Below are positions 1-64,000 of a stretch of DNA of 64,000 nucleotides, one piece after another. The DNA comes from an uncultured SAR86 cluster bacterium. GTDB taxonomy: Bacteria; Pseudomonadota; Gammaproteobacteria; Magnimaribacterales; Magnimaribacteraceae. How positions within the stretch are numbered: position 1 is the stretch's first letter; the number at the start of each line of letters is the position of its first letter. Under the pieces are notes generated by a model. That model was not told the DNA's origin and did not search any database. It saw only the letters and a list, made by a program, of their open reading frames with translations. The stretch lies in the NCBI GenBank assembly GCA_902514295.1, contig CABXQE010000002.1, forward strand, positions 9,938-73,937. Direction: 5' to 3'. The translations under genes were made by a program, and so were the position numbers.

Positions 1-1013
1 CAACCAGATCTATCCATAAGTCTAATTGCTTTTGGATTTAATTCTCCAAATTGTCTTACGGCAGTATTGTCTTCTTTAAAGTTTAGGCCAAAGCTAGAAA
101 TTTCAGAGCTAGGCAGCACCCCTTTAACTATTGGGTACTCATAAGATTTATCAACCATGTATTTTTGAACTCTCTTTGACAGCAAGAATTCTAAGAAAAG
201 ATTAGCGTTAACAGGATTAGGAGAACTTTTTAATATTCCCGCTCCACTTATGTTTATGTGTACACCTCTATCATTTTGATTAGGGAAATGTATTTTTACA
301 TTTTTGGCGGCTTCTTGCTGTTCTTTGCCAGCAGATCCAGAAAGCATAATGCCTATGTAATAGCTATTTGCTATGGCTAAATCAGCTTCTCCATTCGACA
401 CGGCAATAATTTGAGATCTATCATTGCCTTGTGGTTTTCTAGCAAAATTTTTCACAAGGTTTTTAGCCCAAATTTCTGCATTTTCTTCACCGAGGTTAGC
501 AATTAATGATGCTACTAGAGACTGGTTATACATATTGCTTGAACTCCTAATGACTATTCGATTTCTCCATTCTTCATTTGCAAGATCTTCATACGTTAAG
601 CCCTTTATCTCACTAGACCGAATTTTCATTGGATTGTAAAAAATTACTCTTGCTCTCTTTGCAACGGCTGTCCATTCATCATTAGGCCCTCTAAGCTCTG
701 CAGGAACAGATGAAAGAATTTTCTCTGATTTTATACTTTGGAATAGACCTTCTTTCTGAACTTTCCATAGATTACCAGCGTCAACAGTAAAGAAAATATC
801 AGCGGGTGAATTTTTCCCTTCAGATTTAATCCTTTCCAAAAGTGCACTTCCTTTTCCAGAAATGATATTTACCTTGATACCAGTTTCTTTTGTAAATTCT
901 TCATAGAGAGCGTCATCAGAGTCGTAGTGTCTTGAAGTGTAAACGTTCACGTTATCGGCAAAGATAATTTCCGATAGAAAAGAGACTAATAATAGATATA
1001 GAATTTTTCTCAT
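1..1013 (-). CDS. Fe(3+) ABC transporter periplasmic substrate-binding protein (FbpA/AfuA/FutA-like); 3' end runs off the window edge
   Basis: Absent from the ORF track because it is open to the window edge. My hand translation of the reverse strand from the ATG (complement of 1011-1013) gives MRKILYLLLVSFLSEIIFADNVNVYTSRHYDSDDALYEEFTKETGIKVNIISGKGSALLERIKSEGKNSPADIFFTVDAGNLW..., with no stop down to base 3. It has a signal peptide and the VYTSRHY / ADIFFTVDAG pattern typical of ferric-iron binding proteins. Confidence 0.8.
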   Translation of the reverse strand, partial: MRKILYLLLVSFLSEIIFADNVNVYTSRHYDSDDALYEEFTKETGIKVNIISGKGSALLERIKSEGKNSPADIFFTVDAGNLWKVQKEGLFQSIKSEKILSSVPAELRGPNDEWTAVAKRARVIFYNPMKIRSSEIKGLTYEDLANEEWRNRIVIRSSSNMYNQSLVASLIANLGEENAEIWAKNLVKNFARKPQGNDRSQIIAVSNGEADLAIANSYYIGIMLSGSAGKEQQEAAKNVKIHFPNQNDRGVHINISGAGILKSSPNPVNANLFLEFLLSKRVQKYMVDKSYEYPIVKGVLPSSEISSFGLNFKEDNTAVRQFGELNPKAIRLMDRSG

Positions 1014-1028
1014 AAAAGCCATTCTAAC

Positions 1029-1048
1029 TTAATGAGAACGATTCTCAA
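1029..1048. promoter_or_regulatory. Fur-box-like operator in the divergent intergenic region
   Basis: TTAATGAGAACGATTCTCAA contains the perfect inverted repeat TGAGAA-N3-TTCTCA. By hand alignment, 13 of 17 positions match the classical Fur consensus GATAATGATAATCATTATC. It lies about 15 nt upstream of the iron-binding-protein start codon. Confidence 0.5.
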
Positions 1049-1108
1049 TTAAAATCTAGTTACTTCTTTCTGTAATCTTAGTTTTCTAATAATGTTAGAA
1101 TTTGCAAA

Positions 1109-2305
1109 ATGATACGTGATGAGCAAATAAGAATTCTGAAAGGTCTAATAAATCACCTGGATTCTAAAACAAATGTTGATGCAGGGGGAATAATGAAAGC
1201 CCCAGCAGATACTTATACATCTCAGGAAAGATTTGATAGAGAATGGGATTCTTTCTTTCTAAATCACCCTCAAATAATTGGTATGTCAGGAGACCTGCCT
1301 AAAAATAATTCTTTTTTTACTACTGAAGAATTTGGAAAACCAATTCTAGCCACTAGGAACGATAAAGGAGAATATAAAGCCTATGCCAATATCTGCTCTC
1401 ATAGAGGAGTGATAGTAGAAGGAGAAAAGAGAGGTGAAAAATCCAGATTCTCTTGTCCTTTCCATGGATGGACTTATAGCAACGAAGGCTCTTTAGTGGG
1501 CTATCCAAAAAGTGATCAATTCGGAAAAATAGATAAAGATTGCTACGGTCTTAAAGAATTACCGACATTAGAAAAATATGGATTTCTTTGGGTACACCCG
1601 TCGGAGAAGGGTGATATTAATCTTAATGAACTTCTAGGATCGAAACTAATCGAAGAATTTAGCTCTTGGAATTTTGAAGAATTAGTTTTAGGCAATGAAG
1701 AAAACTATGTAACAGATATGAATTGGAAGTTAGCTATAGACACATTTGGAGAGACTTACCATTTTTCTGTCTTGCATAAAGATACTCTTTTCCAATCTTT
1801 CCATGGAAATTGTCAAATGTTTGATAGCTTCAAAAGAAATGGAAGGTTAATACTGTGTAAAAGAGACATAGATGAAATGAGAAAACTTCCTGAAGCGGAG
1901 TGGAATATTTGTACAGGATCTTTACCAGTATATTATCTATTTCCAAATATCATTTTTATGCCAACTAATGAGGGAGCCTTTTTAGTTAAAGAATATCCCC
2001 TAGAAAACTCACCTCACAAGAGCGTTTCACAGATATCTTTTTATTTTTACCCTCATGTACTTGAGTATGTTGAAAATCAAAAAAGATCAGGAATAGAAGA
2101 ATCTCCTCTAGAAGAGCAATATGTTGGTTTTGCTGAAGTCATTAGAGACGAAGACTATGTTGTTGCTGCGTCTTCTCACAAAGGACTTCTGTCAGGATCT
2201 TTAGATTACCTAACTTATGGAAAGAACGAACCAGCATTGCATCATTATCATAATACCTATAGAGAAGCGCTTGGTCTTCAGTCTTTACCTTTAATAGAAG
2301 CTTAA
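1109..2305 (+). CDS. Rieske [2Fe-2S] non-heme-iron oxygenase, alpha (catalytic) subunit family
   Basis: Rieske motif CSHRG-x15-CPFHGW (C-x-H-x17-C-x2-H). The size (398 aa) and C-terminal catalytic-domain length fit ring-hydroxylating, betaine or carnitine-type oxygenases. Confidence 0.85.
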   Translation: MIRDEQIRILKGLINHLDSKTNVDAGGIMKAPADTYTSQERFDREWDSFFLNHPQIIGMSGDLPKNNSFFTTEEFGKPILATRNDKGEYKAYANICSHRGVIVEGEKRGEKSRFSCPFHGWTYSNEGSLVGYPKSDQFGKIDKDCYGLKELPTLEKYGFLWVHPSEKGDINLNELLGSKLIEEFSSWNFEELVLGNEENYVTDMNWKLAIDTFGETYHFSVLHKDTLFQSFHGNCQMFDSFKRNGRLILCKRDIDEMRKLPEAEWNICTGSLPVYYLFPNIIFMPTNEGAFLVKEYPLENSPHKSVSQISFYFYPHVLEYVENQKRSGIEESPLEEQYVGFAEVIRDEDYVVAASSHKGLLSGSLDYLTYGKNEPALHHYHNTYREALGLQSLPLIEA

Positions 2306-2325
2306 ACTTTAAAGCACATCCATTG

Positions 2326-2547
2326 ATGAGTTCAAATACTATTACTTTGATATTCTGTTTGGGCGGATTAACTTTCCTTGTAAATTGGGCAATACTGATC
2401 TATTTAAACAATTCAAAACTTGAAAAGTTCTTTTTAGGTAGATTTTCTTTATTAAAAACTCTTTTAACTTATTTGTTATTATCTTCGCTAGGAGTGCTTT
2501 CTATGGGAGTTTTATTTGTTTCAGCCTTGATGTTATCTCATGGGTAA
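2326..2547 (+). CDS. small hypothetical membrane protein (two predicted TM helices)
   Basis: The ORF follows the Rieske gene by about 20 nt and has two hydrophobic stretches. I chose the ATG at 2326 over the track's TTG at 2323. No recognisable family. Confidence 0.4.
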   Translation: MSSNTITLIFCLGGLTFLVNWAILIYLNNSKLEKFFLGRFSLLKTLLTYLLLSSLGVLSMGVLFVSALMLSHG

Positions 2548-2572
2548 AAGGAATCATTAATATTTAAGAAAT

Positions 2573-3238
2573 ATGGAAGGAAATTACTCGCTTGAAAATT
2601 TTTCAAGATCTAAATTAGAGCTACCTATTAAGGACTCTAAACTTCTACTGCATAGCTGTTGTGCTCCGTGTGCTGGAGAGATCATGGAGGCAGTTGCAGC
2701 ATCTAATATTGATACAACTGTCTATTTTTATAATCCTAATATCCATCCTGTTGAGGAATATGAAATTAGAAAAGAAGAAAATAAACGATTTTGCAAAACT
2801 TTGGGATTCTCATTCATAGATGCTGATTATGATAAAGACAATTGGTTCGAGAGGGTGAAAGGCCTTGAAAACGAACCTGAAAGAGGGAAACGATGCACAG
2901 AATGCTTTGATATGAGATTTGAGAGATCTGCTCTTTATGCAAGTGAAAATGACTTTGCCGTTTACGCTACAACTCTAGGAATTTCAAGATGGAAAGATAT
3001 GAATCAAATAAATGACTCTGGGCATAGAGCCTCTAAAAAATATGAAAAGGTAAGTTATTGGGATTTTAATTGGAGAAAAAAAGGCGGTTCTTCGAGAATG
3101 ATTGAAATATCTAAAAGAGAAGAGTTTTATCAGCAAGAGTATTGCGGTTGTGTTTATAGTTTAAGAGATACAAATAAATGGCGCCAAGAAAATAATCGAC
3201 CCAGGATCAAGAGAGGAATCAAGTTTTATAACATATGA
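2573..3238 (+). CDS. queH: epoxyqueuosine reductase QueH (DUF208 family)
   Basis: Diagnostic cysteine motifs [15 protein letters not shown] and YCGCVYS; about 220 aa. Confidence 0.85.
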
Positions 3239-3930
3239 ACAGACAAATAATTGCAATCGGAGGCGGAGGTTTTGGCAGGAATCCTGGTGAGGGAATAATT
3301 GAAGATTATATCCTTAATCAATCTAATGCTAAAAATCCTAATATTTGCTTTATTCCAACCGCTACAGGTGACAATGAAGCGTATAAAAATAATTATTACG
3401 CCACTTTTACCAAACTAAATTGTAACCCAGTTCATTTAGATTTTTTTAAAAGAACCCCTGATTTAGAGGGCCTAATAAATGAACAAGATGTCATTTTTGT
3501 TGGGGGAGGCAATACAAAGAGTATGCTTGCCGTTTGGAAAGAATGGGGTTTGGATTTAATTCTTCATAACGCTTATAAAAATGGAGTTGTTATGAGTGGA
3601 GTCAGTGCAGGAGCTATTTGCTGGTTTGAACAAGGAATAACCGACTCGTGGTCAGAAGACCTTAAAGTAATGGATTGTTTAGGATTTGTGAAAGGTGCCT
3701 GTTGTCCGCATTACGATGAAGAGCCGCAAAGAAGACCTTCATTAAAAAAGTTTTTATCTCAAAAAGTTCTTGAGTCTTGTTACGCAGTAGATGGAGGTTG
3801 CGCTTTGCATATCCAAGATGAGAAGGAATATAAATCTATAGCTTTTTCGAAGAATAAAAAATCTTTTCATGTTGAATTTAAAAACAATCAGGTTGTAGAA
3901 GATTCTTTCCCAGTTTCAGATATTTACTAA
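3235..3930 (+). CDS. peptidase S51 family (dipeptidase E / cyanophycinase-like)
   Basis: VIFVGGGNT and GVSAGAICW (nucleophile serine) motifs; about 230 aa. The start overlaps the queH stop (ATGA). Confidence 0.75.
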
Positions 3931-3973
3931 TTAAAAATATTGTCTAAAAGTCGCTTCTGAAATAGGTAAGAAC

Positions 3974-3982
3974 TGTTAGAAT
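3974..3982 (+). promoter_or_regulatory. extended -10 element (TGtTAGAAT) upstream of tRNA-Asp
   Basis: A TGn-TAGAAT ends 10 nt before the mature tRNA 5' end. Confidence 0.3.
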
Positions 3983-3992
3983 GCTTTTTTTT

Positions 3993-4070
3993 GGACCGGT
4001 AGTTCAGTTTGGTTAGAACGCCGCCCTGTCACGGCGGAGGTCGCGAGTTCGAGTCTCGTCCGGTCCGCCA
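3993..4070 (+). tRNA. tRNA-Asp (anticodon GTC)
   Basis: Cloverleaf folded by hand: acceptor GGACCGG/CCGGTCC, anticodon stem CCGCC/GGCGG with loop CTGTCAC, T-loop TTCGAGT, encoded CCA. Confidence 0.95.
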
Positions 4071-4129
4071 TTTAATGTCTATTAAAAGAAATTCATTTAA
4101 TGTAACCTAGCAATTGATAGCATAAAATT

Positions 4130-4456
4130 ATGAAGTGGTCTTACACAGGTGGTAAATTAAATGTATCTTCAGATGAAGAAGACCAGCAATTCTTACTAAA
4201 AGATCTCATTGAAGAAGCCTCAAGACACCGAGCTAAGAAAAAGAAGGTTTTCATTTTCTTTATAGTTTTTTCTGTAATTTTATTAGCAATGCAGAATTAC
4301 GGTGCGAGTTTATCTGAGGGCATGTCCATTTACTTTTATATTGGATATTTTTTAACTCCAATAATCATCTCTCTGCTTATATCTGGAATTCTCTACGCTG
4401 TTATAAGAAGATCGCCAAAAAAATTTAAGAAATTAAATAAACACTTAAAAGGTTAG
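4130..4456 (+). CDS. hypothetical membrane protein
   Basis: 108 aa with an acidic N-terminus, a KKKK anchor, then two hydrophobic helices. No family recognised. Confidence 0.45.
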   Translation: MKWSYTGGKLNVSSDEEDQQFLLKDLIEEASRHRAKKKKVFIFFIVFSVILLAMQNYGASLSEGMSIYFYIGYFLTPIIISLLISGILYAVIRRSPKKFKKLNKHLKG

Positions 4457-5244
4457 TAAAAAGTCCTCGCGCTACCTCCGTCGACCTGCACGGCCAAACC
4501 AGTCATATAGTTTGCTTTTTCAGAAGCCAGAAATGTAATTAATGCAGATAGGTCAGTGGCTTCACCAATCCTTTGTAAGGGGATATTCTTAGCTATGGCT
4601 TCTTCGAGCTCTTTCTTATCTTTTCCGGTGGATTTAGATTGAGCAGTTAAGATTTCTTCAATTCTTTCAGTTTTTGTTGTCCCAGGGCAAACAGTATTTA
4701 CAGTTATTCCAAACGGAGCGACTTCATCAGATAAAGCTTTAGCCCATCCAAGAACACCCATCCTTAAGCTGTTAGAAAGAAATAATCCATTAACAGGTGT
4801 TTTTACCGAAACTGAAGAGATATTTATGATTCTTCCCCATTTTTTCTTCTTCATATCAGGTAAAACCAGTCTTGAGAGCCTTATTGATGACATCATGGTA
4901 GCGTTAAATGCCTTTTGCCAGTCTTCATCATCTAATTGCTCAAAAGTGCTTGGAGGGGGCCCTCCATTATTGTTAATTAAGATATCTATAGATTGAAACT
5001 CTTTCTTCGATTCCTTAAATAATCTCTTAATATCATCTTCAGAGCTTAGATCTGTCTCTAAACCCAACACATCAACTTCTGTTGTTTCTTCAATTTCCTT
5101 TTTAACGGCATTAATTTTATCTTGATCTCTAGAGCAAATTACTAGATTAACTCCTTCTTTAGCTAAATCTACGGCTGCAGCCTTCCCTAGTCCTTGACTG
5201 GAAGCGCAAACAATAGCGTTTTTTCCTTTTAATGAAAGTTCCAT
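4453..5244 (-). CDS. SDR family oxidoreductase (FabG-like)
   Basis: N-terminal nucleotide-binding region CASSQGLGKA, NNNGG motif, classical SDR length (263 aa). Confidence 0.85.
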   Translation of the reverse strand: MELSLKGKNAIVCASSQGLGKAAAVDLAKEGVNLVICSRDQDKINAVKKEIEETTEVDVLGLETDLSSEDDIKRLFKESKKEFQSIDILINNNGGPPPSTFEQLDDEDWQKAFNATMMSSIRLSRLVLPDMKKKKWGRIINISSVSVKTPVNGLFLSNSLRMGVLGWAKALSDEVAPFGITVNTVCPGTTKTERIEEILTAQSKSTGKDKKELEEAIAKNIPLQRIGEATDLSALITFLASEKANYMTGLAVQVDGGSARTFY

Positions 5245-5317
5245 ATCTCAAAAATTATTACAGATAATTGAATAAAACAGTATGATTATCAGTATATTTA
5301 AGTCAATAGGAGGATTC

Positions 5318-6706
5318 ATGGTTTCTTTTAAGAAGAAGTTAATTTTATCTACATGCTTGATGCTAAGCCTGTCTGTTATGACTGGAGAATATGAAGCAAA
5401 CCAAGCCGGAATGTCTCATGAAAGATTAGAAAAGATAGCACCAACTTTATCCGATTTGTATCTAAAAAATGGAAAATTTCCAGGATTTATTTCTGCTGTG
5501 GCTAGAAAGGGAAAAGTAGTTCACTACGAAACAATTGGTTTTTCGGATTTAGAAACTCAAGAACCACTTAAGAAAGACTCTTTATTTAGGATTTACTCAA
5601 TGAGCAAACCTATAACAGGCGTAGCATTAATGATCCTATTAGAAGAAGGAAAGCTCAGATTGAATGACCCTGTTTCACTTTACATACCTGAATTTGCTGA
5701 AACAAAAGTGCTTATAATTAATGAAGACGGAACCACCGAACTTACCGATCAAACAAAAGAAATGACCATACGGGATCTAGCTACTCATACTTCAGGTATA
5801 GCTTATGATTTCACTGCGAATGATGAATTGGCAAAAATTTATAGAAAAAATAGATTAAGTCCTTACTTTACATTTGGTGGTGACGAAGTTACTCCAGAGA
5901 GTCTTGCGAAAGGGATTATTTCTTCAAATAAACCTTTTTCAAGTATTTGTAATTTTGCAGAAAGTTTAGCTTTAAAAGCTCCTTTAATGCATCAACCTTC
6001 TGAAAATTATACTTATTCGATGGGAATGGATGTTTTGGGCTGTATTGTGGAAAGAGCTTCTGGTAAAACATTTAATGCGTTCTTAAAAGACAAGATTTTT
6101 ACCCCCTTAGGGATGAAAGATACTTTCTTTTCAATACCTAGTTCTAAAAGAGAAAGATTCACAAGTTTATATGCTGAAATAGGAGATTTGAGGGAGTACT
6201 TTCCAGATCTGGATTCTAAATTACCGAAAGATTTAACTATGCTTAAGGTTGATGGAAAGATAAATAGCCCTTATTTTGATGAGGCTACTGTTTTTGATGG
6301 GGGTTCTGGTTTAGTTTCATCAACTGAAGACTATCTCAAGTTTGCTCAAATGCTCCTAAACGGAGGAAGGCTGGGAGATCAAAGAATAATTAGTAGAAAA
6401 TCTGTCGAACTTATGTCCAGCAACCATTTACCTGAATCGTTTGCCTCCGATGCGTATTTAGAAACTGCTGGGGGCTATAGAAGGGGAGCTGGATTTGGTT
6501 TAACAGTTGGCGTCATTCTTGACCCTGGTAAGGCTGGTCAATACGGTTCTAAAGGTATGTATTTTTGGGGAGGCGCAGCCTCAACAATCTTTTGGGTTGA
6601 TCCCGAAGAAGAGTTAGTGGCAGTATTAATGACTCAGTTACTAGGTAGCTCAGAGCTTTTAAGGGAGACGTATTCAGCTTTGGTGTACCAAGCTATAGAT
6701 GATTAG
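5318..6706 (+). CDS. secreted serine hydrolase, class C beta-lactamase / D-aminopeptidase / esterase fold
   Basis: SMSKP (S-x-x-K) motif and an N-terminal signal peptide. I moved the start to the ATG at 5318, which follows TAGGAGGA; the track starts at 5282. Confidence 0.8.
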   Translation: MVSFKKKLILSTCLMLSLSVMTGEYEANQAGMSHERLEKIAPTLSDLYLKNGKFPGFISAVARKGKVVHYETIGFSDLETQEPLKKDSLFRIYSMSKPITGVALMILLEEGKLRLNDPVSLYIPEFAETKVLIINEDGTTELTDQTKEMTIRDLATHTSGIAYDFTANDELAKIYRKNRLSPYFTFGGDEVTPESLAKGIISSNKPFSSICNFAESLALKAPLMHQPSENYTYSMGMDVLGCIVERASGKTFNAFLKDKIFTPLGMKDTFFSIPSSKRERFTSLYAEIGDLREYFPDLDSKLPKDLTMLKVDGKINSPYFDEATVFDGGSGLVSSTEDYLKFAQMLLNGGRLGDQRIISRKSVELMSSNHLPESFASDAYLETAGGYRRGAGFGLTVGVILDPGKAGQYGSKGMYFWGGAASTIFWVDPEEELVAVLMTQLLGSSELLRETYSALVYQAIDD

Positions 6707-6755
6707 CGGGTAATTTTTTTAATAGATATTAGATTTATATATAGATAATAAGACC

Positions 6756-8474
6756 ATGAAAATAATAATGCCCCTAATTGCTTTCTTGGTATTTTCACTT
6801 AAAACTTTAGTCGCTGACAGTCTTCCAATTATTGAATACAGCTCAATAAATCATCCTGTAATTAGTCAAACCGGAATGGTGGTTTCGCAAAGACAATCTG
6901 CTAGCAAAGTTGGAGCAGAAATACTAAGAAAAGGTGGGAACGCAGTTGATGCTGCAGTAGCAACTGGTTTAGCTTTGGCGGTTGTATTGCCTAGAGCTGG
7001 AAATTTAGGAGGCGGAGGTTTTATGGTTGTATATCTTAAAGATAAAGATAAAACCATAACCATTGACTATAGAGAAAAAGCACCTTCAGCAGCACATAGA
7101 GATTTATTCTTAGATGAAAATGGTAATTATGATAAACAGAAAGCTCAGTTCTCTTTACTCTCAGCTGGAGTTCCAGGAACTGTATCTGGCCTTCACCATG
7201 CCTTAACAAAATATGGAACGATGACATGGCAAGAAGTATTAGAGCCTTCAATCAAGCTCGCTAAGGAAGGTTTTGCTGTTCCTCACGACCTGGCTAACAT
7301 ATTGGCTTCATCCCGTTACAAGCAAAGGTTATCTTCTAATGAAGCAGCAGCTAGATCATATTATAAGAACGATAACAGTAATTATCAGGCTGGAGAAATA
7401 CTAAAGCTGCCTGATTTAGCTTGGACTCTGAATCAATTATCCGTTCATGGGCCAGATGCTTTTTATAAAGGAGAGATTGCTAAAAAGATTGTTGAAGAGA
7501 TGGAAAGGAACGGTGGCTTGATTAACGCTGAAGATCTTAAGAATTATAGAGCCGTTGAACGAATACCAGTAGAAGGAACTTACAAAAATTTTAGAATTGT
7601 ATCTATGCCGCCTGCTAGCTCCGGAGGTATTCATTTAATTCAAATGTTAAATATGATTGAAGAATTCCCTATTAAAGATATGGGTTTTGGAAGCGCTGAT
7701 AGTATTCATATATTAGCTGAAGTAATGAAAAGAGCTTATGCGGATAGAAGTAAACATTTAGGAGACATGGACTTTTATGAAGTCCCTTTCAGTTTAATGT
7801 CTAAGGATTATTCAAGTTTCTTAAATCAAAGTATTTCAGTTAATTCCAGAACAGCTTCGAAAGATGTTTTTGCAGGAGACCCTTACCCCTATGAGAGCCC
7901 AGACACAACTCATTTTTCCGTTATGGATAGATATGGAAATGCTGTTTCAAATACTTACACTTTAAATTTTTCTTATGGATCAGGAATTATGATTCCTGGA
8001 ACTGGAATGTTAATGAATAATGAAATGGACGATTTCTCTTCTAAACCAGGAGTACCTAATGGTTACGGATTATTGGGTTCTGAAGCCAATTCCATACAAG
8101 CTAATAAAAGGCCTTTGAGCTCGATGACTCCAACAATCATATTTAAAGATGATAAACCTTACCTAGTTTTAGGAAGTCCTGGAGGAAGTAGAATAATTAC
8201 TACAGTACTGCAAGTAGCACTTAATGTTATGGAGCATGATATGAATGTAGCGCAGGCAGTGAACAGCCCTAGAATACATCATCAATGGCTTCCAGAGGTT
8301 CTTATGCTGGAAAAAGGTTTTGGACCAGATACTAAGAAAATTTTAGAAGAGAAGGGGTACAAAATATATCCTTCAAGCACCATGGGCAGTGTTCAGGCCA
8401 TCCTCAAAGAAGGAGATTATTTTTATGGTGCAGCCGACCCAAGAAGACCTAGCTCTGGAGCTATAGCTCCTTGA
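6756..8474 (+). CDS. ggt: gamma-glutamyltransferase, secreted
   Basis: Signal peptide, GNLGGGGFM, autoprocessing/nucleophile motif ESPDTTHFSV, GSPGGSRII; 572 aa. Confidence 0.92.
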   Translation: MKIIMPLIAFLVFSLKTLVADSLPIIEYSSINHPVISQTGMVVSQRQSASKVGAEILRKGGNAVDAAVATGLALAVVLPRAGNLGGGGFMVVYLKDKDKTITIDYREKAPSAAHRDLFLDENGNYDKQKAQFSLLSAGVPGTVSGLHHALTKYGTMTWQEVLEPSIKLAKEGFAVPHDLANILASSRYKQRLSSNEAAARSYYKNDNSNYQAGEILKLPDLAWTLNQLSVHGPDAFYKGEIAKKIVEEMERNGGLINAEDLKNYRAVERIPVEGTYKNFRIVSMPPASSGGIHLIQMLNMIEEFPIKDMGFGSADSIHILAEVMKRAYADRSKHLGDMDFYEVPFSLMSKDYSSFLNQSISVNSRTASKDVFAGDPYPYESPDTTHFSVMDRYGNAVSNTYTLNFSYGSGIMIPGTGMLMNNEMDDFSSKPGVPNGYGLLGSEANSIQANKRPLSSMTPTIIFKDDKPYLVLGSPGGSRIITTVLQVALNVMEHDMNVAQAVNSPRIHHQWLPEVLMLEKGFGPDTKKILEEKGYKIYPSSTMGSVQAILKEGDYFYGAADPRRPSSGAIAP

Positions 8475-8479
8475 TAGTC

Positions 8480-10189
8480 ATGACAAAAAAACTTCTTTTG
8501 CTCTTCTTTTTTAATTGCTTACTTTTAAACAACGCATTAATTGCCAGAACTCAAACCACTTTAGATTATCAAGACAGAATTCATGCTGTGTCCTCAGAGA
8601 ACTTTATGGTTGTTTCTCAAAACATTCATGCTACTGAGGCAGGTTATGAAATTTTAAATAAAGGAGGGAATGCTGTTGACGCAGCTGTTGCTGTTGGTTT
8701 CGCATTGGCTGTTACTTTACCTAGGGCAGGTAATTTAGGCGGCGGTGGCTTTATGCTCATTTATAACAAGGAAAATAATAAAGTTGAAACCATTGATTAC
8801 CGTTCTGCTGCCCCTAGATCTGCCAAAAGTGAGATGTTTATAAATGATGAGTCAAATGTAGTTAGGTTTGGCCATTTAGTAAATGCTGTACCAGGATCAG
8901 TTGCAGGTCTTATAAAGGCACATAATAATCATGGAAAGTTAGGTTTTGCAGAAGTAATGAAACCAGCAATAAGATTAGCTAAGAATGGGATACCTGTAAC
9001 TCATGATTTAAAATACGCTTTGGAGTGGTCAAAAGAATCACTTTTAGAAAACGTTACTTCTAAAAATAAATTCTACGATAAGGAAGAAAATCCTATTGAA
9101 GTTACCTCTTTATTCAAGCAACCAAAACTTGCAAAGACATTATTTCTGATTAGCAGGAAAGGTAAGAAGGCTTTTTATGAAGGTGAGATAGCTAAATGGA
9201 TAGAAAAGGATTCTCTAGGTAATGGGGGCTTGATTACCTTACAAGATTTGAAATCTTATGAAGCTAAAGACAGAGAACCTATAAGTATAAATTATAGGGG
9301 ATATGAAATAGTTTCGATGGCTCCAGTTGCAAGCGGAGGTCTCGTTCTACTTCAGATAATGAGTATTTTAGAGAATTTTAATTTAGAAAAGCTTGGCCCA
9401 AATTCTGCTGAAACTATTCATTTATTATCAGAATCTATGCAAAGAGCATATGCAGATAGGGCACGTTACCATGGAGATCCAGATTATTATGATGTACCCA
9501 TTAATAAACTACTATCCAGAGAATATTTAAGAGAAAGGTCTAGATCCATTGGCGCATTAAGGACTGAGGACGGAAAAATCTTTGCTGGTGATATGAGTAA
9601 AGTAGATGAAAGTCCTGATACAACACACTTCTCCGTAATTGATTCTATGGGTAATGCTGTTTCAAATACTTATACTTTAGGTTCTTCATTTGGATCAGGT
9701 GTCACGATAGAGAAGGGAGGCTTTCTAATGAACAATCAGATGAGAAATTTTTCTCATTTTTATGGAAAATCTGATGAGCTTTCATTAGGAACTAGCGAAG
9801 CAAATAAATTAGAGCCTGGGAAGCGTATGATTAGCACTCAAACACCAACGCTAGTATTTAGTCCTGATGGGGAGTTATTTATGGTTTTGGGTTCCCCTGG
9901 TGGAGGAAGGATACCCAATGTGATAGCTCAAGTTATTTCAAATGTTATAGATCATAAAATGAGTTACGCGTCTGCCGTTATGGCCCCTAGAATCAATCAG
10001 AGGCTAGAAGGAAATTTAGAGTTAGAGAATGGTTTTAGTCCTGACACTATAAACTTGTTGAAGGCAAAGGGTCACAATATTAAACGCTCAATGACGATGG
10101 GTAGTGTTCAAGCTATTTTTGTTGAAGACCAAGTGATTTATGGAGTTGCTGATACCAGAAGACCAGGTGCTTTAGCTAAAGGGGATTAG
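8480..10189 (+). CDS. ggt: gamma-glutamyltransferase paralog, secreted
   Basis: Same motifs as its neighbour (GNLGGGGFM, ESPDTTHFSV, GSPGGGRIP). The ATG at 8480 gives the signal peptide MTKKLLLLFFFNCLLL; the track's TTG at 8471 overlaps the upstream stop. Confidence 0.9.
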   Translation: MTKKLLLLFFFNCLLLNNALIARTQTTLDYQDRIHAVSSENFMVVSQNIHATEAGYEILNKGGNAVDAAVAVGFALAVTLPRAGNLGGGGFMLIYNKENNKVETIDYRSAAPRSAKSEMFINDESNVVRFGHLVNAVPGSVAGLIKAHNNHGKLGFAEVMKPAIRLAKNGIPVTHDLKYALEWSKESLLENVTSKNKFYDKEENPIEVTSLFKQPKLAKTLFLISRKGKKAFYEGEIAKWIEKDSLGNGGLITLQDLKSYEAKDREPISINYRGYEIVSMAPVASGGLVLLQIMSILENFNLEKLGPNSAETIHLLSESMQRAYADRARYHGDPDYYDVPINKLLSREYLRERSRSIGALRTEDGKIFAGDMSKVDESPDTTHFSVIDSMGNAVSNTYTLGSSFGSGVTIEKGGFLMNNQMRNFSHFYGKSDELSLGTSEANKLEPGKRMISTQTPTLVFSPDGELFMVLGSPGGGRIPNVIAQVISNVIDHKMSYASAVMAPRINQRLEGNLELENGFSPDTINLLKAKGHNIKRSMTMGSVQAIFVEDQVIYGVADTRRPGALAKGD

Positions 10190-11631
10190 AGAAGGAAATA
10201 AGGAACAGAAACAGCTGCGATAAAAGACACTACTAAAATACCTAGAACGTTGATTAAAAATCCAGCCCTAGCCATTTGAGGTACCTTTATTAAGCCAGAA
10301 CCAAACACTATCGCATTTGGAGGAGTGGCTACAGGCAGCATAAATGCACAGCTAGCAGCAAGAGCGACAGCCGCTGTTACCAATAAAGGATTAAAATCAG
10401 ATTGAATAGCTATAGCAGCAACTACCGGTAAGAAAGTTGCAGTAGTGGCCATATTTGAGGTCAGTTCAGTTAAGAAAATAATCATTGTAACTACTAAAAT
10501 TACAATCAATACGATACTTATTCCTTGAGGGATCAGGTTGCCCATCCATACAGCTAACCCTGTAGATTGAACAGCATTAGCTAGACTTAAGCCGCCACCA
10601 AATAGAACGAGTAATCCCCAGGGAACATTTTCTTGAGCATCCTTCCATTCCAGTAATGATCCTTTTTTTTCTTTATCGCCACTCGGTAGGAGGAAAAGAA
10701 ATAGGGCAGATATCATGGCTATACCAGCATCTGATAAACCTTCAAGGCCGTTTATATCATCTAAAACAGTCCTTAGCATCCAAGATACGGCTGTTAAGAC
10801 AAACACTACAAAAACCTTAAACTCTGCCCCATCAAATTGGCCTAATTCTTGTTTCATTGTGCTTAAGAGATCTTTAGTTTCTTGAGAGGTTTCAAATTCA
10901 ACTTTAAAGATTATTCTTGTCAGTATTAACCAACTGCATGGAAGCATAATTGCGCTCAAAGGGACTCCAACTTTCATCCAATCAACAAAGCTTATATCCA
11001 GGTTATAGTTATCAGCCATAAATGCTGCTAACATTCCATTGGGACCTGTGCCAATAAGGGTAGACATACCTCCAATAGTAGCTCCATACGCTATACCTAA
11101 TAAAAGAGCCAATTGAAAAGACTCCATCTCATGATCACTTAAACCTTTAACTGTTTCTTTAACGACGGTAATAACTGCAAGCCCTATGGGCAGTAACATA
11201 ATTGTAGTAGCAGTATTCATAACCCACATACTTATTAAAGCTGCGGTTAACATAAAGCCAAGAATCAAAGATGCTCCATTTGAGCCAGCATACTCAAGTA
11301 CGAATAAAGCTATTCTTTTATGTAAATCCCATTTTTGAATTGCAGTCGCAATTAAAAACCCCCCAAAGAATAGATAAATAGTTTTATTTGCATAGGGATT
11401 AGCTGCACTTTGAATGTCAACAATACCTAGCATAGGAAACATAGCTAAAGGCACTAGAGCAGTAACTGCTACTGGGACAGCTTCTGTTGCCCACCAAACA
11501 CCCATTAACAAAAACAAAGCTGCAGTTTTATGTGCTTCTGGAGTAAGACCTTCTGGAGTAGGAAGTAACATGACTACAAAAGCAGCGGTTACTCCAAGTA
11601 AGAATCCAAAATTTTCTTTGATGAGTGACAT
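10186..11631 (-). CDS. DASS/SLC13 family Na+-coupled anion (di/tricarboxylate or sulfate) symporter
   Basis: Polytopic membrane protein with the two SLC13 hairpin motifs SNMATTATFLP and PVATPPNAI. Confidence 0.85.
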   Translation of the reverse strand: MSLIKENFGFLLGVTAAFVVMLLPTPEGLTPEAHKTAALFLLMGVWWATEAVPVAVTALVPLAMFPMLGIVDIQSAANPYANKTIYLFFGGFLIATAIQKWDLHKRIALFVLEYAGSNGASLILGFMLTAALISMWVMNTATTIMLLPIGLAVITVVKETVKGLSDHEMESFQLALLLGIAYGATIGGMSTLIGTGPNGMLAAFMADNYNLDISFVDWMKVGVPLSAIMLPCSWLILTRIIFKVEFETSQETKDLLSTMKQELGQFDGAEFKVFVVFVLTAVSWMLRTVLDDINGLEGLSDAGIAMISALFLFLLPSGDKEKKGSLLEWKDAQENVPWGLLVLFGGGLSLANAVQSTGLAVWMGNLIPQGISIVLIVILVVTMIIFLTELTSNMATTATFLPVVAAIAIQSDFNPLLVTAAVALAASCAFMLPVATPPNAIVFGSGLIKVPQMARAGFLINVLGILVVSFIAAVSVPYFLL

Positions 11632-11649
11632 TGATGAATGATTTTAAAT

Positions 11650-11678
11650 AAAAAAGGGAGCTTACGCTCCCTTTTTTA
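11650..11678. terminator. bidirectional rho-independent terminator between the TonB receptor and the DASS gene
   Basis: AAAAAA-GGGAGC-TTAC-GCTCCC-TTTTTT. Confidence 0.8.
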
Positions 11679-11689
11679 ATAGTTAAGCT

Positions 11690-14638
11690 TTACTTCATTC
11701 TTAAAGTGAAATCAACGTAGTAATTTCTTCCATAGTCTTGATGAGCATCAGCGTAGTAACCATAGTATCTATCCGCTGTAGGTGCTCTTTCATCTTCAAG
11801 ATTTTTAACAGCAAATCTAATTCTTGCGTTATGATCTTTTAAAGCAAAGTCATAAGACATAGTTAGATTCAATGTTGTCATAGAAGGAATTAAGTAAGGA
11901 ACACCACCTTGTGTACCTAATGATGTTTGAACAAACGAACCTTTTTTAAGTCCAGAAAGGCTAACTCTATAAGGTCCCTTGTCCCAAGACACCCTTACAG
12001 TGTGCTTGTTATCGTAAATTCCATCTTTTTCAAGAAGGTCTCCAAAGCCTTTTAAAGGGATGGACTCAGGGATATTGCCTGCATCTTTTTCAGCTTGAAG
12101 CCTAGCAAATTCTCCACTAGCTTTTTGTTCAAACTTATCAAGAAAAGTTCCAATGTATCTAACGTCAAAGTCACCGTAATCACTTTCAACATTGTAGTAG
12201 ACTCCTACATCAGTCCCTTCAACAGTCCTTTTGGCCATATTGGTGTATTCATTCTTTATGTATTTAATATCACCAAAAGGGCACACACCCGCAGCAGCAA
12301 ATCCTGCCGCATCACCTTCATCAGGAGCTTCTCTAACAACTAAAGGGTCTCCAGCAAAAGTTGAACAATTGTTTGTTCCGTTAGCAAATCTTAATAGCAT
12401 ATCGTTAACCGTTTGGTTTTCACGACCAAATAAACCAATAGTTTTATCTTTTTCGATAGTCCATGTATCAACGGTAACGATCAAGTTGTCTGTTGGAGAA
12501 AGAACCAGACCAAAAGAAGTGTTGTCTGACTCTTCAGCTTCTAGATTTTCAGCCCCAGTGGCCATTCTTTGAATGGTATAACGAGAATCTGAATCAATCA
12601 CATTTTCAACACTTTGAACGGCATTAACTTGAAAAGCGGCCCTGTCGTATCTTGTTCCTGATCTCACAACAGTTTTTTCATTTACTTGAATGATATTCGG
12701 TGCTCTAAAAGCAGAAGACACTGATGCCCTAAAATCCATCCAAGGAGTTACTTCCCAACCTAAAGCAAGTTTTCCAACAGTTGAGTCTCCATAGTCTGAG
12801 AAATCTTCGTGTCGAAGCGCAGATTGCATGTTGATTTTATCCGTTACTGGAATTTGCAATTCGTAAAAAACAGATAACACATCTCTAGAGCCAGAAACAT
12901 CACCTGTTGGTGATGAATTAAGAACATCAGCAACTAAAGGATAGGTATCGCCTTCATAATCAGTATATGTGATAGTTCCATCAAGTCTTGGGTCTCTATC
13001 ATCAGACATTTCTTCATCACGATATTCCATTCCCAATAAGAGACCAATGTCACCCCACATATTAGGGTTGGACATCTTAAAATCAATCATGGTGAGTTCA
13101 CTCTCACCTTTTCTATAAACGTCAATTAATGTCCTTTCTATATTCGAATTAACGCCTGCACTGAATGGGTTATAAGCAGCAGGTGTAGAGTCATATAGAG
13201 CTTCTTTCAGAAGGTTATTAGACATTCTGTTTGACGTTACGTCATCAGAAGTAGCTTTTGAATTAACATATGCAGCTTCCCAGTCCCAATCACCTCTAGT
13301 GCCTCTAAAGCCTTGAAGGAATCTATAGGTTTCTTTTTGTACATTTACAAGTCTTTGCTTTTCTTCATACCTGTAGTTGTCTATGTAAAGTTCTTTACCA
13401 GCAAATATAGCAGTTGGGACACCATCTACATCCACTTTAAGTTGGTTTAAATAATAGTTATCTGGACCAATTCTGTGTTTAGAAGATGAGAACGCATATG
13501 AGGCATGTGCAGTTCTGTCACTGTCAGATTCGTAATAAGCAAACTCTGTAAATGACTCCATGCCATTATCCATGTCATGATTAACGAACATAACTATGTT
13601 GGTTCTTACTAGTTCAGATCTAACATCAGTCGGACCCCAGAAATTACTTCTTAAAGCTCCGTTCCCGTCTTGAGCAATACACGTCCCATAACCTGTATCA
13701 AATAATGGATGGCCTCTGTTAGTACATTTAGCATCACCTAAGGGAAAAATCTCAAATTCACCATTAGAGTCAGTCCAAAGATGATCGTAACTTTCTCCTT
13801 TATGCTCTGAAGAACTAACCATATCAAACTGCCCATAAAGAGAGTGAGAACTTAAGTTTCTAAATGAAGTACTTGTTTTCCAAGGAGAATCATCATCAAC
13901 AAAAGGCCTATGATCTCCTGCACCCCACCTTGGGTCTTCTTGCGCATTGATATTTTCACGATCATAATGGTCAAAGAACACACTTACGTTTGTGTCTCCG
14001 TCATTAAAAAATGAACCCCATTTAGCAGTTACTTTAGTATCTTGAGCACCAAAGTGATCATAGCCACCAACCCTTGCTGTTACACTTAGGCCGTCGTAAT
14101 CATCTTGTAAAACATTATTTATAACACCTGCTACAGCATCTGCGCCGTAAACAGCAGAAGCTCCATCACGAAGTATTTCAAGTCTTTCGATTCCAGTAAC
14201 TGGAATTAAGTTTGAGTTAACGCTTGTGGTAGGGACATAGTCTCCACCAATTAATTCTGTTTGGTAACCAGGAGAGTTAACAAGCCTTCTTCCATTTAAA
14301 AGAGTTAGTGTGTTACCAACCCCTAAGTTTCGTAGGTTATAGGCTCCCACGTCTCCACGAGAAGCATTGACACCACCTGAAGCATCTTCAGCTTCATTAA
14401 AATAGTTCTGTCCTTGCTCCGCAATGTGCTCAAGCAGATCATCGCCTGAATCTACACCAGTAGCCTCAATATCCAAGCCACTTACTATCGAAACAGGCAA
14501 AGCCCCAGTAATTTTTGCTCCTTTAATTTGAGACCCTACTACAACCACTTCTTCTACTTCAGAGTCATCTTCAGCAGCAAAGAGTGGTACGCTTAAAGCT
14601 AAGCAGGTACCAATAAGAGTTATAAACAATTTTTTCAT
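11690..14638 (-). CDS. TonB-dependent outer-membrane receptor (982 aa)
   Basis: Signal peptide, acidic run plus TonB-box-like EEVVVVGSQ, plug motifs (LRNLGVGNTLTLLNGRR; GASAVYGADAVAGVIN), long beta-barrel region. Confidence 0.9.
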   Translation of the reverse strand: MKKLFITLIGTCLALSVPLFAAEDDSEVEEVVVVGSQIKGAKITGALPVSIVSGLDIEATGVDSGDDLLEHIAEQGQNYFNEAEDASGGVNASRGDVGAYNLRNLGVGNTLTLLNGRRLVNSPGYQTELIGGDYVPTTSVNSNLIPVTGIERLEILRDGASAVYGADAVAGVINNVLQDDYDGLSVTARVGGYDHFGAQDTKVTAKWGSFFNDGDTNVSVFFDHYDRENINAQEDPRWGAGDHRPFVDDDSPWKTSTSFRNLSSHSLYGQFDMVSSSEHKGESYDHLWTDSNGEFEIFPLGDAKCTNRGHPLFDTGYGTCIAQDGNGALRSNFWGPTDVRSELVRTNIVMFVNHDMDNGMESFTEFAYYESDSDRTAHASYAFSSSKHRIGPDNYYLNQLKVDVDGVPTAIFAGKELYIDNYRYEEKQRLVNVQKETYRFLQGFRGTRGDWDWEAAYVNSKATSDDVTSNRMSNNLLKEALYDSTPAAYNPFSAGVNSNIERTLIDVYRKGESELTMIDFKMSNPNMWGDIGLLLGMEYRDEEMSDDRDPRLDGTITYTDYEGDTYPLVADVLNSSPTGDVSGSRDVLSVFYELQIPVTDKINMQSALRHEDFSDYGDSTVGKLALGWEVTPWMDFRASVSSAFRAPNIIQVNEKTVVRSGTRYDRAAFQVNAVQSVENVIDSDSRYTIQRMATGAENLEAEESDNTSFGLVLSPTDNLIVTVDTWTIEKDKTIGLFGRENQTVNDMLLRFANGTNNCSTFAGDPLVVREAPDEGDAAGFAAAGVCPFGDIKYIKNEYTNMAKRTVEGTDVGVYYNVESDYGDFDVRYIGTFLDKFEQKASGEFARLQAEKDAGNIPESIPLKGFGDLLEKDGIYDNKHTVRVSWDKGPYRVSLSGLKKGSFVQTSLGTQGGVPYLIPSMTTLNLTMSYDFALKDHNARIRFAVKNLEDERAPTADRYYGYYADAHQDYGRNYYVDFTLRMK

Positions 14639-14722
14639 AATTTAATCCCCATTTTTATATGATATAAGTCATTTTATACTTTAAAAGAAAAAATAACATT
14701 GACAAATGTAACAATCTGAAAG

Positions 14723-14761
14723 GACTAGTCTAATACTTGTTTTAACTATAGTCATAGACTA
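14723..14761. promoter_or_regulatory. paired palindromes sharing the GACTA/TAGTC half-site (candidate LysR operator)
   Basis: GACTAGTC (14723-14730) and TAGTC-ATA-GACTA (14749-14761), in the divergent region between the TonB receptor and the LysR gene. Confidence 0.35.
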
Positions 14762-14799
14762 AGGTTATATAATAACAAAAATAAATTAATAGTAGTGCA

Positions 14800-15678
14800 T
14801 TGAAAAGTAGGCAATTAGAGGTATTTCACGCTGTTTATACTAAAGGAACAATTACAGAGGCAGCTAAACATTTAAACGTATCACAACCTTCTGTGAGCAA
14901 GGTTTTAGCTCATACAGAGTCGCAGCTTGGGTTTCTGCTTTTCTCAAGATTTAAAGGAAGGCTAGTTCCTACTTCGGAGGCCAAGATAATCTTTTCAAAG
15001 GCAGATAAGATTCATAAAGGTTTAAATCAATTAAACTTATTAACGAAGAATTTATCTGAAAACCCTTCGGGTTTAATCAGACTAGCCTGCACACCCACTT
15101 TGGGATTAGATTTTGTTCCAACAATGGTGTCATCCTTTTCTGAAATATCTGAAGGAGTAAAATTTGAAACCCATACTTTTCATTACGATGAAATACTAAG
15201 TCATATAAATGAAGGAAGTATTGATATGGGGATAGCTTTTGAAGCTATACACGGTAACGATTTACACATTAAGAAAATAATAACTGGTAAATTTGTTGTA
15301 GTTGCTTCTGAGAAATTTTCTCTACCAAATCGAACACTTAAATTGGAAGATTTAAAAAAAGTTCCTTTTGTTAACATAGAAGGGCCTTTATCAAAGAAAT
15401 TATCATTGTTTTTTAGAAAAAAAAGGTTCTCTCCAAATATAGTTACCTCTACAGATTCTTATTTCATGGCTTCGTCCTTTGCAGAAAAAGGTTTAGCTAT
15501 TTCAGTTTTAGATGAAATATCAGCTAATTCATTGTGCGATAAAAAGAATATCTGGGAATTAGAAGAATCTCCTTCAATTGATATATATATTATCCTGCCT
15601 AAGAAGGCTTCAAGATCTGTAATAGAAGAAAAGTTCTTGTCATATATAGATGAACAAGAGTATAAAATTAACTCCTAA
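14800..15678 (+). CDS. LysR family transcriptional regulator
   Basis: The N-terminal wHTH MKSRQLEVFHAVYTKGTITEAAKHLNVSQPSVSKVL is canonical LysR. TTG start; 292 aa. Confidence 0.9.
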   Translation: MKSRQLEVFHAVYTKGTITEAAKHLNVSQPSVSKVLAHTESQLGFLLFSRFKGRLVPTSEAKIIFSKADKIHKGLNQLNLLTKNLSENPSGLIRLACTPTLGLDFVPTMVSSFSEISEGVKFETHTFHYDEILSHINEGSIDMGIAFEAIHGNDLHIKKIITGKFVVVASEKFSLPNRTLKLEDLKKVPFVNIEGPLSKKLSLFFRKKRFSPNIVTSTDSYFMASSFAEKGLAISVLDEISANSLCDKKNIWELEESPSIDIYIILPKKASRSVIEEKFLSYIDEQEYKINS

Positions 15679-16588
15679 TTATTTTAAAACCTTAAAATTG
15701 AATAAAAAAAAATACATTTTATCTCTTGATGGCGGGGGCGTCAGAACTATAGCTTCTATAATTTTCTTACAGAAGTTAGAGTCCAATCTTAAAGTTCCTT
15801 TATCAGAAAAATTCGATTTTTTTATTGGAACTTCTGCTGGAGCTATCTCTTGCTTAGGATTGTCGGTTAATAAGATGCCAGCGATTGAACTCATGAATAT
15901 TTGGTCCAAAGAAAATCTCGTTAAAATCATGACTAATTCTTCGTGGGAGACAAACTTAGGAATAATGCAGATTAATCCAAAGTATACAAATGAGGGAAAA
16001 AGAGAAGTATTAACTGAGTTTTTCTCCGATAAGAAATTAGGAGATGCTTCTAAACCTGTAGCAGTTACTTCTTATGATATTGAGAAAAGATTACCAGTTC
16101 TTTTAACTTCCTATAATGACCCTGAGGTATCAGTAGTCGATTCAGGCGATGCAACGAGTGCGGCTCCAGTTTATTACCCCACCGCACAAGTTGGAGATAG
16201 ATTTCTTATAGACGGAGGCATTGTGGCAAATCATCCTGTCTTGCATGGATACGTAGAGGCTAAAAAGATGTATCCAGATAATGAGTTGGTAGTCCTAAGC
16301 ATTGGAACGGGCTTAAACAAAAGATCTCTTAAAGGCGAAGACTCAAAAAAATGGGGCTTAATCGGATGGATGATGCATGATCTCTTCGGCTTGATGGTAG
16401 AAAGTAGTATGGATCATGAACTTGCTGAAGAGTTAATAGGAGAAAATTACCTTAGAATTAATTCGCCTCTTGGAAAAGTTAATAGAAGACTTGATGATAA
16501 CAGTGATTCTAATATCGAAAGAATAATATCCATGGGCGAAAGTTGGTGGGATGACTTAGGGCAGAAAGCTCTTGACCTGCTGAAATAG
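15650..16588 (+). CDS. patatin-like phospholipase
   Basis: Oxyanion motif DGGGVRT, nucleophile elbow GTSAG, catalytic Asp motif IDGG. The start is uncertain: the ATG at 15650 overlaps lysR by 29 nt, and an in-frame TTG at 15698 is the alternative. Confidence 0.85.
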   Translation: MNKSIKLTPNYFKTLKLNKKKYILSLDGGGVRTIASIIFLQKLESNLKVPLSEKFDFFIGTSAGAISCLGLSVNKMPAIELMNIWSKENLVKIMTNSSWETNLGIMQINPKYTNEGKREVLTEFFSDKKLGDASKPVAVTSYDIEKRLPVLLTSYNDPEVSVVDSGDATSAAPVYYPTAQVGDRFLIDGGIVANHPVLHGYVEAKKMYPDNELVVLSIGTGLNKRSLKGEDSKKWGLIGWMMHDLFGLMVESSMDHELAEELIGENYLRINSPLGKVNRRLDDNSDSNIERIISMGESWWDDLGQKALDLLK

Positions 16589-18012
16589 TGAAAAAGTACT
16601 TTTTTTTAATTATATATTTTGTCGTTTCAGGTTGTTCTGTGAATCCCGTAACAGGAAAACAGGATTTCGTGATGATTAGCGAGAATCAAGAAATTGCTAT
16701 GGGCAAAAGATATCACTCGCAAGTATTGCAACAAACTCCAGCATATGAAGATCCAGAACTTCAAGCTTACGTTCAAAGGGTTGGTGACTCTTTATCAAAA
16801 AAAAGTCATCGTCCAAACTTATTTTATCGTTTTACTGTGTTGGACAGCCCTGATATAAATGCTTTTGCTTTGCCTGGCGGATACGTTTATATAAATAGAG
16901 GTTTAATGGCTTACTTGTCTTCTGAACAAGAATTGGCTGCAGTTTTAGGTCATGAAATAGGTCATATAACGGCAAGACATAGCGTAAGGCAATATTCTCA
17001 ATCCCAAATATTAGGTGTTCTTTCTACTGCTATAGAAATGAATCAAGGCAGGTCAGCAGGTAATTTAGCTAACCTTGCTTCGGGGGCGTTATTATCAGGG
17101 TACGGCAGAGAGATGGAATTAGAAGCAGATGATTTAGGGGCTCAATATATCTTTCAGGAAGGCTACTCGCCACAAGGAATGTTTGATGTTTTATCAGTTT
17201 TAAAAGATCAAGAAATCTATTCAAAGGCTTTAGCTAAGAAAAGAGGGCAAGAACCTAGAAGTTACCATGGTGTATTTGCTAGCCACCCCTCTAACGATAA
17301 ACGCCTTCAAGAAATTCTTGAGGAAGTGACTAACTCCTACCCTAAAGGTACTAATAAAATTACAGCTAATTATTTAAATAAAATAGAAGGAATGGTTTAT
17401 GGAGATTCTGAACAATCGGGTGTTAGAAGAGGCAATGAATTCTTTCATTCAAAATTAGATTTGTATTTCTCTTCGCCCGATGATTGGGAAATTATCAACA
17501 CCCCAAAAAGCTTGATATTTAGCTCACCAAAAGGTGAAGCAATTCTTCAAGTTCATGTAGAAGATTTAAATTTTAGAGAATCTCCTAGATCTTATATGGA
17601 TAGAGTTGCCTCAAACCATTACCAAGGTAAAGAATTAAGAATGAATGGGTTTAATGGGTACACAGCATTAAGCAACAGATCTGGAAGGACTATTAGGCTT
17701 GCCATTATTTTCAAGGAGAAACAGGTATATCAATTTATTGGTTATGTAAAAGAGAGATTGGACACATTTGATAAACATGACCCAACCTTTATAGAAATAA
17801 TAAATACTTTTAATCAACTGGATGAAAGAGGAAAAGAACTCTCTAAACCCTTAAGAATTAATCAGTATATTGTTAAAGGAGGAGAAAGCTATAAAACATT
17901 AGCTCAAACAAGCAACATTCCTTTCAACCCCCAAGAACAATTAAGATTATTAAATGGAGATTTTCCTGATGACCCCTTAGTTGAGGGTCAAAGTATAAAA
18001 ATAGTAAATTAA
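16588..18012 (+). CDS. M48 family zinc metalloprotease lipoprotein with C-terminal LysM domain
   Basis: Lipobox VVSGCS, HEIGHITARH (HExxH), C-terminal YIVKGGESYKTLAQ... LysM-like segment. The GTG start overlaps the patatin stop by 1 nt. Confidence 0.8.
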   Translation: MKKYFFLIIYFVVSGCSVNPVTGKQDFVMISENQEIAMGKRYHSQVLQQTPAYEDPELQAYVQRVGDSLSKKSHRPNLFYRFTVLDSPDINAFALPGGYVYINRGLMAYLSSEQELAAVLGHEIGHITARHSVRQYSQSQILGVLSTAIEMNQGRSAGNLANLASGALLSGYGREMELEADDLGAQYIFQEGYSPQGMFDVLSVLKDQEIYSKALAKKRGQEPRSYHGVFASHPSNDKRLQEILEEVTNSYPKGTNKITANYLNKIEGMVYGDSEQSGVRRGNEFFHSKLDLYFSSPDDWEIINTPKSLIFSSPKGEAILQVHVEDLNFRESPRSYMDRVASNHYQGKELRMNGFNGYTALSNRSGRTIRLAIIFKEKQVYQFIGYVKERLDTFDKHDPTFIEIINTFNQLDERGKELSKPLRINQYIVKGGESYKTLAQTSNIPFNPQEQLRLLNGDFPDDPLVEGQSIKIVN

Positions 18013-18774
18013 TTAAAGGGGGTTAACTAAATGGCCGCCATCCACTGGAATTATAGATCCTGTCATAAAGCTAGAAGCATCACAGGCCAATAATAAAAGC
18101 AGTCCATCAAGTTCAGATTCAAGTCCTAATCTGTTCATGGGGATACTCTTTATGTAACTTTGACCCTCTTCAGTCTTAAAGAAGTCATCGTTTATTTCAG
18201 TCAATATATATCCAGGTGCAATGGCATTTACCCTAATGCCTGATCTTGCAAGCTCCAAAGCCATACTCTTTGTAAGTTGCACCAGTCCTGCTTTAGCAGC
18301 TGCGTAACTGGTTAAGTTTAATCCAACTCTCAATCCCAAGATTGAAGCTATGTTAATAACACTTCCGGGTTTTTTTTGCTCTAATAACAAGTCAGTAAAA
18401 GATTTGGCTACTCTATAAGCACCATTAAGGTTAGTTTCCAAAACATAATTCCAACTCTGCTCATCTAAGTCTTTAAATTTTCTGGTGTCATTAACTCCTG
18501 CGTTATTAACCAGAATATCTGCTGAACCAAATTCTTTTTTTATTTCTTCGAATAGGTTTTTGACACTTTCAGTTGAAGTTACGTCCAATGAGACAGCATG
18601 AGAATTTCCTTTTATTTCTTTTTGCAATTCAACTAAGTTACCCATCCTTCTGGCACTCAATATCACCGTTGCTCCTGCTTCAGAGAGAGTTTTAGAAAAA
18701 TGTCGTCCAAGACCTGAAGAAGCTCCTGTTACAAGGGCTACTTTCCCACTTAAATCAAAAATATTGGCGGTCAT
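18013..18774 (-). CDS. SDR family oxidoreductase
   Basis: TGASSGLG Rossmann motif, NNAG, Y-x3-K (YAAAKAG). Confidence 0.88.
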   Translation of the reverse strand: MTANIFDLSGKVALVTGASSGLGRHFSKTLSEAGATVILSARRMGNLVELQKEIKGNSHAVSLDVTSTESVKNLFEEIKKEFGSADILVNNAGVNDTRKFKDLDEQSWNYVLETNLNGAYRVAKSFTDLLLEQKKPGSVINIASILGLRVGLNLTSYAAAKAGLVQLTKSMALELARSGIRVNAIAPGYILTEINDDFFKTEEGQSYIKSIPMNRLGLESELDGLLLLLACDASSFMTGSIIPVDGGHLVNPL

Positions 18775-18777
18775 TGC

Positions 18778-20178
18778 TTAAATAATTTCAAAATATCTGG
18801 ATAATTCCCAAGTAGAGATTTTATCAACTTCTAAATATTTCCTTTCTTTTTTGTATTCGTTGTATTCCCAAATTCTAGTGTCTGAGAAATGATCTACAAA
18901 TACATCTCCAAACAAACTCCGCGCTGCTTTTGAGTTGTAAAATAATTCAGCACTTTCACCTAAATTAGAAGGTGTTTGGTGCTCTCTTGGAACTCTAATG
19001 TCATAAGCTCCTCCTTCAATGGGTTCGGTAGGTTTAATTTTTTCTTCAATGCCTAATAGACCTGCTCCTAAGGTAGCAGCCAAAGCTAAGTAGGGGTTAG
19101 CGTCAGCACCACCTAATCTATTTTCAATTCTCTGACTTGAGGGACCTCCCAGAATAGCACGAAAAGCTGTAGTTCTATTTTCTACACCCCAGGTCATGTT
19201 TATCGGAGCCCAGGCACCAGGACAAAGTCTGTTGTAAGAATTAACTGTAGGCGCATACATCACAGAAAGCTCTCTCATGTATTTTTGCAGTCCACCTATA
19301 AAGAATAACATTTGATCTGGAATATCATTATCTTCTTTAGAAGCAAAAACAGGCTGTTCATCGAGATCTAATAAAGAAATATGCATATGACCCGATTGAC
19401 CTGGATATAGCTCCGACCATTTAGCCATGAAATTGGCCATTAATGCGTTTCTTTGGGCCACCACCTTCGTAAAAGTTTTAAATAAAGATGCTTTGTCTGC
19501 TGATGTTAAGGATTCATCTACCATAATTGCAGCTTCTAAGACTCCAGGTCCAGTTTCGGTATGTAAACCTTCCAAGGGCATATCCATAGCCGTACACATA
19601 TCCAAAATTTGATGATACAAATCTGAGTGAACTGAGTTGCGTAAAATAGAATATCCAAACATACCCGGAGTGAAATTATTCAAATTCCTATACTTCTTAT
19701 GCCTAATAGAGTCGGGAGTTTCTTTAAATAGGAAAAACTCATACTCAAATGCAGACTTTGATTTATAGCCTAAGGACTCAAGTCTATTTAATACTTTTTT
19801 TAGAGTAGACCTAGGACATACTTCTCCACTTAAGAGTTCAGCAAGAAAAAGAGGAGTATTTTTTTCAAAAGGTATATTTCTACCACTTTCCGGAATAATC
19901 CTCACTTTAGCGTCAGGAAAACCAGTATGCCATCCAGTAAATAGATTCCTTTCTTTCTTCTGTTTAAATTCATAAAGTTCGTCGTTACTGTCCCAGCCAA
20001 AAATAACATCGCAAAATCCAAAACCAGACTCCGTGGCTTTAAGAAATTTATCTCTATGCATGTATTTTCCTCTGAGCACACCGTCTATATCGGTTATACC
20101 TACTTTTACGTACTGGCCATGCACAGTATCTAAGTAAGCTTTTACATCATTAGCATTTTTTAATTCTCTTATGTTCAT
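18778..20178 (-). CDS. glutamine synthetase family amide ligase (PuuA/GmaS-like gamma-glutamyl-amine synthetase)
   Basis: 466 aa with GS beta-grasp and catalytic-domain features (ENRLGGADANPYLA). Substrate cannot be assigned by eye. Confidence 0.75.
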   Translation of the reverse strand: MNIRELKNANDVKAYLDTVHGQYVKVGITDIDGVLRGKYMHRDKFLKATESGFGFCDVIFGWDSNDELYEFKQKKERNLFTGWHTGFPDAKVRIIPESGRNIPFEKNTPLFLAELLSGEVCPRSTLKKVLNRLESLGYKSKSAFEYEFFLFKETPDSIRHKKYRNLNNFTPGMFGYSILRNSVHSDLYHQILDMCTAMDMPLEGLHTETGPGVLEAAIMVDESLTSADKASLFKTFTKVVAQRNALMANFMAKWSELYPGQSGHMHISLLDLDEQPVFASKEDNDIPDQMLFFIGGLQKYMRELSVMYAPTVNSYNRLCPGAWAPINMTWGVENRTTAFRAILGGPSSQRIENRLGGADANPYLALAATLGAGLLGIEEKIKPTEPIEGGAYDIRVPREHQTPSNLGESAELFYNSKAARSLFGDVFVDHFSDTRIWEYNEYKKERKYLEVDKISTWELSRYFEII

Positions 20179-20281
20179 GTTCTGCTCTTTTTATATCTAT
20201 GGTTTTAGTATAGATCTAACCTCAGATGGTAGAATTGCATTGTAGATTGTATCTTGAGAATCATATTTGTCGAAAAAACAC

Positions 20282-21289
20282 ATGAAGAGTAAAAATATTT
20301 CTGTATTAGGTGGAGGAAGTTGGGGGACTGTTCTGGCAAATTTAGCTTCACGTAATCAACACAACGTAACTTTATGGATGAGAGATTCTGAAGTTGTTGA
20401 AGAGGTCAATAAATCTAAAAGGAACTCAAAATACTTACCTGAACTTAAGCTTGAAGGAAATATTAACGCTACTGATGATATTTCTTTAATTAATAATTCT
20501 GAGATGGTTATATTTTGCATCCCAAGTGATTCTTTTAGAGAAGTTTCTAAAAAGGCCTCTGAACACATAAATAAAAGTGTTCAGCTTGTTACTGCAACTA
20601 AAGGCGTAGAAAAAGATAAATTTAATTTAATGAGCCAGGTTCTTAATGAGTATATGAGCAATAATCCAGTAGGAATACTTAGCGGCCCCAATTTAGCTGA
20701 AGAAATAGCAACCAAACATTTGTCAGGAACAGTTATTGCAAGTAAAGACAAAGCTCTTCAACAAAATGTAATAGATATTCTAGGATCAGATTTCTTTAGA
20801 GTTTATGAAAATGATGACCCATATGGAGTTGAGATGGGAGGAGCAATTAAAAATATTTATGCCATAGCTTGCGGGGTAGCTGATGGCCTTAATTCTGGGG
20901 AGAACACTGTAGGAATGATTATGACAAGAGGTCTAGGTGAAATGAGTAGATTGGCAGTGGAGTTAGGGGCAAATCCTCAAACATTTTTAGGATTATCTGG
21001 AGTAGGTGATTTAATTACAACATGCGCTTCGCCGTTAAGTCGCAACCATAAATTTGGAAAATATATTGGTGAAGGGCTTTCAGTTAAAAGTGCGACAGAC
21101 AAAATAGGTCAAACTGTTGAAGGCCTAAAGACTCTAAAAGTAGTCAAAGTTTTATCTGATGAAAGAAATATTAATATGCCAATAGTAGATTCTCTATACA
21201 AAATCATCTATAAAGGAGACAACCTTAACGGTTCTATTCAAAATATTTTGGGTGAGGATCTGGTTAAGGATGTAGAATTTTTTAAATAA
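20282..21289 (+). CDS. gpsA: NAD(P)H-dependent glycerol-3-phosphate dehydrogenase
   Basis: VLGGGSWGT, GAIKNIYAIA, typical length. I preferred the ATG at 20282 over the track's TTG at 20267. Confidence 0.92.
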   Translation: MKSKNISVLGGGSWGTVLANLASRNQHNVTLWMRDSEVVEEVNKSKRNSKYLPELKLEGNINATDDISLINNSEMVIFCIPSDSFREVSKKASEHINKSVQLVTATKGVEKDKFNLMSQVLNEYMSNNPVGILSGPNLAEEIATKHLSGTVIASKDKALQQNVIDILGSDFFRVYENDDPYGVEMGGAIKNIYAIACGVADGLNSGENTVGMIMTRGLGEMSRLAVELGANPQTFLGLSGVGDLITTCASPLSRNHKFGKYIGEGLSVKSATDKIGQTVEGLKTLKVVKVLSDERNINMPIVDSLYKIIYKGDNLNGSIQNILGEDLVKDVEFFK

Positions 21290-21293
21290 TATT

Positions 21294-21635
21294 ATGGCCA
21301 AAGACGATAAAGAAAAAATTACTGATGTAGATTCTGAAGAATTTATTGACAGCGAAGAATGGAAAGAGAATCTGCTTAAGCAAGGAAAGTGGTTAAGACT
21401 ATTATGGATGATAGGCTTTTCGTTTATCTATTATCTTTCTATGACGGTTTTATGGATAATTGTGTTAATTCAATTTTTGTTCGTACTCTTGACAGATAAA
21501 AGAAGCTCCAACGTAACCAAAGTATCTCAAGGCTTTAGAGATTACATGGTTCAAATTTTAGATTACATAAATTATCACTCTAGTGAGAAACCTTTCCCGT
21601 TTAGCGATTTTCCTAATTCTAAGGAGGAAAAGTAG
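21294..21635 (+). CDS. small membrane protein (DUF4389-like)
   Basis: Acidic N-terminus, two TM helices, and a C-terminal ...YINYHSSEKPFPFSDFP tail that resembles DUF4389 proteins from memory. Confidence 0.5.
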   Translation: MAKDDKEKITDVDSEEFIDSEEWKENLLKQGKWLRLLWMIGFSFIYYLSMTVLWIIVLIQFLFVLLTDKRSSNVTKVSQGFRDYMVQILDYINYHSSEKPFPFSDFPNSKEEK

Positions 21636-21644
21636 GAAAAATTC

Positions 21645-22580
21645 ATGAAAGACTTTAAAAATAAAATTGCCGTGGTCACTGGAGGTGGCACAGGGATGGG
21701 AAGGGAACTTGTTCTGCAGTTAGCAGAAGAAGGATGCGACGTAGCTATGTGCGACGTTATTGCTGAAAACATGGAAGAAACTTTTGAACTTGTGACCAAA
21801 CAATCACCAGATGTATTAGTTACGAAACACACATGCGATGTATCTGATGAAGAACAGGTCTTAAAATTTAAAGATGAAGTTTTATCGGAGCATAAAACTG
21901 AAACTATAAATCTTCTTTTTAATAATGCCGGAATAGGAGGGGGAGCAAGTTTTGTAACTGGCTCAAGAGAAGAATGGGAAAGGTGTTTCGCTGTTTGTTG
22001 GTACGGGGTTTACTATTGCTCTCGAGCATTTATCCCTCATATTGTTTCCAGTGAAGAAGGGCATGTGGTCAATACAAGCAGCGTTAATGGATTTTGGGCT
22101 AGTCTAGGAGGAACGCCTCATACTTCCTACTCTGCCGCCAAATTTGCTGTAAAAGGTTTTAGTGAATCTTTAATAGATGATTTCCGTTTGAATGCTCCTC
22201 ATGTCGGCGTTTCAGTAGTGATGCCAGGACACATAGGTACTTCTATAGCAATTAATACCGGAAAAATATTAGGGGGAGAAAGGACAGAGGAGGATTGGGA
22301 AATGGTGAAACAGAATATGATAAAACTTGGAGCCCCTGTTCACAATCAGTCCATAGACCAGATCAAACAGATGATACAAGAAAGGACAGATTCTTTTGCT
22401 GAGACGGCTCCCACTTCTTCATCTGAAGCTGCAAAAGTAATTTTGGATGGAGTTAAAGATAATAAATGGAGAATATTGATCGGCGACGATGCTAAAGCAA
22501 TTGATGAAATGGTAAGGAGAGATCCTGAAGAAGCATATAATATTACCTTTCAAGGAGATAAAAGAGAGGAAGCAGGATGA
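21645..22580 (+). CDS. SDR family oxidoreductase, long form (311 aa)
   Basis: TGGGTGMG, NNAG, YSAAKFAVKGFSESL, plus a roughly 90-aa C-terminal extension. Confidence 0.88.
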   Translation: MKDFKNKIAVVTGGGTGMGRELVLQLAEEGCDVAMCDVIAENMEETFELVTKQSPDVLVTKHTCDVSDEEQVLKFKDEVLSEHKTETINLLFNNAGIGGGASFVTGSREEWERCFAVCWYGVYYCSRAFIPHIVSSEEGHVVNTSSVNGFWASLGGTPHTSYSAAKFAVKGFSESLIDDFRLNAPHVGVSVVMPGHIGTSIAINTGKILGGERTEEDWEMVKQNMIKLGAPVHNQSIDQIKQMIQERTDSFAETAPTSSSEAAKVILDGVKDNKWRILIGDDAKAIDEMVRRDPEEAYNITFQGDKREEAG

Positions 22581-23488
22581 AAACTTTTAAAGATAAAGTA
22601 GCTGTCATAACAGGAGCTGGTTCTGGAATGGGTCGTTACTTAGCGGTTTTATTAGCGAAAGATGGAGCTGACGTGGTTGTTTGTGACGTCAATCAGGAGA
22701 CCTTAAATGAGACTGTGGAAATGTTAAGGCAATACAACGTATCTGTATCTTCTCATATTTTGGACGTAGCTGATAAGGAAGCCATCCAAGCTCTGCCTGA
22801 AAAGGTTATCGAGCAACACGGCAAAGTTGATTTAGTTTTTAATAATGCAGGTGTAACCGCTGGGTCTCATTTTAAAGATATGGATGAAGAAAATTGGGAT
22901 TGGGTGATGGGTATAAATTTAGAAGGTGTAGTTAATAGCACCAGAGCATTTATACCTCATATGATTGATAGACCTGAAGCAGCGATAGTAAATACTTCTT
23001 CTATTTTTGGGATGGTCGCAGTTCCGGGTCAAACTGTTTACCACGCTACTAAATTTGCGGTAAGAGGATTCACTGAAAGCCTTGCTATGGAAATGTCTCA
23101 ATCTAATCCTAATTTACAAGTCCATTGTGTGCATCCCGGTCATATAGGTACCAACATTGCTGCTACTGCAAGAATGGATGAAGATGAATTTAACAAACAG
23201 TTAGAAGAGCAAGATAAACTTCCCAGTATATTTACACGCAACGCTCCAAAAAGTTTAGAAGAAATGGGCGATCAATTCAGAGAGGGAGGAATGCACCCCA
23301 GTAGAGCTGCAAGCATTATTTTAAATGGGGTAAAGAAAAACAAAAGCAGAATATTTATCGGTTTAGATGCAAAATTATTAGACCTTTCGCAACGCTTATT
23401 TCCTAAGCATTATCATAAAACTTGGCCATTATTTATGCCATTGATGATGATGTTCAGAGACAAGAAACCCCTTAAATCACTTGATTAA
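22577..23488 (+). CDS. SDR family oxidoreductase, long form, paralog of the preceding gene
   Basis: TGAGSGMG, NNAG, YHATKFAVRGFTESL, HPGHIGTNIA (the neighbour has MPGHIGTSIA). ATGA start/stop overlap. Confidence 0.88.
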   Translation: MKTFKDKVAVITGAGSGMGRYLAVLLAKDGADVVVCDVNQETLNETVEMLRQYNVSVSSHILDVADKEAIQALPEKVIEQHGKVDLVFNNAGVTAGSHFKDMDEENWDWVMGINLEGVVNSTRAFIPHMIDRPEAAIVNTSSIFGMVAVPGQTVYHATKFAVRGFTESLAMEMSQSNPNLQVHCVHPGHIGTNIAATARMDEDEFNKQLEEQDKLPSIFTRNAPKSLEEMGDQFREGGMHPSRAASIILNGVKKNKSRIFIGLDAKLLDLSQRLFPKHYHKTWPLFMPLMMMFRDKKPLKSLD

Positions 23489-23839
23489 TTTTTTATACGT
23501 CGAGTAGTTAGGGTTATCTACGGCTATTTTATTCTTTGATAGAAGTATCAATAGATTTTTCAATTCTTCATCTGATAAATCTAAGTCTCCATTCTTAATC
23601 AGGTTCGAAAGTTCTTTGGTTGTTAGATCATCTGATTTGATGATATTTGACATAACCTTAATAACTTCTTCAGACAGTTGTTCCCCTTGATCAATCTCCC
23701 TCTGAACCATACCAAGTACATTATTCGTAATTCTTAATTTAAATGCTAAATGCGGAGGTAATTCATCTTTAATTTTAGTATCTAAGAAATCCATCACTGC
23801 TTTTATTAGTTCACTACTAGTTGGTCTATCAAAAATCAT
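23477..23839 (-). CDS. small helical protein coupled to the APH-fold kinase (LvaB-position / DUF6285-like)
   Basis: 120 aa. The start overlaps the kinase stop (TAATG) and follows GGAGGTGA. The family name is from memory of small proteins that follow this kind of kinase. Confidence 0.55.
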   Translation of the reverse strand: MIFDRPTSSELIKAVMDFLDTKIKDELPPHLAFKLRITNNVLGMVQREIDQGEQLSEEVIKVMSNIIKSDDLTTKELSNLIKNGDLDLSDEELKNLLILLSKNKIAVDNPNYSTYKKLIK

Positions 23840-24822
23840 TATTCACCTCCTAAAAATAATAGATCGACAATATCTATTTCAGTTTCAGAAACCCTTCTGC
23901 CAATTGCTGCCTTTTCTATGGAATTGATTGTTCTGTTTAAATGCGCGTAAGCTTGAATGAGACAAATTACTCCCCATCTGAATGTTCCAAATACTTGCCA
24001 ACACTTCACCATTTCTTTATTGACCTTTAACTTGCTAATCGAATTGTAACCTTCAAGCAAGTCTTCTAGTTCTCCAAAACCCCCTACAACTTTATCGTTT
24101 TTACCGAATCGCCAAGAGTTACCACAGACCCAACCTAAATCTTGAAGAGGGTTTCCTATATGGGCCAGTTCCCAGTCTATGATTGATTGAAGCCCCTCTC
24201 CATTAACAATTATGTTTCCTAACCTAAAATCTCCATGCACTAGACTTTCTTGAAAATTACTAAAGTCTTGTTCTTTTAACCAAAGATAAGCGTATTCAAA
24301 AACAGGGGAGGGTTGCTCAAAAGATTGATAGGTTGCGTAGAGGTCTTCAAGTTGATCTTCAGCTGGTTTTTTAGGTAAGAAGGAGAAATTATCAATATCA
24401 ACATTGTGAACTTTAGCAATAGCTTCACCGCATTGATAAGCCAATAAAGGAAGTGCCTTTTTATATTCTTTGTCTCTTAGTATTTTTCTTGCAATGGTTT
24501 CTCCTTCAACAAAATGCATTATGTAAGAGTCTCCTAACTCTTCTTCGTTCTTAGAGACTGCTAATATTATTGGTACGGGTGCACCTGCTTTAATTACTTC
24601 CTTTTGTATTCTGGCTTCGTCTGCAGTTTTTATTGCAAGAGGCCCTTCTATACCTGAGCCCCTTCTAAGAATCATCTTTGTAGTTTGTTTAGCGTTAGAA
24701 ACTTCAAATTTCCAGATCTCTTTAGAGGCGCCTCCTGTAAGAGGCTCAAGATTAGAAACTTTTCCTTCTATACCTACTTCAAGTAGTTTTTTGGAAAGCG
24801 ATGATGCTAATTCTTCTTGCAT
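23839..24822 (-). CDS. phosphotransferase (aminoglycoside-phosphotransferase/APH fold), LvaA / ACAD10-11 kinase-domain-like
   Basis: Catalytic loop HGDFRLGNIIV (HxDxxxxN) and IDWELAH metal-binding Asp motif; 327 aa. Confidence 0.85.
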   Translation of the reverse strand: MQEELASSLSKKLLEVGIEGKVSNLEPLTGGASKEIWKFEVSNAKQTTKMILRRGSGIEGPLAIKTADEARIQKEVIKAGAPVPIILAVSKNEEELGDSYIMHFVEGETIARKILRDKEYKKALPLLAYQCGEAIAKVHNVDIDNFSFLPKKPAEDQLEDLYATYQSFEQPSPVFEYAYLWLKEQDFSNFQESLVHGDFRLGNIIVNGEGLQSIIDWELAHIGNPLQDLGWVCGNSWRFGKNDKVVGGFGELEDLLEGYNSISKLKVNKEMVKCWQVFGTFRWGVICLIQAYAHLNRTINSIEKAAIGRRVSETEIDIVDLLFLGGE

Positions 24823-26033
24823 TAATTAGATTCTAAGCTGGCATCTCTTTCACCAAAATCCCATCCAGCACCATTATTCTGATAGTTCTTTAAAATTCTC
24901 CTAGCAACAGATTGGACATGAACCTCATCGGGTCCGTCATAAATCCGAGCCTCCCTAGCATGCCTGTACATTAAACTAAGAGGAGTATCGTCAGTAAGAC
25001 CTTTAGCTCCATGAACTTGTATGGCTCTATCTATAACGTTATGAACCATTTTCGCACCCACAACCTTAATCATCCCTATCTCAATTCTTGCGTCATCTCC
25101 TTGATCTATTCTTTTTGCAGCATCTAGAGTAAGTTGCCTACTAGCTTGAATTTCACAAGCACTATCAAATACAAATTTTTGTAACAATTGCTTATCAGCC
25201 AGTGAGCTTCCAAACGCTTCTCTTTCATGCATTCTTAAACACATAAGGTCAAATGCTCTTTGAGCTTGACCCAACCATCTCATGCAATGAAAGATTCTTC
25301 CTGGACCTAACCTCCTTTGAGCGATGAGGAACCCTTGACCTCTAGGACCCAATAGATTTTCTTCTGGTACTCTTACGTTATCATAATCGACTTCATAATG
25401 GCCTCCGTGACCACCGTGTATCCCTAATACAGGAGTATCTCTTACGATTTTGTACCCAGGATTATCTGTAGGAACAATAATCATACTGAAAGCTCCGTGG
25501 CTAGGAACATCTAATTCAGTTCTACACATTACCGTTGTGTAAGTAGCTCCGGCAGCTCCAGAGGTAAACCATTTTCTTCCATTAATCACCCACTCATCAC
25601 CTTCCAAAATTCCTGTGGTTTGAAGTTGAGTCGGGTCAGAACTAGAAATGTCTGGTTCAGTCATTCCAAAACTTGGAAAGATTTCTCCAGCAACTAGCGG
25701 TTCTAGGTATTCATCGCGCCATCTTTTAGAAGCAAATTCTCTTAACATGATTGAATCTTGCAAAGAGTGAGTCCCTAAGGCAACCATAGCGCTAGAGGAC
25801 CTTCCAATTACCTCATTTATGTATACGTACTCCATAAAAGGCATCCCTTGGCCACCTATATCTTCAGGATGTCCGAGTGCCCATAGAGAATTATCTTTGG
25901 CCTTTTGCATTAATTCTTGCATTTTCTTTGTAGACTCATCATCTCTCTTATGAAGAATCTCTTCCGCAGGATAAACTTCGTTTTCTACGAATTCTTTAAC
26001 TTCTTTTCTTACTTTCTTCCAATCTCTACTCAT
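24822..26033 (-). CDS. acyl-CoA dehydrogenase, FadE2 / ACAD10-11 subfamily (LvaC-like)
   Basis: ACAD fold. The C-terminal RIYDGPDEVH is the variant typical of the FadE2/ACAD10/ACAD11 clade. I chose the ATG at 26033, preceded by GGAGGG; the track starts at the TTG at 26045. Confidence 0.88.
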   Translation of the reverse strand: MSRDWKKVRKEVKEFVENEVYPAEEILHKRDDESTKKMQELMQKAKDNSLWALGHPEDIGGQGMPFMEYVYINEVIGRSSSAMVALGTHSLQDSIMLREFASKRWRDEYLEPLVAGEIFPSFGMTEPDISSSDPTQLQTTGILEGDEWVINGRKWFTSGAAGATYTTVMCRTELDVPSHGAFSMIIVPTDNPGYKIVRDTPVLGIHGGHGGHYEVDYDNVRVPEENLLGPRGQGFLIAQRRLGPGRIFHCMRWLGQAQRAFDLMCLRMHEREAFGSSLADKQLLQKFVFDSACEIQASRQLTLDAAKRIDQGDDARIEIGMIKVVGAKMVHNVIDRAIQVHGAKGLTDDTPLSLMYRHAREARIYDGPDEVHVQSVARRILKNYQNNGAGWDFGERDASLESN

Positions 26034-26045
26034 TGTTCCCTCCAA

Positions 26046-27782
26046 CTAAAATTTTATAGGCTTTTTAAATCCTTTTAACTTCATTCCTTTTCTTGAAATC
26101 TCTATATCTGTCTCTCCGTTAAGCACGTTTTCATTAAATTTATAAGTAACCTGATAGTCTCCTTTTAAACATGACCTATTATATTGAGAAGATTTCTTTT
26201 GAGTCTCTCCTATATTCTTTAAATATTGATTATATTTATTTTTAGTAACTAAGCTTTTCATTTTTATTTGAGTCTCTTCAGGGGAAAGAATAAAAGCCGA
26301 AGCATTGTTTCCTCCAAATCCTTTGGCATTTAAGAAACACCCTTTATAAAAATTTTGTTCTTCCGTTTTATCTTCAAGAAGAATGTCTAAGTTTTCGGAG
26401 TAAACATCATCGGCTAAAGTGTCGGTAGAATGAATCCCAGGTATTATTCCTTTATTCCAAGTTCCAAGTGAAGCTATAAGCTGATCTCCTGAAGCCGGAG
26501 CCATGCTATGACCGAGATAACTTTTTATTGCCGTAATAGGCCAGTTCTTTATGCCAAAAGTAGTTGCTATCTCATTAAGTATGTGTGACTCAGTAGTCCT
26601 ATTTGCAGGAGTTCCAGTTCCATGAGCATGTACAAATGTATTTTGCCTTAAGAGCTTAAGGCCTAAATCTTTCTCGGCGTCTGCCGCGCATTTAGCCATG
26701 GTTATATAATTACCTACACCCGGTCCACTAATTGAGCTTTTATGTCCATCTGAATGAGAGTGAACTGAAGCAACAGAGCCAAAAATGTCAGCTCCGAGTT
26801 CTATCGCAAGTTTAGCTTCCATTAGGATTACAAATTGAGATGATTCACCTAAAACCATACCAGCATTATTACCAAAAGGGCGACAAGCTCGAGTTTGAAT
26901 AGGCCCTGAATCAATTGATTCTCCATTTGAAGCTTGAAGTTCAAGCATTCTCTTATCATCAGATAAGGCAGACATGGCAAAGAAACCATCTATTATTTCA
27001 GGTGTTATAGGGGCTTCTGCTGCTCCTACAATAGATACTTTAGAGCTACCTGATTCTATAGCTTCTTTTCCCATTTGAAGGTTATAAAGGAAAGTTGCGC
27101 AAGCCCCTACGCTATGACCGGTTCTTCCTACATTACCAAGTACATATGCGTTAATGAAATCTGCAGACATTTCAACTAACCCTAAAGCCAAATTTTTTGA
27201 GCTTGCCCTTGAACCCTTGATTCTAGATTGCATAAGACCACCAAAACCAAAACTATCCAATTGACCAATTGCAGCACCACTGAATACTGAAACTTCATCA
27301 GGATTTATTTTTTCCTGAACTTCTTCCCACTTAAATCCAAGCTGACCAATGGCATCACTCATGCCAAAAATAGTCATTTGTAAGGCTTTGGGGTGCTGTC
27401 TTGCGGGGTAATAAGTTGATGGATCAAAACCTTTGGGTAGTTGGCCAGCAGCACTGGCTTTTATTTGATCTAGGATCACACCATCTGGATCATAGACTTC
27501 CTTATCAATTTTTCGAATGAAACAGTCTTTTCTAATTGAGGACAAATTTTCAAGTAAATATTCTTTAAGATTAATGGAGTCTCCGGAAACCGTCTCCCAG
27601 CCACTACCAACAGTTTCTATCTTGCCTTGTAAAATAGCTAAATCTTGAAGAACTTCTAATTGTTCTTTTTCTTGAAGTGAATTAAATACTAGATTTTTAT
27701 ATCCTAAGAAGTTTGAAGACCTTCCCGATGAGTTAATACCTCCGAATCCTGAGATTACTGCTAAAGGTTTATTCTTGCTCAT
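26046..27782 (-). CDS. beta-ketoacyl synthase, KAS I/II catalytic triad, enlarged FabY-like form (578 aa)
   Basis: Cys-His-His triad contexts GACATF, HAHGTGTP, GHSM. The N-terminus AVISGFGGINSSGRSS and the roughly 65-aa extra N-terminal length (active-site Cys near residue 228 by my count) resemble P. aeruginosa FabY from memory. Confidence 0.8.
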   Translation of the reverse strand: MSKNKPLAVISGFGGINSSGRSSNFLGYKNLVFNSLQEKEQLEVLQDLAILQGKIETVGSGWETVSGDSINLKEYLLENLSSIRKDCFIRKIDKEVYDPDGVILDQIKASAAGQLPKGFDPSTYYPARQHPKALQMTIFGMSDAIGQLGFKWEEVQEKINPDEVSVFSGAAIGQLDSFGFGGLMQSRIKGSRASSKNLALGLVEMSADFINAYVLGNVGRTGHSVGACATFLYNLQMGKEAIESGSSKVSIVGAAEAPITPEIIDGFFAMSALSDDKRMLELQASNGESIDSGPIQTRACRPFGNNAGMVLGESSQFVILMEAKLAIELGADIFGSVASVHSHSDGHKSSISGPGVGNYITMAKCAADAEKDLGLKLLRQNTFVHAHGTGTPANRTTESHILNEIATTFGIKNWPITAIKSYLGHSMAPASGDQLIASLGTWNKGIIPGIHSTDTLADDVYSENLDILLEDKTEEQNFYKGCFLNAKGFGGNNASAFILSPEETQIKMKSLVTKNKYNQYLKNIGETQKKSSQYNRSCLKGDYQVTYKFNENVLNGETDIEISRKGMKLKGFKKPIKF

Positions 27783-27863
27783 CGATAAAAATTCTTTTTA
27801 CTTAAGTGCCTATTGTATGGCAATATTTATTAAAGAATATCAATTTATAACAAGGGAGAAGTT

Positions 27864-29399
27864 ATGCACCCGGGCATCAACGGAAAAAAATTTCCAAATA
27901 AACCTGCTTTAATAATGAACGGAAGCGGCAAGGTAGTTACTCATGGAGAGTTAAATGATTTATCTAATCAAGGAGCTCAGCTTTTTAGGTCTTTAGGTTT
28001 AGTTCCAGGTGATTCCATAGCGATCATGCTAGAGAACCATTTTTTGTTCTTTCCGATAATATTTGCAGCTTGGCGAAGCGGACTTAGGTACACAGCAATA
28101 AGTTGGAGGCTCCAGCCGGATGAAGTTGAATACATTGTTAGAGATTGTGAAGCTAAAGTTTTTATAACCTCTAAATTTTTAGAAGAAACTGCTTTGAATT
28201 TAGATTCCTCTCTCAAAGATGTTCATAAGTTTATGCTTGATGGCTCGACTAATAATTTTCTTTCTTATGAAGAATCTATCGCCTTACAGCCTGAAGATCC
28301 CATTTCTGATGAGTGTGTTGGAGGTCCAATGCTCTATTCTTCAGGAACTACAGGCAGACCAAAGGGAGTTAGTAGAGAATTAAGTTTAGACCCTTTGCCC
28401 TATTCTAAAGAAAATGGAGATCCAAGCTTATCTAGGGTTCTATTACTTTATGGAGCTAACGAAGACAGTATCTACCTTTCTCCAGCGCCTATGTATCATT
28501 CCGCACCATTGAACTTCTGCACTGCATTTCTAGCTGAAGGCTCTACTTGCGTAATTTTAGAGAAATTTGATGCTGAAGGTGCTTTGCAAGCAATAGAAAA
28601 ACATAAGGTAACGCATTCGCAATGGGTACCAACTATGTTCGTAAGATTTTTAAAATTTGACCCTTCAGTCAGAACTCAATTTGATTTATCTAGTCATCAA
28701 GTTGCAATACACGCTGCCGCACCTTGCCCTATAGAAGTTAAAGAGCAAATGATAGATTGGTGGGGCCCTATACTTTATGAATATTACGCAGGAACAGAGT
28801 TTAATGGCATGACTTTTATAAATTCTGAGGAATGGTTAAGTCATAAAGGTTCTGTTGGGAAATCTCTTTTTGGAGCACTAGACATTCTTGATGAAAATGG
28901 AGAGCAACTGCCTCCAGGAGAAACCGGCGGTGTTTACTTTGGAGGGGAAACGGCTACAACCTTTAAATATCATAATGATGAAGAAAAAACTAAAGAAGCA
29001 ATGACTAAACAAGGTTATAGCACTTTAGGGGATGTGGGTTATCTAGATGAAGAAGGATATTTATATCTAACTGATCGTAAGTCTTTCATGATTATTTCTG
29101 GAGGAGTAAACATTTATCCCAAAGAAACAGAAGATGCTCTAGTAATGCATCCTAAAGTAGCTGACGTAGCCGTTTTTGGGGTTCCAAACGATGAAATGGG
29201 TGAAGAAGTTAAGGCGGTAATTCAACCTGAGAATATGGCTGATGCAGGTCCAGATTTAGAAGCTGAACTGATGGCTTACTGCAAAGAAAAAATCTCCTCC
29301 GTTAAATGCCCTAAATCCATTGATTTTGAAAAGGAGTTACCTCGGCACCCAACTGGTAAACTTTACAAGCGTCTTTTAAAAGACAAGTATTGGCCTTAA
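27864..29399 (+). CDS. acyl-CoA synthetase (AMP-forming adenylate-forming enzyme)
   Basis: AMP-binding signature YSSGTTGRPKG, YGxTE-like YYAGTEF, GDVGYLDEEGYLYLTDR. Confidence 0.9.
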   Translation: MHPGINGKKFPNKPALIMNGSGKVVTHGELNDLSNQGAQLFRSLGLVPGDSIAIMLENHFLFFPIIFAAWRSGLRYTAISWRLQPDEVEYIVRDCEAKVFITSKFLEETALNLDSSLKDVHKFMLDGSTNNFLSYEESIALQPEDPISDECVGGPMLYSSGTTGRPKGVSRELSLDPLPYSKENGDPSLSRVLLLYGANEDSIYLSPAPMYHSAPLNFCTAFLAEGSTCVILEKFDAEGALQAIEKHKVTHSQWVPTMFVRFLKFDPSVRTQFDLSSHQVAIHAAAPCPIEVKEQMIDWWGPILYEYYAGTEFNGMTFINSEEWLSHKGSVGKSLFGALDILDENGEQLPPGETGGVYFGGETATTFKYHNDEEKTKEAMTKQGYSTLGDVGYLDEEGYLYLTDRKSFMIISGGVNIYPKETEDALVMHPKVADVAVFGVPNDEMGEEVKAVIQPENMADAGPDLEAELMAYCKEKISSVKCPKSIDFEKELPRHPTGKLYKRLLKDKYWP

Positions 29400-30062
29400 A
29401 TGAGCACTAAAAGATCACTGGTCGCTGGCTCCACTGGCCTAGTTGGAGAGGCGTTAGTTAAGCAGTTAGCTTCAAATAAGAATTATGTAAAAACCCTCTC
29501 TAGAAATGAGCTAAGTCCTTCTAATCCTTTAGTTGATAACATTAAAGTAGATTTTGAGAATTTAAATTTGTACCAAGAGCACTTTAAAGAAGTAGATGAA
29601 GTTTACATATGCCTTGGGACAACTATCTCAAAAGCTGGCTCCAAAGAGGCCTTTGGAAAAGTTGATATAGACTATTGTTTAGAAACAGCTAAACAGGCGC
29701 GTAATGCAGGAGTAAGAAACCTTTCCTTGATTACTTCAGTGGGGGCTGATTTAGATTCTTCTAATTTCTACCTAAGGACCAAAGGAATTATTGAAGATAA
29801 AATCTCACAATTAGATTTTCAATCACTCTCCATTCACAGACCAGGTCTTTTAATAGGACCTAGAAAAGAAATGAGACTCGCTGAATTCATTGGACAAAAG
29901 ATCCACCCCGTTTTAGTTAACCCATTACTATTTGGGAATCTATCTAAATACAAGTGCATAAAAGTTGAGATTTTGTCTAGGGCTATGATGAATTGCTCTG
30001 GTTTAGAAAAAGGAACTAAATATTATTACTACAACGATTTTATTGAAAAGGGAAGAAGTTAA
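29400..30062 (+). CDS. NAD(P)H-binding atypical SDR / NmrA-HTATIP2-like protein
   Basis: N-terminal VAGSTGLVG Rossmann motif; 220 aa. The ATG directly abuts the acyl-CoA synthetase stop. Confidence 0.7.
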   Translation: MSTKRSLVAGSTGLVGEALVKQLASNKNYVKTLSRNELSPSNPLVDNIKVDFENLNLYQEHFKEVDEVYICLGTTISKAGSKEAFGKVDIDYCLETAKQARNAGVRNLSLITSVGADLDSSNFYLRTKGIIEDKISQLDFQSLSIHRPGLLIGPRKEMRLAEFIGQKIHPVLVNPLLFGNLSKYKCIKVEILSRAMMNCSGLEKGTKYYYYNDFIEKGRS

Positions 30063-30063
30063 A

Positions 30064-31524
30064 TTAACCTGCTTTTTTAAACTTCAAATCTGAATCTTCT
30101 ATACTTTTAAATCTGACTTGAAAAAGATCTTTTAGATAATTTTGAGTGTTTATCCAAGGGTCTTTTGAACCTTGCTTGGGTAGCGTGTGAGCAACTCTTT
30201 GTATGTAACCAGAAGTTAAATCTAGAAAATCGCTATCGGCAGCTACGTCTTCACCAGCTTCGGGACAAAAATAATCCATGCCTTTTTTGTCTAGAAGATT
30301 TATCAACCTACAAGCGTACTCACTGGTTAGATCAGCTCCCAATGTCCATGAAGCTGTTGTGTATCCAAATGTCGCCACAAGATTAGGCACATCACTAAAC
30401 ATCATGGTTTTGTATTGTATTTTTTTTGAAATATCTAAAGTTTCATTATCAATCTTAATATCTATTCCGTTTAAGAGCCTCATATTCAGACCTGTCGCTG
30501 TAATAATAATGTCAGCTTCGAGTACTTTACCCGAATCCAGTTTAATTCCTTTTGTTGAGAACTCATCTATGGTGTCTGTAACCACTGAAACCTTTCCGGA
30601 ATTTATAGCTTCAAACATGTCACCATTCGGTACTAAACACATGCGTTGATCCCAAGGCATATATTTAGGCGTGAAGTGTTTATCGATATCGTAATCAGGG
30701 CCTAAAAGATCTTTAACTCCATTAATTAGCATCTCTTTATATTTAAGTGGTTTTTTCTTAACCTGAGATACAAAAAAACGACCCAAAAGAATATTTTTCC
30801 ATCTAACCAGGAAATAGCCGATCTTGTCTGTAGTAAATCTTTTAAGAAATTCATCTAATCCACTTCGGTCTGGTGCAGCCATGTAGTAAGTAGGTGATCT
30901 TTGTAGCATGGTGATGTGTGATACTTTCCCTGCCATCGAGGGAATAATAGTTACAGCTGTTGCGCCACTTCCAACCACAACCACTTTCTTGTCAGAATAA
31001 TCCAGATCTTCAGGCCATTTCTGAGGGTGAATAATTTGACCTTCAAAGTTATCTCTACCTTTAAATTCAGGAGTATATCCTTCATCATAATTGTAATACC
31101 CCCCACATAAATAAAGAATATTACAACTCATAACTTCCACAGAATTGTTAGATTGATCTTCTACTTCTAGACTCCAAAGAGCTTCGCTAGTATTCCAAGA
31201 GGCACTAATTACTTTCTTTTGAAATTGAATTTTTTCTTCAAGGTTATTTTCTTCTACCGCTTCTTTTAGGTATTGAATAATTGATGGGCCATCAGCAATT
31301 GTTTTAGGGTCTGTCCAGGGCTTAAATCTAAAACCCATGGTGTGCATATCAGAATCCGATCTTATGCCTGGGTACTTGAATAGATCCCAAGTTCCTCCAA
31401 TATTCTCTCTTCCTTCAAGAATGGTGAATGTTTTTTGAGGACAGGTTTTTTGAAGATTATAGGCAGCACCAATTCCTGAAATACCTGCTCCAACAACGAC
31501 AACGTCTTTATGATTTATTTCCAT
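30064..31524 (-). CDS. type I Baeyer-Villiger (flavin-containing) monooxygenase
   Basis: FAD motif GAGISG, BVMO fingerprint FEGQIIHPQKWP (FxGxxxHxxxWP), NADPH motif GSGATA. Confidence 0.88.
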   Translation of the reverse strand: MEINHKDVVVVGAGISGIGAAYNLQKTCPQKTFTILEGRENIGGTWDLFKYPGIRSDSDMHTMGFRFKPWTDPKTIADGPSIIQYLKEAVEENNLEEKIQFQKKVISASWNTSEALWSLEVEDQSNNSVEVMSCNILYLCGGYYNYDEGYTPEFKGRDNFEGQIIHPQKWPEDLDYSDKKVVVVGSGATAVTIIPSMAGKVSHITMLQRSPTYYMAAPDRSGLDEFLKRFTTDKIGYFLVRWKNILLGRFFVSQVKKKPLKYKEMLINGVKDLLGPDYDIDKHFTPKYMPWDQRMCLVPNGDMFEAINSGKVSVVTDTIDEFSTKGIKLDSGKVLEADIIITATGLNMRLLNGIDIKIDNETLDISKKIQYKTMMFSDVPNLVATFGYTTASWTLGADLTSEYACRLINLLDKKGMDYFCPEAGEDVAADSDFLDLTSGYIQRVAHTLPKQGSKDPWINTQNYLKDLFQVRFKSIEDSDLKFKKAG

Positions 31525-31554
31525 ATTTTTAATTTTAATTTAATGATTCTAACA

Positions 31555-32388
31555 TTAAGAATTTTCACAAGCTTCTACCGTTTGCAGAATTAAAGTATTT
31601 ATTGTCATGGGACCAACCCCTCCAGGTACTGGAGTGTAAGCCAAACTTCTCTCAATTACTTGATCCAAGTCAATATCACCACATTTCTCAGGGTGATAAC
31701 CAGCATCGATCACAACGGCGTCATCTTTTATCCAATCACCTTGAATAAATTTTGGTATGCCTACGGCTCCAACTACTATGTCTGCTAAAGATATTTGATC
31801 TTTAAGATCTTCAGTTCTTGAGTGGCATATAGTAACAGTCGCGTTTTCATTCAATAACATCATTGCCATAGGCTTTCCTAGAATAGGGCTCCTGCCTATA
31901 ACAACTGCACGTTTTCCTTCTATCTCAATTTCGTAGTGATGAAGCAACCTCATAATGCCTTGTGGAGTGCAAGATCCAAAAGCCTTTTCTCCCATAGACA
32001 TTCTTCCAAAACCTAGAGAGGTAACGCCATCTACATCTTTTTTAGCATCTATGGCATCAAAGCACATCCTTTCATCTATTTGTTCTGGAACAGGGTGTTG
32101 AAGAAGAATGCCGTGAACCTCTTTATTTAAGTTTAGCTTGTTAATTTCATCTAATAGCCCTTCAGTTGAAGTAGAAGAGGGCAGCTCAACTTTTATAGAT
32201 TTCATACCGATTCTTTCACAAGCATTGCCTTTCATTTTTACATAAGTCGCTGAGGCAGGATCATCTCCCACTAATATGGTTGCAAGTATAGGTACAAATC
32301 CTTTTTTTTCCTGCAAAGCTTTAACCCTCTCTCTCAACATTTCTTCTGTCTCAAGAGCTACTTTTTTCCCATCTAATTGAATACTCAT
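31555..32388 (-). CDS. folD: bifunctional methylenetetrahydrofolate dehydrogenase / methenyl-THF cyclohydrolase
   Basis: [11 protein letters not shown]... N-terminus, [34 protein letters not shown] trimmed the track's N-terminal extension to the ATG at 32388. Confidence 0.93.
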
Positions 32389-32552
32389 GAAGTATATTTT
32401 CTCACGCACTTGATTAATAAGAAAACCCTTTTGACAAAAAAAATAAACTCGAAGAAGTTGCATTAAAAAAATAGTGCTAAGTTTTAGAATATAACTTATT
32501 ATTAAATCAAGATAGTCTTAATTATATTGAGCTATCAGTATTTTATTAATAA

Positions 32553-35384
32553 ATGGGGAAAATTATGAAAATTAAGTTAATTGCCTACTTGGCAACCTTT
32601 TCTTTTCTTTTTTTTAACGCTTCGTTTGTTTTTTCAGCTGATGATGATGAAGATGCTGACGAAGTGGTGGTGACTGGATCTTATATCTCAAGATCCAACC
32701 AAAATAAATCTGTTCCTGTTGATGTAATTAGTTCTGATGAGTTGAATGAGCAAGGTAATCCTAGCATCACTGATCTAATTTTAAATCTGCCTTCTATGTC
32801 TGGTTCACATAACCAGCAAGATCAGTTTCAAGGCAGTGGAGTCGCAACTGGAATGAAGAACATAAATATAAGAGGTATGGGTTCTGATAGAGGGCTAGTA
32901 CTTCTTAATGGAAAAAGAATTGCAGCTGCTGGAGTTAGATCTTCAAAGTCTGCCGTTTATCCAGTTGATGTAGGAAATTTTCCTATGATAGCTATGGAAA
33001 GGTTAGAACTTCTTAAAAACGGTGGTGCTGTTACTTATGGTTCAGATGCCGTAACTGGAGTGCTTAATTTCATTACTAGAAAAGGTTTTGACGGGTTTGA
33101 AATTTCTGTTAACCACTCTGACTACGATGGAAGTGATGACGGAGATCAAAATCTAGGTTTTATTTGGGGAACTGCCAGCGGAGGTAATTCCTTAATGATG
33201 GCTTTTGAATATGACAAGCGAGGCAGATTACCAGTATGGAAAAGAAGCTTTGCTGACTATAGTTCACCAAGTGGTTGGCCGTTAGGTATATCGTCTTTTG
33301 GAAACCCAGGTGCTTACGGCACAGCCAAAGGTTGGCCAGGTACCTTGTACGGTGGTTTAACACCAGATCCATTGTGTGGATATTCTTCTGAATTCACCAG
33401 TTCTTTTGCATTAAGTCTTGGTCGATGTGGTTATAACTACACACCATTTTTTAATTTAATAGATGAACAAGAAAGACTAAAATTCTTTACTCAATTTGAA
33501 TTCCAAGTTGATGACAGTACAACAGTTTATGGAGATTTCCTTTTTTCAAAATTAGAAGGTTGGTACAACACATCTCCTAGTTTCCCTCACACAAATCCTG
33601 GCTCTTCAAATTATTGTACAAATACAGATGACGTACTAAGTTGTACTTCAGCAATTCCTTACTTTAATTTTGTGCCCCTTCATAACCCAGGTGCAATAGA
33701 CTTTTTGGCTGGTTTATCTCAAGAAAAAAGAGATGAATTTACTGCAGCTGGAGGTATTCAATGGTGGGGAAGAACTTTGGCGGTTGCCGGTCCTTCTCAA
33801 AGTGGTAAACGTTTCCATGAAACGGCGCGTTTCTTGGTAGGAGTAGTTAAAAGGTTAGGCGATGTTGAAATGGACGCTTCAATGTCATACACAAACCACA
33901 CCGTAGATGGATTTACTTATGATCCTTTAGCGGCGAGAGTACAGGACTCATTATCAGGTTTAGCTGGTCACGGTTGTCCTAGAGTAGGTGATGACCCTTG
34001 GTCTTCGGCTAATGATGCTCTTAGAGGCGATAATGCCTTAGGTTGTTATTACTATAATCCGTTTGGTTCTGCTATTAATGCAACACCGGGAAGTGCACTT
34101 TATAACGACCCTTCAGTTAAGAAATATTATGACGGTTTATCTTCTGGAGTAACTCAAGTTGAACAACTTGTTTCAGAAGTTATCTTTACCGGAGAATCAG
34201 ATATGGAATTAGCCGGTGGTAATGTTTCATGGGCTGCAGGAGCACAATACAGATGGTGGGATAGTAAGTATGACCCTACTGGAGATAATAGAGTAGATGG
34301 TCCTCAGAGATCACCTTTTGTATTCCTGGGCGTATCAACTAATAGTTACATTGAAACAAGAGTGCATTCACTCTTTGGTGAATTGAACCTACCTGTTTCT
34401 GATTCTACGCAAGTTGAGTTAGGAATAAGGCATGAAGACTATGGTGCTGACACAGTTACTAAACCTAAGTTAGCTATAATTTCAGAACTTAGTGACAAAG
34501 CGACATTTAGAGCTTCGTATGAGCAAACTTTTAGAGTACCTACAATGCCTACTCAAGAAACAACTTCTCTTGAGCTCTACGCTCCAGCTGGTGAATATAT
34601 TCAAATTAAGACACCAATTCCAACTGCCCTAGGACCTGAAGAATCTACTAATATAGGTTTAGGGTTCATATTTAGACCTGTAGATGGAATGACAGTTAAT
34701 TTAGATTATTATTCCTTAGCTTTAGAAGGGCCATTTAACAGAGAAGCTGCAACTTGTGCTTGCTCAGTTAAAATGACAGCAGACGGTACTGTTTATGACG
34801 CTGCAACAGACACGCCTCAAGCCATAACAAGCATAATTGCTGAGTTAATTAACGGGGATGATGTAGACACTGCAGGAATAGATCTAGAAGTTAATTATTC
34901 ACATGTTAGTGATGTAGGCGTATGGTCTGTTGGAGGAAATATGAATCATATTTTAGAATATGAAGTTTCAGGAACAGCAGATGGAAGCACTTACGACGCA
35001 GCTGGACTGTATAATTTAAGATCTACAGTTCTTCCTATTGAAGTGAGATCAATGCCTGATCTTAAGATGAATGCTTACGTAGGACTTCTAACTAATGCTG
35101 GATACAATGCGAGGTTGTATCTTAGATTTATTGACGAAGTTAAGATTCCTTCCACGTTCGATTCTATTTCATCTTTTCCTGGTATGGATTCGATAGATGA
35201 TCACATGACTTATGACTTTCACGTTAGCAAGTCTGTAATGGATGACAGTATGGATATAACTTTGTCAGTTATTAATTTAACAGATGAGGATCCTCCGATG
35301 GCTCCTCATGAGTTAGCTTATGATGCTTATACCCATAACCCTCTAGGAAGAATATTAAAGGTAGGATTTAGATATAACCTTTAG
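32553..35384 (+). CDS. TonB-dependent outer-membrane receptor (943 aa)
   Basis: Signal peptide, SADDDEDADEVVVTGS TonB-box region, plug motifs (IRGMGSDRGLVLLNGKR; GAVTYGSDAVTGVLNF). Alternative start at 32565. Confidence 0.9.
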   Translation: MGKIMKIKLIAYLATFSFLFFNASFVFSADDDEDADEVVVTGSYISRSNQNKSVPVDVISSDELNEQGNPSITDLILNLPSMSGSHNQQDQFQGSGVATGMKNINIRGMGSDRGLVLLNGKRIAAAGVRSSKSAVYPVDVGNFPMIAMERLELLKNGGAVTYGSDAVTGVLNFITRKGFDGFEISVNHSDYDGSDDGDQNLGFIWGTASGGNSLMMAFEYDKRGRLPVWKRSFADYSSPSGWPLGISSFGNPGAYGTAKGWPGTLYGGLTPDPLCGYSSEFTSSFALSLGRCGYNYTPFFNLIDEQERLKFFTQFEFQVDDSTTVYGDFLFSKLEGWYNTSPSFPHTNPGSSNYCTNTDDVLSCTSAIPYFNFVPLHNPGAIDFLAGLSQEKRDEFTAAGGIQWWGRTLAVAGPSQSGKRFHETARFLVGVVKRLGDVEMDASMSYTNHTVDGFTYDPLAARVQDSLSGLAGHGCPRVGDDPWSSANDALRGDNALGCYYYNPFGSAINATPGSALYNDPSVKKYYDGLSSGVTQVEQLVSEVIFTGESDMELAGGNVSWAAGAQYRWWDSKYDPTGDNRVDGPQRSPFVFLGVSTNSYIETRVHSLFGELNLPVSDSTQVELGIRHEDYGADTVTKPKLAIISELSDKATFRASYEQTFRVPTMPTQETTSLELYAPAGEYIQIKTPIPTALGPEESTNIGLGFIFRPVDGMTVNLDYYSLALEGPFNREAATCACSVKMTADGTVYDAATDTPQAITSIIAELINGDDVDTAGIDLEVNYSHVSDVGVWSVGGNMNHILEYEVSGTADGSTYDAAGLYNLRSTVLPIEVRSMPDLKMNAYVGLLTNAGYNARLYLRFIDEVKIPSTFDSISSFPGMDSIDDHMTYDFHVSKSVMDDSMDITLSVINLTDEDPPMAPHELAYDAYTHNPLGRILKVGFRYNL

Positions 35385-35396
35385 CACCTAAGAGAA

Positions 35397-35428
35397 TAAA
35401 AAAACCCTGCACGAGCAGGGTTTTTTTA
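35397..35428 (+). terminator. rho-independent terminator after the TonB receptor
   Basis: AAAAAA-CCCTGC-ACGA-GCAGGG-TTTTTTT. Confidence 0.85.
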
Positions 35429-35449
35429 CATCTAAATATTATATATATG

Positions 35450-35455
35450 TATAAT
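35450..35455 (+). promoter_or_regulatory. -10 hexamer TATAAT upstream of tRNA-Pro
   Basis: A perfect TATAAT ends 10 nt before the tRNA 5' end. A possible -35 (TTTACA) lies 19 nt upstream. Confidence 0.4.
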
Positions 35456-35465
35456 TCGATGATTT

Positions 35466-35542
35466 CGGGGCATAGCGCAGCCTGGTAGCGCACCTGCTTT
35501 GGGAGCAGGTGGTCGCAGGTTCAAATCCTGCTGCCCCGACCA
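35466..35542 (+). tRNA. tRNA-Pro (anticodon TGG)
   Basis: Acceptor CGGGGCA/TGCCCCG, anticodon stem CCTGC/GCAGG with loop TTTGGGA, encoded CCA. Close to the E. coli tRNA-Pro pattern. Confidence 0.95.
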
Positions 35543-35548
35543 GTTAAA

Positions 35549-36817
35549 ATGGATAAAGATCAGATCATAATTATTGGCGGTGGTCTTATAGGTTTAGCTA
35601 CCGCTAATGCTCTTCTTGACAGAGGGGAAAATGTCTTAGTGTTAGAAAGAAATGCTGAGACAGCAACGGCTGCTAGTTTTGCTAATGCTGGAATGCTAAC
35701 TCCTTCTCAGTCTACACCATGGAATTCCCCTTCAGATATCGCAAATATTCTTTCAGGGATTGGTAGAAAAGCTTCGCCCATGTCTGCAAGTTTTAGAACA
35801 ATACCTTCTTACTTCTTTTGGGCCCTTAGGTTTATGTTCAACTCAACTCCTACAAGGTTTGAAAGAATTTCAAAAGATATTTTTTCTTTAGCGAAATACA
35901 GTAAAGACTTAACTGAAAAGATCAGAAATTTGGAAGAATTTACTTATGATGAATCTACAGATGGAACTCTAAAACTCTTTAGAGATTCCGAAAGACTTGA
36001 AAAATCTATCGCTTTATCGAATCGTATCTATGGTGAATCCAATGTCATAGAAGTATTAAATCAAAAAGAAGTAATAGAATTAGAGCCTGCCTTAAATAAA
36101 GTTAGAAAAGGACTTATTGGAGGTATCCATTATAAAGATGATGAAATTGGCGATGCTTATAAATTCTGCAAGGCTCTTGAAGGAATTATACGAAATAAAG
36201 GAGGAAGAATACTTGTAAATTCCAACATTAAGAAAATTTTACTTAATAAACGTAAAGTTAATAGTGTTGTAACTGACAGGGCAGTTCTCCAGGCAAAAAG
36301 AGTGGTAATTTGTGCAGGAAGTTGGTCTCCAGTTTTGTTAAAGGAGACGGGTATAAGAATACCTATAATGCCCGTCAAAGGATACTCTTTAACCTATAAC
36401 ACCGCTGGGATAAGAAATACTCCAAAACTATCTGTTATCGATGAGAGCATACATATTGCCATAACCCCTTACATCGATAGAATTAGGGTTGCTGGAACGG
36501 CTGAATTTGTAGGGTTTAATGATGAAGTTCACCCTAAAAGGGTTGATTACTTAAATTTAAAACTGAATGAAGTTTACCCACATATATTTTCAAAAGTTAA
36601 AGATGACGAAGAAGCAGAGATTTGGTTTGGCTTTAGACCCATGAGTGCAGATGGATTACCTTTTATTGGGGAGTCTAAAGTTAAAGGTCTTTATCTTAAT
36701 ACTGGACACGGCCATCTAGGATGGACTCTAGCCATGGGCTCCGCTGATATATTGGCTGATCAAATTGTTGGTATTGAAACGCAAATAGACAGTAAGCCTT
36801 ATCAGGCAAATAGATAA
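35549..36817 (+). CDS. dadA: D-amino-acid dehydrogenase-like FAD oxidoreductase
   Basis: [17 protein letters not shown] motif; [35 protein letters not shown] and [10 protein letters not shown] align well with E. coli DadA from memory. Confidence 0.8.
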
Positions 36818-36865
36818 AATTTCTTTTACAAGTAAAATAGTCTTAATTAGATAACTAGCTTCATA

Positions 36866-36871
36866 TATAAT
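36866..36871 (+). promoter_or_regulatory. -10 hexamer TATAAT upstream of tRNA-Arg
   Basis: A perfect TATAAT ends 9 nt before the tRNA 5' end. Confidence 0.35.
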
Positions 36872-36880
36872 TCTTTGCTT

Positions 36881-36958
36881 CTCCTCGTAGCTCAGTTGGA
36901 TTAGAGCAACTGCCTTCTAAGCAGTGGGTCGCAGGTTCGAGTCCTGCCGAGGAGGCCA
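36881..36958 (+). tRNA. tRNA-Arg (anticodon TCT)
   Basis: Acceptor CTCCTCG/CGAGGAG, anticodon stem ACTGC/GCAGT with loop CTTCTAA, T-loop TTCGAGT, encoded CCA. Confidence 0.93.
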
Positions 36959-36968
36959 CTTATTTCTT
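36959..36968 (+). repeat. 10-nt direct repeat CTTATTTCTT, left copy (immediately after the tRNA-Arg CCA)
   Basis: Exact copy of 38218-38227. Confidence 0.5.
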
Positions 36969-37024
36969 CAATAAAAATACTTTTTTTTTGATTTATGATA
37001 GTCTTAAATCAAAAGGATTATCAC

Positions 37025-37867
37025 ATGAAAAAAATTTACCAAGCCTCTTTAACAGTTCTTATTCTTGGGTCACTGTTATCTTGTTCAAATGAAAAAGTAG
37101 CTGATGATTTGCAGAAACATGAAGAAGGACCTTTCTATGTTGAATTTGTTTCTTGCACCAAAGGCGATGAATACAGTAACTCCAACCTTTCAAAGATGAT
37201 TGATGGTTGGAGAATGTTGCCTATATCCAGTGAACTAAGAGGTTCTTACTTATACGATCCCATTAAAGAAGAAAATGCCTTTGGCCCCAGTATGTGGTGG
37301 GAGCTTGAATGGGAATCAAAGGATGCAGCTGATTCAGCTTGGAATGCCTGGACTGAAAATGAAGCAGTAATGGCGTGGTCTAATGAATATCAAAATGTAA
37401 TGTCATGTGATGGGGCTGGCAGGAATGCTTGGGACATACTAATTCCAGTTTCAGCCTCCCATTTCGGTGAACTAAATCATTCTGGATATTTCTATAGCCA
37501 GTACTGGACATGCAGTTATAAAAATGGAGCTGGTAGAAATGAACTAGAAAACTTCCTTCCTATACATTCAGCCAAGATTAAATCTTCAAATCTACAAGGA
37601 ACGGGATATCATTATGGCGTATATTTTGATAGAAGATCCGTAGACGCTTCTCATTCGGATGTACAGGCAAATCTTGTATGGGGAGAATGGGCTAACTCAA
37701 AAGATGCGATGGAGTTACAAAATCAAAACTTCGCTGATAATTTTCAGGAAGTATTTGAAGAGTTTGATAAGTTAGGATCTTGTCCTGAAGAACCAGATAC
37801 TTTCAATTCTTGGATGCTATATACAAAAGACAGCCCTGATGACAGTGATTACAGTCCTAAATTTTAG
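37025..37867 (+). CDS. hypothetical Trp-rich lipoprotein with an internal two-fold repeat
   Basis: Lipobox LGSLLSCS after MKKIYQASLTVLI. The two halves share the FY-x5-C, W-x-EW-x-SKDA and SC-x7-W patterns. Start at 37025 rather than the track's 36995. Confidence 0.65.
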   Translation: MKKIYQASLTVLILGSLLSCSNEKVADDLQKHEEGPFYVEFVSCTKGDEYSNSNLSKMIDGWRMLPISSELRGSYLYDPIKEENAFGPSMWWELEWESKDAADSAWNAWTENEAVMAWSNEYQNVMSCDGAGRNAWDILIPVSASHFGELNHSGYFYSQYWTCSYKNGAGRNELENFLPIHSAKIKSSNLQGTGYHYGVYFDRRSVDASHSDVQANLVWGEWANSKDAMELQNQNFADNFQEVFEEFDKLGSCPEEPDTFNSWMLYTKDSPDDSDYSPKF

Positions 37868-37935
37868 TTAATGTCTACGACTTGAAGATCAGATGTTCGG
37901 GAGATAAGATATAACCAGTTTTTTTTATTTTCTAG

Positions 37936-38205
37936 ATGAACGGATCATACATATCAATTTACGGCGAAGTCCAGGGTTCAGGCTACAGGACATGGGCTAA
38001 AGAGCAAACTTCGAAGCTGAACTTAACTGGCTGGGCTCGAAAAGCTTCTGACGGTTCAATTGAAATATTTGTTCAAGGAGAAGAAGACAAGATCAATGAT
38101 TTTGTTTCATTGTGCTGGGATGGACCCAATACGGCATTCATCGACGAAGTCTTAGTTAAAGATACAAATCTAGACGATTCAATTTCTAGCTTTAAAGTTT
38201 TATAA
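37936..38205 (+). CDS. acylphosphatase
   Basis: 89 aa; YGEVQGSGYR and GWARKASDGSIE match the two acylphosphatase signatures. Confidence 0.85.
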   Translation: MNGSYISIYGEVQGSGYRTWAKEQTSKLNLTGWARKASDGSIEIFVQGEEDKINDFVSLCWDGPNTAFIDEVLVKDTNLDDSISSFKVL

Positions 38206-38217
38206 AATAATACGCTC

Positions 38218-38227
38218 CTTATTTCTT
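38218..38227 (+). repeat. 10-nt direct repeat CTTATTTCTT, right copy
   Basis: Exact copy of 36959-36968; lies 23 nt before tRNA-His. Confidence 0.5.
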
Positions 38228-38231
38228 TAAA

Positions 38232-38240
38232 TGCTAAACT
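38232..38240 (+). promoter_or_regulatory. extended -10 element (TGcTAAACT) upstream of tRNA-His
   Basis: TGn plus TAAACT, ending 10 nt before the tRNA 5' end. Confidence 0.3.
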
Positions 38241-38250
38241 ACAAATTTTT

Positions 38251-38327
38251 GGTGGGCGTAGCTCAGTTGGTAGAGCCCTGGATTGTGATTCCAGTGGTCG
38301 TGGGTTCGAGCCCCATCGCCCACCCCA
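38251..38327 (+). tRNA. tRNA-His (anticodon GTG) with encoded G-1
   Basis: GGTGGGCGTAGCTCAGTTGGTAGAGCCCTGGATTGTGATTCCAG... is nearly identical in pattern to E. coli tRNA-His. It has the extra 5' G and an encoded CCA. Confidence 0.95.
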
Positions 38328-38338
38328 GAGGATAAATT

Positions 38339-39649
38339 ATGAAATTTTCATTTAATAGAAAAGCAGAAATTAATCAAAGTATAGATATAGTTGTACCTAA
38401 CAAAGAGGTTGAGAAGCTAGTTGCTGAGAAACTAAAAATTGCTCAAAAAGATTCAAAACTTAAGGGGTTTAGAAAAGGTAAAGCCCCTTTGGATGTGGTT
38501 ACTAATATATATGGCCCAGAAATTAGACAAGAGGTTATATTTGATCTAGCTACTAAATCATTTCATAAGAAAGCTGAAGATCAAGATTTAAGGATAGTTA
38601 GTAGACCAAATCTTATACCTGAAAAAATGGAAGAAGGTAAAGATGTTAAATTTAAAGCTACTTTTGAGATATATCCAGAAATTTCAGTTAGCAGTTTAAG
38701 TCGTTTGTCTTACGCAAAACCTAATTGCTCAATAACTGATGACGATCTAGATAAAACCATTTTAAACCTTCAAAAAAGGCTGAGTAAGTGGGAACCTTCT
38801 GAAGAGCCTTCTAAAGAAGGAGATCAAGTAAAGATAAACTTTATAGGTAAAATTGATGGCGAGGAGTTTGAAGGAGGTTCTGCAAATGATTTCCCCATAG
38901 AGTTAGGATCTAAGTCCATGATAGAAGGTTTTGAAGATGGCCTAGTAGGTTTAAGCAAAGACGAAGAAAAGACTTTAAAGCTTAAGTTTCCTGATGATTA
39001 TGGAAAACCAGAATTGGCTTCGAAACCAGTTAATTTTGAAATAAAGGTTATAGAAATATCAAAAGCGGTCTTGCCTGAATTAGATGAAGAGTTCTTTAAA
39101 GGAACTGGCATAGAAGCAAAAGATACTGAAGATTATAAGAAACAAGTACTTGGTAAACTTGAAGAAGATTTAGATAATATTTTGAAAGGAAAAGTTAGAC
39201 AAAATCTTTATGATTCTTTGGTTGAGGCAAATGAGTTTGAAGTACCTAAGGCCATGATAGATTCAGAGATTTCTAATATGAAATTAGATACAGCTAGAAG
39301 AATGGGCATGGACCCTAAAGACATGAAAGATGATCTTTTTCCCAATGAAACGTTTGAAGAAGAAGCGCTAAAGAGAGTCAAAATCGGTATGCTCTTAAAT
39401 AAGATTATTGAAGACAATGAATTCAAGCCAGATCCAGAAAAGGTAAAAGAAATAATTGAAGAAAGAGCAAAAAATTACAAAGAGCCGCAACAAGTTATTA
39501 ATTATTTTTACTCTGATGAAGAGCAACTTAAAAACATAGAATCTATCTCTTTAGAAGAACAGGCAGTAGACCTACTTACGTCTTCTGCTAAATCTAATGA
39601 AGAAGAATTAACATATGAAGAATGTATATCAGGAAACTACCAGGGTTGA
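38339..39649 (+). CDS. tig: trigger factor
   Basis: GFRKGKAP ribosome-binding signature, central FKBP domain, position upstream of clpP-clpX. Confidence 0.93.
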   Translation: MKFSFNRKAEINQSIDIVVPNKEVEKLVAEKLKIAQKDSKLKGFRKGKAPLDVVTNIYGPEIRQEVIFDLATKSFHKKAEDQDLRIVSRPNLIPEKMEEGKDVKFKATFEIYPEISVSSLSRLSYAKPNCSITDDDLDKTILNLQKRLSKWEPSEEPSKEGDQVKINFIGKIDGEEFEGGSANDFPIELGSKSMIEGFEDGLVGLSKDEEKTLKLKFPDDYGKPELASKPVNFEIKVIEISKAVLPELDEEFFKGTGIEAKDTEDYKKQVLGKLEEDLDNILKGKVRQNLYDSLVEANEFEVPKAMIDSEISNMKLDTARRMGMDPKDMKDDLFPNETFEEEALKRVKIGMLLNKIIEDNEFKPDPEKVKEIIEERAKNYKEPQQVINYFYSDEEQLKNIESISLEEQAVDLLTSSAKSNEEELTYEECISGNYQG

Positions 39650-39697
39650 AATCTGTCTATATAAACCCCATAACTTAATGTAAAGTAGAACAGGAAT

Positions 39698-40318
39698 ATG
39701 TCAGAAAAACAAAACACACAAATTATGAATCAACTAGTTCCGATGGTTGTAGAGCAAACACCTAGAGGTGAGAGAGCTTACGATATCTACTCAAGATTGC
39801 TTAAAGAAAGAGTTATTTTTCTAACGGGACCCATAGAAGATTACGGTGCTAATCTGGTTGTTGCGCAAATGCTTTTCTTGGAAGCAGAAAATCCTGATAA
39901 AGATATACACCTCTATATTAATTCTCCCGGCGGTTCAGTAACTTCAGGCATGTCAATCTACGACACCATGCAATTTATAAAACCTGATGTTAGTACCTTA
40001 TGCATAGGTCAAGCGGCTAGTATGGGGGCAGTATTATTAACAGGCGGGGCAAAGGGTAAAAGGCAAGCTTTACCTAATTCAAGGGTCATGATTCATCAAG
40101 TTCTTGGAGGGTTTCAAGGTCAAGCCAGCGATATAGAAATTCATACGAAAGAAATCCTCTCAATTAAAGCAAAGCTGAATGAAATCTTGGCAAAGCATTC
40201 AGGTCAGAAAGTTGATAAAGTTGCTAAGGATAGTGATAGAGATAACTTTATGTCACCTGATGAAGCTGTTAAATATGGCTTAATCGATAATGTAGTTGAT
40301 AGCAGATTAAAGGAATAA
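39698..40318 (+). CDS. clpP: ATP-dependent Clp protease proteolytic subunit
   Basis: [18 protein letters not shown], catalytic [15 protein letters not shown]. Confidence 0.97.
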
Positions 40319-40330
40319 TTAGGAGCTCTT

Positions 40331-41605
40331 ATGTCTGATAAAGATAATAATAAAGAAGAAGATAAACTGCTTTACTGTTCTTTTTGTGGCAAAAATCAAA
40401 ATGAAGTAAGGAAATTAATTGCTGGTCCTTCGGTATACATATGCAATGAATGCATTGATCTTTGCAATGACATTATTAAAGAAGAAATCAGTGAAGCCAC
40501 TGAATCTGAAGAAGAAGGTTTTCCAGTGCCAATTGAGATCAAAGCTTCTTTAGATGAATACGTTATAGGTCAAGAAGATGCCAAGAAGAATCTATCGGTA
40601 GCTGTATACAATCATTACAAGAGACTTAAGGGGGACAAAAAACTTAATTCTGATGATGAGGTAGAACTTACTAAAAGTAACATTCTCCTTTTGGGCCCAA
40701 CCGGATGTGGTAAGACGCTCTTAGCTCAAACTCTAGCTAGAATTTTAGATGTGCCTTTTACTATTGCAGATGCTACAACGTTAACGGAAGCTGGTTACGT
40801 AGGAGAGGATGTAGAAAATATTATTCAAAAGCTTCTTCAGAACTGCGATTATGATGTAGAAAAAGCTCAACTGGGTATAGTTTACATTGATGAAATAGAC
40901 AAAATAGCAAGGAAGTCAGACAACCCCTCCATAACTAGAGATGTTTCTGGAGAAGGTGTTCAACAAGCTCTGCTGAAGCTTATAGAAGGCACGGTTGCCT
41001 CCGTTCCCCCGCAAGGAGGTAGGAAGCACCCCCAACAAGAATTTTTACAAGTGGATACTTCTAATATCCTCTTTATATGTGGAGGAGCCTTTTCTGGTTT
41101 AGAATCTATAATTCAACATAGGTGTGAAGAAACTGGCATTGGCTTTGGAGCCAACGTTGCCTCAATCAAGTTAGAAAAAAATGCCGATAAGCTAATTAGT
41201 CAAGTAAGACCAGAGGATCTTATAAAATTTGGATTAATACCTGAATTTGTAGGAAGACTTCCAGTTATCACAACTCTTAATGAGCTTGACGAAGATGCTT
41301 TAATTAAAATCTTGACTGAACCAAAAAATGCTTTAACAAAGCAATTCAACAAACTTTTTGAAATGGAAGATGTTGAGTTAGATATTAGAGAAGAAGCTTT
41401 ATTGGAAATAGCCAAAAAAGCCATAGAAAGAAAAACAGGCGCGAGAGGCTTAAGGTCAATTATAGAAAATATCTTGATGGAAACTATGTATAAAGTACCG
41501 TCTGAAGATTCTCTACAAAAAGTTGTAATAGATGATTCAGTGGTGATAGGAGAAACAGAACCTTTACTGGTTTATGAAAAAGCCTCAAAAAGCAAAACAG
41601 GCTAA
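40331..41605 (+). CDS. clpX: ATP-dependent Clp protease ATP-binding subunit ClpX
   Basis: Zinc finger CSFCGK...CNEC, Walker [17 protein letters not shown]. Confidence 0.97.
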
Positions 41606-41618
41606 GCCTTGTTTTTTT
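41596..41618 (+). terminator. weak hairpin plus T-run spanning the clpX stop (possible attenuator before lon)
   Basis: AACAGGC-TAA-GCCTTGTT (7 bp with one bulge) followed by TTTTT. Confidence 0.35.
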
Positions 41619-41656
41619 GCTTGATAGCCCCATATTAACCTTATACAAAGTTAATT

Positions 41657-44053
41657 ATGAATGATATTAAAGACAAAGAAATACCCTTACTTCCATTAAG
41701 GGATGTGGTCATTTTCCCCTCAGTAGTTACTCCTTTATTTGTAGGAAGAGATAAATCCATTACTGCTCTTCAGGCCGCAATGGCAGGAGAAAAACAAATA
41801 ATGCTTGTGGCCCAGAAAAGTGCTCAAGAGGATGACCCAAAACTAGAAGACTTATATTCTATAGGCACTCTATCTACAATTCTTCAGCTTATAAAGTTAC
41901 CTGATGGAACCTTGAAAGTTTTAGTGGAAGGGAATAAAAGGGCAGCTATAGAATCTCTAAAATCATCGGAAGGTTTTGACACCGTGAAAGTTAAGAGTTT
42001 TGATGAAGAGCCCGAAAGCGAAGAAATAAAACACTATCTTTTAACCTTAAAGAAACAATTTCAGGAATATGTAAAGTTAACGAAGAAAGCAACACCTGAA
42101 GTCTTGAATACTGTAAATGCCATAGATTCTGTTTCTAGGCTGACGGACACCTTGGTGGGACATTTGTCTATAGATATTGGACAGAAACAAGAAATTCTAG
42201 AGACGCGATCATTATCTGAAAGAGCGAATAAGATACTAGAACACCTGGACTCCCAGTTGGATTTATCCAAAGTAGAAAAGAAAATCCGAGGTAGGGTTAA
42301 GAATCAGATGGAGAAAAGTCAAAAAGAGTATTATTTAAATGAACAGATGAAGGCTTTAAAGAAGGAGCTTGGTGAGATGGATGAAGCTGAAGAAGCTGAC
42401 GCTCTTGAATCTAAAATCATGGAATCTGGCATGACTAAAGAGGCTCAAGCAAAGACTCTTAGTGAATTACAGAAATATAAAATGATGTCACCTATGTCAG
42501 CTGAAGCATCTGTTGTAAGGGGATACATTGATTGGATGCTCAATATACCTTGGAAAAAGAAAAGCAAGATTCGTACAGATTTAACTAAAGCAAGCGATGT
42601 CTTGGAAGAAGATCATTATGGATTAGAAGAAGTTAAAGAAAGAATCTTAGAATATTTAGCCGTCCAAAAAAGGGTTAAAAAATTAAAAGGACCAGTTCTT
42701 TGTCTAGTAGGTCCTCCAGGAGTAGGAAAGACTTCTCTTGGCGAATCAATAGCGAGAGCAACAAATAGAAAATTCGTAAGAATGTCTTTAGGCGGTGTAA
42801 GGGATGAAGCAGAGATAAGAGGACACAGAAGAACTTACATAGGTTCAATGCCTGGAAGAATAATTCAAAAATTATCAAAATCAGAAGTAAAAAATCCTCT
42901 ATTTCTATTGGATGAAATTGACAAGATGGGCATGGATTTCAGAGGAGATCCAGCTTCAGCTTTATTAGAAGTGCTAGATCCGGAACAAAATCATACTTTC
43001 AACGACCATTACTTAGAAGTTGATTACGATTTATCAGATATCATGTTTGTCTGTACTGCGAATAGTATGAACATACCACTAGCATTATTGGATAGGATGG
43101 AAATAATTAGGCTTCCTGGTTACACAGAAGATGAAAAGGTAAATATCGCAAGCAAGTATCTAATTGAAAAGCAGAAGAAAAATAATGGATTACAAGAAAA
43201 AGAATTAAATATTACTCAGAACTCTATAAAAGACTTGATTAGATATTTCACGAGAGAAGCTGGGGTTAGATCTCTAGAAAGAGAGATAGCAAAAATTTGC
43301 AGAAAAGTAGTTAAAAAGAATGCCGATTCAAAGAAGCCCAAGAATATCTCAATTAAGCCGAATAACCTTGAAGATTATTGTGGAGTAAGGAAATATGAGT
43401 ATGGAGAAGCTGAAGAAAAAGACAGAATTGGCCAGGTGACTGGTTTAGCATGGACACAAGTGGGAGGAGAGCTTTTAACGATTGAAGCTTCCACTTTTGC
43501 TGGAAAAGGAAAAATTATAAAAACAGGTTCCTTAGGTGACGTCATGCAAGAATCTATTCAGGCAGCCTTATCGGTTGTGAGGTCTAGATCAGAATCCCTA
43601 GGTATAGATCCTAAATTTTATGAAGAACAAGATATACATATTCATGTTCCGGAAGGAGCAACTCCTAAAGATGGGCCTAGTGCAGGTGCTGCAATGTGCA
43701 CCGCTGTTACTTCAGTCTTGGCCAAAATTCCAGTTAGATCTGACGTTGCCATGACAGGAGAAATAACTCTTAGAGGTGAAGTTCTTAAGATAGGCGGGTT
43801 AAAAGAAAAACTATTAGCTGCCAGAAGAGGGGGCATAAAAGTAGTCCTTATTCCTGAAGGCAACGTTAGGGACTTGAAAGAAATTCCAGATAACATTAAA
43901 TCTGAATTAGAAATCAAATCTGTTAGGTGGATTGACGAAGTTCTTGATATAGTTTTGACCAGACAACCTATCCCATGGGAAAAGGATGAAGAGACTCAAA
44001 AATTGCCAACAAAAAAATCCAAGACAAAAAAAGGTCAAATAAAGGCTCATTAA
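41657..44053 (+). CDS. lon: Lon protease
   Basis: N-terminal LPLRDVVIFP, Walker A GPPGVGKTS, protease site KDGPSAG; 798 aa. Confidence 0.97.
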   Translation: MNDIKDKEIPLLPLRDVVIFPSVVTPLFVGRDKSITALQAAMAGEKQIMLVAQKSAQEDDPKLEDLYSIGTLSTILQLIKLPDGTLKVLVEGNKRAAIESLKSSEGFDTVKVKSFDEEPESEEIKHYLLTLKKQFQEYVKLTKKATPEVLNTVNAIDSVSRLTDTLVGHLSIDIGQKQEILETRSLSERANKILEHLDSQLDLSKVEKKIRGRVKNQMEKSQKEYYLNEQMKALKKELGEMDEAEEADALESKIMESGMTKEAQAKTLSELQKYKMMSPMSAEASVVRGYIDWMLNIPWKKKSKIRTDLTKASDVLEEDHYGLEEVKERILEYLAVQKRVKKLKGPVLCLVGPPGVGKTSLGESIARATNRKFVRMSLGGVRDEAEIRGHRRTYIGSMPGRIIQKLSKSEVKNPLFLLDEIDKMGMDFRGDPASALLEVLDPEQNHTFNDHYLEVDYDLSDIMFVCTANSMNIPLALLDRMEIIRLPGYTEDEKVNIASKYLIEKQKKNNGLQEKELNITQNSIKDLIRYFTREAGVRSLEREIAKICRKVVKKNADSKKPKNISIKPNNLEDYCGVRKYEYGEAEEKDRIGQVTGLAWTQVGGELLTIEASTFAGKGKIIKTGSLGDVMQESIQAALSVVRSRSESLGIDPKFYEEQDIHIHVPEGATPKDGPSAGAAMCTAVTSVLAKIPVRSDVAMTGEITLRGEVLKIGGLKEKLLAARRGGIKVVLIPEGNVRDLKEIPDNIKSELEIKSVRWIDEVLDIVLTRQPIPWEKDEETQKLPTKKSKTKKGQIKAH

Positions 44054-44069
44054 ATTGTTTTAAATTCTC

Positions 44070-44098
44070 TTGACAACCCCTATACATAGGGTTTAAAT
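44070..44098 (+). promoter_or_regulatory. sigma70-type promoter of hupB (TTGACA-17 nt-TTAAAT)
   Basis: A consensus -35 and a near-consensus -10 with a 17-nt spacer, about 55 nt upstream of the hupB GTG. Confidence 0.55.
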
Positions 44099-44154
44099 CG
44101 TTATGACCAACCTGTAAAAGATAGGTTGGCGTAACAAGACTCTAGGAGATTAAT

Positions 44155-44424
44155 GTGAATAAAGCCCAATTAACTGACGCTGTAGCAGCAGCAACCGATT
44201 CATCAAAAGCAGAAGCAGGAAGAGCAGTAGAAGCTACTCTAAGTGCGATAGGAGGTGCCTTAGCAGGAGGAGATAGTGTTTCTCTTGTAGGCTTCGGAAC
44301 TTTCAACGTAAGACATCGTGCTGCAAGAATGGGAAGAAACCCCCAAACGGGAGCTTCTATCCATATAAATGCTTCTAAATCAGTAGGATTTAAAGCGGGT
44401 AAAGCTCTTAAAGAGAGTTTATAA
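44155..44424 (+). CDS. hupB: DNA-binding protein HU
   Basis: MNKAQLTDAVA..., GFGTFNVRHRAARMGRNPQTG arm motif. The GTG start is preceded by AGGAGA. Located between lon and ppiD. Confidence 0.95.
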   Translation: MNKAQLTDAVAAATDSSKAEAGRAVEATLSAIGGALAGGDSVSLVGFGTFNVRHRAARMGRNPQTGASIHINASKSVGFKAGKALKESL

Positions 44425-44442
44425 GCTTTATATATAATTATA

Positions 44443-44469
44443 AGCGCGCCTATAGGCGCGCTTTTTTTT
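44443..44469 (+). terminator. rho-independent terminator after hupB
   Basis: AGCGCGCC-TATA-GGCGCGCT followed by TTTTTTT. Confidence 0.85.
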
Positions 44470-44479
44470 AGGTTTAATT

Positions 44480-46354
44480 ATGGCTGGAATGCAAAATATT
44501 AGAGAAGGCTTGACTGGTAATTTAACCAAGATAATAGTTATTGCAATTGTTATTACCTTTGTAGGCTCAATTGGTTGGGCTGGCTTCTTTTCCCAAGGCA
44601 ATGCAAATGTTATTGCAACAATAGGATCCAAGCAGATTACTAATGCAGACCTGAATTTTGAAGCTGCTTCACAGCAATTCCTCCTTAACCAAAGATTTCC
44701 CGATCAACAAATTGAAGATGAAGTCTTAATGGAAATATCTATTGAGTCATTGATAAGAAAGTTTGGAATATTAGATTTTATTGAAAATAATGGTCTATAT
44801 TTAGCTGATAGTTTTGTCTTTAAAGAATTAGCTAAAGATGAACAATTTCAAGAAAATGGAAGATTCAGCAAACAAAGCTTTGATGCTTTTGCTAGAAGTA
44901 ATGGCTTTATACCTCAAGACTATTTAAATAGGGTTAAACAAGACCTAGTTTTAGATTTTTGGAAACAATCACTTCTAAAGTCCTCTTTTCTATCTGAAGA
45001 AGAGGTCCAAGAATCACTCGTCCTGGCTGAACAAGAAAGAGATATTACTTTTATGAAGCTACCAGTGAAGAATTTCTCTAAAGAGGTTAAAACTTCAGAC
45101 AATGAATTACTAGATTTCTATAACGATAATATAGATGATTACGTTACGGAAAAGAAAACAAGAGTTAACTACTTACCTCTATCGGTAGAAGATTTTAAGT
45201 CTACTATTAATATAACAGAGACTGATATAGCAGAAGAATACCAGAGCTACTTCGATCAGTTTGATACTACAGAAAGAAAATCCGTTTCTCATATAATGCT
45301 AAATATTGACTCTGACAGAACCAGGCAAGAGGCAATAAAAATTTTAGAAAACACCAAAGACAAGTTGTCTGAAGGAGTAGACTTTAGCGCTTTGGTCATT
45401 GAAATGTCAGACGATGAAGGAACAAAAGACTCTGGTGGCAGTCTGGGCGTTACTGATGGAACTCTTCTGCCTTCTGAATTTGAGGAAGCTCTCTCTGGCA
45501 TGAGTGAAGGTGAAATCTATGGACCTATTGAACTTAGTAACAGTGTTCATTTAATTAAGCTAACAAAAAAGGAAATACCAGAACTCGCGCCTATAGAAAG
45601 CATGCAAACTCAAATTAAAGAGAACCTTATAGCTGAATCAGCTTTGGCTAATTACAGTGATTTATTGGATAGCGCGTCTGATCTGGTTTTTACTATGGGG
45701 TCTTTAGGTGATATCGCACAAGAGCTAAGTCTTAAAAGCATTGATTCAGGACTTTTCTCCTTAAATGAAGCAAACGAAGATTTAAATTCTGCCTCAATCC
45801 TCGAAATAATTTTTGATACCAATGTAAGTAATGATTTGATAGAGCTAATCGAAACATCAAATGAGACAGCTATATTATTTGAAAGAACAGATTTCCAAGA
45901 TGAAAAGGTTATTGATTTTAATTCTATTAAAGAAGAAATTTTAGAAGATTATAAATTAATAGTAACTAAGAGGATGGCTGGTGATTTTGTAGATCAAATA
46001 TTAGCCGACTTAAGAGAAGGGCAGGACTTTAGTTCGCTAGCATCTAATACTGATTTTAAACTTGAAACCTATAAGGGTTTAAAAAGAGACTCCTCTCTTC
46101 TAACTTCTGAGGCCGTAGTAAATATCTTCAATCTCCCAAGGTCTAAAGCTGGTAAAGTTTACGGATCTTCTGTTTCTAGAAATGGAGATTACTTAGTTTA
46201 TAGACTTGATTCTGTTAAAAACCAAGATACTGAAATGGACCCAGAGAGCAAAAAAGGCTTTTTTGATTATCTCACTGACCAAAGAGTATTAGCAGAATAC
46301 AGTGAGCTTTTATTTGCTGTTCAAGAGAATTCTAAAGTTACAAAAAGTTATTAG
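44480..46354 (+). CDS. ppiD: periplasmic chaperone / peptidyl-prolyl isomerase PpiD
   Basis: N-terminal TM anchor, parvulin-like domain (HIMLNID...GGSLGV), 624 aa, conserved position after hupB. Confidence 0.88.
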
Positions 46355-47142
46355 CTTTCTGCTTCTTCTATAGATCCCATTGCGGTTATATTAAATCCAG
46401 CATCTACGTATAGTATTTCTCCACTGATTCCGCTTGCCATATCAGAAGTTAAGAAAGTAGCTGCATCTCCAACTTCTTTGGTTGTGATGTTTCTACCAAG
46501 AGGAGCTCGACTGGCATTATAAGAAAGCATTTTTCTGAAGTTCTTTACACCAGAAGCTGCAAGAGTTTTAACAGGACCTGCCGAAATAGCATTTACTCTA
46601 TGGCCGTCTTTACCAGCTGAAACAGCTAGATATCTAACGCTAGCTTCTAAGCTTGCCTTTGCTAAACCCATAACATTGTAGTTGGGTAGAGTCATTTTAG
46701 ATCCTAAATAGGATAAAGTTAGCAAGGAACCATTTCTGCCTGACATCATTTCTTTTGCGCCTTTGGCTAGAGCAATGAAGCTATAACTGCTTATGTCATG
46801 AGCGATGTTAAATCCTTCTCTAGAAGTTACATCTAGAAAGTCACCATCCAATTCCTCTCTTGGAGCAAAACCAACGGCGTGTATAACGGCATCTAACCCA
46901 TCCCATTTATTTGAAAGCTCCTTAAAAGTATTCTCAATTTGACAATCTTCTGCCACATCACAGGGTATGAACGTATCTACTCCCCAACTGGAACCTAATT
47001 TCTCTACATTCCCTTGCAATCTTTCATTTTGATAGGTGAGAGCTATATTCGCACCATTTTTAGACATAGATTCTGCTATTCCAGCAGCAATTGAGTGTTT
47101 ATTGGCAACACCCACTATCAATATGTTCTTATTCTTTAACAT
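46351..47142 (-). CDS. fabI: enoyl-[acyl-carrier-protein] reductase (NADH)
   Basis: [24 protein letters not shown]-terminus, Y-x6-K region ([21 protein letters not shown]), ISAGP. Confidence 0.92.
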
Positions 47143-47144
47143 GC

Positions 47145-49094
47145 TTAACCAGCCCCTATGTTTTCATCGAGGAATTTAATCATCTCTTCATAGAGCTCTA
47201 TTCTATTTTCTTCTATAACAAAACCATGTTCTTCTTTGTCCTTAACCATGGATTTATAATCCTTCCCTATATTATCGAGGGCTTTAGTTAGAATTTCATA
47301 ATTTTTAAAATGAGCTTGCCTGTCCATTTTTCCATGAACTAAAAATAGATTAGCTTTAATTTTATTTACTTGTTTAGAAGGAGAGAAAGCTTTTCGTGTC
47401 TCTTTATCTTCAGGTATAACCTGCTTTAAATACGCTGCTCCAGCTCTGTAATTTGGAATGTTTCCAACACTGGTAAATGATTCAACATCATAAACCCCAA
47501 CATAACCTATAGCACACTTATATAAATCTGGTTCTCTAACAGATGACATAAGCGCTGCATACCCGCCATAACTTGCTCCGTAAATACAAAGTCTATCCTT
47601 GTCAGCAATGCCTTCATTTACTGCCCATTGAATACCATCAGTTAGATCGTCTTGCATTGTGGTACCCCACTGAAGAAAACCTGATTGCAAGAAGTCTCTG
47701 CCATAGCCTCCAGAACCTCTATAGTTTAATTGCATCACTGCATATCCTCTATTTGCTAAGAATTGAGCTTCAGAATTATACCGCCAATAATCCCTTACTC
47801 CATGAGGTCCTCCGTGAACCATCATTACCAAGGGTAAATCGCTCTTTGCTCCTATAGGTCTTGTTAAATATCCATTAATTTCTAGACCATCACGAGCATT
47901 AAATTTTATGGGCTCCATTTCAGCCATTTGGTTAGCTTTGATCCAGCCCCTTCTATTCATACCCAAATCCTTAAGTTCATTTGTAATTGTATTAAATACG
48001 TAGTAACCACCAGGATCTCTATCATTCGCAACAGATATAACTAGCTCATCTTCTTTTATTGTTGATGAAGCCTCTCTTACAACATATCCAGGAAAGGTTT
48101 TCTCTAGTGCTCTAAGTTTTTTACCATTTGCAGCTTCTTTGTTCAGCCAAATAGTTTCTGGTTTTCCATCGTAAGTTACTAAACCTATAGGTTCTTCAAG
48201 GTCTCTTTGCCAAATAGCAAATTCAATATCGACAGTAGGGTGTCTAAATTTTTCAATTAACTCCCTTTTTTTAGGATCGTATTCACATACTCCTTTTATA
48301 GATTTATTAATAGAGCACATGACTATTAGATTTTTACCGTCTTCTGTAAATGACAGGGGTGTTATGGTGCCTTTGCCATAATCGTATTGCCCATGCAGTT
48401 CCCATTCACTATTAGCAGAGCTTCTATAGTAAAAAACGTTTTGATTAGAATTATTTTCACCCCAGGCGACTCTAACAACTTTATCTTTATCTAGAAGAAT
48501 ATTTCCTCTTTGAGCTGGTGATGTTGAGAGTTTAGTTTTTTTACCTGTATAAACGTTTACTTTAAACAGAGTAGGGTAGGACTTTTCATAAAAGTTAACT
48601 AAAATATGATTTTCATCTAAATATCCGTCATCTTCTAAAAGCCTATCAACTATTTCAAAATAAGATCTTCCCACACTACTTCTACTAACCCTAGTAGCTT
48701 TTCGAGTTACGTCTCCGATGATCATCTTCATTTTTGAACCATCTGGATTAAATGCAAGAAATTGACCAAGTTCTCTAGGGCTAGCCAGAGAACCAAACCG
48801 TTTAGCTGCTGCAACACCTATTCTTTCATTATTTAGCCACATATACCTTCCGTGAAACATATCATCGCCAAAAGAATGAGCATAAATAATCTTATTGGTA
48901 CTTCTTTCTATGACTACTATTCTGGAAGTGTCTTCGTCTTCCATATAGGTAGCAAAATACTGGCCATTAGGTGAAATCTGGACTGAATTAAATTCGTTGT
49001 CTTTAAAAAAATCTCCTACTGAAACTTCGGAACTCAAAAAAAGGTTAAATGAAAGCAGAAATATTGAAATAACAATGTTTTTAAGTGAATTCAT
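47145..49094 (-). CDS. secreted S9 family serine peptidase (prolyl oligopeptidase / dipeptidyl-peptidase type)
   Basis: Signal peptide, N-terminal beta-propeller region, C-terminal hydrolase with GASYGGY nucleophile elbow. Confidence 0.85.
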
Positions 49095-49259
49095 AATTTT
49101 GTGTGTTTATCTTGTAAAAGTGCAACTTTATATGAATATTTAGATAAATTGCTAATTATTTAGTGTTTTTAAAAAAAATAAAAAAAACCCTCTCAAAAGT
49201 ACCTATTTTCTTAATTTTTGGTAAACTGCGGACGTTATATTAACTTTTGGGGGACTCAT

Positions 49260-52016
49260 ATGAGTTTATTTAAATCATTTTCGATAAGATCTCTTTTAGT
49301 TTTATCTATGGTTTTCGCCTTTTCGACCACTACTTTTAGTGCCGATGATGACGAAGCTGAAGATACTGTAGAAGAGGTAATAGTAACTGGTTCTCGTATT
49401 GCTAGAGCAGAAGTGGATGGGGCTAGCCCTATAATCGCTGTAACTGCAGAAGATATTAGAGCTACCGGTGAAATGTCTCTTGCTGAAGTATTGAGACAAT
49501 CTAATGTAAACAGTTTTGGTTCTTTCCAACCATCTTCTGGAACAACTGCACAAAGTCAGGCTACTGTTAGTTTGAGAGGTGCAGGGGCAGGAAGAACTCT
49601 GGTACTAATGGATGGAAAAAGAATGGCTGGATCACCAAGTTATGGTGGTGTTGCTAATAATATCAACAGTATTCCTTTTTCAGCTGTAGAAAGAGTTGAA
49701 ATTCTTACTGATGGTGGATCGGCTCTTTACGGTTCTGATGCACTTGCTGGTGTTGTAAACGTCATAATGAAAAAAGACTTTGAAGGTGCTGAGGCATATA
49801 TTTACGAAGGAAGCCCTGAAAGAGGCGGCGGCGAGCAATCAGCTTTTGGTTTTACTGCTGGCTTAACTTCTGATGTTGGTAATGTAGTTATATCTTTTGA
49901 GCACGACTCTAGAGAAATTGTATACATGGCAGACAGATGGTGGTCACAACGTAACTTCATAGATGGCAAAGATGCTTCTAATGCTACAAGTTACTTCGAC
50001 ACTCTAAACGCAAGTTTCTATTCTTGTAACATGTGGTCGTACGCAAGCCCAGGATTTGGTTATGAAGCTATTCCAGCTTGTGTTGGACAAAGTGATTTCT
50101 TAGGCGGCGGTAATCAATACGATTATGGTGGAGGAGGAGTAGTCCTTTATCCATACAATCAAATTATGGCTGAAGATGCTTCTACAGGAAGAGATACAGT
50201 GTTTGTAAACTATAACTACGACATTAACGATAATCATTCTATCAATGCTAGAGGTATCGTAACTAAAGTAAATGGTTTTGGTAGATACGCGCCTGTAGCT
50301 GGTTTCTTTGGAGTGGAATGTTCTAAGTGGGGCGGATGTCCTTACACAGCAGCTGAACTTCAAGCTGGTGCTGGATGGAGTGCAGCTGATATTGCTGCTG
50401 GATCTAGCGCAGTTGGTGCATCTGATTATGATGATGTATCTATATATTATCGTATGAGAAGTGTTGGACCACGTATTGGAAAAAACACTGATTATTTCAC
50501 TGACTACTTACTTGATTTCACAGGTAACCTCGGCTTTGCTGATTACAGTGTATTTTTACATCATTCAAGAGCTGACTATGGACACATGGGTTACAACTAC
50601 ACGTTGAAATCCGTTGCTTCAAAACTAGCTGAAGACGGTGATTTTGAATTTGCAAACATGAGCGCTGCTCAAGCTACAAAACTTCGTTACACAGAAGTGA
50701 GTGAAGACGATATGGCTCTTCAACACGCTGGCTTCACACTTATTGGTGATGTTGATGCTGGTATAGGTTCTGGCCCTCTTGATTGGGTTGTAGGTTTTGA
50801 GTACATGTCAACTGACTATAGTGTATTGGTTGATGCGCAAAGAGAAGCTGGTAACGTAATGGGTTCTGCAGGAAGTTCTTCTGGAGGATACCGTGATGTA
50901 AGAGCTTGGTTTGCGGAATTTAGACTTCCACTTACTGATGATTTAGAACTTAACTTAGCTCATAGAGCTGATGATTATAGCGATTTTGGATCTGCTAATA
51001 ATTCTAAACTTTCAATGAGATGGCAAGCAATGGATAATCTTGTAGTAAGGGGTTCTTTCTCAGAAAGCTTTATTGCTCCTACTCTTGATTCTTTAGGTAT
51101 GTCTACAGCTTTCTCAGCTGACTCAGCTATAGATAGAGTGCAGGCTGCTAATGCTGGAGTTGCTGCAAGATCTCAACAAAAACAAGTTTATAGATTGGCT
51201 AATCCTAATCTAGGACCTGAAACTGGTGAGTACGTTAACGTCGGAATCGTCTGGAATCCTACTGACAATTTAAGTCTAGTGATAGATGCTTACGAATTAA
51301 CTCTTGAAAATCAAGAAACCTTAATCTCGGCTGGTGATATGTTATTAGCAGAGTGGGCTGGTGTTTTAAGTAACATCACTGAACCAACTGCAAGAATAGT
51401 AAGAAACCCTTACGTTGCTGGAAGCAGTGCTGTAGATGACGGAACTGGAATGTGTCAGTACGGACAAGCTGCAAAAGTGGCGTGTTTAGGTTCTCTTAAA
51501 GAGATTTACGCTCCAATGGCAAACGCTGGTGGTTTTGAAATTTCTGGAATTGATTTAGCACTTGACTATACCTACGAAACTGACAATTGGGGAACATTCA
51601 GACCTATGTTAGATCTAACTATGGTTACTGAGGCTTTGTTTGAAGACTACTTCGCTGGACCAATGGTGGATCAAGTTGGACGTAATGGACTTCCTGAAAT
51701 CAGAGCTAACGTAACGTTGGCGTGGGGTAAAGGAGACTGGAATGCATATTATCAATATGAATACATAGATAGCATGTACGAGAGTTCTTCTTTTGATGTT
51801 GCAACTTTAACAAGTTCAGCTTCTGGAAGCCTTAAATCTCATGGTCTTCAAAACATTCAAGTTTCATACACATCTGCTAGTGAGACAACTATTACAGTTG
51901 GTGTTAGAAACTTAAATGATAAGGATCCTGTTATTGATAGCGGTTATGAGTGGAATTCATACTTGTATGATATCTACGGAAGAACATACACTGTTAAACT
52001 TGAGCAAAGATTCTAA
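49260..52016 (+). CDS. TonB-dependent outer-membrane receptor (about 918 aa)
   Basis: Signal peptide, SADDDEAEDTVEEVIVTGS TonB-box region, plug motifs (LRGAGAGRTLVLMDGKR; GSALYGSDALAGVVNV), terminal Phe. The ATG at 49260 is preceded by GGGGGA. Confidence 0.9.
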   Translation: MSLFKSFSIRSLLVLSMVFAFSTTTFSADDDEAEDTVEEVIVTGSRIARAEVDGASPIIAVTAEDIRATGEMSLAEVLRQSNVNSFGSFQPSSGTTAQSQATVSLRGAGAGRTLVLMDGKRMAGSPSYGGVANNINSIPFSAVERVEILTDGGSALYGSDALAGVVNVIMKKDFEGAEAYIYEGSPERGGGEQSAFGFTAGLTSDVGNVVISFEHDSREIVYMADRWWSQRNFIDGKDASNATSYFDTLNASFYSCNMWSYASPGFGYEAIPACVGQSDFLGGGNQYDYGGGGVVLYPYNQIMAEDASTGRDTVFVNYNYDINDNHSINARGIVTKVNGFGRYAPVAGFFGVECSKWGGCPYTAAELQAGAGWSAADIAAGSSAVGASDYDDVSIYYRMRSVGPRIGKNTDYFTDYLLDFTGNLGFADYSVFLHHSRADYGHMGYNYTLKSVASKLAEDGDFEFANMSAAQATKLRYTEVSEDDMALQHAGFTLIGDVDAGIGSGPLDWVVGFEYMSTDYSVLVDAQREAGNVMGSAGSSSGGYRDVRAWFAEFRLPLTDDLELNLAHRADDYSDFGSANNSKLSMRWQAMDNLVVRGSFSESFIAPTLDSLGMSTAFSADSAIDRVQAANAGVAARSQQKQVYRLANPNLGPETGEYVNVGIVWNPTDNLSLVIDAYELTLENQETLISAGDMLLAEWAGVLSNITEPTARIVRNPYVAGSSAVDDGTGMCQYGQAAKVACLGSLKEIYAPMANAGGFEISGIDLALDYTYETDNWGTFRPMLDLTMVTEALFEDYFAGPMVDQVGRNGLPEIRANVTLAWGKGDWNAYYQYEYIDSMYESSSFDVATLTSSASGSLKSHGLQNIQVSYTSASETTITVGVRNLNDKDPVIDSGYEWNSYLYDIYGRTYTVKLEQRF

Positions 52017-52026
52017 TCTAAGCTTA

Positions 52027-52058
52027 AAAGAAAAGGGCCTTCGGGCCCTTTTTTTTAT
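52027..52058. terminator. bidirectional rho-independent terminator
   Basis: AAAAGAAAA-GGGCC-TTCG-GGCCC-TTTTTTTTT, between convergent genes. Confidence 0.85.
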
Positions 52059-52069
52059 CTTGGTTTTAT

Positions 52070-52918
52070 CTAATCTTCTCTTTTTACTCTATATTTTTTG
52101 TTAAGGTTTTGTATGTTTAAATCATAAGAACCAAATAGGCCTTTGGATATTGAAACAGTTTGATCTTTTTTAAATAAACCCTTTCTGGTAGGTTCCAAGA
52201 CTCTCCATTTCTGTCCATTTTTTAAAGTTAGTATGTATTTATCTGCAGCATAACGACTTACTTTTGCTATGACATTGCTTAATTCATTAGGAATAACAAT
52301 ACTCTGTGTCTCAGCAATTACTTCTTCTAAATCCCCACCCCTTCTTCCAAATAAATTTTCTTGTACGACTTTCCTTTTAGGTTGTATGTTTTTAACTTCT
52401 CTTGCTACTAGTTCTTTATCATTTTCTTGTTTTTTTCTACTCAAAGACTTGTCATAACACTCAAGCCTGTCGGCGGGGTCAATTAATTCTAAGCAAGACG
52501 ATAAGGATTCTACGGGCTTAATTTGCGCTGCCTGGTTTGTTGCTTTATTTTTAGGAATGAACCCGAAATATCTGATCGTCCTAGTAACGCCACTTAAACT
52601 TATTTTTAAATTAAAATCGTATTGATCTCCTTTCACTGGCGCATTGGTACTTAACAGTATGGCTTGCCCACCTGATATTTGCTTTACTTCAATTTTTATT
52701 TCATTAATGTCAATGAAATTGCTATTTTCAATGAAAGTATTCTTAGAATTTTCTATTTTTATATCAAAGGGATTTATAGTTTGAGCAGATTTAACTTTAA
52801 TTGAGGCACTTAATTTTTCTTCATTGGTTGAATTCACAGACATTGATCCTAAGTTCAATGAAGAGAGGTTAAAAGACACTAAGACCAGTGTTGTAAGTAG
52901 AAGTATTGTTTTATTCAT
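52070..52918 (-). CDS. hypothetical secreted protein with FimV-N-terminal-like domain
   Basis: Signal peptide. LNLGSMSVNSTNEEKLSASIKV and AILLSTNAPVKGDQYDFNLKISLSGVTRTIRYFGFIP parallel the FimV N-terminal LGLGEITLKSALNQPLDAEIEL ... VIRVTSSKPVQEPYLNFLVEV...REYTVLLDP (from memory). A central C-x10-CYD motif follows. Confidence 0.6.
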   Translation of the reverse strand: MNKTILLLTTLVLVSFNLSSLNLGSMSVNSTNEEKLSASIKVKSAQTINPFDIKIENSKNTFIENSNFIDINEIKIEVKQISGGQAILLSTNAPVKGDQYDFNLKISLSGVTRTIRYFGFIPKNKATNQAAQIKPVESLSSCLELIDPADRLECYDKSLSRKKQENDKELVAREVKNIQPKRKVVQENLFGRRGGDLEEVIAETQSIVIPNELSNVIAKVSRYAADKYILTLKNGQKWRVLEPTRKGLFKKDQTVSISKGLFGSYDLNIQNLNKKYRVKRED

Positions 52919-53052
52919 TTGTTTTTTAATAATATTGCAAAGTTAAGCATGATAAAATAAGTTGCTAAGCTTAATTAAAAACTTCCAAATATGGAACTAT
53001 GAATTTTGTTAATTTATTTAACTTCCCATTAATTCAATAACTAAAAATATTT

Positions 53053-54654
53053 ATGAAATTAAAATACTTAGCTTTAACAATTTGTTTATTTCTTTTTGCT
53101 TGTGGAGAGAATATACCTCCTGTTGATTCTTCAACAGAAACTAAAATACTATATTTAGGCAATGGCACTGAGCCTAAAGACCTAGATCCTCATACCGTTA
53201 CCGGTGTTCCAGAAAGTAAAATACTAATGGCCCTTATAGAAGGTCTTGTGATAAGGCATCCTTCAGGGTTGCCACCAATACCAGGCATTGCTGAAAGTTG
53301 GGATATCTCTTCTGATGGCAAGGAATATACTTTCTATTTAAGAGACGCACTTTGGTCAAATGGCGATACTGTTATTGCTCAAGATTTTGTGTATGCGTGG
53401 AACAGAATGCTTATGCCTTCCTTGGGCTCTAAATACCCTGATATGCTGTATGACGTAGTCAATGCAGAGAAATACAACAAAGGTTTATTAGATGACTTTA
53501 GTTTAGTTGGAGTGAAAGCTATTGATGATAAAACCTTGAAAGTAGATCTAAAAAATCCTGCACCTTATTTTATTGAACTTTTAGCCCACTACACCACAAG
53601 ACCCGTTCATAAAGCCACTATTGAAAAGTTTGGAGAGATGGACTCTCTGGGTAATCAATGGACTAGACCAGGTAATTTTGTAGGCAATGGACCTTTTACT
53701 CTTGAAGAATGGAAATTAAATCAAGTTATCAAGGTTAAGAAAAGCCCAACCTATTGGGATGCAGATAGAGTTCAATTAAACGAGATCCATTTTCTTCCAA
53801 TAGACAATGTAACGAGAGAAGATTTTATGTTCAGGTCGGGAAGATTACACGTTACTAGCACTGTGCCTACAGAGAAGATAGAAGTTTATAGAGAAGAGTA
53901 CCCGGATCAAATCAACATAACGCCTTATTACGGAACTTATTACTATAGGATTAATATTAATAAAAAGCCTTTGGACGATAAGTTGGTTAGGCAAGCGCTT
54001 TCACTTTCTATTGATAGGGAGAAAATTACTGAAAAAGTAGCAAAAGGTGGTCAAGACCCAGCCTTTTCGTTTACACCACCAGATCCTAACTCTTACTTTC
54101 CGCCAACGAAACTAGAGTATGATCCAGAGAAAGCAAAGGAGTTATTAGAAACAGCTGGGTTCAGTTCTGACAGCCTACCAACTATAGAACTTTTGTATAA
54201 CACCTCTGAAGGTCACCAGAAGATAGCGGAAGCAATGCAACAGATGTGGAAAGAGAATTTAGGTATAAATATTCTATTAACGAATACCGATTGGAAAGTT
54301 TACTTATCAAGGCAAAATACAGGAGACTACGAAATTGCAAGAGCCGGTTGGATTGGTGACTATCAAGATCCTAAAAGTTTCTTAGACATGATGGTTACTG
54401 GAAGAGGTAATAATCAAACTGGTTGGTCTAATGCAGATTACGATAATTTGTTAATTAAAGCTGCAAACTCAACTTCACAAAAAGAAAGGTTTTCGTATAT
54501 GTATGAAGCTGAAAAAATTCTTATGGATGAACTGCCTATTATTCCGATCTATACTTATACAAGAATCTTTATGAAACACGGAAGTGTAAAAGGCTGGAAC
54601 CCCAACTTATTAGACTCTCATCCTTACCAATATATTTCTATAGAAAATAAATAA
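53053..54654 (+). CDS. ABC transporter substrate-binding lipoprotein, family 5 (oligopeptide/dipeptide type)
   Basis: Lipobox LFLFACG; 533 aa; typical SBP_bac_5 features (YLGNGTEPKDLDPH, PTYWDA). Confidence 0.88.
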   Translation: MKLKYLALTICLFLFACGENIPPVDSSTETKILYLGNGTEPKDLDPHTVTGVPESKILMALIEGLVIRHPSGLPPIPGIAESWDISSDGKEYTFYLRDALWSNGDTVIAQDFVYAWNRMLMPSLGSKYPDMLYDVVNAEKYNKGLLDDFSLVGVKAIDDKTLKVDLKNPAPYFIELLAHYTTRPVHKATIEKFGEMDSLGNQWTRPGNFVGNGPFTLEEWKLNQVIKVKKSPTYWDADRVQLNEIHFLPIDNVTREDFMFRSGRLHVTSTVPTEKIEVYREEYPDQINITPYYGTYYYRININKKPLDDKLVRQALSLSIDREKITEKVAKGGQDPAFSFTPPDPNSYFPPTKLEYDPEKAKELLETAGFSSDSLPTIELLYNTSEGHQKIAEAMQQMWKENLGINILLTNTDWKVYLSRQNTGDYEIARAGWIGDYQDPKSFLDMMVTGRGNNQTGWSNADYDNLLIKAANSTSQKERFSYMYEAEKILMDELPIIPIYTYTRIFMKHGSVKGWNPNLLDSHPYQYISIENK

Positions 54655-54660
54655 GCCTTT

Positions 54661-55578
54661 ATGTTCAATTTAATTTTAAGAAGGATAGCTATAGCTATAC
54701 CTGTTCTTCTGACCGTCATAACTTTAACTTTTCTTATGGTGCACTCAGCTCCAGGGGGGCCTTTTGATGAAGAGAAAGCAGTATCAGCTGAAGTCCTGGC
54801 TAAGCTAAATGAGCGTTATAATTTAGACCAACCTCTTTCAGTACAATATTTTGATTATTTATCAGGCGTATTGGTTGGAGATTTTGGTCCATCCTTTAGG
54901 TATCCAGGAAGGTCTGTAACTGAGTTAATTTCTATAGGACTGCCTATTACTTTTGAACTAGCTCTTTATTCAATTCTCTTTGCATTATGCGTAGGAGTTT
55001 TAGCTGGAGTGCTTGGAGCACTTAGACCTAATACAGCCTTAGATTACATACCAATGTCTACTGCGATGATAGGTATTTGCATACCTTCTATCATCTTAGG
55101 GCCTATTTTAATCCTTATCTTTGGAATATGGCTTGGTTGGGTTCCAGTTTCTGGTTGGGGATACATGCCAGGAGATAAGATCCTGCCCATTCTTACATTG
55201 GGAACGGCTTACGCAGCTTATTGTGCCCGTTTAACCAGAGGAGGAATGTTAGAAATTCTAAATCAAGACTTTATTAGAACTGCTAGAGCTAAAGGCCTAT
55301 CGGAAACCAGAGTAGTTGTAGTTCATGCCCTTAGAGGAGGACTCACTCCTGTAATTGCTTTTTTAGGACCCGCTATGGCAGGACTACTAGCTGGTTCATT
55401 TGTGGTAGAAACAATTTTTGGCATTCCAGGTTTAGGTAGATTTTATGTTGAGGCTGCTTTTAATAGAGATTACACAATGATTCTTGGATCTTCTATTTTC
55501 TTCTCTTTTCTAATCGTCTCCTTTAATTTGATTTCAGATTTAGTTGCTGCTGCCCTTAATCCTAAATTAAGAGACTAA
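54661..55578 (+). CDS. ABC peptide transporter permease (OppB/DppB type)
   Basis: Six TM segments; EAA-like loop FIRTARAKGLSE. Confidence 0.9.
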   Translation: MFNLILRRIAIAIPVLLTVITLTFLMVHSAPGGPFDEEKAVSAEVLAKLNERYNLDQPLSVQYFDYLSGVLVGDFGPSFRYPGRSVTELISIGLPITFELALYSILFALCVGVLAGVLGALRPNTALDYIPMSTAMIGICIPSIILGPILILIFGIWLGWVPVSGWGYMPGDKILPILTLGTAYAAYCARLTRGGMLEILNQDFIRTARAKGLSETRVVVVHALRGGLTPVIAFLGPAMAGLLAGSFVVETIFGIPGLGRFYVEAAFNRDYTMILGSSIFFSFLIVSFNLISDLVAAALNPKLRD

Positions 55579-55579
55579 A

Positions 55580-56428
55580 ATGAATAACAGTTTGTGGAAA
55601 GATGCTTTTAATAGATTAATTTCTAATAAATTATCTTTATTCGGTTCTATCTACATCTTATTCATTATTGTTTTAGCTCTTATCACTCCTTTAATTGCTC
55701 CTTATGATTACGCTTATCAAGATCTCGATCTTGGACCTTCTGGACCTTCAGCCTTACATTGGTTGGGGACTGATACTTTAGGTAGAGATTTATTAACCAG
55801 AATGATGTACGGAAGTAGAGTGTCGTTGATGGTTGGATTCTTGGCTACCATGGTTGCTTTATCTATTGGAGTTATATGGGGAACGGTTGCTGGATTTTCT
55901 GGAGGTAAAGTAGATACCATCATGATGAGAATAGTTGATGTTCTTTACGGAATTCCTTTTATTATTTTTGTTATTCTTTTAATGGTTATATTTGGCAGGA
56001 ATTTAATCTTATTATTTATGGCAATAGGTGCAGTGGAATGGTTGACCATGGCTCGAATAGTGAGAAGCCAGGTCATGTCCTTAAGTAAGCAAGAGTTTAT
56101 ATTAGCTGCAGAAGCTATGGGAGTAAGTAGAGTAGGAATTATTTATAAGCACCTAATTCCTAATGCGATTGGTCCGGTTATTGTTTACGCTACTTTAACC
56201 GTTCCTCAGATAATGCTTTTAGAAGCATTTTTAAGCTTTCTAGGCCTTGGTGTTCAAGCTCCCTTAAGCTCTTGGGGATTATTGATCCGCGATGGCGCAG
56301 TGTCTATGGAAGAGTATTGGTGGTTATTAATATTTCCTTCCTTAGCTTTCTCTTTAACTTTATTCTCTTTGAACTTCATAGGGGACGGTTTAAGGGATGC
56401 ATTAGATCCAAGAACTTCAGACTCGTAA
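55580..56428 (+). CDS. ABC peptide transporter permease (OppC/DppC type)
   Basis: HWLGTDTLGRDLLTR N-terminal motif, EAA-like loop FILAAEAMGVS. Confidence 0.9.
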   Translation: MNNSLWKDAFNRLISNKLSLFGSIYILFIIVLALITPLIAPYDYAYQDLDLGPSGPSALHWLGTDTLGRDLLTRMMYGSRVSLMVGFLATMVALSIGVIWGTVAGFSGGKVDTIMMRIVDVLYGIPFIIFVILLMVIFGRNLILLFMAIGAVEWLTMARIVRSQVMSLSKQEFILAAEAMGVSRVGIIYKHLIPNAIGPVIVYATLTVPQIMLLEAFLSFLGLGVQAPLSSWGLLIRDGAVSMEEYWWLLIFPSLAFSLTLFSLNFIGDGLRDALDPRTSDS

Positions 56429-56433
56429 GAACT

Positions 56434-57915
56434 TTACAAGAAAAGTTTTAAAACCTGACCAGGAAAAATCTTTGACGGATCTTTAATCTCATTCCATTCT
56501 TGAATTTGGGATGAACTGATATCAAATTTAGAAGCTATTCTACTTACAGTATCTCCTGATTTAACAGGGTAAAGCATGGTTCTTAATTGCTTAGACGGAA
56601 TATCCTGTCTAATTCTTTCATAACGAGAGAATATCTTTATTGCTTGATTAATCTGTAAAGGCTTTTCAATCTTTAGTTCGTTCCATAAGGCTATGTCTTC
56701 AATAGAAACTTTAAATTTTTTCGAAATATTCCATAAAGAGTCTCCTTTGGCAACCTTATAAGTTCTTTCTCTAGGGCTTTGTTTGTTAGCCCAAGCAGAA
56801 CCTCTAGGAACCATGATTTCTTTTCCCGCGACAATTAAATCAGATGACATACTGTTAATTTCCTTGAGAACCGACACCTCTATCTTGTACCTGGAAGCTA
56901 TTCTAGAAAGGTTATCTCCTCTTCTAATTTTGTATCTATCCCACCTAACCAGATCATTTTGATCTAAAGAATCCAGCTGAGTAATAAATCTATCTGATAC
57001 TCCGATAGGCAAAAGCAAGTAATGAGGCCCACTTGGATCGGTCGCCCATTGATTAAAACCAGGGTTAAGTTCGTATATAGTTTCAGGTTTTAGACCTGCT
57101 AAATCAGCTGCCTGCATTAAGTCCAATTGCCCGGGAATCTTAACCTTTTGGAAATAGGCCCTATTGGCAATAGAAGGAAGATGAACATCAAATGAGTCTG
57201 GATCTCTAATTAGTTCACATAACACTAGAAGTTTAGGAACATAAGCTGTGGTTTCTTTGGGCAGATTTAAATCCCAAAATCTAGTCGGTTTGCCAGCATT
57301 CTTGTTTTTTCTAATAGCTCTATTTACCCTAGTAGGACCTGCGTTGTAGGCAGCCATTGCCAACAACCAATCACCTTCAAATTTCTCATTTAAATAGGTT
57401 AAGAATTTAAGAGCAGCTTCGGTAGAGGCCATTACGTCTTTTTTGCCGTCATACCACCAATTGGACTTTAATCCCCATTCTTTACCTGTTGAAGGTAAGA
57501 ATTGCCATATTCCTGTAGCTCCATCAACTGATTTAGCGTAAGGATTAAATTCGCTTTCAACAAAAGGCAATAAAGCTAATTCAACGGGTAGATTTAATTC
57601 TTGAGCTCTACTTAAAGTATGGAATAGATATCTCTGGCCTGATTTACTGATTCTGTTGACTGCCGTTTGATTACTATAAAGTCTTTCTCTATAAACGCTT
57701 GTGGCTGCAATCTGATCTTCAGGAATGGTTAAAGTAAGATCTGTTCTAATTCTTTCCCAAATATCATAAGGTGCCTCTTCAATCGCTGCTTCAATTATTT
57801 TAGGACTATCTGCAGTAATAACTTTCGAATCAAGTTGAATCACTTCTTTACTTATAGCCGTACTGGAACAACTACAAAGAATAGCTAGAGATAAAGCTAT
57901 CGAATATTTATTCAT
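56434..57915 (-). CDS. mltD: membrane-bound lytic murein transglycosylase D with LysM repeats
   Basis: Lipobox LAILCSCS, SLT catalytic region VESEFNPYAKSVDGATGIWQF, three C-terminal LysM-like repeats, position next to gloB. Confidence 0.88.
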   Translation of the reverse strand: MNKYSIALSLAILCSCSSTAISKEVIQLDSKVITADSPKIIEAAIEEAPYDIWERIRTDLTLTIPEDQIAATSVYRERLYSNQTAVNRISKSGQRYLFHTLSRAQELNLPVELALLPFVESEFNPYAKSVDGATGIWQFLPSTGKEWGLKSNWWYDGKKDVMASTEAALKFLTYLNEKFEGDWLLAMAAYNAGPTRVNRAIRKNKNAGKPTRFWDLNLPKETTAYVPKLLVLCELIRDPDSFDVHLPSIANRAYFQKVKIPGQLDLMQAADLAGLKPETIYELNPGFNQWATDPSGPHYLLLPIGVSDRFITQLDSLDQNDLVRWDRYKIRRGDNLSRIASRYKIEVSVLKEINSMSSDLIVAGKEIMVPRGSAWANKQSPRERTYKVAKGDSLWNISKKFKVSIEDIALWNELKIEKPLQINQAIKIFSRYERIRQDIPSKQLRTMLYPVKSGDTVSRIASKFDISSSQIQEWNEIKDPSKIFPGQVLKLFL

Positions 57916-58689
57916 CTAAAAGTTATCTTTCCAATCTCTTATAGCACCTAATACTTCATGGGCCTCTTTAAGTTCACTGCCTGAGTAATTGGCAGCGGCA
58001 TCTATAACAGTTTTCTCTTCACATCTCATGAAAGGATTTATTTTTAACTCCGAACCAATATCTGAAGGCAAGGTTTCTTTATCTAATGCCCTAAGTTTAT
58101 CTACCGCCTCTATTTTATCTTTGATAAATTGATTGCCAGGCTCTACGGTAATAGCGAAGGCAAGATTTGACTGAGTATATTCATGACCACAATAAACCTT
58201 AGTATTCTCAGGAAGAATAGAGAACCTTGAAATTGACTCGTGCATTTGCAATGGAGTGCCTTCAAATATTCTGCCGCAACCCGCCGAGAACAGAGTATCT
58301 CCACAAAATAGGATAGGTTCGGAACAAGCTTCTTCCGAATAATAGGCCAATTGATCAAGAGTATGGCCAGGAGTCGAAAGAGCAATAAATTTCTTTCCCA
58401 AGAGTTCAAATTCTTCATTATCACTTAAAGGGGAGCTGATACCTTGAATATGTCCTCCTCCAGGACCGTAAACATCACAGTTAAAATGATCTTTGAGTTC
58501 TTGAATGCCCCCACTATGATCAAAATGGTGGTGGGTAATGATTATGCTCTTAAGATCAAGTTTTAGTTTATTAAAAGTTTCCAGTACAGGTTTAGGATCT
58601 CCAGGATCAACAACAATAGCTTGTTCTCCTTCAACTAAAGTCCAAATATAGTTGTCCGAAAATGCTCTAATTGGAAATATTTCTAACAT
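57916..58689 (-). CDS. gloB: hydroxyacylglutathione hydrolase (glyoxalase II)
   Basis: Metallo-beta-lactamase motif THHHFDHSGG; 257 aa. Confidence 0.92.
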   Translation of the reverse strand: MLEIFPIRAFSDNYIWTLVEGEQAIVVDPGDPKPVLETFNKLKLDLKSIIITHHHFDHSGGIQELKDHFNCDVYGPGGGHIQGISSPLSDNEEFELLGKKFIALSTPGHTLDQLAYYSEEACSEPILFCGDTLFSAGCGRIFEGTPLQMHESISRFSILPENTKVYCGHEYTQSNLAFAITVEPGNQFIKDKIEAVDKLRALDKETLPSDIGSELKINPFMRCEEKTVIDAAANYSGSELKEAHEVLGAIRDWKDNF

Positions 58690-58762
58690 AATTTGATGTT
58701 GATTTTACACTTACTATGAAAGAATAGTTAGTCTATCTGTAATACAATTGAATTATATTTGT

Positions 58763-59194
58763 ATGGATGAAATTGAGATATTTACTGACGGCGCTTGTCG
58801 AGGAAATCCTGGTTTAGGAGGATGGGGTGCCTTGATAAGAAGAAATGGCGAAGAAAGTTCTCTCTGGGGAGGGGAAAGAGAAACAACTAACAATAGAATG
58901 GAGATGGAAGCAGCAATTAGAGGTCTAGAATCAATTATTGAAAGTTCAACTATTACTATAACTACAGATTCAAATTACTTAAAAGATGGCATTACGCAAT
59001 GGTTGGAAGGGTGGAAGAAGAAAGGCTGGAAAACAGCTGCAAAGAAACCTGTTAAGAATCAAGATTTATGGATGCGTTTGGATGAACTTTCTCAGTTCCA
59101 TAATGTAAATTGGAAGTGGGTTAAGGGACACAGTGGACATAGAGAGAATGAAATTGCTGACTTGTTAGCAAATAAAGGAATAGATGAGTTATAG
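58763..59194 (+). CDS. rnhA: ribonuclease HI
   Basis: IFTDGACRGNPGLGGWG, TNNRMEMEA, WVKGHSGHRENEIADLLA. I preferred the ATG at 58763 over the track's start at 58748. Confidence 0.93.
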   Translation: MDEIEIFTDGACRGNPGLGGWGALIRRNGEESSLWGGERETTNNRMEMEAAIRGLESIIESSTITITTDSNYLKDGITQWLEGWKKKGWKTAAKKPVKNQDLWMRLDELSQFHNVNWKWVKGHSGHRENEIADLLANKGIDEL

Positions 59195-59911
59195 ATGAAT
59201 AGACAGATCATTTTAGACACAGAAACAACAGGACTTGATTTTAAGATCGGTCACAGAATCATTGAGATAGGTTGTGTGGAGATTATTAATAGGAAGTTTA
59301 CTGGTAACGAATATCATACATACATTAACCCCGACAGGGAAAGCGACGAAGGAGCTTTGAGAGTCCATGGTCTTACTACAGAGTTTTTATCAGACAAACC
59401 AAGATTTTCAGAAATTTATGAAGATTTCATTAGTTTTATAAAAGACTCTGAATTACTCATACATAATGCGGAATTTGATATTGGTTTTTTAGACAATGAA
59501 ATAAAGTTGGTTTCTAAGAACTTAAACCCGGTCGAAAAAGAAGTTGTTAAAATCACTGATACCCTTCAGATAGCTAGAGAGAAACATCCCGGTCAAAGAA
59601 ATAGCCTAGATGCGTTAGTTAACCGATATGAAATTAATGGATATGACCGAGAGCTTCACGGCGCTTTACTTGATTCAAAAATATTAGGGGATGTATATCT
59701 GTCGATGACTGGAGGTCAAAGCGCTTTAGATTTCACTGCGAACGATAGTCAAAAGACAAATGTAGAAGAAGTTAAAGAGAACACTTCGTCTAGGAAGAAA
59801 TTGAAAGTCGTAAAAGTATCGGCTAAAGATAAGGCTAGAAATTTAGAGTATTTGGCTAAAATGAAAGAAGAGACAGATGTAGAACCCATTTGGAATCAAG
59901 AACATGAATGA
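59195..59911 (+). CDS. dnaQ: DNA polymerase III epsilon subunit (3'-5' exonuclease)
   Basis: ExoI ILDTETTGL, ExoII LIHNAEFDIGFL, ExoIII HGALLDSKILGDVY. Confidence 0.93.
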   Translation: MNRQIILDTETTGLDFKIGHRIIEIGCVEIINRKFTGNEYHTYINPDRESDEGALRVHGLTTEFLSDKPRFSEIYEDFISFIKDSELLIHNAEFDIGFLDNEIKLVSKNLNPVEKEVVKITDTLQIAREKHPGQRNSLDALVNRYEINGYDRELHGALLDSKILGDVYLSMTGGQSALDFTANDSQKTNVEEVKENTSSRKKLKVVKVSAKDKARNLEYLAKMKEETDVEPIWNQEHE

Positions 59912-61283
59912 TTCATTAGTGCGAACTAGATTTGCACCTAGTCCAACGGGTCTATTGCATATTGGAGGTGCAAGAACCGCTTTATTTGCTTGGCTTTACG
60001 CAAAAACAAATTCTGGATCTTGCCTTCTGAGAATTGAAGACACAGATAAGGAGAGATCAAAACAGGAATTTACTGACGAAATTATCAATAGTTTTAATTG
60101 GATGGGGGTTAATTTTGATGAGGATGTTGTTTATCAATCTAAAAACCATGATCGTCATTTATCAGTAGCTAAAGAGCTTTTAAAGAGCGGAAAAGCTTAC
60201 GTATGCGATTGTTCTAAAGAAAGGTTAGACCGGCTAAGAAAAGAACAGCAAGAACAAGGCCTTAATCCAAAGTATGACGGTAAATGCAGAGACCTCTCTT
60301 TAAGTGAATCCGATAATACCGTTATTAGATTTAAGAATCCTGAGAATGGTAGTGTTATCTTTCAAGACCTAATAAAAGGTGAAATAGAGTTTCGTAACGA
60401 AGAAATGGATGATTTCATCATTGTTAGAAGCGACGGCGCACCAACCTATAATCTGTGCGTGGTGGTGGATGATTTAGACATGCAAATCTCCCATGTTATT
60501 AGAGGGGATGATCATATAAATAACACCCCCAAACAAATCAATGTCTTTAAAGCGCTTAAAGTTGAATCACCCACTTATGGCCATGTTCCTATGATCCTTG
60601 GAGAAGACGGGAAAAGAATGTCTAAAAGGCATGGAGCTGTAGGTGTTTCTGAATACCGTGATATGGGCATTCTTCCTCAAGCTTTCATGAACTACCTAGC
60701 AAGATTGGGCTGGTCCTTAGGAGATCAAGAAATTTTTACATCTGATGAATTGGTAAATAATTTTAGTAGTGGGAATTTAAATACTGCTCCAGCATCATTT
60801 TCTTTGGATAAACTAACTTGGTACAACAAGGAATACCTTAACGCGATGGAATTTAATGATTTAGTGGATTTAATCCCATCTGAGCATATAAAGAATGATC
60901 AATATTCAAAAAATGTAATTGAGCTTATTAGGGATAGGTGCAATTCTTTAAATGATTTTTCTACTGAATCACAGTATTTCTATAACAAGCCAGAAGTCTT
61001 CAGAGAAGAGGATAAAAACAAAGCTATTAAAGAGAATACTTTAAATTTATTAAGCTCTCTAAGTGAACGTTTAAGCGATCTAGCAGAATGGAAAAGTGAT
61101 TCGATCCAAGAAGAAATTAAAGTTTTTGTTGAAGAGCAGGAAATAGGTTTTGCAAAAATAGGAATTCCTTTAAGACTAAGCCTAACAGGGTCCTTGAATT
61201 CTCCATCAATTGATAAAGTTTGCGAATTACTTGGGAAAGAAGAGGTTATAGAGCGGATAGACTTTGCTCTTAAAAGTTTTTAA
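59904..61283 (+). CDS. gltX: glutamate--tRNA ligase
   Basis: RFAPSPTGLLHIGGART (HIGH) and KMSKR motifs; 459 aa. Confidence 0.95.
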   Translation: MNDSLVRTRFAPSPTGLLHIGGARTALFAWLYAKTNSGSCLLRIEDTDKERSKQEFTDEIINSFNWMGVNFDEDVVYQSKNHDRHLSVAKELLKSGKAYVCDCSKERLDRLRKEQQEQGLNPKYDGKCRDLSLSESDNTVIRFKNPENGSVIFQDLIKGEIEFRNEEMDDFIIVRSDGAPTYNLCVVVDDLDMQISHVIRGDDHINNTPKQINVFKALKVESPTYGHVPMILGEDGKRMSKRHGAVGVSEYRDMGILPQAFMNYLARLGWSLGDQEIFTSDELVNNFSSGNLNTAPASFSLDKLTWYNKEYLNAMEFNDLVDLIPSEHIKNDQYSKNVIELIRDRCNSLNDFSTESQYFYNKPEVFREEDKNKAIKENTLNLLSSLSERLSDLAEWKSDSIQEEIKVFVEEQEIGFAKIGIPLRLSLTGSLNSPSIDKVCELLGKEEVIERIDFALKSF

Positions 61284-62246
61284 TTAAAGGTTCGCAAGAA
61301 ACTCGTCAACTTTTTTCCAGGCTTGTTTCCTGATTAAATCAGATTCCATAAAAATTTCATGTCTACTATCAATATTCTCAATATGGGTATTTTTAAATCT
61401 ATTTAAAATTTGAACATTCCCAGAAGGAGACACCAATCTATCCTGGGTAGCATTTAACAGTAAAATTGGTCGTTCAACATCAACTCCCCAATTTTCTTCT
61501 TTGAATTTATTAGTTCTTTTAACGGCTTCATAAATCCAACCTAGACTTAATCCTTTTACTCCTAACGCAGGCTCTTTACAAATCAAGCGATAAACTCTAT
61601 CAAATCTATATTGGTCGCTGGTTAAGAAATTATCTTGGAACTCTTCTTCTAGCCATCCTTTCTCTTCATCCCAATTTGGTTTATCGATAGCAAAATCCTT
61701 AAAACCTATAGAAGAGATTGATCCAAGGGCGTTAACAATAATTCTTAAAGAGAACCTACTTTGTATTGAAAGCATCGGGGCACAAAGAATCAACCCTTCG
61801 TAGTCCTTCTCGTTTTCAACAAAATTGCTAGCCATCAAGCATCCGCCCATTGAGTGTCCAAAACCTATCCAGGGCTTAGGGCAGAGCGCCTCATAGAGCT
61901 CAAGAGTTTTTATCAGGTCTTTATCGTATTCTTCAAAATCATCAATATGGCCCAGCCTTACGTTCTTAGAGGTTCTTTCTGAAAGACCTTGACCTCTCCA
62001 ATCCATCGCGGCAACGCAATAACCTCTTGAGATAAACCCTTCTATCACTTCATAATATTTCTCAATGAATTCGGTCCTACCAGATTGTAAGATGATGGTT
62101 CCTTTATCAGAATTTATGTTCCATACAGCTACCCTTAACTTCTTGTTATCAAAACCTGTAATAAAAAAACCTTTTGCTCCTTCAGGGCATTTAAAGTCTT
62201 CCAATTCAATTAAAGGAGCTTCTTCGTATTTGTTTATGCTATCCAC
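61284..62246 (-). CDS. alpha/beta hydrolase (lysophospholipase / monoacylglycerol-lipase-like)
   Basis: GHSMGG nucleophile elbow; 320 aa. Confidence 0.8.
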   Translation of the reverse strand: MDSINKYEEAPLIELEDFKCPEGAKGFFITGFDNKKLRVAVWNINSDKGTIILQSGRTEFIEKYYEVIEGFISRGYCVAAMDWRGQGLSERTSKNVRLGHIDDFEEYDKDLIKTLELYEALCPKPWIGFGHSMGGCLMASNFVENEKDYEGLILCAPMLSIQSRFSLRIIVNALGSISSIGFKDFAIDKPNWDEEKGWLEEEFQDNFLTSDQYRFDRVYRLICKEPALGVKGLSLGWIYEAVKRTNKFKEENWGVDVERPILLLNATQDRLVSPSGNVQILNRFKNTHIENIDSRHEIFMESDLIRKQAWKKVDEFLANL

Positions 62247-62341
62247 AACTACATTTTAAACCTAATAAGACCTTTCCATTTTGTTTTTATGTTATTTACT
62301 ATTCGTTTAATCTACAAAGTGAACTAAAATCTAAATCTTAA

Positions 62342-62417
62342 GGGGCTATAGCTCAGCTGGGAGAGCGCTACCGTGGCACGGTAGAGGTCGGCGGTTCGAT
62401 CCCGCCTAGCTCCACCA
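62342..62417 (+). tRNA. tRNA-Ala (anticodon GGC)
   Basis: GGGGCTATAGCTCAGCTGGGAGAGCG... with the G3:U70 context, anticodon loop GTGGCAC and an encoded CCA. Close to E. coli tRNA-Ala(GGC). Confidence 0.95.
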
Positions 62418-62466
62418 TCATCAATAATTTTTGAATTAGCTGACAGGTTTGTTGTAGGATTTAGAT

Positions 62467-63531
62467 ATGAAAGATTTTTTTAGAAAACTACCTTCTTCTG
62501 GATGGGCAGGCGCAATTGGTTTAATCATCTTTCTCATAATTTTGAATGGCATTCTTATGGAATGGACTGCAGTTAAATTCCCTACTGAGTATCATCAAAC
62601 AGGTTGGCAATTTGTAGGAATGTTCATGATGATGGCCTTCATAATCCCTGCTTCCTTATTGGCTTCCTTATTGATAACTAGTCTCATAAGTCTTTGGAGG
62701 AAACAAAAGATCAAAGCCAAACTGTTTTTCTGGACTGCAGTTGTGACTGCGTTTGTATTGCTTCTTGGGTTGGTAGGTCCAATTTGGATTAAGAACATTG
62801 AACGTATAATTGAGGTGTACGTCTTACCCGAGAATCTAGAAGAACAAAGAGGCTGCGTAATAAGAGGAAGTCATACGATCGAAGAAAAAAATGGTTTGCA
62901 CTATGTTTCTTACAGTAGTGCTTGTCGCCAAGCAATAGGTGAACTTTTCACAGGAGTGCATCTACCAAAAACAACTAATGATGCAGGGTTAAGAATGTTT
63001 ATGGAGAAACATACCTATGAAGCTGGAGTGCTCTTAAAAAACGAAAGGTCAAGTTTTTGTGGAGACGTTATATCAGAAGGCTTGTTTGAATCAAAATGTG
63101 AAGACTATCATGTCAAAGGGATCATTAGGAACAATAAACTAGAAGACATTTGGTCAAGGTTTAATAAAAACGGGAGTATTAAAGAACGAATCATTTATAA
63201 GAATGGCCTGCGTCATGGTGTGCATGAAACTTTCTATGCCACTGGAGAATTGAATTGGGTAAGAAACTATAAAGATGGAAAATTGCATGGTCTTTGGGAG
63301 TCTTTCTTTAAAAATGGTAAGACTTATATTCTTTCAAACTGGAATAACGGAATAGAACTAAATCAAACAAGGTTTGCATATTATGACGATGGTCAATTGA
63401 AAGTAAGGCAAGACTTTAAAGGCGATAAACCAGAAGGTCTTTATGAGGAATTTGATGAAGAAGGACTATTAATGTACAAGGGAACTTATGAAGACGGAAA
63501 GATGGAAGGGTTATTTGAAACTTATGATTGA
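62467..63531 (+). CDS. membrane-anchored MORN-variant (YwqK-type) repeat protein
   Basis: Three to four N-terminal TM helices. The C-terminus has repeated Y-x-NG-x-x-x-G units (YKNGLRHGVHETFYATGEL, YKDGKLHGLWESFFKNGK, YEDGKMEGLFETY). Confidence 0.7.
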   Translation: MKDFFRKLPSSGWAGAIGLIIFLIILNGILMEWTAVKFPTEYHQTGWQFVGMFMMMAFIIPASLLASLLITSLISLWRKQKIKAKLFFWTAVVTAFVLLLGLVGPIWIKNIERIIEVYVLPENLEEQRGCVIRGSHTIEEKNGLHYVSYSSACRQAIGELFTGVHLPKTTNDAGLRMFMEKHTYEAGVLLKNERSSFCGDVISEGLFESKCEDYHVKGIIRNNKLEDIWSRFNKNGSIKERIIYKNGLRHGVHETFYATGELNWVRNYKDGKLHGLWESFFKNGKTYILSNWNNGIELNQTRFAYYDDGQLKVRQDFKGDKPEGLYEEFDEEGLLMYKGTYEDGKMEGLFETYD

Positions 63532-64000
63532 GATTAAAGAAGATTCAGTAATACTATCAACAGGTTCAAAAATTCAATATGATTTACCCTTTTTATGGTT
63601 AAGAGATAACTGTCAATGTGATCAATGCAGAATCTTAGAGACCCAAGAGAAGCAGTTTCTTTTACATTCAGTCCCAGTAGATATTTCTCCGAAGAGTGTT
63701 GAGATAAAAGAAGAAAGCCTTTTCGTTATATGGCCTGATGATCACGAATCCTTAATCCCATTAAGTAAAATAGAACAAAGTGGCAAAGCAAGATATCCAG
63801 AGCGCAAGGTATGGGCAAGTAAGTTTGTTCCTAAAAAGTACGATTGGTCTGAATTTTTAGACGATAGAGAAGTTGCCACTGAGGCACTAAAAACTTTTGT
63901 TACTTTTGGCGTGATTATTTTGAATAATGCTCCTGAAGAACCAAATTCTTTAGAACTTTTATCCAAAAGACTAGGCCCAATTCATGAAACATTATTTGAA
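63524..64000 (+). CDS. gamma-butyrobetaine dioxygenase / trimethyllysine dioxygenase family protein (N-terminal part; 3' end beyond the window)
   Basis: Hand translation from the ATG at 63524: MIEIKEDSVILSTGSKIQYDLPFLWLRDNCQCDQCRILETQEK...VIWPDDHES... The WLRDNCxCxxC zinc-ribbon (DUF971) N-domain and ITWPD-like segment match BBOX1-type enzymes from memory. Open to the window end. Confidence 0.75.
   Translation, partial: MIEIKEDSVILSTGSKIQYDLPFLWLRDNCQCDQCRILETQEKQFLLHSVPVDISPKSVEIKEESLFVIWPDDHESLIPLSKIEQSGKARYPERKVWASKFVPKKYDWSEFLDDREVATEALKTFVTFGVIILNNAPEEPNSLELLSKRLGPIHETLFE

Follow-up and report, generated by a model that had tools for sequence, protein, structure and literature searches.

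A putative 'phosphorylate, then eliminate' gene trio related to LvaA/LvaB/LvaC and ACAD10/11 in a SAR86 chromosome

The bacterial LvaA/LvaB/LvaC enzymes and the mammalian proteins ACAD10 and ACAD11 feed 4-hydroxy fatty acids, which otherwise stall β-oxidation, into that pathway. In Pseudomonas, the reference for LvaB, the operon is ordered lvaR-ABCDEFG, and the substrate of LvaA/LvaB is 4-hydroxyvaleryl-CoA according to PMC6692424 (citing Rand 2017). In ACAD11, residues R626, H634, R637 and D753 serve phosphate binding and catalysis and are unique to ACAD10, ACAD11 and LvaC (PMC12440821). Here we analyse a related locus within a window of 64,000 nucleotides, the whole stretch of DNA studied. 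The window comes from the chromosome of SAR86 (Magnimaribacterales), an abundant marine bacterium. SAR86 invests very heavily in β-oxidation (PMC11582366, PMC3358033).

The nine genes listed in a preliminary description of this DNA were all borne out in coordinates, strands and family assignments, as were their divergent and convergent strand relations. With their neighbours, they form four transcription units: gpsA-DUF4389-SDR-SDR, fabY-acad-kinase-lvaB, ligase-NAD-binding and folD-BVMO. The first, on the plus strand, comprises gpsA (20267-21289), DUF4389 (21294-21635) and two co-directional SDR genes (21645-22580, 311 aa, adh_short E 7e-41; 22577-23488, 303 aa, adh_short E 3e-56), with intergenic gaps of 4, 9 and -4 nt. 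Absent from the preliminary description were the continuation of the gpsA-DUF4389 unit into the SDRs and the placement of the BVMO, which follows folD co-directionally at a distance of 30 nt. The label 'island' given there did not hold; G+C is flat over the window (0.34-0.40) and the surroundings are housekeeping genes (tig-clpP-clpX-lon, a probable fabI, folD and gpsA), so the region is not a compositional island. The nine genes are closely packed and all lipid or acyl-CoA related; unrelated genes routinely abut or overlap in the streamlined SAR86 genome.

The ACAD (24822-26033, minus strand, 403 aa) starts at an ATG at 26033, preceded by a GGAGG ribosome-binding site; a TTG at 26045 was rejected as the start in favour of this ATG. 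Against mouse ACAD11 (8v3u) it reaches 248 bits, versus 182 bits for the best ordinary ACAD, and it is nearer to ACAD11 than LvaC itself, which scores only 195 bits; identities are 40% to ACAD11 and 34% to LvaC. The signature residues R241, H249-C-M-R252 and D366 align with R626, H634/R637 and D753 of ACAD11. In bootstrapped neighbour-joining trees, the window-type ACAD clade is sister to the ACAD11-type, with the LvaC-type outside (100/100), so that two eliminases of known biochemistry bracket the protein; all Asp-type ACADs stand apart from Glu-type ACADs, again at 100/100. The Arg/HCMR/Asp signature and the clade position identify it as a counterpart of ACAD10/11 and LvaC, as had been proposed, and we predict that it acts as a 4-phosphoacyl-CoA phosphate eliminase.

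The APH-fold kinase (23839-24822, minus strand, 327 aa, Pfam APH E 2.7e-30) conserves the HGD, N and DWE motifs as H196-G-D198, N203 and D216-W-E218. Its closest solved structures are 3dxp and the kinase domain of ACAD11, with HGD and DWE aligned. Compared with LvaA it shows 30% identity (E 7e-45; given as a range, 28-30%), and in a bootstrapped neighbour-joining tree it groups with LvaA in an LvaB-partnered clade that is split 100/100 from ACAD10/11-like kinases and of which LvaA/LvaB is the sole characterised member. This shared clade marks it as the LvaA counterpart and, by prediction, as the catalytic subunit of a hydroxyacyl-CoA kinase. Stop and start codons overlap between the kinase and the neighbouring ACAD, and the kinase stop overlaps the start of the lvaB-like gene by 1 nt. 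The product of that gene (23477-23839, minus strand, 120 aa) belongs to DUF6285 (PF19802, 62.9 bits; cut-off 28.1 bits), as does the RefSeq-named LvaB of the Pseudomonas lva operon (85.3 bits); the alignment of the two covers both end to end, and the small protein is supported as the LvaB counterpart. Many relatives carry DUF6285 as a C-terminal part of the kinase itself. Placed against the LvaA/LvaC and ACAD10/11 clades, neither kinase nor ACAD falls outside, which leaves the earlier model of their function standing.

The analysis establishes the protein families, the conservation of catalytic and phosphate-binding residues, the phylogenetic bracketing and a gene linkage that is itself conserved; we infer the chemistry and substrate of the trio. 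Its functional unit would be the three translationally coupled minus-strand genes acad-kinase-lvaB. The kinase and its DUF6285/LvaB-family subunit would carry out ATP-dependent phosphorylation of the 4-hydroxyl of a 4-hydroxyacyl-CoA, and the Asp-type, FAD-containing ACAD would expel the phosphate to yield a 2-enoyl-CoA for ordinary β-oxidation, with the divergent acyl-CoA synthetase probably supplying the CoA thioester. We consider it reasonably probable that the trio is a divergent SAR86 'phosphorylate, then eliminate' system like LvaA/LvaB/LvaC and ACAD10/11. The likely role is that the lipid-specialised SAR86 burns 4-hydroxy fatty acids, the sources of which could be oxidised lipids, lactones or chain-shortened mid-chain hydroxy acids.

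Every subclade A genome or contig of SAR86 that we examined preserves the whole layout, even where kinase identity drops to 59%. The cultured SAR86 isolate HIMB1674 carries this operon too. Collinearity there also covers folD, gpsA, a glutamine-synthetase-like gene, an M48 peptidase and a patatin; since these unrelated genes are equally collinear, synteny within subclade A is uninformative on function. The trio alone, without the other genes of the region, occurs in other SAR86, in Spongiibacteraceae, where it stands by itself, and on many metagenome contigs; in SAR86 subclade B it lies between prfB-lysS and DUF411 or among TRAP-transporter genes. The order ACAD-kinase-DUF6285 is found in SAR86 subclades A and B, Spongiibacteraceae, Thermus and Azospirillum, the ACAD-kinase pair is kept in Nonomuraea, and linkage of kinase, LvaB and ACAD extends to at least four phyla. 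The proposed co-conservation of the flanking genes with the operon largely failed, as SDRs, NAD-binding protein, BVMO and FabY go with the trio in one SAR86 subclade only. Of 60 metagenome contigs on which a window-type ACAD is followed by 900 bp or more of sequence, 15 have the kinase directly downstream; 37 of the 60 loci have no kinase in the ACAD flanks, so the ACAD can also be encoded on its own. One SAR86 genome, L014, carries fabY-kinase-lvaB with no ACAD, and many kinase-LvaB pairs, such as those of Hyphomonas and Parvibaculum, lack an Asp-type ACAD within 10 kb. In Sulfitobacter the pair adjoins a Glu-type ACAD, with a similar arrangement in Bradyrhizobium, and the Variovorax ACAD is without Asp-type motifs. 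Kinase types and Asp-type ACAD types are mixed and matched between taxa (Acinetobacter, Bradyrhizobium), which argues for functional interchangeability.

Of the genes outside the trio, only a CoA ligase recurs beside kinase-LvaB pairs in other phyla. It was seen in Pseudomonas, Thermus, Sulfitobacter and Variovorax, and the enzyme of the last is 36% identical to that of the window. The window ligase (27864-29399, plus strand, 511 aa, AMP-binding E 8e-61) is FadD4-like, with 614 bits against model NF038341, below its cut-off of 850 bits, and plausibly activates the substrate of the trio. The preliminary description had found a counterpart for every lva function; this was upheld for LvaA, LvaB and LvaC, but for LvaE (26% identity to the ligase) and LvaD (19% and 29% to the SDRs, comparable to any other SDR) the similarity is generic. 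The SDR pair closes the gpsA unit and converges on lvaB, and these SDRs were not found beside the trio outside subclade A; an LvaD-like role for them is possible but unsupported. A clear LvaD orthologue is missing, and use of 4-oxo acids is therefore not indicated. The NAD_binding_10/NmrA-like protein (29400-30062, plus strand, 220 aa, PF13460 E 1e-8), whose gene begins directly after the ligase stop codon, was found in subclade A only and is missing in L014. The short type I BVMO (30064-31524, minus strand, 486 aa) shows the fingerprint FEGQIIHPQKWP, the motif GGTWDLFKYPGIRSD and two motifs of the GxGxxG kind, with GAGISG and GSGATA as fingerprints; its closest solved relatives are BVMOs, over an alignment limited to residues 6-215. 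It is syntenic in subclade A only, with a tandem duplicate in several genomes, and its inclusion in the trio's pathway is not supported. We read fabY, the SDR pair of the gpsA unit, the NAD-binding protein and the BVMO of the folD unit as neighbours that were co-inherited in one compact SAR86 subclade.

Could the ACAD be an ordinary β-oxidation dehydrogenase, and the APH kinase an unrelated enzyme that acts on small molecules or antibiotics? SAR86 genomes hold a dozen ACAD paralogues (PMC3358033) and NCBIfam has no specific name for either protein, but this reading is highly improbable given the replacement of the catalytic Glu by Asp, the HCMR/Arg cluster, the separation from Glu-type ACADs, the inactivity of ACAD10/11 on ordinary acyl-CoAs (PMC12440821) and the multi-phylum linkage. 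We also regard as unlikely a lipid-alcohol substrate for the kinase-LvaB pair, such as a monoacylglycerol or alkylglycerol in place of an acyl-CoA, with a role in lipid salvage alongside fabY and gpsA and with the ACAD separate or secondary. According to a recent report (PMC13596139), kinase domains of the ACAD10/11 type and prokaryotic homologues phosphorylate 1-O-alkyl- and 1-O-acylglycerols, the trio is flanked by the lipid-biosynthetic gpsA and fabY, and pairs without a nearby Asp-type ACAD, including that of L014, would fit. However, the alkylglycerol data come from the other, ACAD10/11-like clade, at 18-22% identity, whereas the only characterised member of the window kinase's own clade is described in PMC6692424 as using 4-hydroxyvaleryl-CoA; moreover, the kinase overlaps, by stop and start codons, with an ACAD bearing the phosphate-binding Arg/His/Arg cluster, and the pair's neighbours in other taxa (CoA ligases, enoyl-CoA hydratases, thiolases and ACADs) point to CoA-ester chemistry.

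Two further readings would draw the KAS into the pathway. This protein (26046-27782, minus strand, 578 aa), encoded by the first gene of the minus-strand operon, matches Pseudomonas aeruginosa FabY (PDB 4cw4) at E 1.7e-150, with the Cys-His-His triad intact (C228, H387 and H425); by these comparisons it is an orthologue of FabY, most likely a housekeeping initiator of fatty-acid synthesis outside the pathway. An integrated nine-gene scheme, in which esters and acids made from ketones by the BVMO are activated by the ligase, a 4-oxoacyl-CoA is reduced by the SDRs, phosphorylation by the kinase and elimination by the ACAD follow, and the KAS forms or cleaves a C-C bond, is suggested by the tight packing, by the conserved subclade A layout, by a ligase and SDR beside the trio in Pseudomonas, Thermus and Azospirillum, and by weak BVMO-like matches (23% identity) some 7-9 kb from the kinase at four Bradyrhizobium loci. 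We hold it to be very unlikely in view of the equally collinear unrelated genes, the trio's other or solitary settings in subclade B and Spongiibacteraceae, the membership of SDRs and BVMO in the gpsA and folD units, the generic LvaD and LvaE similarities, and a biosynthetic FabY whose loci in Halomonas and Photobacterium hold none of these neighbours. A 10-kb pathway expanded by KAS and BVMO, as described earlier, is not supported; the region consists of separate units, collinear in one subclade only, and condensing enzyme, monooxygenase, reductases and ligase have the look of ordinary neighbours in synteny. Alternatively, short acyl- or enoyl-CoA products of the trio might prime FabY in a catabolism-to-synthesis shunt, which would explain why fabY heads the operon. 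In all subclade A genomes fabY lies 12 nt upstream of the ACAD on the same strand, its adjacency to the kinase outlasts ACAD loss in L014, its control region, shared with the ligase, holds an invariant 15-mer, and P. aeruginosa fabY is under direct control of the fatty-acid-responsive regulator PvrA (PMC12323585); yet the adjacency is limited to this one subclade, whose streamlined genome routinely sets unrelated genes side by side or overlapping, no other lineage examined links FabY to the trio, and the ACAD has its own ribosome-binding site, and we think such a shunt improbable.

Although co-transcribed with the trio, fabY most likely still starts fatty-acid synthesis. Its place in the operon may be due to a common, fatty-acid-responsive control via a conserved intergenic element. 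The divergent fabY/ligase intergenic region spans 81 bp and holds the 15-mer ATATTGCCATACAAT (minus-strand reading; 27812-27826, strand not assigned), with no further copy in the window. The 15-mer contains a TATTG-N5-CAATA dyad and a TTGCCA -35-like hexamer, and is a candidate operator or promoter element. It is identical in 8/8 aligned subclade A sequences, in which the flanking intergenic bases vary, and is present in exactly one copy per locus in all 12 of the 12 subclade A loci with this intergenic region.

Nine genes occupy window positions 21645-31524, and the coordinates, strands and family assignments given for them in the preliminary description were all confirmed. Two SDRs of about 300 residues (21645-23488, plus strand) lie at the end of a plus-strand gpsA-DUF4389-SDR-SDR unit. 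The minus strand carries a 120-residue DUF6285 protein (23477-23839), an APH-fold kinase (23839-24822), an acyl-CoA dehydrogenase (ACAD; 24822-26033) and a FabY-like ketoacyl synthase (26046-27782). These are followed on the plus strand by a FadD4-like acyl-CoA synthetase (27864-29399) and an NAD-binding protein of the NAD_binding_10 family (29400-30062), and on the minus strand by a flavoprotein with full type I BVMO fingerprints (30064-31524). The ACAD starts at an ATG at 26033, preceded by a GGAGG ribosome-binding site and lying 12 nt past the fabY stop, and one-base overlaps occur at the ACAD/kinase and kinase/DUF6285 junctions. The preliminary description omitted two features: the SDRs close the gpsA-DUF4389 unit, and the BVMO comes after folD. 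G+C is flat and the surroundings are those of a core chromosome (tig-clpP-clpX-lon, ppiD, a probable fabI and several TonB-dependent receptors), so that the region is an island only in the sense of a thematic cluster. The DNA is AT-rich, and a scan for promoters and terminators yielded no more of them than chance would, or fewer. A SAR86 single-cell genome encodes a kinase 95% identical to that of the window, and the whole layout is shared by HIMB1674, a cultured SAR86 isolate. Near-identical copies, for the kinase at least 95% identical, are very numerous in marine metagenomes.

The best solved relatives of the ACAD are mouse ACAD11 (248 bits) and human ACAD11 (237 bits), against 182 bits for the best ordinary ACAD. 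Residue D366, in the motif YDGPDEVH, aligns with D753 of mouse ACAD11, a column that shows N in the D753N mutant chain 8v3v and E in the ordinary, Glu-type ACADs. Residues 240-252 read RRLGPGRIFHCMR, giving R241, H249 and R252; in the alignment, R241, H249-C-M-R252 and D366 stand opposite R626, H634-C-M-R637 and D753 of ACAD11. In ACAD11, R626, H634 and R637 form a phosphate-stabilising cluster and D753 is the catalytic aspartate, a combination unique to ACAD10/11 and LvaC (PMC12440821). Neighbour-joining trees of 22 ACADs, a small taxon sample treated by a distance method with 100 bootstraps in the split test, separated the ACADs with this aspartate (Asp-type) from three Glu-type enzymes in 100/100 replicates. 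The Asp-type enzymes form three clades, with all splits at 100/100: a window-type clade (SAR86, Spongiibacteraceae, Nonomuraea and a Rhodococcus plasmid), its sister ACAD11-type clade (mouse ACAD11, M. abscessus 4hr3, Burkholderia, Bradyrhizobium and Pseudoalteromonas) and, outside these, an LvaC-type clade (LvaC, Thermus and Acinetobacter). Judged by its sequence, the window ACAD is thus bracketed by two enzymes that share one demonstrated activity. Its proposed equivalence to LvaC and ACAD10/11 is upheld by the aspartate, the Arg/HCMR cluster and the clade placement alike.

Identity to ACAD11 is 40% for the window ACAD, compared with 34% (195 bits) for the LvaC encoded by an lva operon on P. 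aeruginosa plasmid p12939-PER (L170, 8337-9509; measured against mouse ACAD11, 8v3u). For LvaC against ACAD10/11 a figure of 56-62% identity has been quoted (PMC11342911); the gap could reflect similarity given instead of identity, or a different sequence. A Rhodococcus sp. USK13 plasmid (L085, 6929-8164) carries a window-type Asp-ACAD of 51% identity with the motif altered to ILDGADEVH. Rieske oxygenase, CoA-transferase, lipid-transfer-protein and MaoC genes surround it and a kinase gene is lacking, a setting that looks like steroid or side-chain degradation.

In the kinase, H196-G-D198, N203 and D216-W-E218 are invariant or nearly so among 44 relatives and align with ACAD11 D220. Its family numbers 567 clusters at 50% identity (E < 1e-30), many of whose members are APH-DUF6285 fusions of 440-510 residues, and across 80 genomes the DUF6285 gene almost always follows the kinase or is fused to it. 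A plasmid search with the window kinase recovered the complete lva operon of L170, a megaplasmid, in the order prpR-like regulator, kinase, lvaB, ACAD, SDR, ligase, DUF485 and acetate symporter. The RefSeq name of its small gene product (7927-8283) is '4-hydroxypentanoyl-CoA kinase subunit LvaB', and the P. putida-group proteins fall in the same 90%-identity cluster. PF19802 (DUF6285) is matched both by this LvaB (85.3 bits) and by the window protein (62.9 bits), and the two align with each other over their full length. The window kinase aligns with L170 LvaA at 30% identity (E 7e-45) and lies with it in an LvaB-partnered clade, split 100/100 by neighbour joining from the ACAD10/11-like kinases. 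Those of Burkholderia, Acinetobacter and Pseudoalteromonas are 18-22% identical to it and have no small partner.

DUF6285 membership and clade placement together vindicate, at the family level, the initial matching of the kinase to LvaA and of the small helical protein to LvaB, the kinase being a distant member of the LvaA lineage and no close orthologue of LvaA. We therefore read DUF6285, catalogued as of unknown function, as the LvaB family, the partner subunit of a hydroxyacyl-CoA kinase and often fused to it; both points follow from the RefSeq naming together with the published LvaA-LvaB pull-down. A literature search on DUF6285/PF19802 and PP_2792 returned nothing relevant. The L170 operon overturned two other readings, namely that LvaA belongs among the Burkholderia/ACAD10-like kinases, which have a histidine phosphatase nearby and no small partner, and, through its named lvaB, that LvaB is not comparable with the window small protein. 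Single-chain kinase-DUF6285 fusions are found among proteins P0124, P0126, P0128, P0136 and P0140, the last of which, at 605 aa, also has an ASCH domain at its C-terminus. Next to kinases of either lineage, a gene of the histidine phosphatase family recurs in Burkholderia, Pseudoalteromonas, Thermus, Azospirillum and an S. stutzeri lva variant (loci L086, 3502-8113; L089, 3891-8492; L171, 7273-7926; L174; L175) and is absent from the SAR86 locus; one possibility is that it serves in proofreading or reversal of the phosphorylation.

The P. putida-group lvaRABCDEFG operon, compared through its L170 copy, shares with the window an APH kinase of the LvaB-partnered clade, a DUF6285 small subunit, an Asp-type ACAD with the R...HCMRW and YDGPxEVH motifs, and an adjacent CoA ligase. 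The window differs in its low identity (28-30% for the kinase and 34% for the ACAD, with the small subunit recognisable by family profile only), in the order ACAD-kinase-lvaB as against lvaA-lvaB-lvaC, in co-transcription of fabY with these three genes and in lacking a convincing LvaD orthologue. With LvaD, SDR1 shares 19% identity and SDR2 29%, no more than with other SDRs; for the ligase and LvaE the figure is 26%, a generic family level. The suggestion that every lva function has a counterpart here is borne out for LvaA, LvaB and LvaC; at such generic similarity, an LvaD-like role is possible for the SDRs and an activating role plausible for the ligase. Neither a sigma-54 LvaR nor an LvaF/LvaG transporter was found between 14.8 and 37.9 kb of the window; both are present in L170 and in locus L175. 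LvaR and LvaF/LvaG define the levulinate operon, not the kinase/eliminase chemistry. Since these and a convincing LvaD are missing, a 4-oxo (levulinate-type) entry step is not indicated. Relative to ACAD10/ACAD11 (PDB 8v3u, 2wbi), the closest solved ACAD domain, the four key residues are conserved and the kinase has the APH fold with HGD and DWE motifs. The window kinase, however, is a separate polypeptide of a different APH clade, about 20% identical to bacterial ACAD10/11-like kinases; its LvaB-family partner gene has no counterpart there, and the window has no HAD domain.

SAR86 genomes with the full collinear layout (subclade A) keep the order folD, BVMO (one or two copies), NAD-binding protein and ligase, then the divergent fabY-ACAD-kinase-lvaB, then the convergent SDR2, SDR1, DUF4389 and gpsA, at kinase identities from 59% to 95%. 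The same collinearity extends to a glutamine-synthetase-like gene downstream, a further SDR, an M48 peptidase and a patatin, so synteny in subclade A cannot separate function from descent. One step out, the trio of ACAD, kinase and lvaB alone survives, within prfB-lysS-ACAD-kinase-lvaB-DUF411 in one genome of SAR86 subclade B and DctM-dipeptidase-ACAD-kinase-lvaB-DctP in another. Uncharacterised cassettes with the window gene order and overlapping frames occur more widely. In Spongiibacteraceae UBA5047 the trio adjoins a TetR gene, and Nonomuraea gerenzanensis has an ACAD-kinase pair; the ACADs of both are 64-69% identical to that of the window, with identical signature motifs. Thermus thermophilus HB8 pTT27 (ligase-SDR-ACAD-kinase-DUF6285-histidine phosphatase) and Azospirillum sp. 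B510 pAB510b (SDR-ACAD-kinase-DUF6285-phosphatase) differ from the window in their same-operon histidine phosphatase and SDR, and Thermus in its ligase too. None of these cassettes contains FabY or a BVMO. A CoA ligase lies directly upstream of kinase-DUF6285 in Sulfitobacter and Variovorax, and the ligase is the sole flanking gene recurrently associated in other phyla.

The linkage of kinase and ACAD has exceptions. At metagenome loci of window-type ACADs with room downstream, the kinase was immediately downstream in 15/60, elsewhere in the flank in 8/60 and absent from 37/60; at the loci without a kinase, a search for a conserved alternative partner found none. In Hyphomonas and Parvibaculum, where recG, mfd and DUF502 adjoin the kinase pair, no Asp-type ACAD lies within 10 kb of it. 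On a 639-kb contig of the SAR86 MAG LRMED-377 (L014, 8259-11349), fabY is followed after 5 nt by kinase-lvaB, the ACAD and NAD-binding genes being cleanly absent and the remaining layout kept. With at least three clades, the Asp-type ACADs pair interchangeably with two different kinase lineages. In Sulfitobacter (L172, 5959-8688) and Variovorax (L173, 5965-8470), the ACAD after kinase-DUF6285 is without the Asp-type signature, that of Sulfitobacter being Glu-type (YRITEGAEEIQ). In Bradyrhizobium loci L041-L066 a Glu-type ACAD (YRITEGSEEIQ) lies downstream, and about 4 kb upstream there is also an Asp-ACAD of the ACAD11 type. More than one kind of ACAD may thus be served by the kinase family.

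FabY matches P. aeruginosa FabY (PA5174, a KAS I/II-type initiator; PDB 4cw4) at E 1.7e-150 in two blocks spanning residues 7-577, the N- and C-terminal extensions specific to FabY included, with a core alignment of 469 residues at 473 bits. Its Cys-His-His triad and flanking motifs are intact (GACATF, C228; HAHGTGT, H387; GHS, H425), and it differs in lacking about 57 residues that the P. aeruginosa protein has between the two blocks. By tblastn it is 40-43% identical to FabY-like genes of Halomonas and Photobacterium, around which no trio, ligase, SDR or BVMO gene lies within 8 kb. In the window, by contrast, fabY heads an operon with acyl-CoA catabolic genes, an arrangement not known from P. 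aeruginosa either. The SDRs are not co-conserved with the trio outside subclade A. Their tightly spaced unit with gpsA (glycerol-3-phosphate dehydrogenase) and DUF4389 (20267-23488, plus strand), conserved in subclade A, suggests that their role may be in glycerolipid metabolism and not connected with the kinase operon. The BVMO carries the family fingerprint FxGxxxHxxxW[P/D] as FEGQIIHPQKWP at residue 160, the motif [A/G]GxWxxxx[F/Y]P[G/M]xxxD as GGTWDLFKYPGIRSD at residue 43, and GxGxxG motifs at 12 (GAGISG) and 185 (GSGATA). By length (about 490 aa) and motif we take it to resemble short type I BVMOs of the EthA/AlmA kind; it differs from them in lying in a folD unit and in being duplicated in some SAR86 genomes. 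Solved BVMOs align with it over its N-terminal 215 residues only. Two tandem paralogues (about 517 and 484 aa), compared with one in the window, occur in L006, L010, L011, L012 and the HIMB1674 locus L034 (about 800-4770).

The 81-bp divergent region between fabY and the ligase contains a 15-mer, ATATTGCCATACAAT (27812-27826), that is identical in 8/8 aligned subclade A sequences, whereas the bases on either side differ. Within the window it is found nowhere else, and each subclade A locus holding the region has it once (L001-L006, L010-L014 and L034, near position 7000 or 8213). The element combines a 5-bp inverted repeat, TATTG-N5-CAATA, with a -35-like TTGCCA hexamer whose spacing to a TAAAAA/TAAGAC box is plausible for a -35, and may function as operator, promoter element or both. 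In P. aeruginosa, a fatty-acid-responsive repressor controls fabY, and FabY is the initiator of fatty-acid synthesis (PMC12323585, the latter citing Yuan 2012). If fabY and fatty-acid activation are under joint control, that would be an ordinary explanation of their co-location.

From the homology, conserved residues, bracketing and linkage observed here, we infer what the kinase and the ACAD do and how long the substrate chain is. The CoA ester would be made by the ligase or by some other synthetase; the kinase with its LvaB-like subunit would phosphorylate the 4-hydroxyl; and the Asp-type ACAD would eliminate the phosphate to give a 2-enoyl-CoA for beta-oxidation. Because no LvaD orthologue is present, the substrates are more likely to be 4-hydroxy than 4-oxo acids. 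Such a route fits published work in which SAR86 appears as specialised in beta-oxidation and rich in ACAD paralogues (PMC11582366, PMC3358033). The preliminary description went further and offered, as one model, a pathway expanded with the ketoacyl synthase and the BVMO and running from BVMO to KAS. That extension is not supported and is an unlikely rival, the flanking genes being collinear only in subclade A and the likeness to LvaD and LvaE generic. Given the generic LvaD identity and the orthology of FabY with unlinked fabY genes elsewhere, we take FabY, the SDR pair, the NAD-binding protein and the BVMO to be neighbours that do not belong to the pathway.

The kinase might instead act on a glycerolipid, as recently reported for ACAD10-type kinases (PMC13596139), a clade from which the window kinase is split. 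A more distinct alternative is that the SAR86 LvaA/LvaB-type kinase has a role free of an eliminating ACAD and connected with the synthesis or salvage of lipids. The kinase is co-transcribed with FabY, shares a conserved control element with the acyl-CoA synthetase and stays joined to fabY in the lineage that lost the ACAD (L014), and much of its 567-cluster family is without a nearby Asp-type ACAD. If so, the kinase pair might phosphorylate some other hydroxylated lipid or CoA ester, or its product might feed FabY-primed synthesis, a direct shunt from catabolism to membrane. We regard this role as improbable and prefer elimination by the Asp-type ACAD.

SAR86 bacteria are among the most abundant in the surface ocean and are held to subsist mainly on lipids, which they degrade by beta-oxidation. 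A 4-hydroxy fatty acid route would extend this picture to oxidised and hydroxylated lipids, which ordinary beta-oxidation cannot finish, and since the operon is also present in the cultured HIMB1674 the prediction is directly testable. The SAR86 system is a divergent form of the known LvaABC/ACAD10-11 system in an ecologically important organism, sensible rather than surprising. Equating DUF6285 with LvaB would also provide a functional handle on hundreds of uncharacterised kinase/DUF6285 pairs in many phyla. Window ORFs 36995-37867 and 52070-52918 had no Pfam match. Elsewhere, the window encodes two gamma-glutamyltranspeptidase paralogues in tandem, three TonB-dependent receptors and the alpha subunit of a Rieske ring-hydroxylating oxygenase (6756-10189; 11690-14638; 32553-35384; 49218-52016; 1109-2305).

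Follow-up and report, generated by a model that had tools for sequence, protein, structure and literature searches.

A probable SAR86 counterpart of the LvaA-LvaB-LvaC genes, predicted to pass 4-hydroxy acids into beta-oxidation

Three adjacent genes on the reverse strand of the window (the whole 64,000-nucleotide stretch of SAR86 DNA analyzed here) are probably the SAR86 version of LvaA-LvaB-LvaC, serving the entry of 4-hydroxy acids into beta-oxidation. They encode an ACAD of 403 aa (24822-26033), an APH kinase of 327 aa (23839-24822), and a DUF6285/LvaB-family small subunit of 120 aa (23477-23839). The levulinate operon of Pseudomonas putida comprises the LvaA kinase, its 12-kDa partner LvaB, and the ACAD LvaC (as described, after Rand et al. 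2017, in PMC6692424, PMC9399607, and PMC11342911). Because the small protein is a relative of LvaB, we regard the SAR86 genes as another member of this known system and not as a new one.

The small ORF scores 62.9 bits with Pfam PF19802 (DUF6285), where the cut-off is 28.1, and the match spans positions 2-91 of the 91 in the profile (E = 4.7e-17). The same family includes Pseudomonas WP_015270461.1 (E = 4.8e-24), which carries the NCBI name "4-hydroxypentanoyl-CoA kinase subunit LvaB," is encoded within a full lvaR-A-B-C-D-E-F-G-like operon, and shares its 90% cluster with P. putida-group proteins of the same name. This NCBI-named protein, not that of KT2440, stood in for LvaB in our comparisons. 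Pairwise BLAST between it and the SAR86 protein gives no significant similarity (E = 1), and a profile built from relatives of the SAR86 protein matches it at 4e-26; the homology is visible through profiles only. The AF2 model of the small protein is all-helical (pLDDT 93) and had no match among PDB folds, and no known motif was found in the protein. R47 and P110 are invariant across 92 diverse DUF6285 members, the family having a single invariant Arg, and it forms 627 clusters at 50% identity. In P. putida, deletion of lvaB abolishes growth on levulinate, and LvaB pulls down with LvaA; the pull-down reported does not concern LvaC (both in PMC6692424, citing Rand 2017). The available text gives no mechanism for LvaB, which agrees with the remark in an earlier reading of the DNA (hereafter the sequence-only reading) that the role of the small protein is not understood. 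The same reading had cited an LvaA-LvaB complex as precedent and had staked itself on likeness to LvaB/DUF6285 and on conservation beside the kinase. Both are found, the first in the family match just described and the second in 99 of 102 loci.

Those 102 loci come from many phyla, and in the 99 a DUF6285 gene lies directly 3' of an LvaA-type kinase gene. Searches seeded with the kinase returned adjacent, same-strand kinase and DUF6285 genes in 78 of 80 loci, and those seeded with DUF6285 did so in 21 of 22; the three loci lacking the neighbor are contig edges. By comparison, none of four ACAD10/11-type kinase loci has a DUF6285 gene. The linkage between kinase and DUF6285 is invariant. Around it, the gene context varies: outside SAR86, most kinase-DUF6285 pairs have no ACAD10/11-type ACAD within 5 kb, and one adjoins a dapA-like gene and an indolepyruvate ferredoxin oxidoreductase gene. 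The three genes are contiguous, overlapping, and in the order ACAD-kinase-DUF6285 in SAR86, Halieaceae, Spongiibacteraceae, and Thermus, and the set is intact in two SAR86 contexts as well as in other marine Gammaproteobacteria, where the ACAD is 68-73% identical. SAR86, a marine bacterial group, is represented here largely by assemblies from metagenomes and uncultured single cells. The small ORF is full length and free of frameshifts in every one of the 14 SAR86 loci (56-98% identity), and it evolves fastest in the block, with 56-65% identity in distant SAR86 versus 88% for the ACAD.

The kinase matches Pfam APH (E = 2.7e-30) and carries the beta3 Arg (R53, in ILRR 51-54), alphaC E69, H196/D198/N203, and D216-W-E, all invariant in the kinase alignment (roles of the residues as given in PMC13596139 and PMC12440821). 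In the Pseudomonas lva operon, the kinase encoded at the LvaA position is a full-length match to it (30% identity over 304 aa, 147 bits). Scores against DUF6285-linked kinases range from 135 to 214 bits versus 50-59 bits against four ACAD10/11-type kinases, and the match to the ACAD11 kinase domain has an E-value of about 1e-10. The SAR86 kinase lacks the Arg that ACAD10/11-type kinases keep next to the alphaC Glu. On these scores the kinase is of the LvaA type, not the ACAD10/11 N-domain type, and it is predicted to be the catalytic subunit of a 4-hydroxyacyl-CoA kinase.

The three Pfam domains Acyl-CoA_dh_N, Acyl-CoA_dh_M, and Acyl-CoA_dh_1 are all above their cut-offs in the ACAD, which gives it a three-domain ACAD fold. 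Its top PDB match is mouse ACAD11 (8v3u; 248 bits, E = 1.8e-72). The ACAD10/11-like 4hr3 scores 236 bits, and no classical ACAD exceeds 182 bits. Residues R241, R246, H249, R252, and D366 align with R626, R631, H634, R637, and D753 of ACAD11, so that a catalytic Asp replaces the usual Glu and the R/H/R set that binds phosphate in the HCMR helix is retained; the roles of D753, R626, H634, and R637 were established through mutagenesis (PMC12440821). Identity to the ACAD at the LvaC position of the Pseudomonas lva operon is 35%. These features place the protein in the ACAD10/11/LvaC clade, as the sequence-only reading had assigned it, and predict an FAD-dependent 4-phosphoacyl-CoA phosphate eliminase that yields 2-enoyl-CoA. 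The motifs quoted in that reading all occur in the translations: RIYDGPDEVH at ACAD residues 363-372, and the intact catalytic loop HGDFRLGN and metal site IDWE at kinase residues 196-203 and 215-218. Its label of a "split ACAD10/11-type module" holds for the ACAD and fails for the kinase (147 bits to the LvaA position versus 50-59 bits); with a kinase of the LvaA type, the label in its strict sense covers the ACAD half only.

The genes are packed closely. We place the ACAD start at the ATG at 26033, which has GGAGGG in front of it (the longest ORF begins with TTG at 26045). Base 24822, within a TAATG at 24820-24824, belongs both to the ACAD stop (TAA, 24824-24822) and to the kinase ATG, and this ATG has no Shine-Dalgarno-like sequence ahead of it. 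At the second junction (23837-23853, including the Shine-Dalgarno), the kinase stop (TAA, 23841-23839) and the small-ORF ATG share base 23839, again as TAATG, and GGAGGTGA lies just 5' of the ATG, within the LGGE codons at the kinase C-terminus. Both one-base overlaps (24820-24824 and 23837-23841) and the Shine-Dalgarno before the small-protein start were thus read correctly at the outset. Tight coupling had also been put forward as an argument for a stoichiometric complex; this is weak evidence because overlaps are routine in this genome, and no result obtained here places the ACAD in a three-protein complex, the kinase-DUF6285 pair often occurring without such an ACAD inside 5 kb. In the window (36.7% GC), the 30 same-strand neighbor pairs include 8 that overlap and 15 that are no more than 5 nt apart, so it is conservation, rather than overlap, that bears the argument. 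A TAATG overlap by itself is no more than chance; its conservation is non-random. The 1-nt kinase/DUF6285 overlap and its GGAGG are kept in 14 of 14 SAR86 loci, as TAATG, TGATG, or TAGTG (GTG start), whereas the ACAD/kinase TAATG is confined to the closest relatives, and in distant SAR86 the two genes abut without overlap (TAAATG or TAGATG).

Upstream on the same strand, a FabY-type beta-ketoacyl synthase (26046-27782, 578 aa) is the first gene of the transcription unit, separated by a 12-nt spacer from the ACAD start. It matches PDB 4cw4 (E = 1.7e-150) and has the Cys-His-His motifs. Every SAR86 locus of this clade has the gene in co-linear position, and the other SAR86 clade, in which lysS lies upstream of the module, lacks it; a functional link between the synthase and the module is uncertain. 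Metatranscriptome contigs cross both junctions (ACAD/kinase and kinase/DUF6285), with the proviso that DNA carry-over is possible in such contigs. On the forward strand, two SDR oxidoreductase genes (21645-23488; Pfam adh_short) converge on the module and accompany it in 14 of 14 SAR86 loci, and an acyl-CoA synthetase gene (27864-29399; Pfam AMP-binding) diverges from the operon and is kept in 12 of 14, the other two contigs ending before it. Compared with their counterparts in the Pseudomonas lva operon, the second SDR shows 29% identity and the synthetase 26%, and likeness at this level to LvaD and LvaE is generic. They are candidates for a 4-oxoacyl-CoA reductase (LvaD-like) and an activating enzyme (LvaE-like) role, respectively. 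No regulator or acetate-symporter-like protein (LvaR, LvaFG) was found among the neighboring ORFs scanned (16.5-35.4 kb), and for this reason the locus is not a canonical levulinate operon.

Comparison with P. putida therefore shows both likeness and difference. The same three protein families occur in both, the small gene lies directly 3' of the kinase gene in both, and LvaE and LvaD adjoin much as the synthetase and SDRs do in SAR86. In P. putida the order is kinase-small-ACAD within A-B-C-D-E; in SAR86 it is ACAD-kinase-small (C-A-B), with the SDRs and synthetase on the opposite strand. P. putida has LvaR and LvaFG, whereas the SAR86 module lacks them and follows a housekeeping fabY-type gene in the same transcript. 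The lack of LvaR and LvaF/LvaG among the ORFs scanned and the C-A-B order rule out a canonical lvaRABCDEFG operon. With ACAD10 and ACAD11, SAR86 is predicted to share two-step chemistry, namely phosphorylation of a 4-hydroxyacyl-CoA followed by FAD-dependent elimination of phosphate (PMC12440821 and PMC11342911), and the ACAD domain of ACAD11 is the closest solved relative of the SAR86 ACAD, the catalytic Asp and R/H/R site being the same in both. The fused ACAD10/11 architecture, with the kinase N-terminal, does not apply: the SAR86 ORFs are separate, a TAA stands between them, and the ACAD comes first. ACAD10/11 and bacterial kinases of that type also do without DUF6285, whereas the SAR86 kinase, of a different subfamily, has a DUF6285 subunit. 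Stand-alone bacterial kinases of the ACAD10/11-N type (PDB 3dxp; the LvaA orthologue of Burkholderia pseudomallei) are likewise free-standing APH-fold proteins, and their genes neighbor those for ACADs and beta-oxidation enzymes. DUF6285 is absent from 4 of 4 such loci, and the SAR86 kinase scores 50-59 bits against this class. The B. pseudomallei orthologue phosphorylates 4-hydroxyhexanoyl-CoA and stood in for the kinase part of ACAD10 in vitro, the available portion of PMC11342911 mentioning no added partner. A similar layout is that of Thermus thermophilus HB8 plasmid pTT27 (TTH_RS10075-10065), with ACAD, phosphotransferase, and DUF6285 genes in identical order and overlapping, an SDR and an AMP-binding enzyme upstream, and a kinase 36% identical to that of SAR86. 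That cluster is plasmid-borne, from another phylum, and followed by a histidine phosphatase gene, and it is likewise uncharacterised.

On the LvaA-LvaB-LvaC assignment, an acyl-CoA synthetase (for which the neighboring gene is a candidate) would form the CoA ester, and an SDR (the neighboring genes again being candidates) would turn a 4-oxo group into a 4-hydroxy group where needed. The LvaA-type kinase and the 120-aa subunit, as a heteromer, would then phosphorylate the 4-hydroxyl with ATP, and the ACAD, with FAD, the Asp base D366, and the Arg/His/Arg pocket (R241, H249, R252), would eliminate phosphate to give 2-enoyl-CoA. The three genes would be translated from a single mRNA. The kinase, without its own ribosome-binding site, probably re-initiates at the ACAD stop; the one-base overlap and strong Shine-Dalgarno of the small subunit would fit output near the kinase and in at least equal amounts. 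The identity and chain length of the substrate, a physical kinase-DUF6285 complex in SAR86, and the action of DUF6285 are elements that we infer. Levulinate in particular is probably not the substrate. As a working guess, DUF6285 may complete or stabilise the side of LvaA-type kinases that binds acyl-CoA.

Other explanations deserve weighing. DUF6285 could be an adaptor that docks the free kinase onto the ACAD tetramer, a non-covalent, ACAD11-like assembly in which 4-phosphoacyl-CoA is channelled within a three-protein complex. In ACAD11, ordered contacts do join the kinase domains to the ACAD tetramer (PMC12440821), and the contiguous, overlapping genes of SAR86, Halieaceae, Spongiibacteraceae, and Thermus would suit such a complex. 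We nevertheless think this unlikely, given that most pairs outside SAR86 have no such ACAD within 5 kb (the one beside the dapA-like and ferredoxin oxidoreductase genes among the contexts seen), that bacterial ACAD10/11-type kinases, likewise separate polypeptides from their ACAD, do without DUF6285, and that the pull-down reported in PMC6692424 joins LvaA with LvaB, not with LvaC. Less probable again is that the kinase-DUF6285 pair phosphorylates another hydroxylated lipid or CoA ester and that adjacency to the ACAD reflects genome compaction. Kinases of the ACAD10 class, prokaryotic ones included, phosphorylate 1-O-alkylglycerols (PMC13596139), so other substrates are possible in this kinase superfamily; moreover, a streamlined genome packs genes whatever their function (fabY upstream here, lysS in another SAR86 clade), and the pairs occur in varied contexts. 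The SAR86 kinase, however, falls outside the ACAD10 class, and its characterised relative LvaA acts on 4-hydroxyvaleryl-CoA. The three-gene set is also kept across two different SAR86 contexts and, outside SAR86, in other marine Gammaproteobacteria, and the ACAD retains its 4-phospho-binding residues and therefore needs a kinase as its substrate supplier.

We give very little credence to the idea that in SAR86 the 120-aa ORF lacks a function of its own and is a conserved leftover or mere translational spacer. Its rapid evolution relative to the ACAD and the failure to find a fold match or known motif would suit such a fate, but the ORF is intact in every SAR86 locus and above the Pfam cut-off, has a confident AF2 model and two invariant residues, belongs to a large family, and has a P. 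putida homologue that is genetically required (PMC6692424).

A broader reading, which we offer tentatively and rate as doubtful, is that DUF6285/LvaB marks a separate, heteromer-only class of 4-hydroxyacyl-CoA kinases, in which the helical subunit supplies in trans some of the acyl-CoA-binding or activating surface that ACAD10/11-type kinases have in cis. The Arg beside the alphaC Glu, absent from LvaA-type kinases, would be an example, DUF6285 having just one invariant Arg. The module might then be constitutive behind housekeeping genes in SAR86 and related oligotrophic marine Gammaproteobacteria, scavenging 4-hydroxy, 4-oxo, or lactone-derived acids from dissolved organic matter.

With the LvaA-LvaB-LvaC assignment, three genes that SAR86 records leave without a name or list as "hypothetical protein" gain a concrete predicted function. 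The rule that a DUF6285 gene always accompanies LvaA-type kinases, and not the ACAD10/11 type, provides a framework for asking what LvaB does. Standard beta-oxidation is unable to process 4-hydroxy acids (PMC12440821), and the assignment predicts that SAR86 would be able to route them into central metabolism.

The minus strand of the window, the GC content of which is 36.7%, carries four ORFs in a head-to-tail array: a ketosynthase of 578 aa (26046–27782), an ACAD (24822–26033), the ATG of which lies 12 nt past the ketosynthase stop and is preceded by GGAGGG, an APH-family kinase (23839–24822), and a small ORF of 120 aa (23477–23839). The closest genomic matches of the small protein come from SAR86 single-cell genomes, MAGs, and the cultured strain HIMB1674. 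The sequence-only reading described TAATG overlaps at the ACAD/kinase and kinase/small ORF junctions, and both are present exactly as described. So are GGAGGTGA upstream of the small ORF and the quoted motifs (RIYDGPDEVH at residues 363–372 of the ACAD, HGDFRLGN at 196–203 and IDWE at 215–218 of the kinase). The sequence upstream of the kinase ATG holds no ribosome-binding site comparable to that of the small ORF.

That reading took the overlaps as an argument for a stoichiometric complex. By themselves they are not meaningful, because 8 of the 30 same-strand neighbor pairs in the window overlap (15/30 are spaced by ≤5 nt), and two consecutive overlaps are unremarkable in so streamlined a genome. 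The meaningful signal is the conservation of the kinase/small ORF junction. The kinase stop and the small ORF start have one base in common in all 14 orthologous SAR86 loci compared, across which small-protein identity falls to 56%, and this overlap survives changes of the stop to TGA or TAG and of the start to GTG (TGATG, TAGTG). GGAGG at the junction is also retained across the SAR86 orthologous loci. At the ACAD/kinase junction, TAATG occurs only in the nearest relatives, and in other SAR86 the two genes lie end to end without overlap (TAAATG, TAGATG). Both junctions are spanned by contigs of ≥92% identity from four marine RNA libraries, which is consistent with a single transcript, although DNA carry-over in the contigs is possible. 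A promoter and terminator scan gave no matches above the shuffled expectation. At 23477–23488, the small gene overlaps the second of two SDR genes (plus strand, 22577–23488) convergently by 12 nt at the 3′ ends, so that terminators have no space there; the geometry is alike in related SAR86 loci (e.g., the compared locus L002).

The small protein matches Pfam DUF6285 with 62.9 bits (cut-off 28.1, E 4.7e-17). A complete operon of the lva type (PrpR-type regulator, phosphotransferase, lvaB, ACAD, SDR, acyl-CoA synthetase, DUF485, acetate symporter) is present on a plasmid from Pseudomonas, and its small gene bears the NCBI name “4-hydroxypentanoyl-CoA kinase subunit LvaB.” Its product is also DUF6285 (E 4.8e-24), its 90% cluster includes P. 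putida-group proteins named likewise, and a profile built from SAR86-seeded relatives only matches it with E 4e-26. Pairwise BLAST between the small protein and LvaB is not significant (E = 1), so that the relationship suspected earlier is a profile-level one, with a homology that, judged from these searches, appears through profiles only. In NCBIfam, neither protein matched an LvaB/DUF6285 model, even at E 10, and the name LvaB therefore probably derives from a non-HMM rule.

Conservation of the small ORF beside the kinase, on which the earlier interpretation depended, is borne out from both directions. With a profile of LvaA-type kinases (LvaA, LvaB, and LvaC being the P. putida levulinate kinase, small partner, and ACAD), a DUF6285 ORF was found directly downstream on the same strand in 78 of 80 loci, drawn from SAR86, Alphaproteobacteria, Acidobacteriota, Syntrophaceae, Myxococcota, and Actinomycetes. 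Starting from DUF6285, for which a 10-sequence profile worked and a 48-sequence alignment was too divergent, the kinase was directly upstream in 21 of 22 loci. All three exceptions (two kinase-seeded, one DUF6285-seeded) are at contig ends. Among the best 150 of 627 representative DUF6285 clusters, with lengths of 34–161 aa, no fusion to a kinase, an ACAD, or anything else was found.

The kinase has 30% identity to the kinase of the Pseudomonas lva-type operon over 304 residues, and carries the beta3 Arg, the alphaC Glu, HxDxxxxN, and DWE. DUF6285-linked kinases (SAR86, Thermus, Sulfitobacter, the Pseudomonas lva-type operon, Cupriavidus) score 116–226 bits against one another and ACAD10/11-N-type kinases (relatives of PDB 3dxp) 179–476 bits, whereas scores between the two groups are only 49–77 bits. 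Four ACAD10/11-N-type kinase loci contain no DUF6285 ORF by annotation and HMM scan. In the available excerpts of Paquay et al. (PMC11342911), the B. pseudomallei kinase of this type substitutes in vitro for the kinase part of ACAD10, and no added partner protein is mentioned. Given two bit-score classes and a class-specific DUF6285 linkage, the label of a “split ACAD10/11” module fits the ACAD but not the kinase, which belongs to the LvaA lineage and has its own partner.

Single replicons can carry both classes, which therefore coexist rather than substitute for one another: in Cupriavidus metallidurans CH34 (NC_007974.2, ∼2269890–2274092) they are ∼3 kb apart, and in Sulfitobacter pontiacus (NZ_CP049346.1) ACAD10/11-type and LvaA-type kinases share a replicon. 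Kinases intermediate between the classes are followed, with a 4-nt overlap, by an ORF of 118 aa in Rhodococcus sp. ZPP pRZP2 (locus L100, 4939–5295) and of 157 aa in Sulfitobacter alexandrii (locus L101, 4945–5418). Neither ORF has a match in Pfam or to our own DUF6285 profile, and the two may encode partner proteins that are either analogous or very divergent.

The top solved relative of the SAR86 ACAD is mouse ACAD11 (E 1.8e-72), clearly ahead of classical ACADs. Its D366, R241, H249, and R252 are the counterparts of ACAD11 D753, R626, H634, and R637, which mutagenesis has tied to 4-phosphoacyl-CoA turnover (PMC12440821). In a second SAR86 clade (loci L023–L027; e.g., L023, 3785–6301), ACAD, kinase, and DUF6285 recur in the same order with 4-nt overlaps (ACAD 82% and kinase 48% identical), with prfB and lysS immediately ahead of them, a DUF411 gene behind them, and no ketosynthase, ACS, or SDRs; the trio thus shifts between genomic contexts as a unit. 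The order ACAD–kinase–DUF6285 also holds in Halieaceae and Spongiibacteraceae (ACADs 68%–73% identical) and on Thermus HB8 pTT27, and is kinase–DUF6285–ACAD in Pseudomonas and Sulfitobacter. In many alphaproteobacterial loci, such an ACAD is missing from the 5 kb around the kinase–DUF6285 pair. The ACAD is therefore a member of the unit only sometimes, and the invariant core is the kinase plus DUF6285, which argues for DUF6285 as a kinase subunit and against an adaptor between kinase and ACAD. On Cupriavidus pinatubonensis plasmid p2 (locus L099, 2983–8916), the pair lies between dapA-like and indolepyruvate ferredoxin oxidoreductase genes with no ACAD nearby, which suggests that it is also used outside 4-hydroxyacyl-CoA catabolism. 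On pTT27 of Thermus thermophilus HB8, the DUF6285 gene overlaps at its end with a gene for a histidine phosphatase (locus L016, 6273–6926). A kinase–phosphatase link recurs in P. citronellolis, in which a histidine phosphatase adjoins the LvaA homolog and LvaB is missing (PMC6692424).

For the kinase subunit so favored, AF2 with a 92-sequence alignment predicts an all-helical fold (helices 8–26, 29–63, 74–82, 91–108, and 113–119; pLDDT 93, pTM 0.79); with 14 SAR86-only sequences the model is poor (pLDDT 59). Foldseek found no match to the model in the PDB (best E 4.8, TM 0.3), and PDB sequence and profile searches with DUF6285 gave nothing below E 0.05 and no solved structure of the family. 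Across DUF6285, R47 and P110 are the only invariant residues; the near-invariant ones are P6, L11, N40, L42, L77, I81, L93, L97, D108, and Y112, with D-N-P-x-Y as the motif at the C terminus. As a comparative hint, an Arg directly ahead of the alphaC Glu is kept in ACAD10/11-type kinases, and MD modeling puts an Arg adjacent to this Glu on the CoA moiety (PMC12440821); in the LvaA type, the position ahead of the Glu holds D, E, A, or Q. We propose that DUF6285 may help to shape or stabilize the acyl-CoA side of the kinase active site.

The block conserved in the SAR86 clade of the window (ACS; fabY-type KAS, ACAD, kinase, DUF6285; two SDRs), present also in the cultured strain HIMB1674 (locus L008), appears, by homology, to provide each type of enzyme needed for the lva route: activation by the candidate ACS, reduction of the 4-oxo group by a candidate SDR, phosphorylation by the kinase with DUF6285, and elimination of the phosphate by the ACAD would follow in turn. 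Similarity of the ACS to LvaE and of the SDR to LvaD is generic (26%–29%), and no LvaR or LvaFG genes were found near the module; on these grounds, we interpret it as a general entry route for acids with a 4-hydroxy or 4-oxo group and not as a levulinate operon. Less than 10 kb away are genes for an FMO/Baeyer-Villiger-like flavin monooxygenase (30064–31524, minus strand) and a TonB-dependent receptor (32553–35384, plus strand); a Baeyer-Villiger route that leads from ketones through lactones might provide hydroxy acids. The ketosynthase is a FabY-type noncanonical beta-ketoacyl synthase (PDB 4cw4, E 1.7e-150) with intact Cys-His-His motifs, co-linear in all SAR86 loci of the clade. It looks like a FAS initiation enzyme in one transcription unit with a catabolic module, and is most simply a housekeeping neighbor. 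Its membership in the pathway was dropped as unsupported, because the module comes after lysS in the other SAR86 clade.

Once the kinase class is corrected, the earlier interpretation is supported overall. The SAR86 trio joins the known LvaABC systems and is nothing categorically new; what it adds is the placement of an LvaABC-type module in an ecologically important lineage. The kinase–DUF6285 rule, together with a confidently predicted orphan fold, makes the role of LvaB, a long-standing question, directly testable.

Follow-up and report, generated by a model that had tools for sequence, protein, structure and literature searches.

Catabolic genes probably accreted behind a vertically inherited fabY gene in a family of compact marine gammaproteobacterial genomes

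Results

Genes of the fabY locus

The analyzed window, a stretch of 64,000 nucleotides from an uncultured SAR86 cluster bacterium, contains at 26046..27782 on the minus strand the gene fabY, which encodes a FabY-class beta-ketoacyl-ACP synthase of 578 aa, as judged from its open reading frame, Pfam domains, PDB match, alignment and tree. On the same strand fabY is followed by the genes for an acyl-CoA dehydrogenase (ACAD) of the ACAD10/11 or LvaC type (24822..26033), whose best solved relative is ACAD11 (8v3u, 248 bits), for an LvaA-like kinase of the APH fold (23839..24822) and for a small DUF6285 protein that occupies the position of LvaB (23477..23839), the latter two being assigned with Pfam. 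The fabY stop codon TAG and the ACAD start codon ATG at 26033 are separated by a 12-nt spacer on the minus strand, TTGGAGGGAACA (26034..26045), which includes a GGAGG Shine-Dalgarno sequence. Two SDR genes on the plus strand (21645..23488, of which SDR2 occupies 22577-23488) converge on this string of genes, and a DUF4389 gene separates the convergent pair from gpsA (20267..21289, plus strand). The latter gene, which encodes an NAD-dependent glycerol-3-phosphate dehydrogenase and also serves phospholipid synthesis, anchors the ancestral fabY locus on its downstream side. On the upstream side, an intergenic region of 81 nt (27783..27863) is shared by fabY and the divergent gene for a FadD4/PRK13390-like acyl-CoA synthetase (27864..29399, plus strand). 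The genes for an NAD(P)-binding protein (29400-30062, plus strand) and a flavin monooxygenase (30064-31524, minus strand) form an insertion, specific to the family of the window genome, between the synthetase gene and folD (31555..32463, minus strand), the upstream anchor of the ancestral locus. No fab genes were found in the neighbourhood of fabY; elsewhere in the genome, fabD and fabG are located on contig C26, fabF on C51 (532 bits) and a gene for a FabB-type ketoacyl synthase (KAS) on C13.

Identity of the FabY protein

The encoded protein has the N and C ketoacyl synthase domains (Pfam PF00109 and PF02801), and an N-terminal motif, AVISGFGGINSSGRSS, starts at residue 8. Its catalytic residues are Cys228 in GACATF (from residue 226), His387 in HAHGTGTP (from residue 385) and His425 in GHSM (from residue 424). 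This Cys-His-His triad was invariant across 43 aligned FabY sequences, and PMC4549310 describes FabY, after Yuan et al. 2012, as a KAS I/II-domain protein with such a triad; FabY biochemistry is also treated in PMC8666670 and PMC12323585. When compared to all PDB sequences, the protein matched P. aeruginosa FabY best (4cw4_A, 505 bits, E-value 1.7e-150), the next matches being the KS of fungal FAS alpha with 75 bits and FabF with 74 bits. The FabF model TIGR03150 gave 115.3 bits, far below its cut-off of 493.75, and the scores against KS proteins of polyketide and PUFA synthases were low (PfaA 17 bits, Pks13 22.6, type II PKS KS 44). In a tree of 45 sequences, which combined the 43 FabY homologs with the FabB- and FabF-type proteins of the window genome, the FabY clade had a support of 100, and the branch between it and the latter two measured 4.44 substitutions per site. 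Close homologs carry the JGI label acetoacetyl-[acyl-carrier protein] synthase. The window protein is a true FabY, an ortholog of the known class, and it represents a further member of a family whose name automatic annotation already gives.

These results agree with what the first-pass annotation had read from the letters, namely a 578-aa open reading frame, listed with no strand, with the KAS I/II triad, a stop codon 12 nt ahead of the ACAD start with a Shine-Dalgarno sequence in between, and no adjacent fab gene. The active-site Cys, placed by that annotation near residue 228, is residue 228 exactly, and the FabY-like N-terminus that it had noticed belongs to an extension that is specific to FabY in the alignment with 4CW4. 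The term 'enlarged' was correct, because the FabB-type protein of the same genome has 407 aa and the fabF model 407 positions. The assignment to FabY was likewise borne out by the distance between the FabY match and the next families (505 versus about 75 bits), and neither the profiles, nor the PDB matches, nor the tree placed the protein with PKS, PUFA-synthase KS or FabF sequences.

Other candidate initiators of fatty-acid synthesis

Canonical fabH is absent from the window genome (an assembly of 1.23 Mb in 58 contigs), where the best match to the fabH model scored 138 bits against a cut-off of 292. Since the genome is 79% complete, such single-genome absences carry less weight than the pattern across the order, where FabH exceeded the cut-off in only 1 of 151 genomes, this one having 4% contamination. 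The best fabH-model match is the product of a gene on C10, a PRK07515-type KAS III of 372 aa (605 bits) with 53% identity to the product of a gene found on 135 Ralstonia megaplasmids and 60% identity to that of a P. aeruginosa gene. These identities place it in the PA3286/RsFabW family, whose members use medium-chain acyl-CoAs to prime synthesis (PMC4549310), and it is the sole other candidate initiator in the genome. At the classical fabH site, yceD is followed by a gap of 233 nt, which probably holds rpmF, and then by fabD-fabG, with neither plsX nor fabH between yceD and this pair. A search of five genomes for MadA (YiiD), a malonyl-ACP decarboxylase through which E. coli can initiate synthesis independently of FabH (PMC8666670), found none.

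The order comprises four families, here designated f1 to f4, with the window genome belonging to f1. FabY was present in 37/40 genomes of f1, 11/40 of f2, 34/40 of f3 and 23/30 of f4, and the PA3286-type KAS III in 25/40, 36/40, 4/40 and 1/30 genomes of these families, respectively. Thus, in most genomes of f3 and f4 FabY is the only dedicated initiator in sight. At the level of genera the distribution of the two enzymes is complementary: the PA3286-type KAS III was detected in 25 of the 28 genomes from genera that lack FabY (g8, g11, g14, g16, g18, g21), and FabY in 45 of the 54 genomes from genera that mostly lack this KAS III (g6, g10, g12, g13).

Gene order within and outside the order

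Those genomes of the order that possess FabY each have a single copy. The FabY tree tracks the families, with f1 as sister to f3 and f2 as sister to f4; judged by this tree, FabY is vertically inherited across the order. We compared 45 fabY loci with flanks of 8 kb, and found a constant frame, folD-fabY-gpsA, that the four families share and that recurs in one genome from outside the order (G337). Loci of f2 and f4 have fabY directly after folD and no acyl-CoA gene nearby; no synthetase ortholog turned up in the searched genomes of these two families, and no kinase ortholog was found in an f4 genome with FabY. In f3, fabY is flanked by the synthetase gene, upstream and divergent, and by the convergent SDR2, with an intact ACAD-kinase-DUF6285 unit elsewhere on the same contig, at about 326 kb (G019) or 600 kb (G003) from fabY. 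The kinase-DUF6285 pair comes after fabY in f1 only, where this was the case in 7/7 sampled genera.

The position of the ACAD gene varied among these genera. It lies between fabY and the kinase gene in g1, g4, g5 and g6; in g2 and g3 the kinase gene comes directly after fabY and an ACAD ortholog with 85-90% identity is encoded elsewhere; and in g7, represented by a genome that is 67% complete, ACAD is missing from the string, the only relatives found being 43% identical and no orthologs. The ACAD is 83-90% identical across two families and stands beside fabY only in some genera. A gap of 1-21 nt with a GGAG-type site followed fabY in the 11 of 14 f1 loci that were read by script; the 12 nt of the window were read separately. 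The stem of f1 in the FabY tree measured 0.29, as compared to 0.61 for f3 and 1.33 for f4, and there was no sign of functional change or of faster protein change on the f1 stem. Unlike a component of an lva-type system, fabY is not linked to the kinase and ACAD genes wherever the system occurs.

Outside the order, a sample of 397 gammaproteobacterial genomes contained 16 with FabY (19 of 400 when the window genome and two others of the order are included). Neither an ACAD ortholog nor the kinase was encoded beside fabY at any of the 16 outgroup loci or at the Arenicella locus L020. The neighbours at the outgroup loci were mixed and included genes for GlxA/AraC (AraC/DJ-1) regulators, GNAT, 4HBT thioesterase, TrkH, TolB, rhomboid and KARI proteins. 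A synthetase ortholog was present at fabY in one outgroup genome only (G203, 54% identity), and was lacking at the other 15 of the 16 loci, two of which had relatives with 25% identity within 8 kb. In a scan of 9 loci from other families, the gene upstream of fabY was a GlxA/AraC regulator gene in 3/9 cases and something else in 6/9; further loci have a divergent gene of 330-350 aa.

Control regions and co-transcription

The 81-nt spacer between fabY and the synthetase gene contains a conserved element of 15 nt at 27812-27826, which reads ATATTGCCATACAAT in the direction of fabY. In most genera of f1 the element is near-invariant, in a spacer that has otherwise diverged. A genome-wide search for a regulon sharing the element showed it to be unique at up to 1 mismatch; its 11-nt core had one other match, on C6, which probably occurs by chance because it lies within a coding frame of 485 aa. 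In the region 23300-28000 we counted 9 promoter-like sites, fewer than the mean of 13.6 in shuffled sequence, and the scan of this region revealed no terminator-like hairpin between fabY and the ACAD gene. The gaps are 1-21 nt long, and the 12 nt of the window offer space for neither a terminator nor a promoter, so that transcription of the catabolic genes most likely starts at the fabY promoter; as far as spacing indicates, fabY and the ACAD-kinase-DUF6285 unit are most likely co-transcribed.

Discussion

We consider it probable that the FabY of the window is a vertically inherited initiator of fatty-acid synthesis behind which catabolic genes have accreted, likely under the control of the fabY promoter, and that FabY itself takes no part in catabolism. 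The activity of the enzyme, as suggested by the family it belongs to and by the lack of alternatives, would be to condense acetyl-CoA and malonyl-ACP to acetoacetyl-ACP, a reaction that would start type II fatty-acid synthesis, and with it membrane-lipid synthesis, without FabH. The ancestral place of fabY would have been between the housekeeping genes folD and gpsA. An acyl-CoA synthetase gene and one SDR gene would have been added in the common ancestor of f1 and f3, followed in f1 alone by the ACAD-kinase-DUF6285 (LvaC/A/B-like) unit directly downstream of fabY and, also in f1 alone, by the genes for the monooxygenase, the NAD-binding protein and the second SDR. The fabY gene would then be a bystander caught in the string, whose promoter serves the catabolic genes, and not a catalytic member of a 4-hydroxyacyl-CoA pathway. 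In genomes of 1.2-1.8 Mb, placement behind a constitutive essential gene may be a simple route to the expression of accessory genes.

The arrangement can also be read as a metabolic connection, in which FabY is still a primer enzyme but is kept beside the synthetase and the 4-hydroxyacid module to take up their short acyl-CoAs, the candidate primers being acetyl-CoA, propionyl-CoA or further short esters of CoA with acids that the cell scavenges. Catabolic intermediates would thereby enter lipids, as octanoyl-CoA does via PA3286 in P. aeruginosa. The pairing of fabY with the divergent synthetase gene fits this idea, as it is conserved in f1 and f3 (synthetase identity 69-80%) and occurs in the outgroup genome G203, and no synthetase ortholog was found in the searched genomes of f2 and f4; so does the near-invariance, in most f1 genera, of the 15-nt element within the shared spacer. 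In addition, the lva-type route, as established for the Lva proteins of P. putida, has acetyl-CoA and propionyl-CoA as its end products. However, acetyl-CoA is ubiquitous, and its supply would therefore need no linkage, at 15 of 16 fabY loci from the outgroup the neighbours are unrelated and a synthetase ortholog is lacking, and f2 and f4 have retained fabY in surroundings free of acyl-CoA genes. FabY is, moreover, reported as highly selective for acetyl-CoA (PMC4549310). We therefore regard such a connection as quite unlikely. Its more specific form, in which the FabY of f1 is wired by the shared divergent control region and transcript to turn scavenged short acids into primers for membrane lipids, appears distinctly improbable; in this form the compact FabY, which lacks a segment of 55 residues, might have a broadened primer range. 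If true, it would be a link from catabolism to synthesis that is built on FabY instead of a KAS III. Selection for joint expression, rather than dense packing, could nevertheless underlie both the synthetase-fabY pair in f1, f3 and G203 and the tight linkage of fabY to the kinase gene that the 7 genera of f1 all maintain.

The first-pass annotation had offered two alternatives, a core initiator co-transcribed with a degradative kinase/ACAD module or a KAS-fold enzyme with a role in the catabolic pathway. Our data support the former, in that fabY is an initiator gene placed for co-transcription with the module. For the latter, FabY would act in a 4-oxo/4-hydroxy-acid pathway and not as an initiator, for instance by cleaving a C-C bond like a thiolase or by catalysing a Claisen step with a CoA ester as substrate, a role to which its first position in a tightly spaced string with the ACAD, kinase and DUF6285 genes and the lack of adjoining fab genes would lend themselves. 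Such a role is nonetheless disfavoured, because fabY is older than the linkage, the same single-copy ortholog being kept in the folD-gpsA frame without the module in f4 and apart from it in f3. The f1 branch shows no accelerated divergence, fabY stays in place in g2, g3 and g7 where ACAD is out of the string, and a catabolic FabY would leave most genomes of f3 and f4 without any dedicated initiator. To our knowledge, no condensing enzyme belongs to, or is needed by, the known lva operon. Taken together, we hold a catabolic role to be highly improbable. The catabolic genes might also have a promoter of their own inside the 3' end of fabY and share no transcript with it. Shortly ahead of the ACAD start, at 26078-26051 of the minus strand, there is indeed a weak promoter-like site (9/12 matches), but it is at chance level because the region has fewer such sites than shuffled sequence, and the 12-nt gap of the window, the equally short gaps at the readable f1 loci and the missing hairpin argue against a separate transcript. 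We deem this arrangement unlikely, and a separate internal ACAD promoter would leave the identity of FabY unchanged.

The genome has no normal fabH, in line with the order as a whole, and a linkage unique to this strain is refuted by its occurrence in all seven sampled genera of f1; the comparison of neighbourhoods showed that linkage to the kinase unit is confined to f1 and that outgroup neighbours are heterogeneous. To call the arrangement unusual, as was done at first, was an overstatement, since it has the appearance of genes accreting in a densely packed genome of 1.2-1.8 Mb. It follows for annotation that fabY should not be counted in an lva-like pathway, and the locus provides a caution against inferring function from adjacency. 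It also represents a clear, datable case of operon growth in compact genomes, by stepwise catabolic insertions behind a housekeeping gene. These streamlined and abundant marine Gammaproteobacteria would start their fatty acids in the Pseudomonas way, with FabY and/or a PA3286-type KAS III, and not with FabH. The order-wide replacement of FabH, the compact FabY and the stepwise island are useful comparisons that will not surprise the specialist.

Among known systems, P. aeruginosa FabY (PA5174; 4CW4) is closest to the window protein, which shares its Cys-His-His triad and has the same FabY-specific N-terminal (GFGG.N..GRSS) and C-terminal extensions. Residues 7-107 and 109-577 of the query aligned with chain residues 9-109 and 167-627, so that residues ~110-166 of PA5174 have no counterpart in the window protein, which is ~55 residues shorter. 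This compact form is common to all FabYs of the order (550-582 aa), most other gammaproteobacterial FabYs being longer (605-646 aa). The window genome resembles P. aeruginosa in lacking FabH and in having a PA3286-type KAS III, but differs in gene context through the ACAD and kinase genes after fabY. FabF and FabB share the KAS I/II thiolase-like fold and the triad with the window FabY, which has ~170 extra residues and coexists with separate FabF and FabB-type genes in the same genome. PA3286 and R. solanacearum FabW belong to another fold class, that of KAS III with Cys-His-Asn; they divert acyl-CoAs of beta-oxidation into fatty-acid synthesis and set the precedent for a primer enzyme that joins acyl-CoA catabolism to synthesis (PMC4549310). 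The ACAD, the APH-fold kinase and the DUF6285 partner behind fabY match the lvaABCDE levulinate system of P. putida and mammalian ACAD10/ACAD11 (PMC12440821, PMC11342911), which pairs a 4-hydroxyacyl-CoA kinase with an eliminating ACAD, a system that the nearby acyl-CoA synthetase and SDRs also fit. Unlike in the lva system, fabY in the window has the synthetase gene on one side and the ACAD-kinase unit on the other, a layout that is found in f1 only.

Genomic neighborhood of fabY

The lva-like genes of the window have their insertion site between two housekeeping genes of lipid biosynthesis, namely fabY and gpsA (glycerol-3-phosphate dehydrogenase; window positions 20267-21289), the latter acting in phospholipid synthesis and marking the downstream end of the fabY locus as a conserved anchor. 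Within this unit, the ACAD11/LvaC-type ACAD (window 24822-26033; G019:C1:141385-143900, G001:C4:65155-66357 and G005:C2:407223-408416 in three compared genomes) is 83-90% identical across the window's own family (f1) and family f3, versus 48-59% for its kinase partner and approximately 50% for FabY. In genera g2 and g3 the ACAD is separated from the kinase-DUF6285 pair, so that ACAD and kinase are not strictly kept as partners in one operon. The outgroup family f111, which is similar to Pseudomonas and has large genomes of 4.7-5.7 Mb, carries a small 4HBT-type thioesterase gene after fabY on the same strand (L045:9426-9851; L046:7525-7953). The gene upstream of fabY is a divergent DJ-1/AraC (GlxA-type) regulator gene at locus L045, and encodes 344 aa at L046.

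The divergent spacer between fabY and the acyl-CoA synthetase gene (window 27783-27863) includes a 15-nt element (27812-27826; ATATTGCCATACAAT when read in the direction of fabY) that forms a partial palindrome, ATATTG...CAATAT. This element is identical in 11 of the 13 aligned f1 loci and present as a variant in one further locus (six of the seven f1 genera), whereas the surrounding spacer has diverged among these loci. A genome-wide search allowing at most one mismatch returned a single occurrence, and neither the g2 locus nor the f3 spacers contain the element. The element may represent a promoter core or an operator.

Predicted initiation enzymes of fatty-acid synthesis

The fab cluster of the source genome (contig C26:9118-11029) consists of a yceD-like gene, a gap of 233 nt, fabD and fabG, and then reaches the contig end. 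We take the gap to hold rpmF; neither plsX nor fabH is located at the classical rpmF-fabD position of this cluster. Contig C10 of the same genome encodes a PRK07515-type KAS III of 372 aa (14317-15432; L007:1492-2610, minus strand; 605 bits). Because it shares 53-60% identity with a gene of a Ralstonia megaplasmid and a P. aeruginosa gene, this protein is assigned by sequence to the PA3286/FabW family. The distribution of the PA3286-type KAS III across the order is complementary to that of FabY, six genera of family f2 having only the KAS III of this pair. In one genome of the order (G144; family f3, genus g12) the fabY frame (G144:C2:944409-946032) contains TAG, TGA and TAA stops and falls into two separate parts, which may reflect a pseudogene or an assembly error; G144 also yielded no KAS III match.

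All FabY proteins of the window's order are compact (550-582 aa); two basal outgroup FabYs of family f205 are likewise short. A stretch of roughly 55 residues found in the Pseudomonas-type FabYs (605-646 aa) is missing from those of the order; it corresponds to residues 110-166 of the P. aeruginosa FabY structure 4cw4 and would fall at residues ~107-109 of the window's FabY (P0001).
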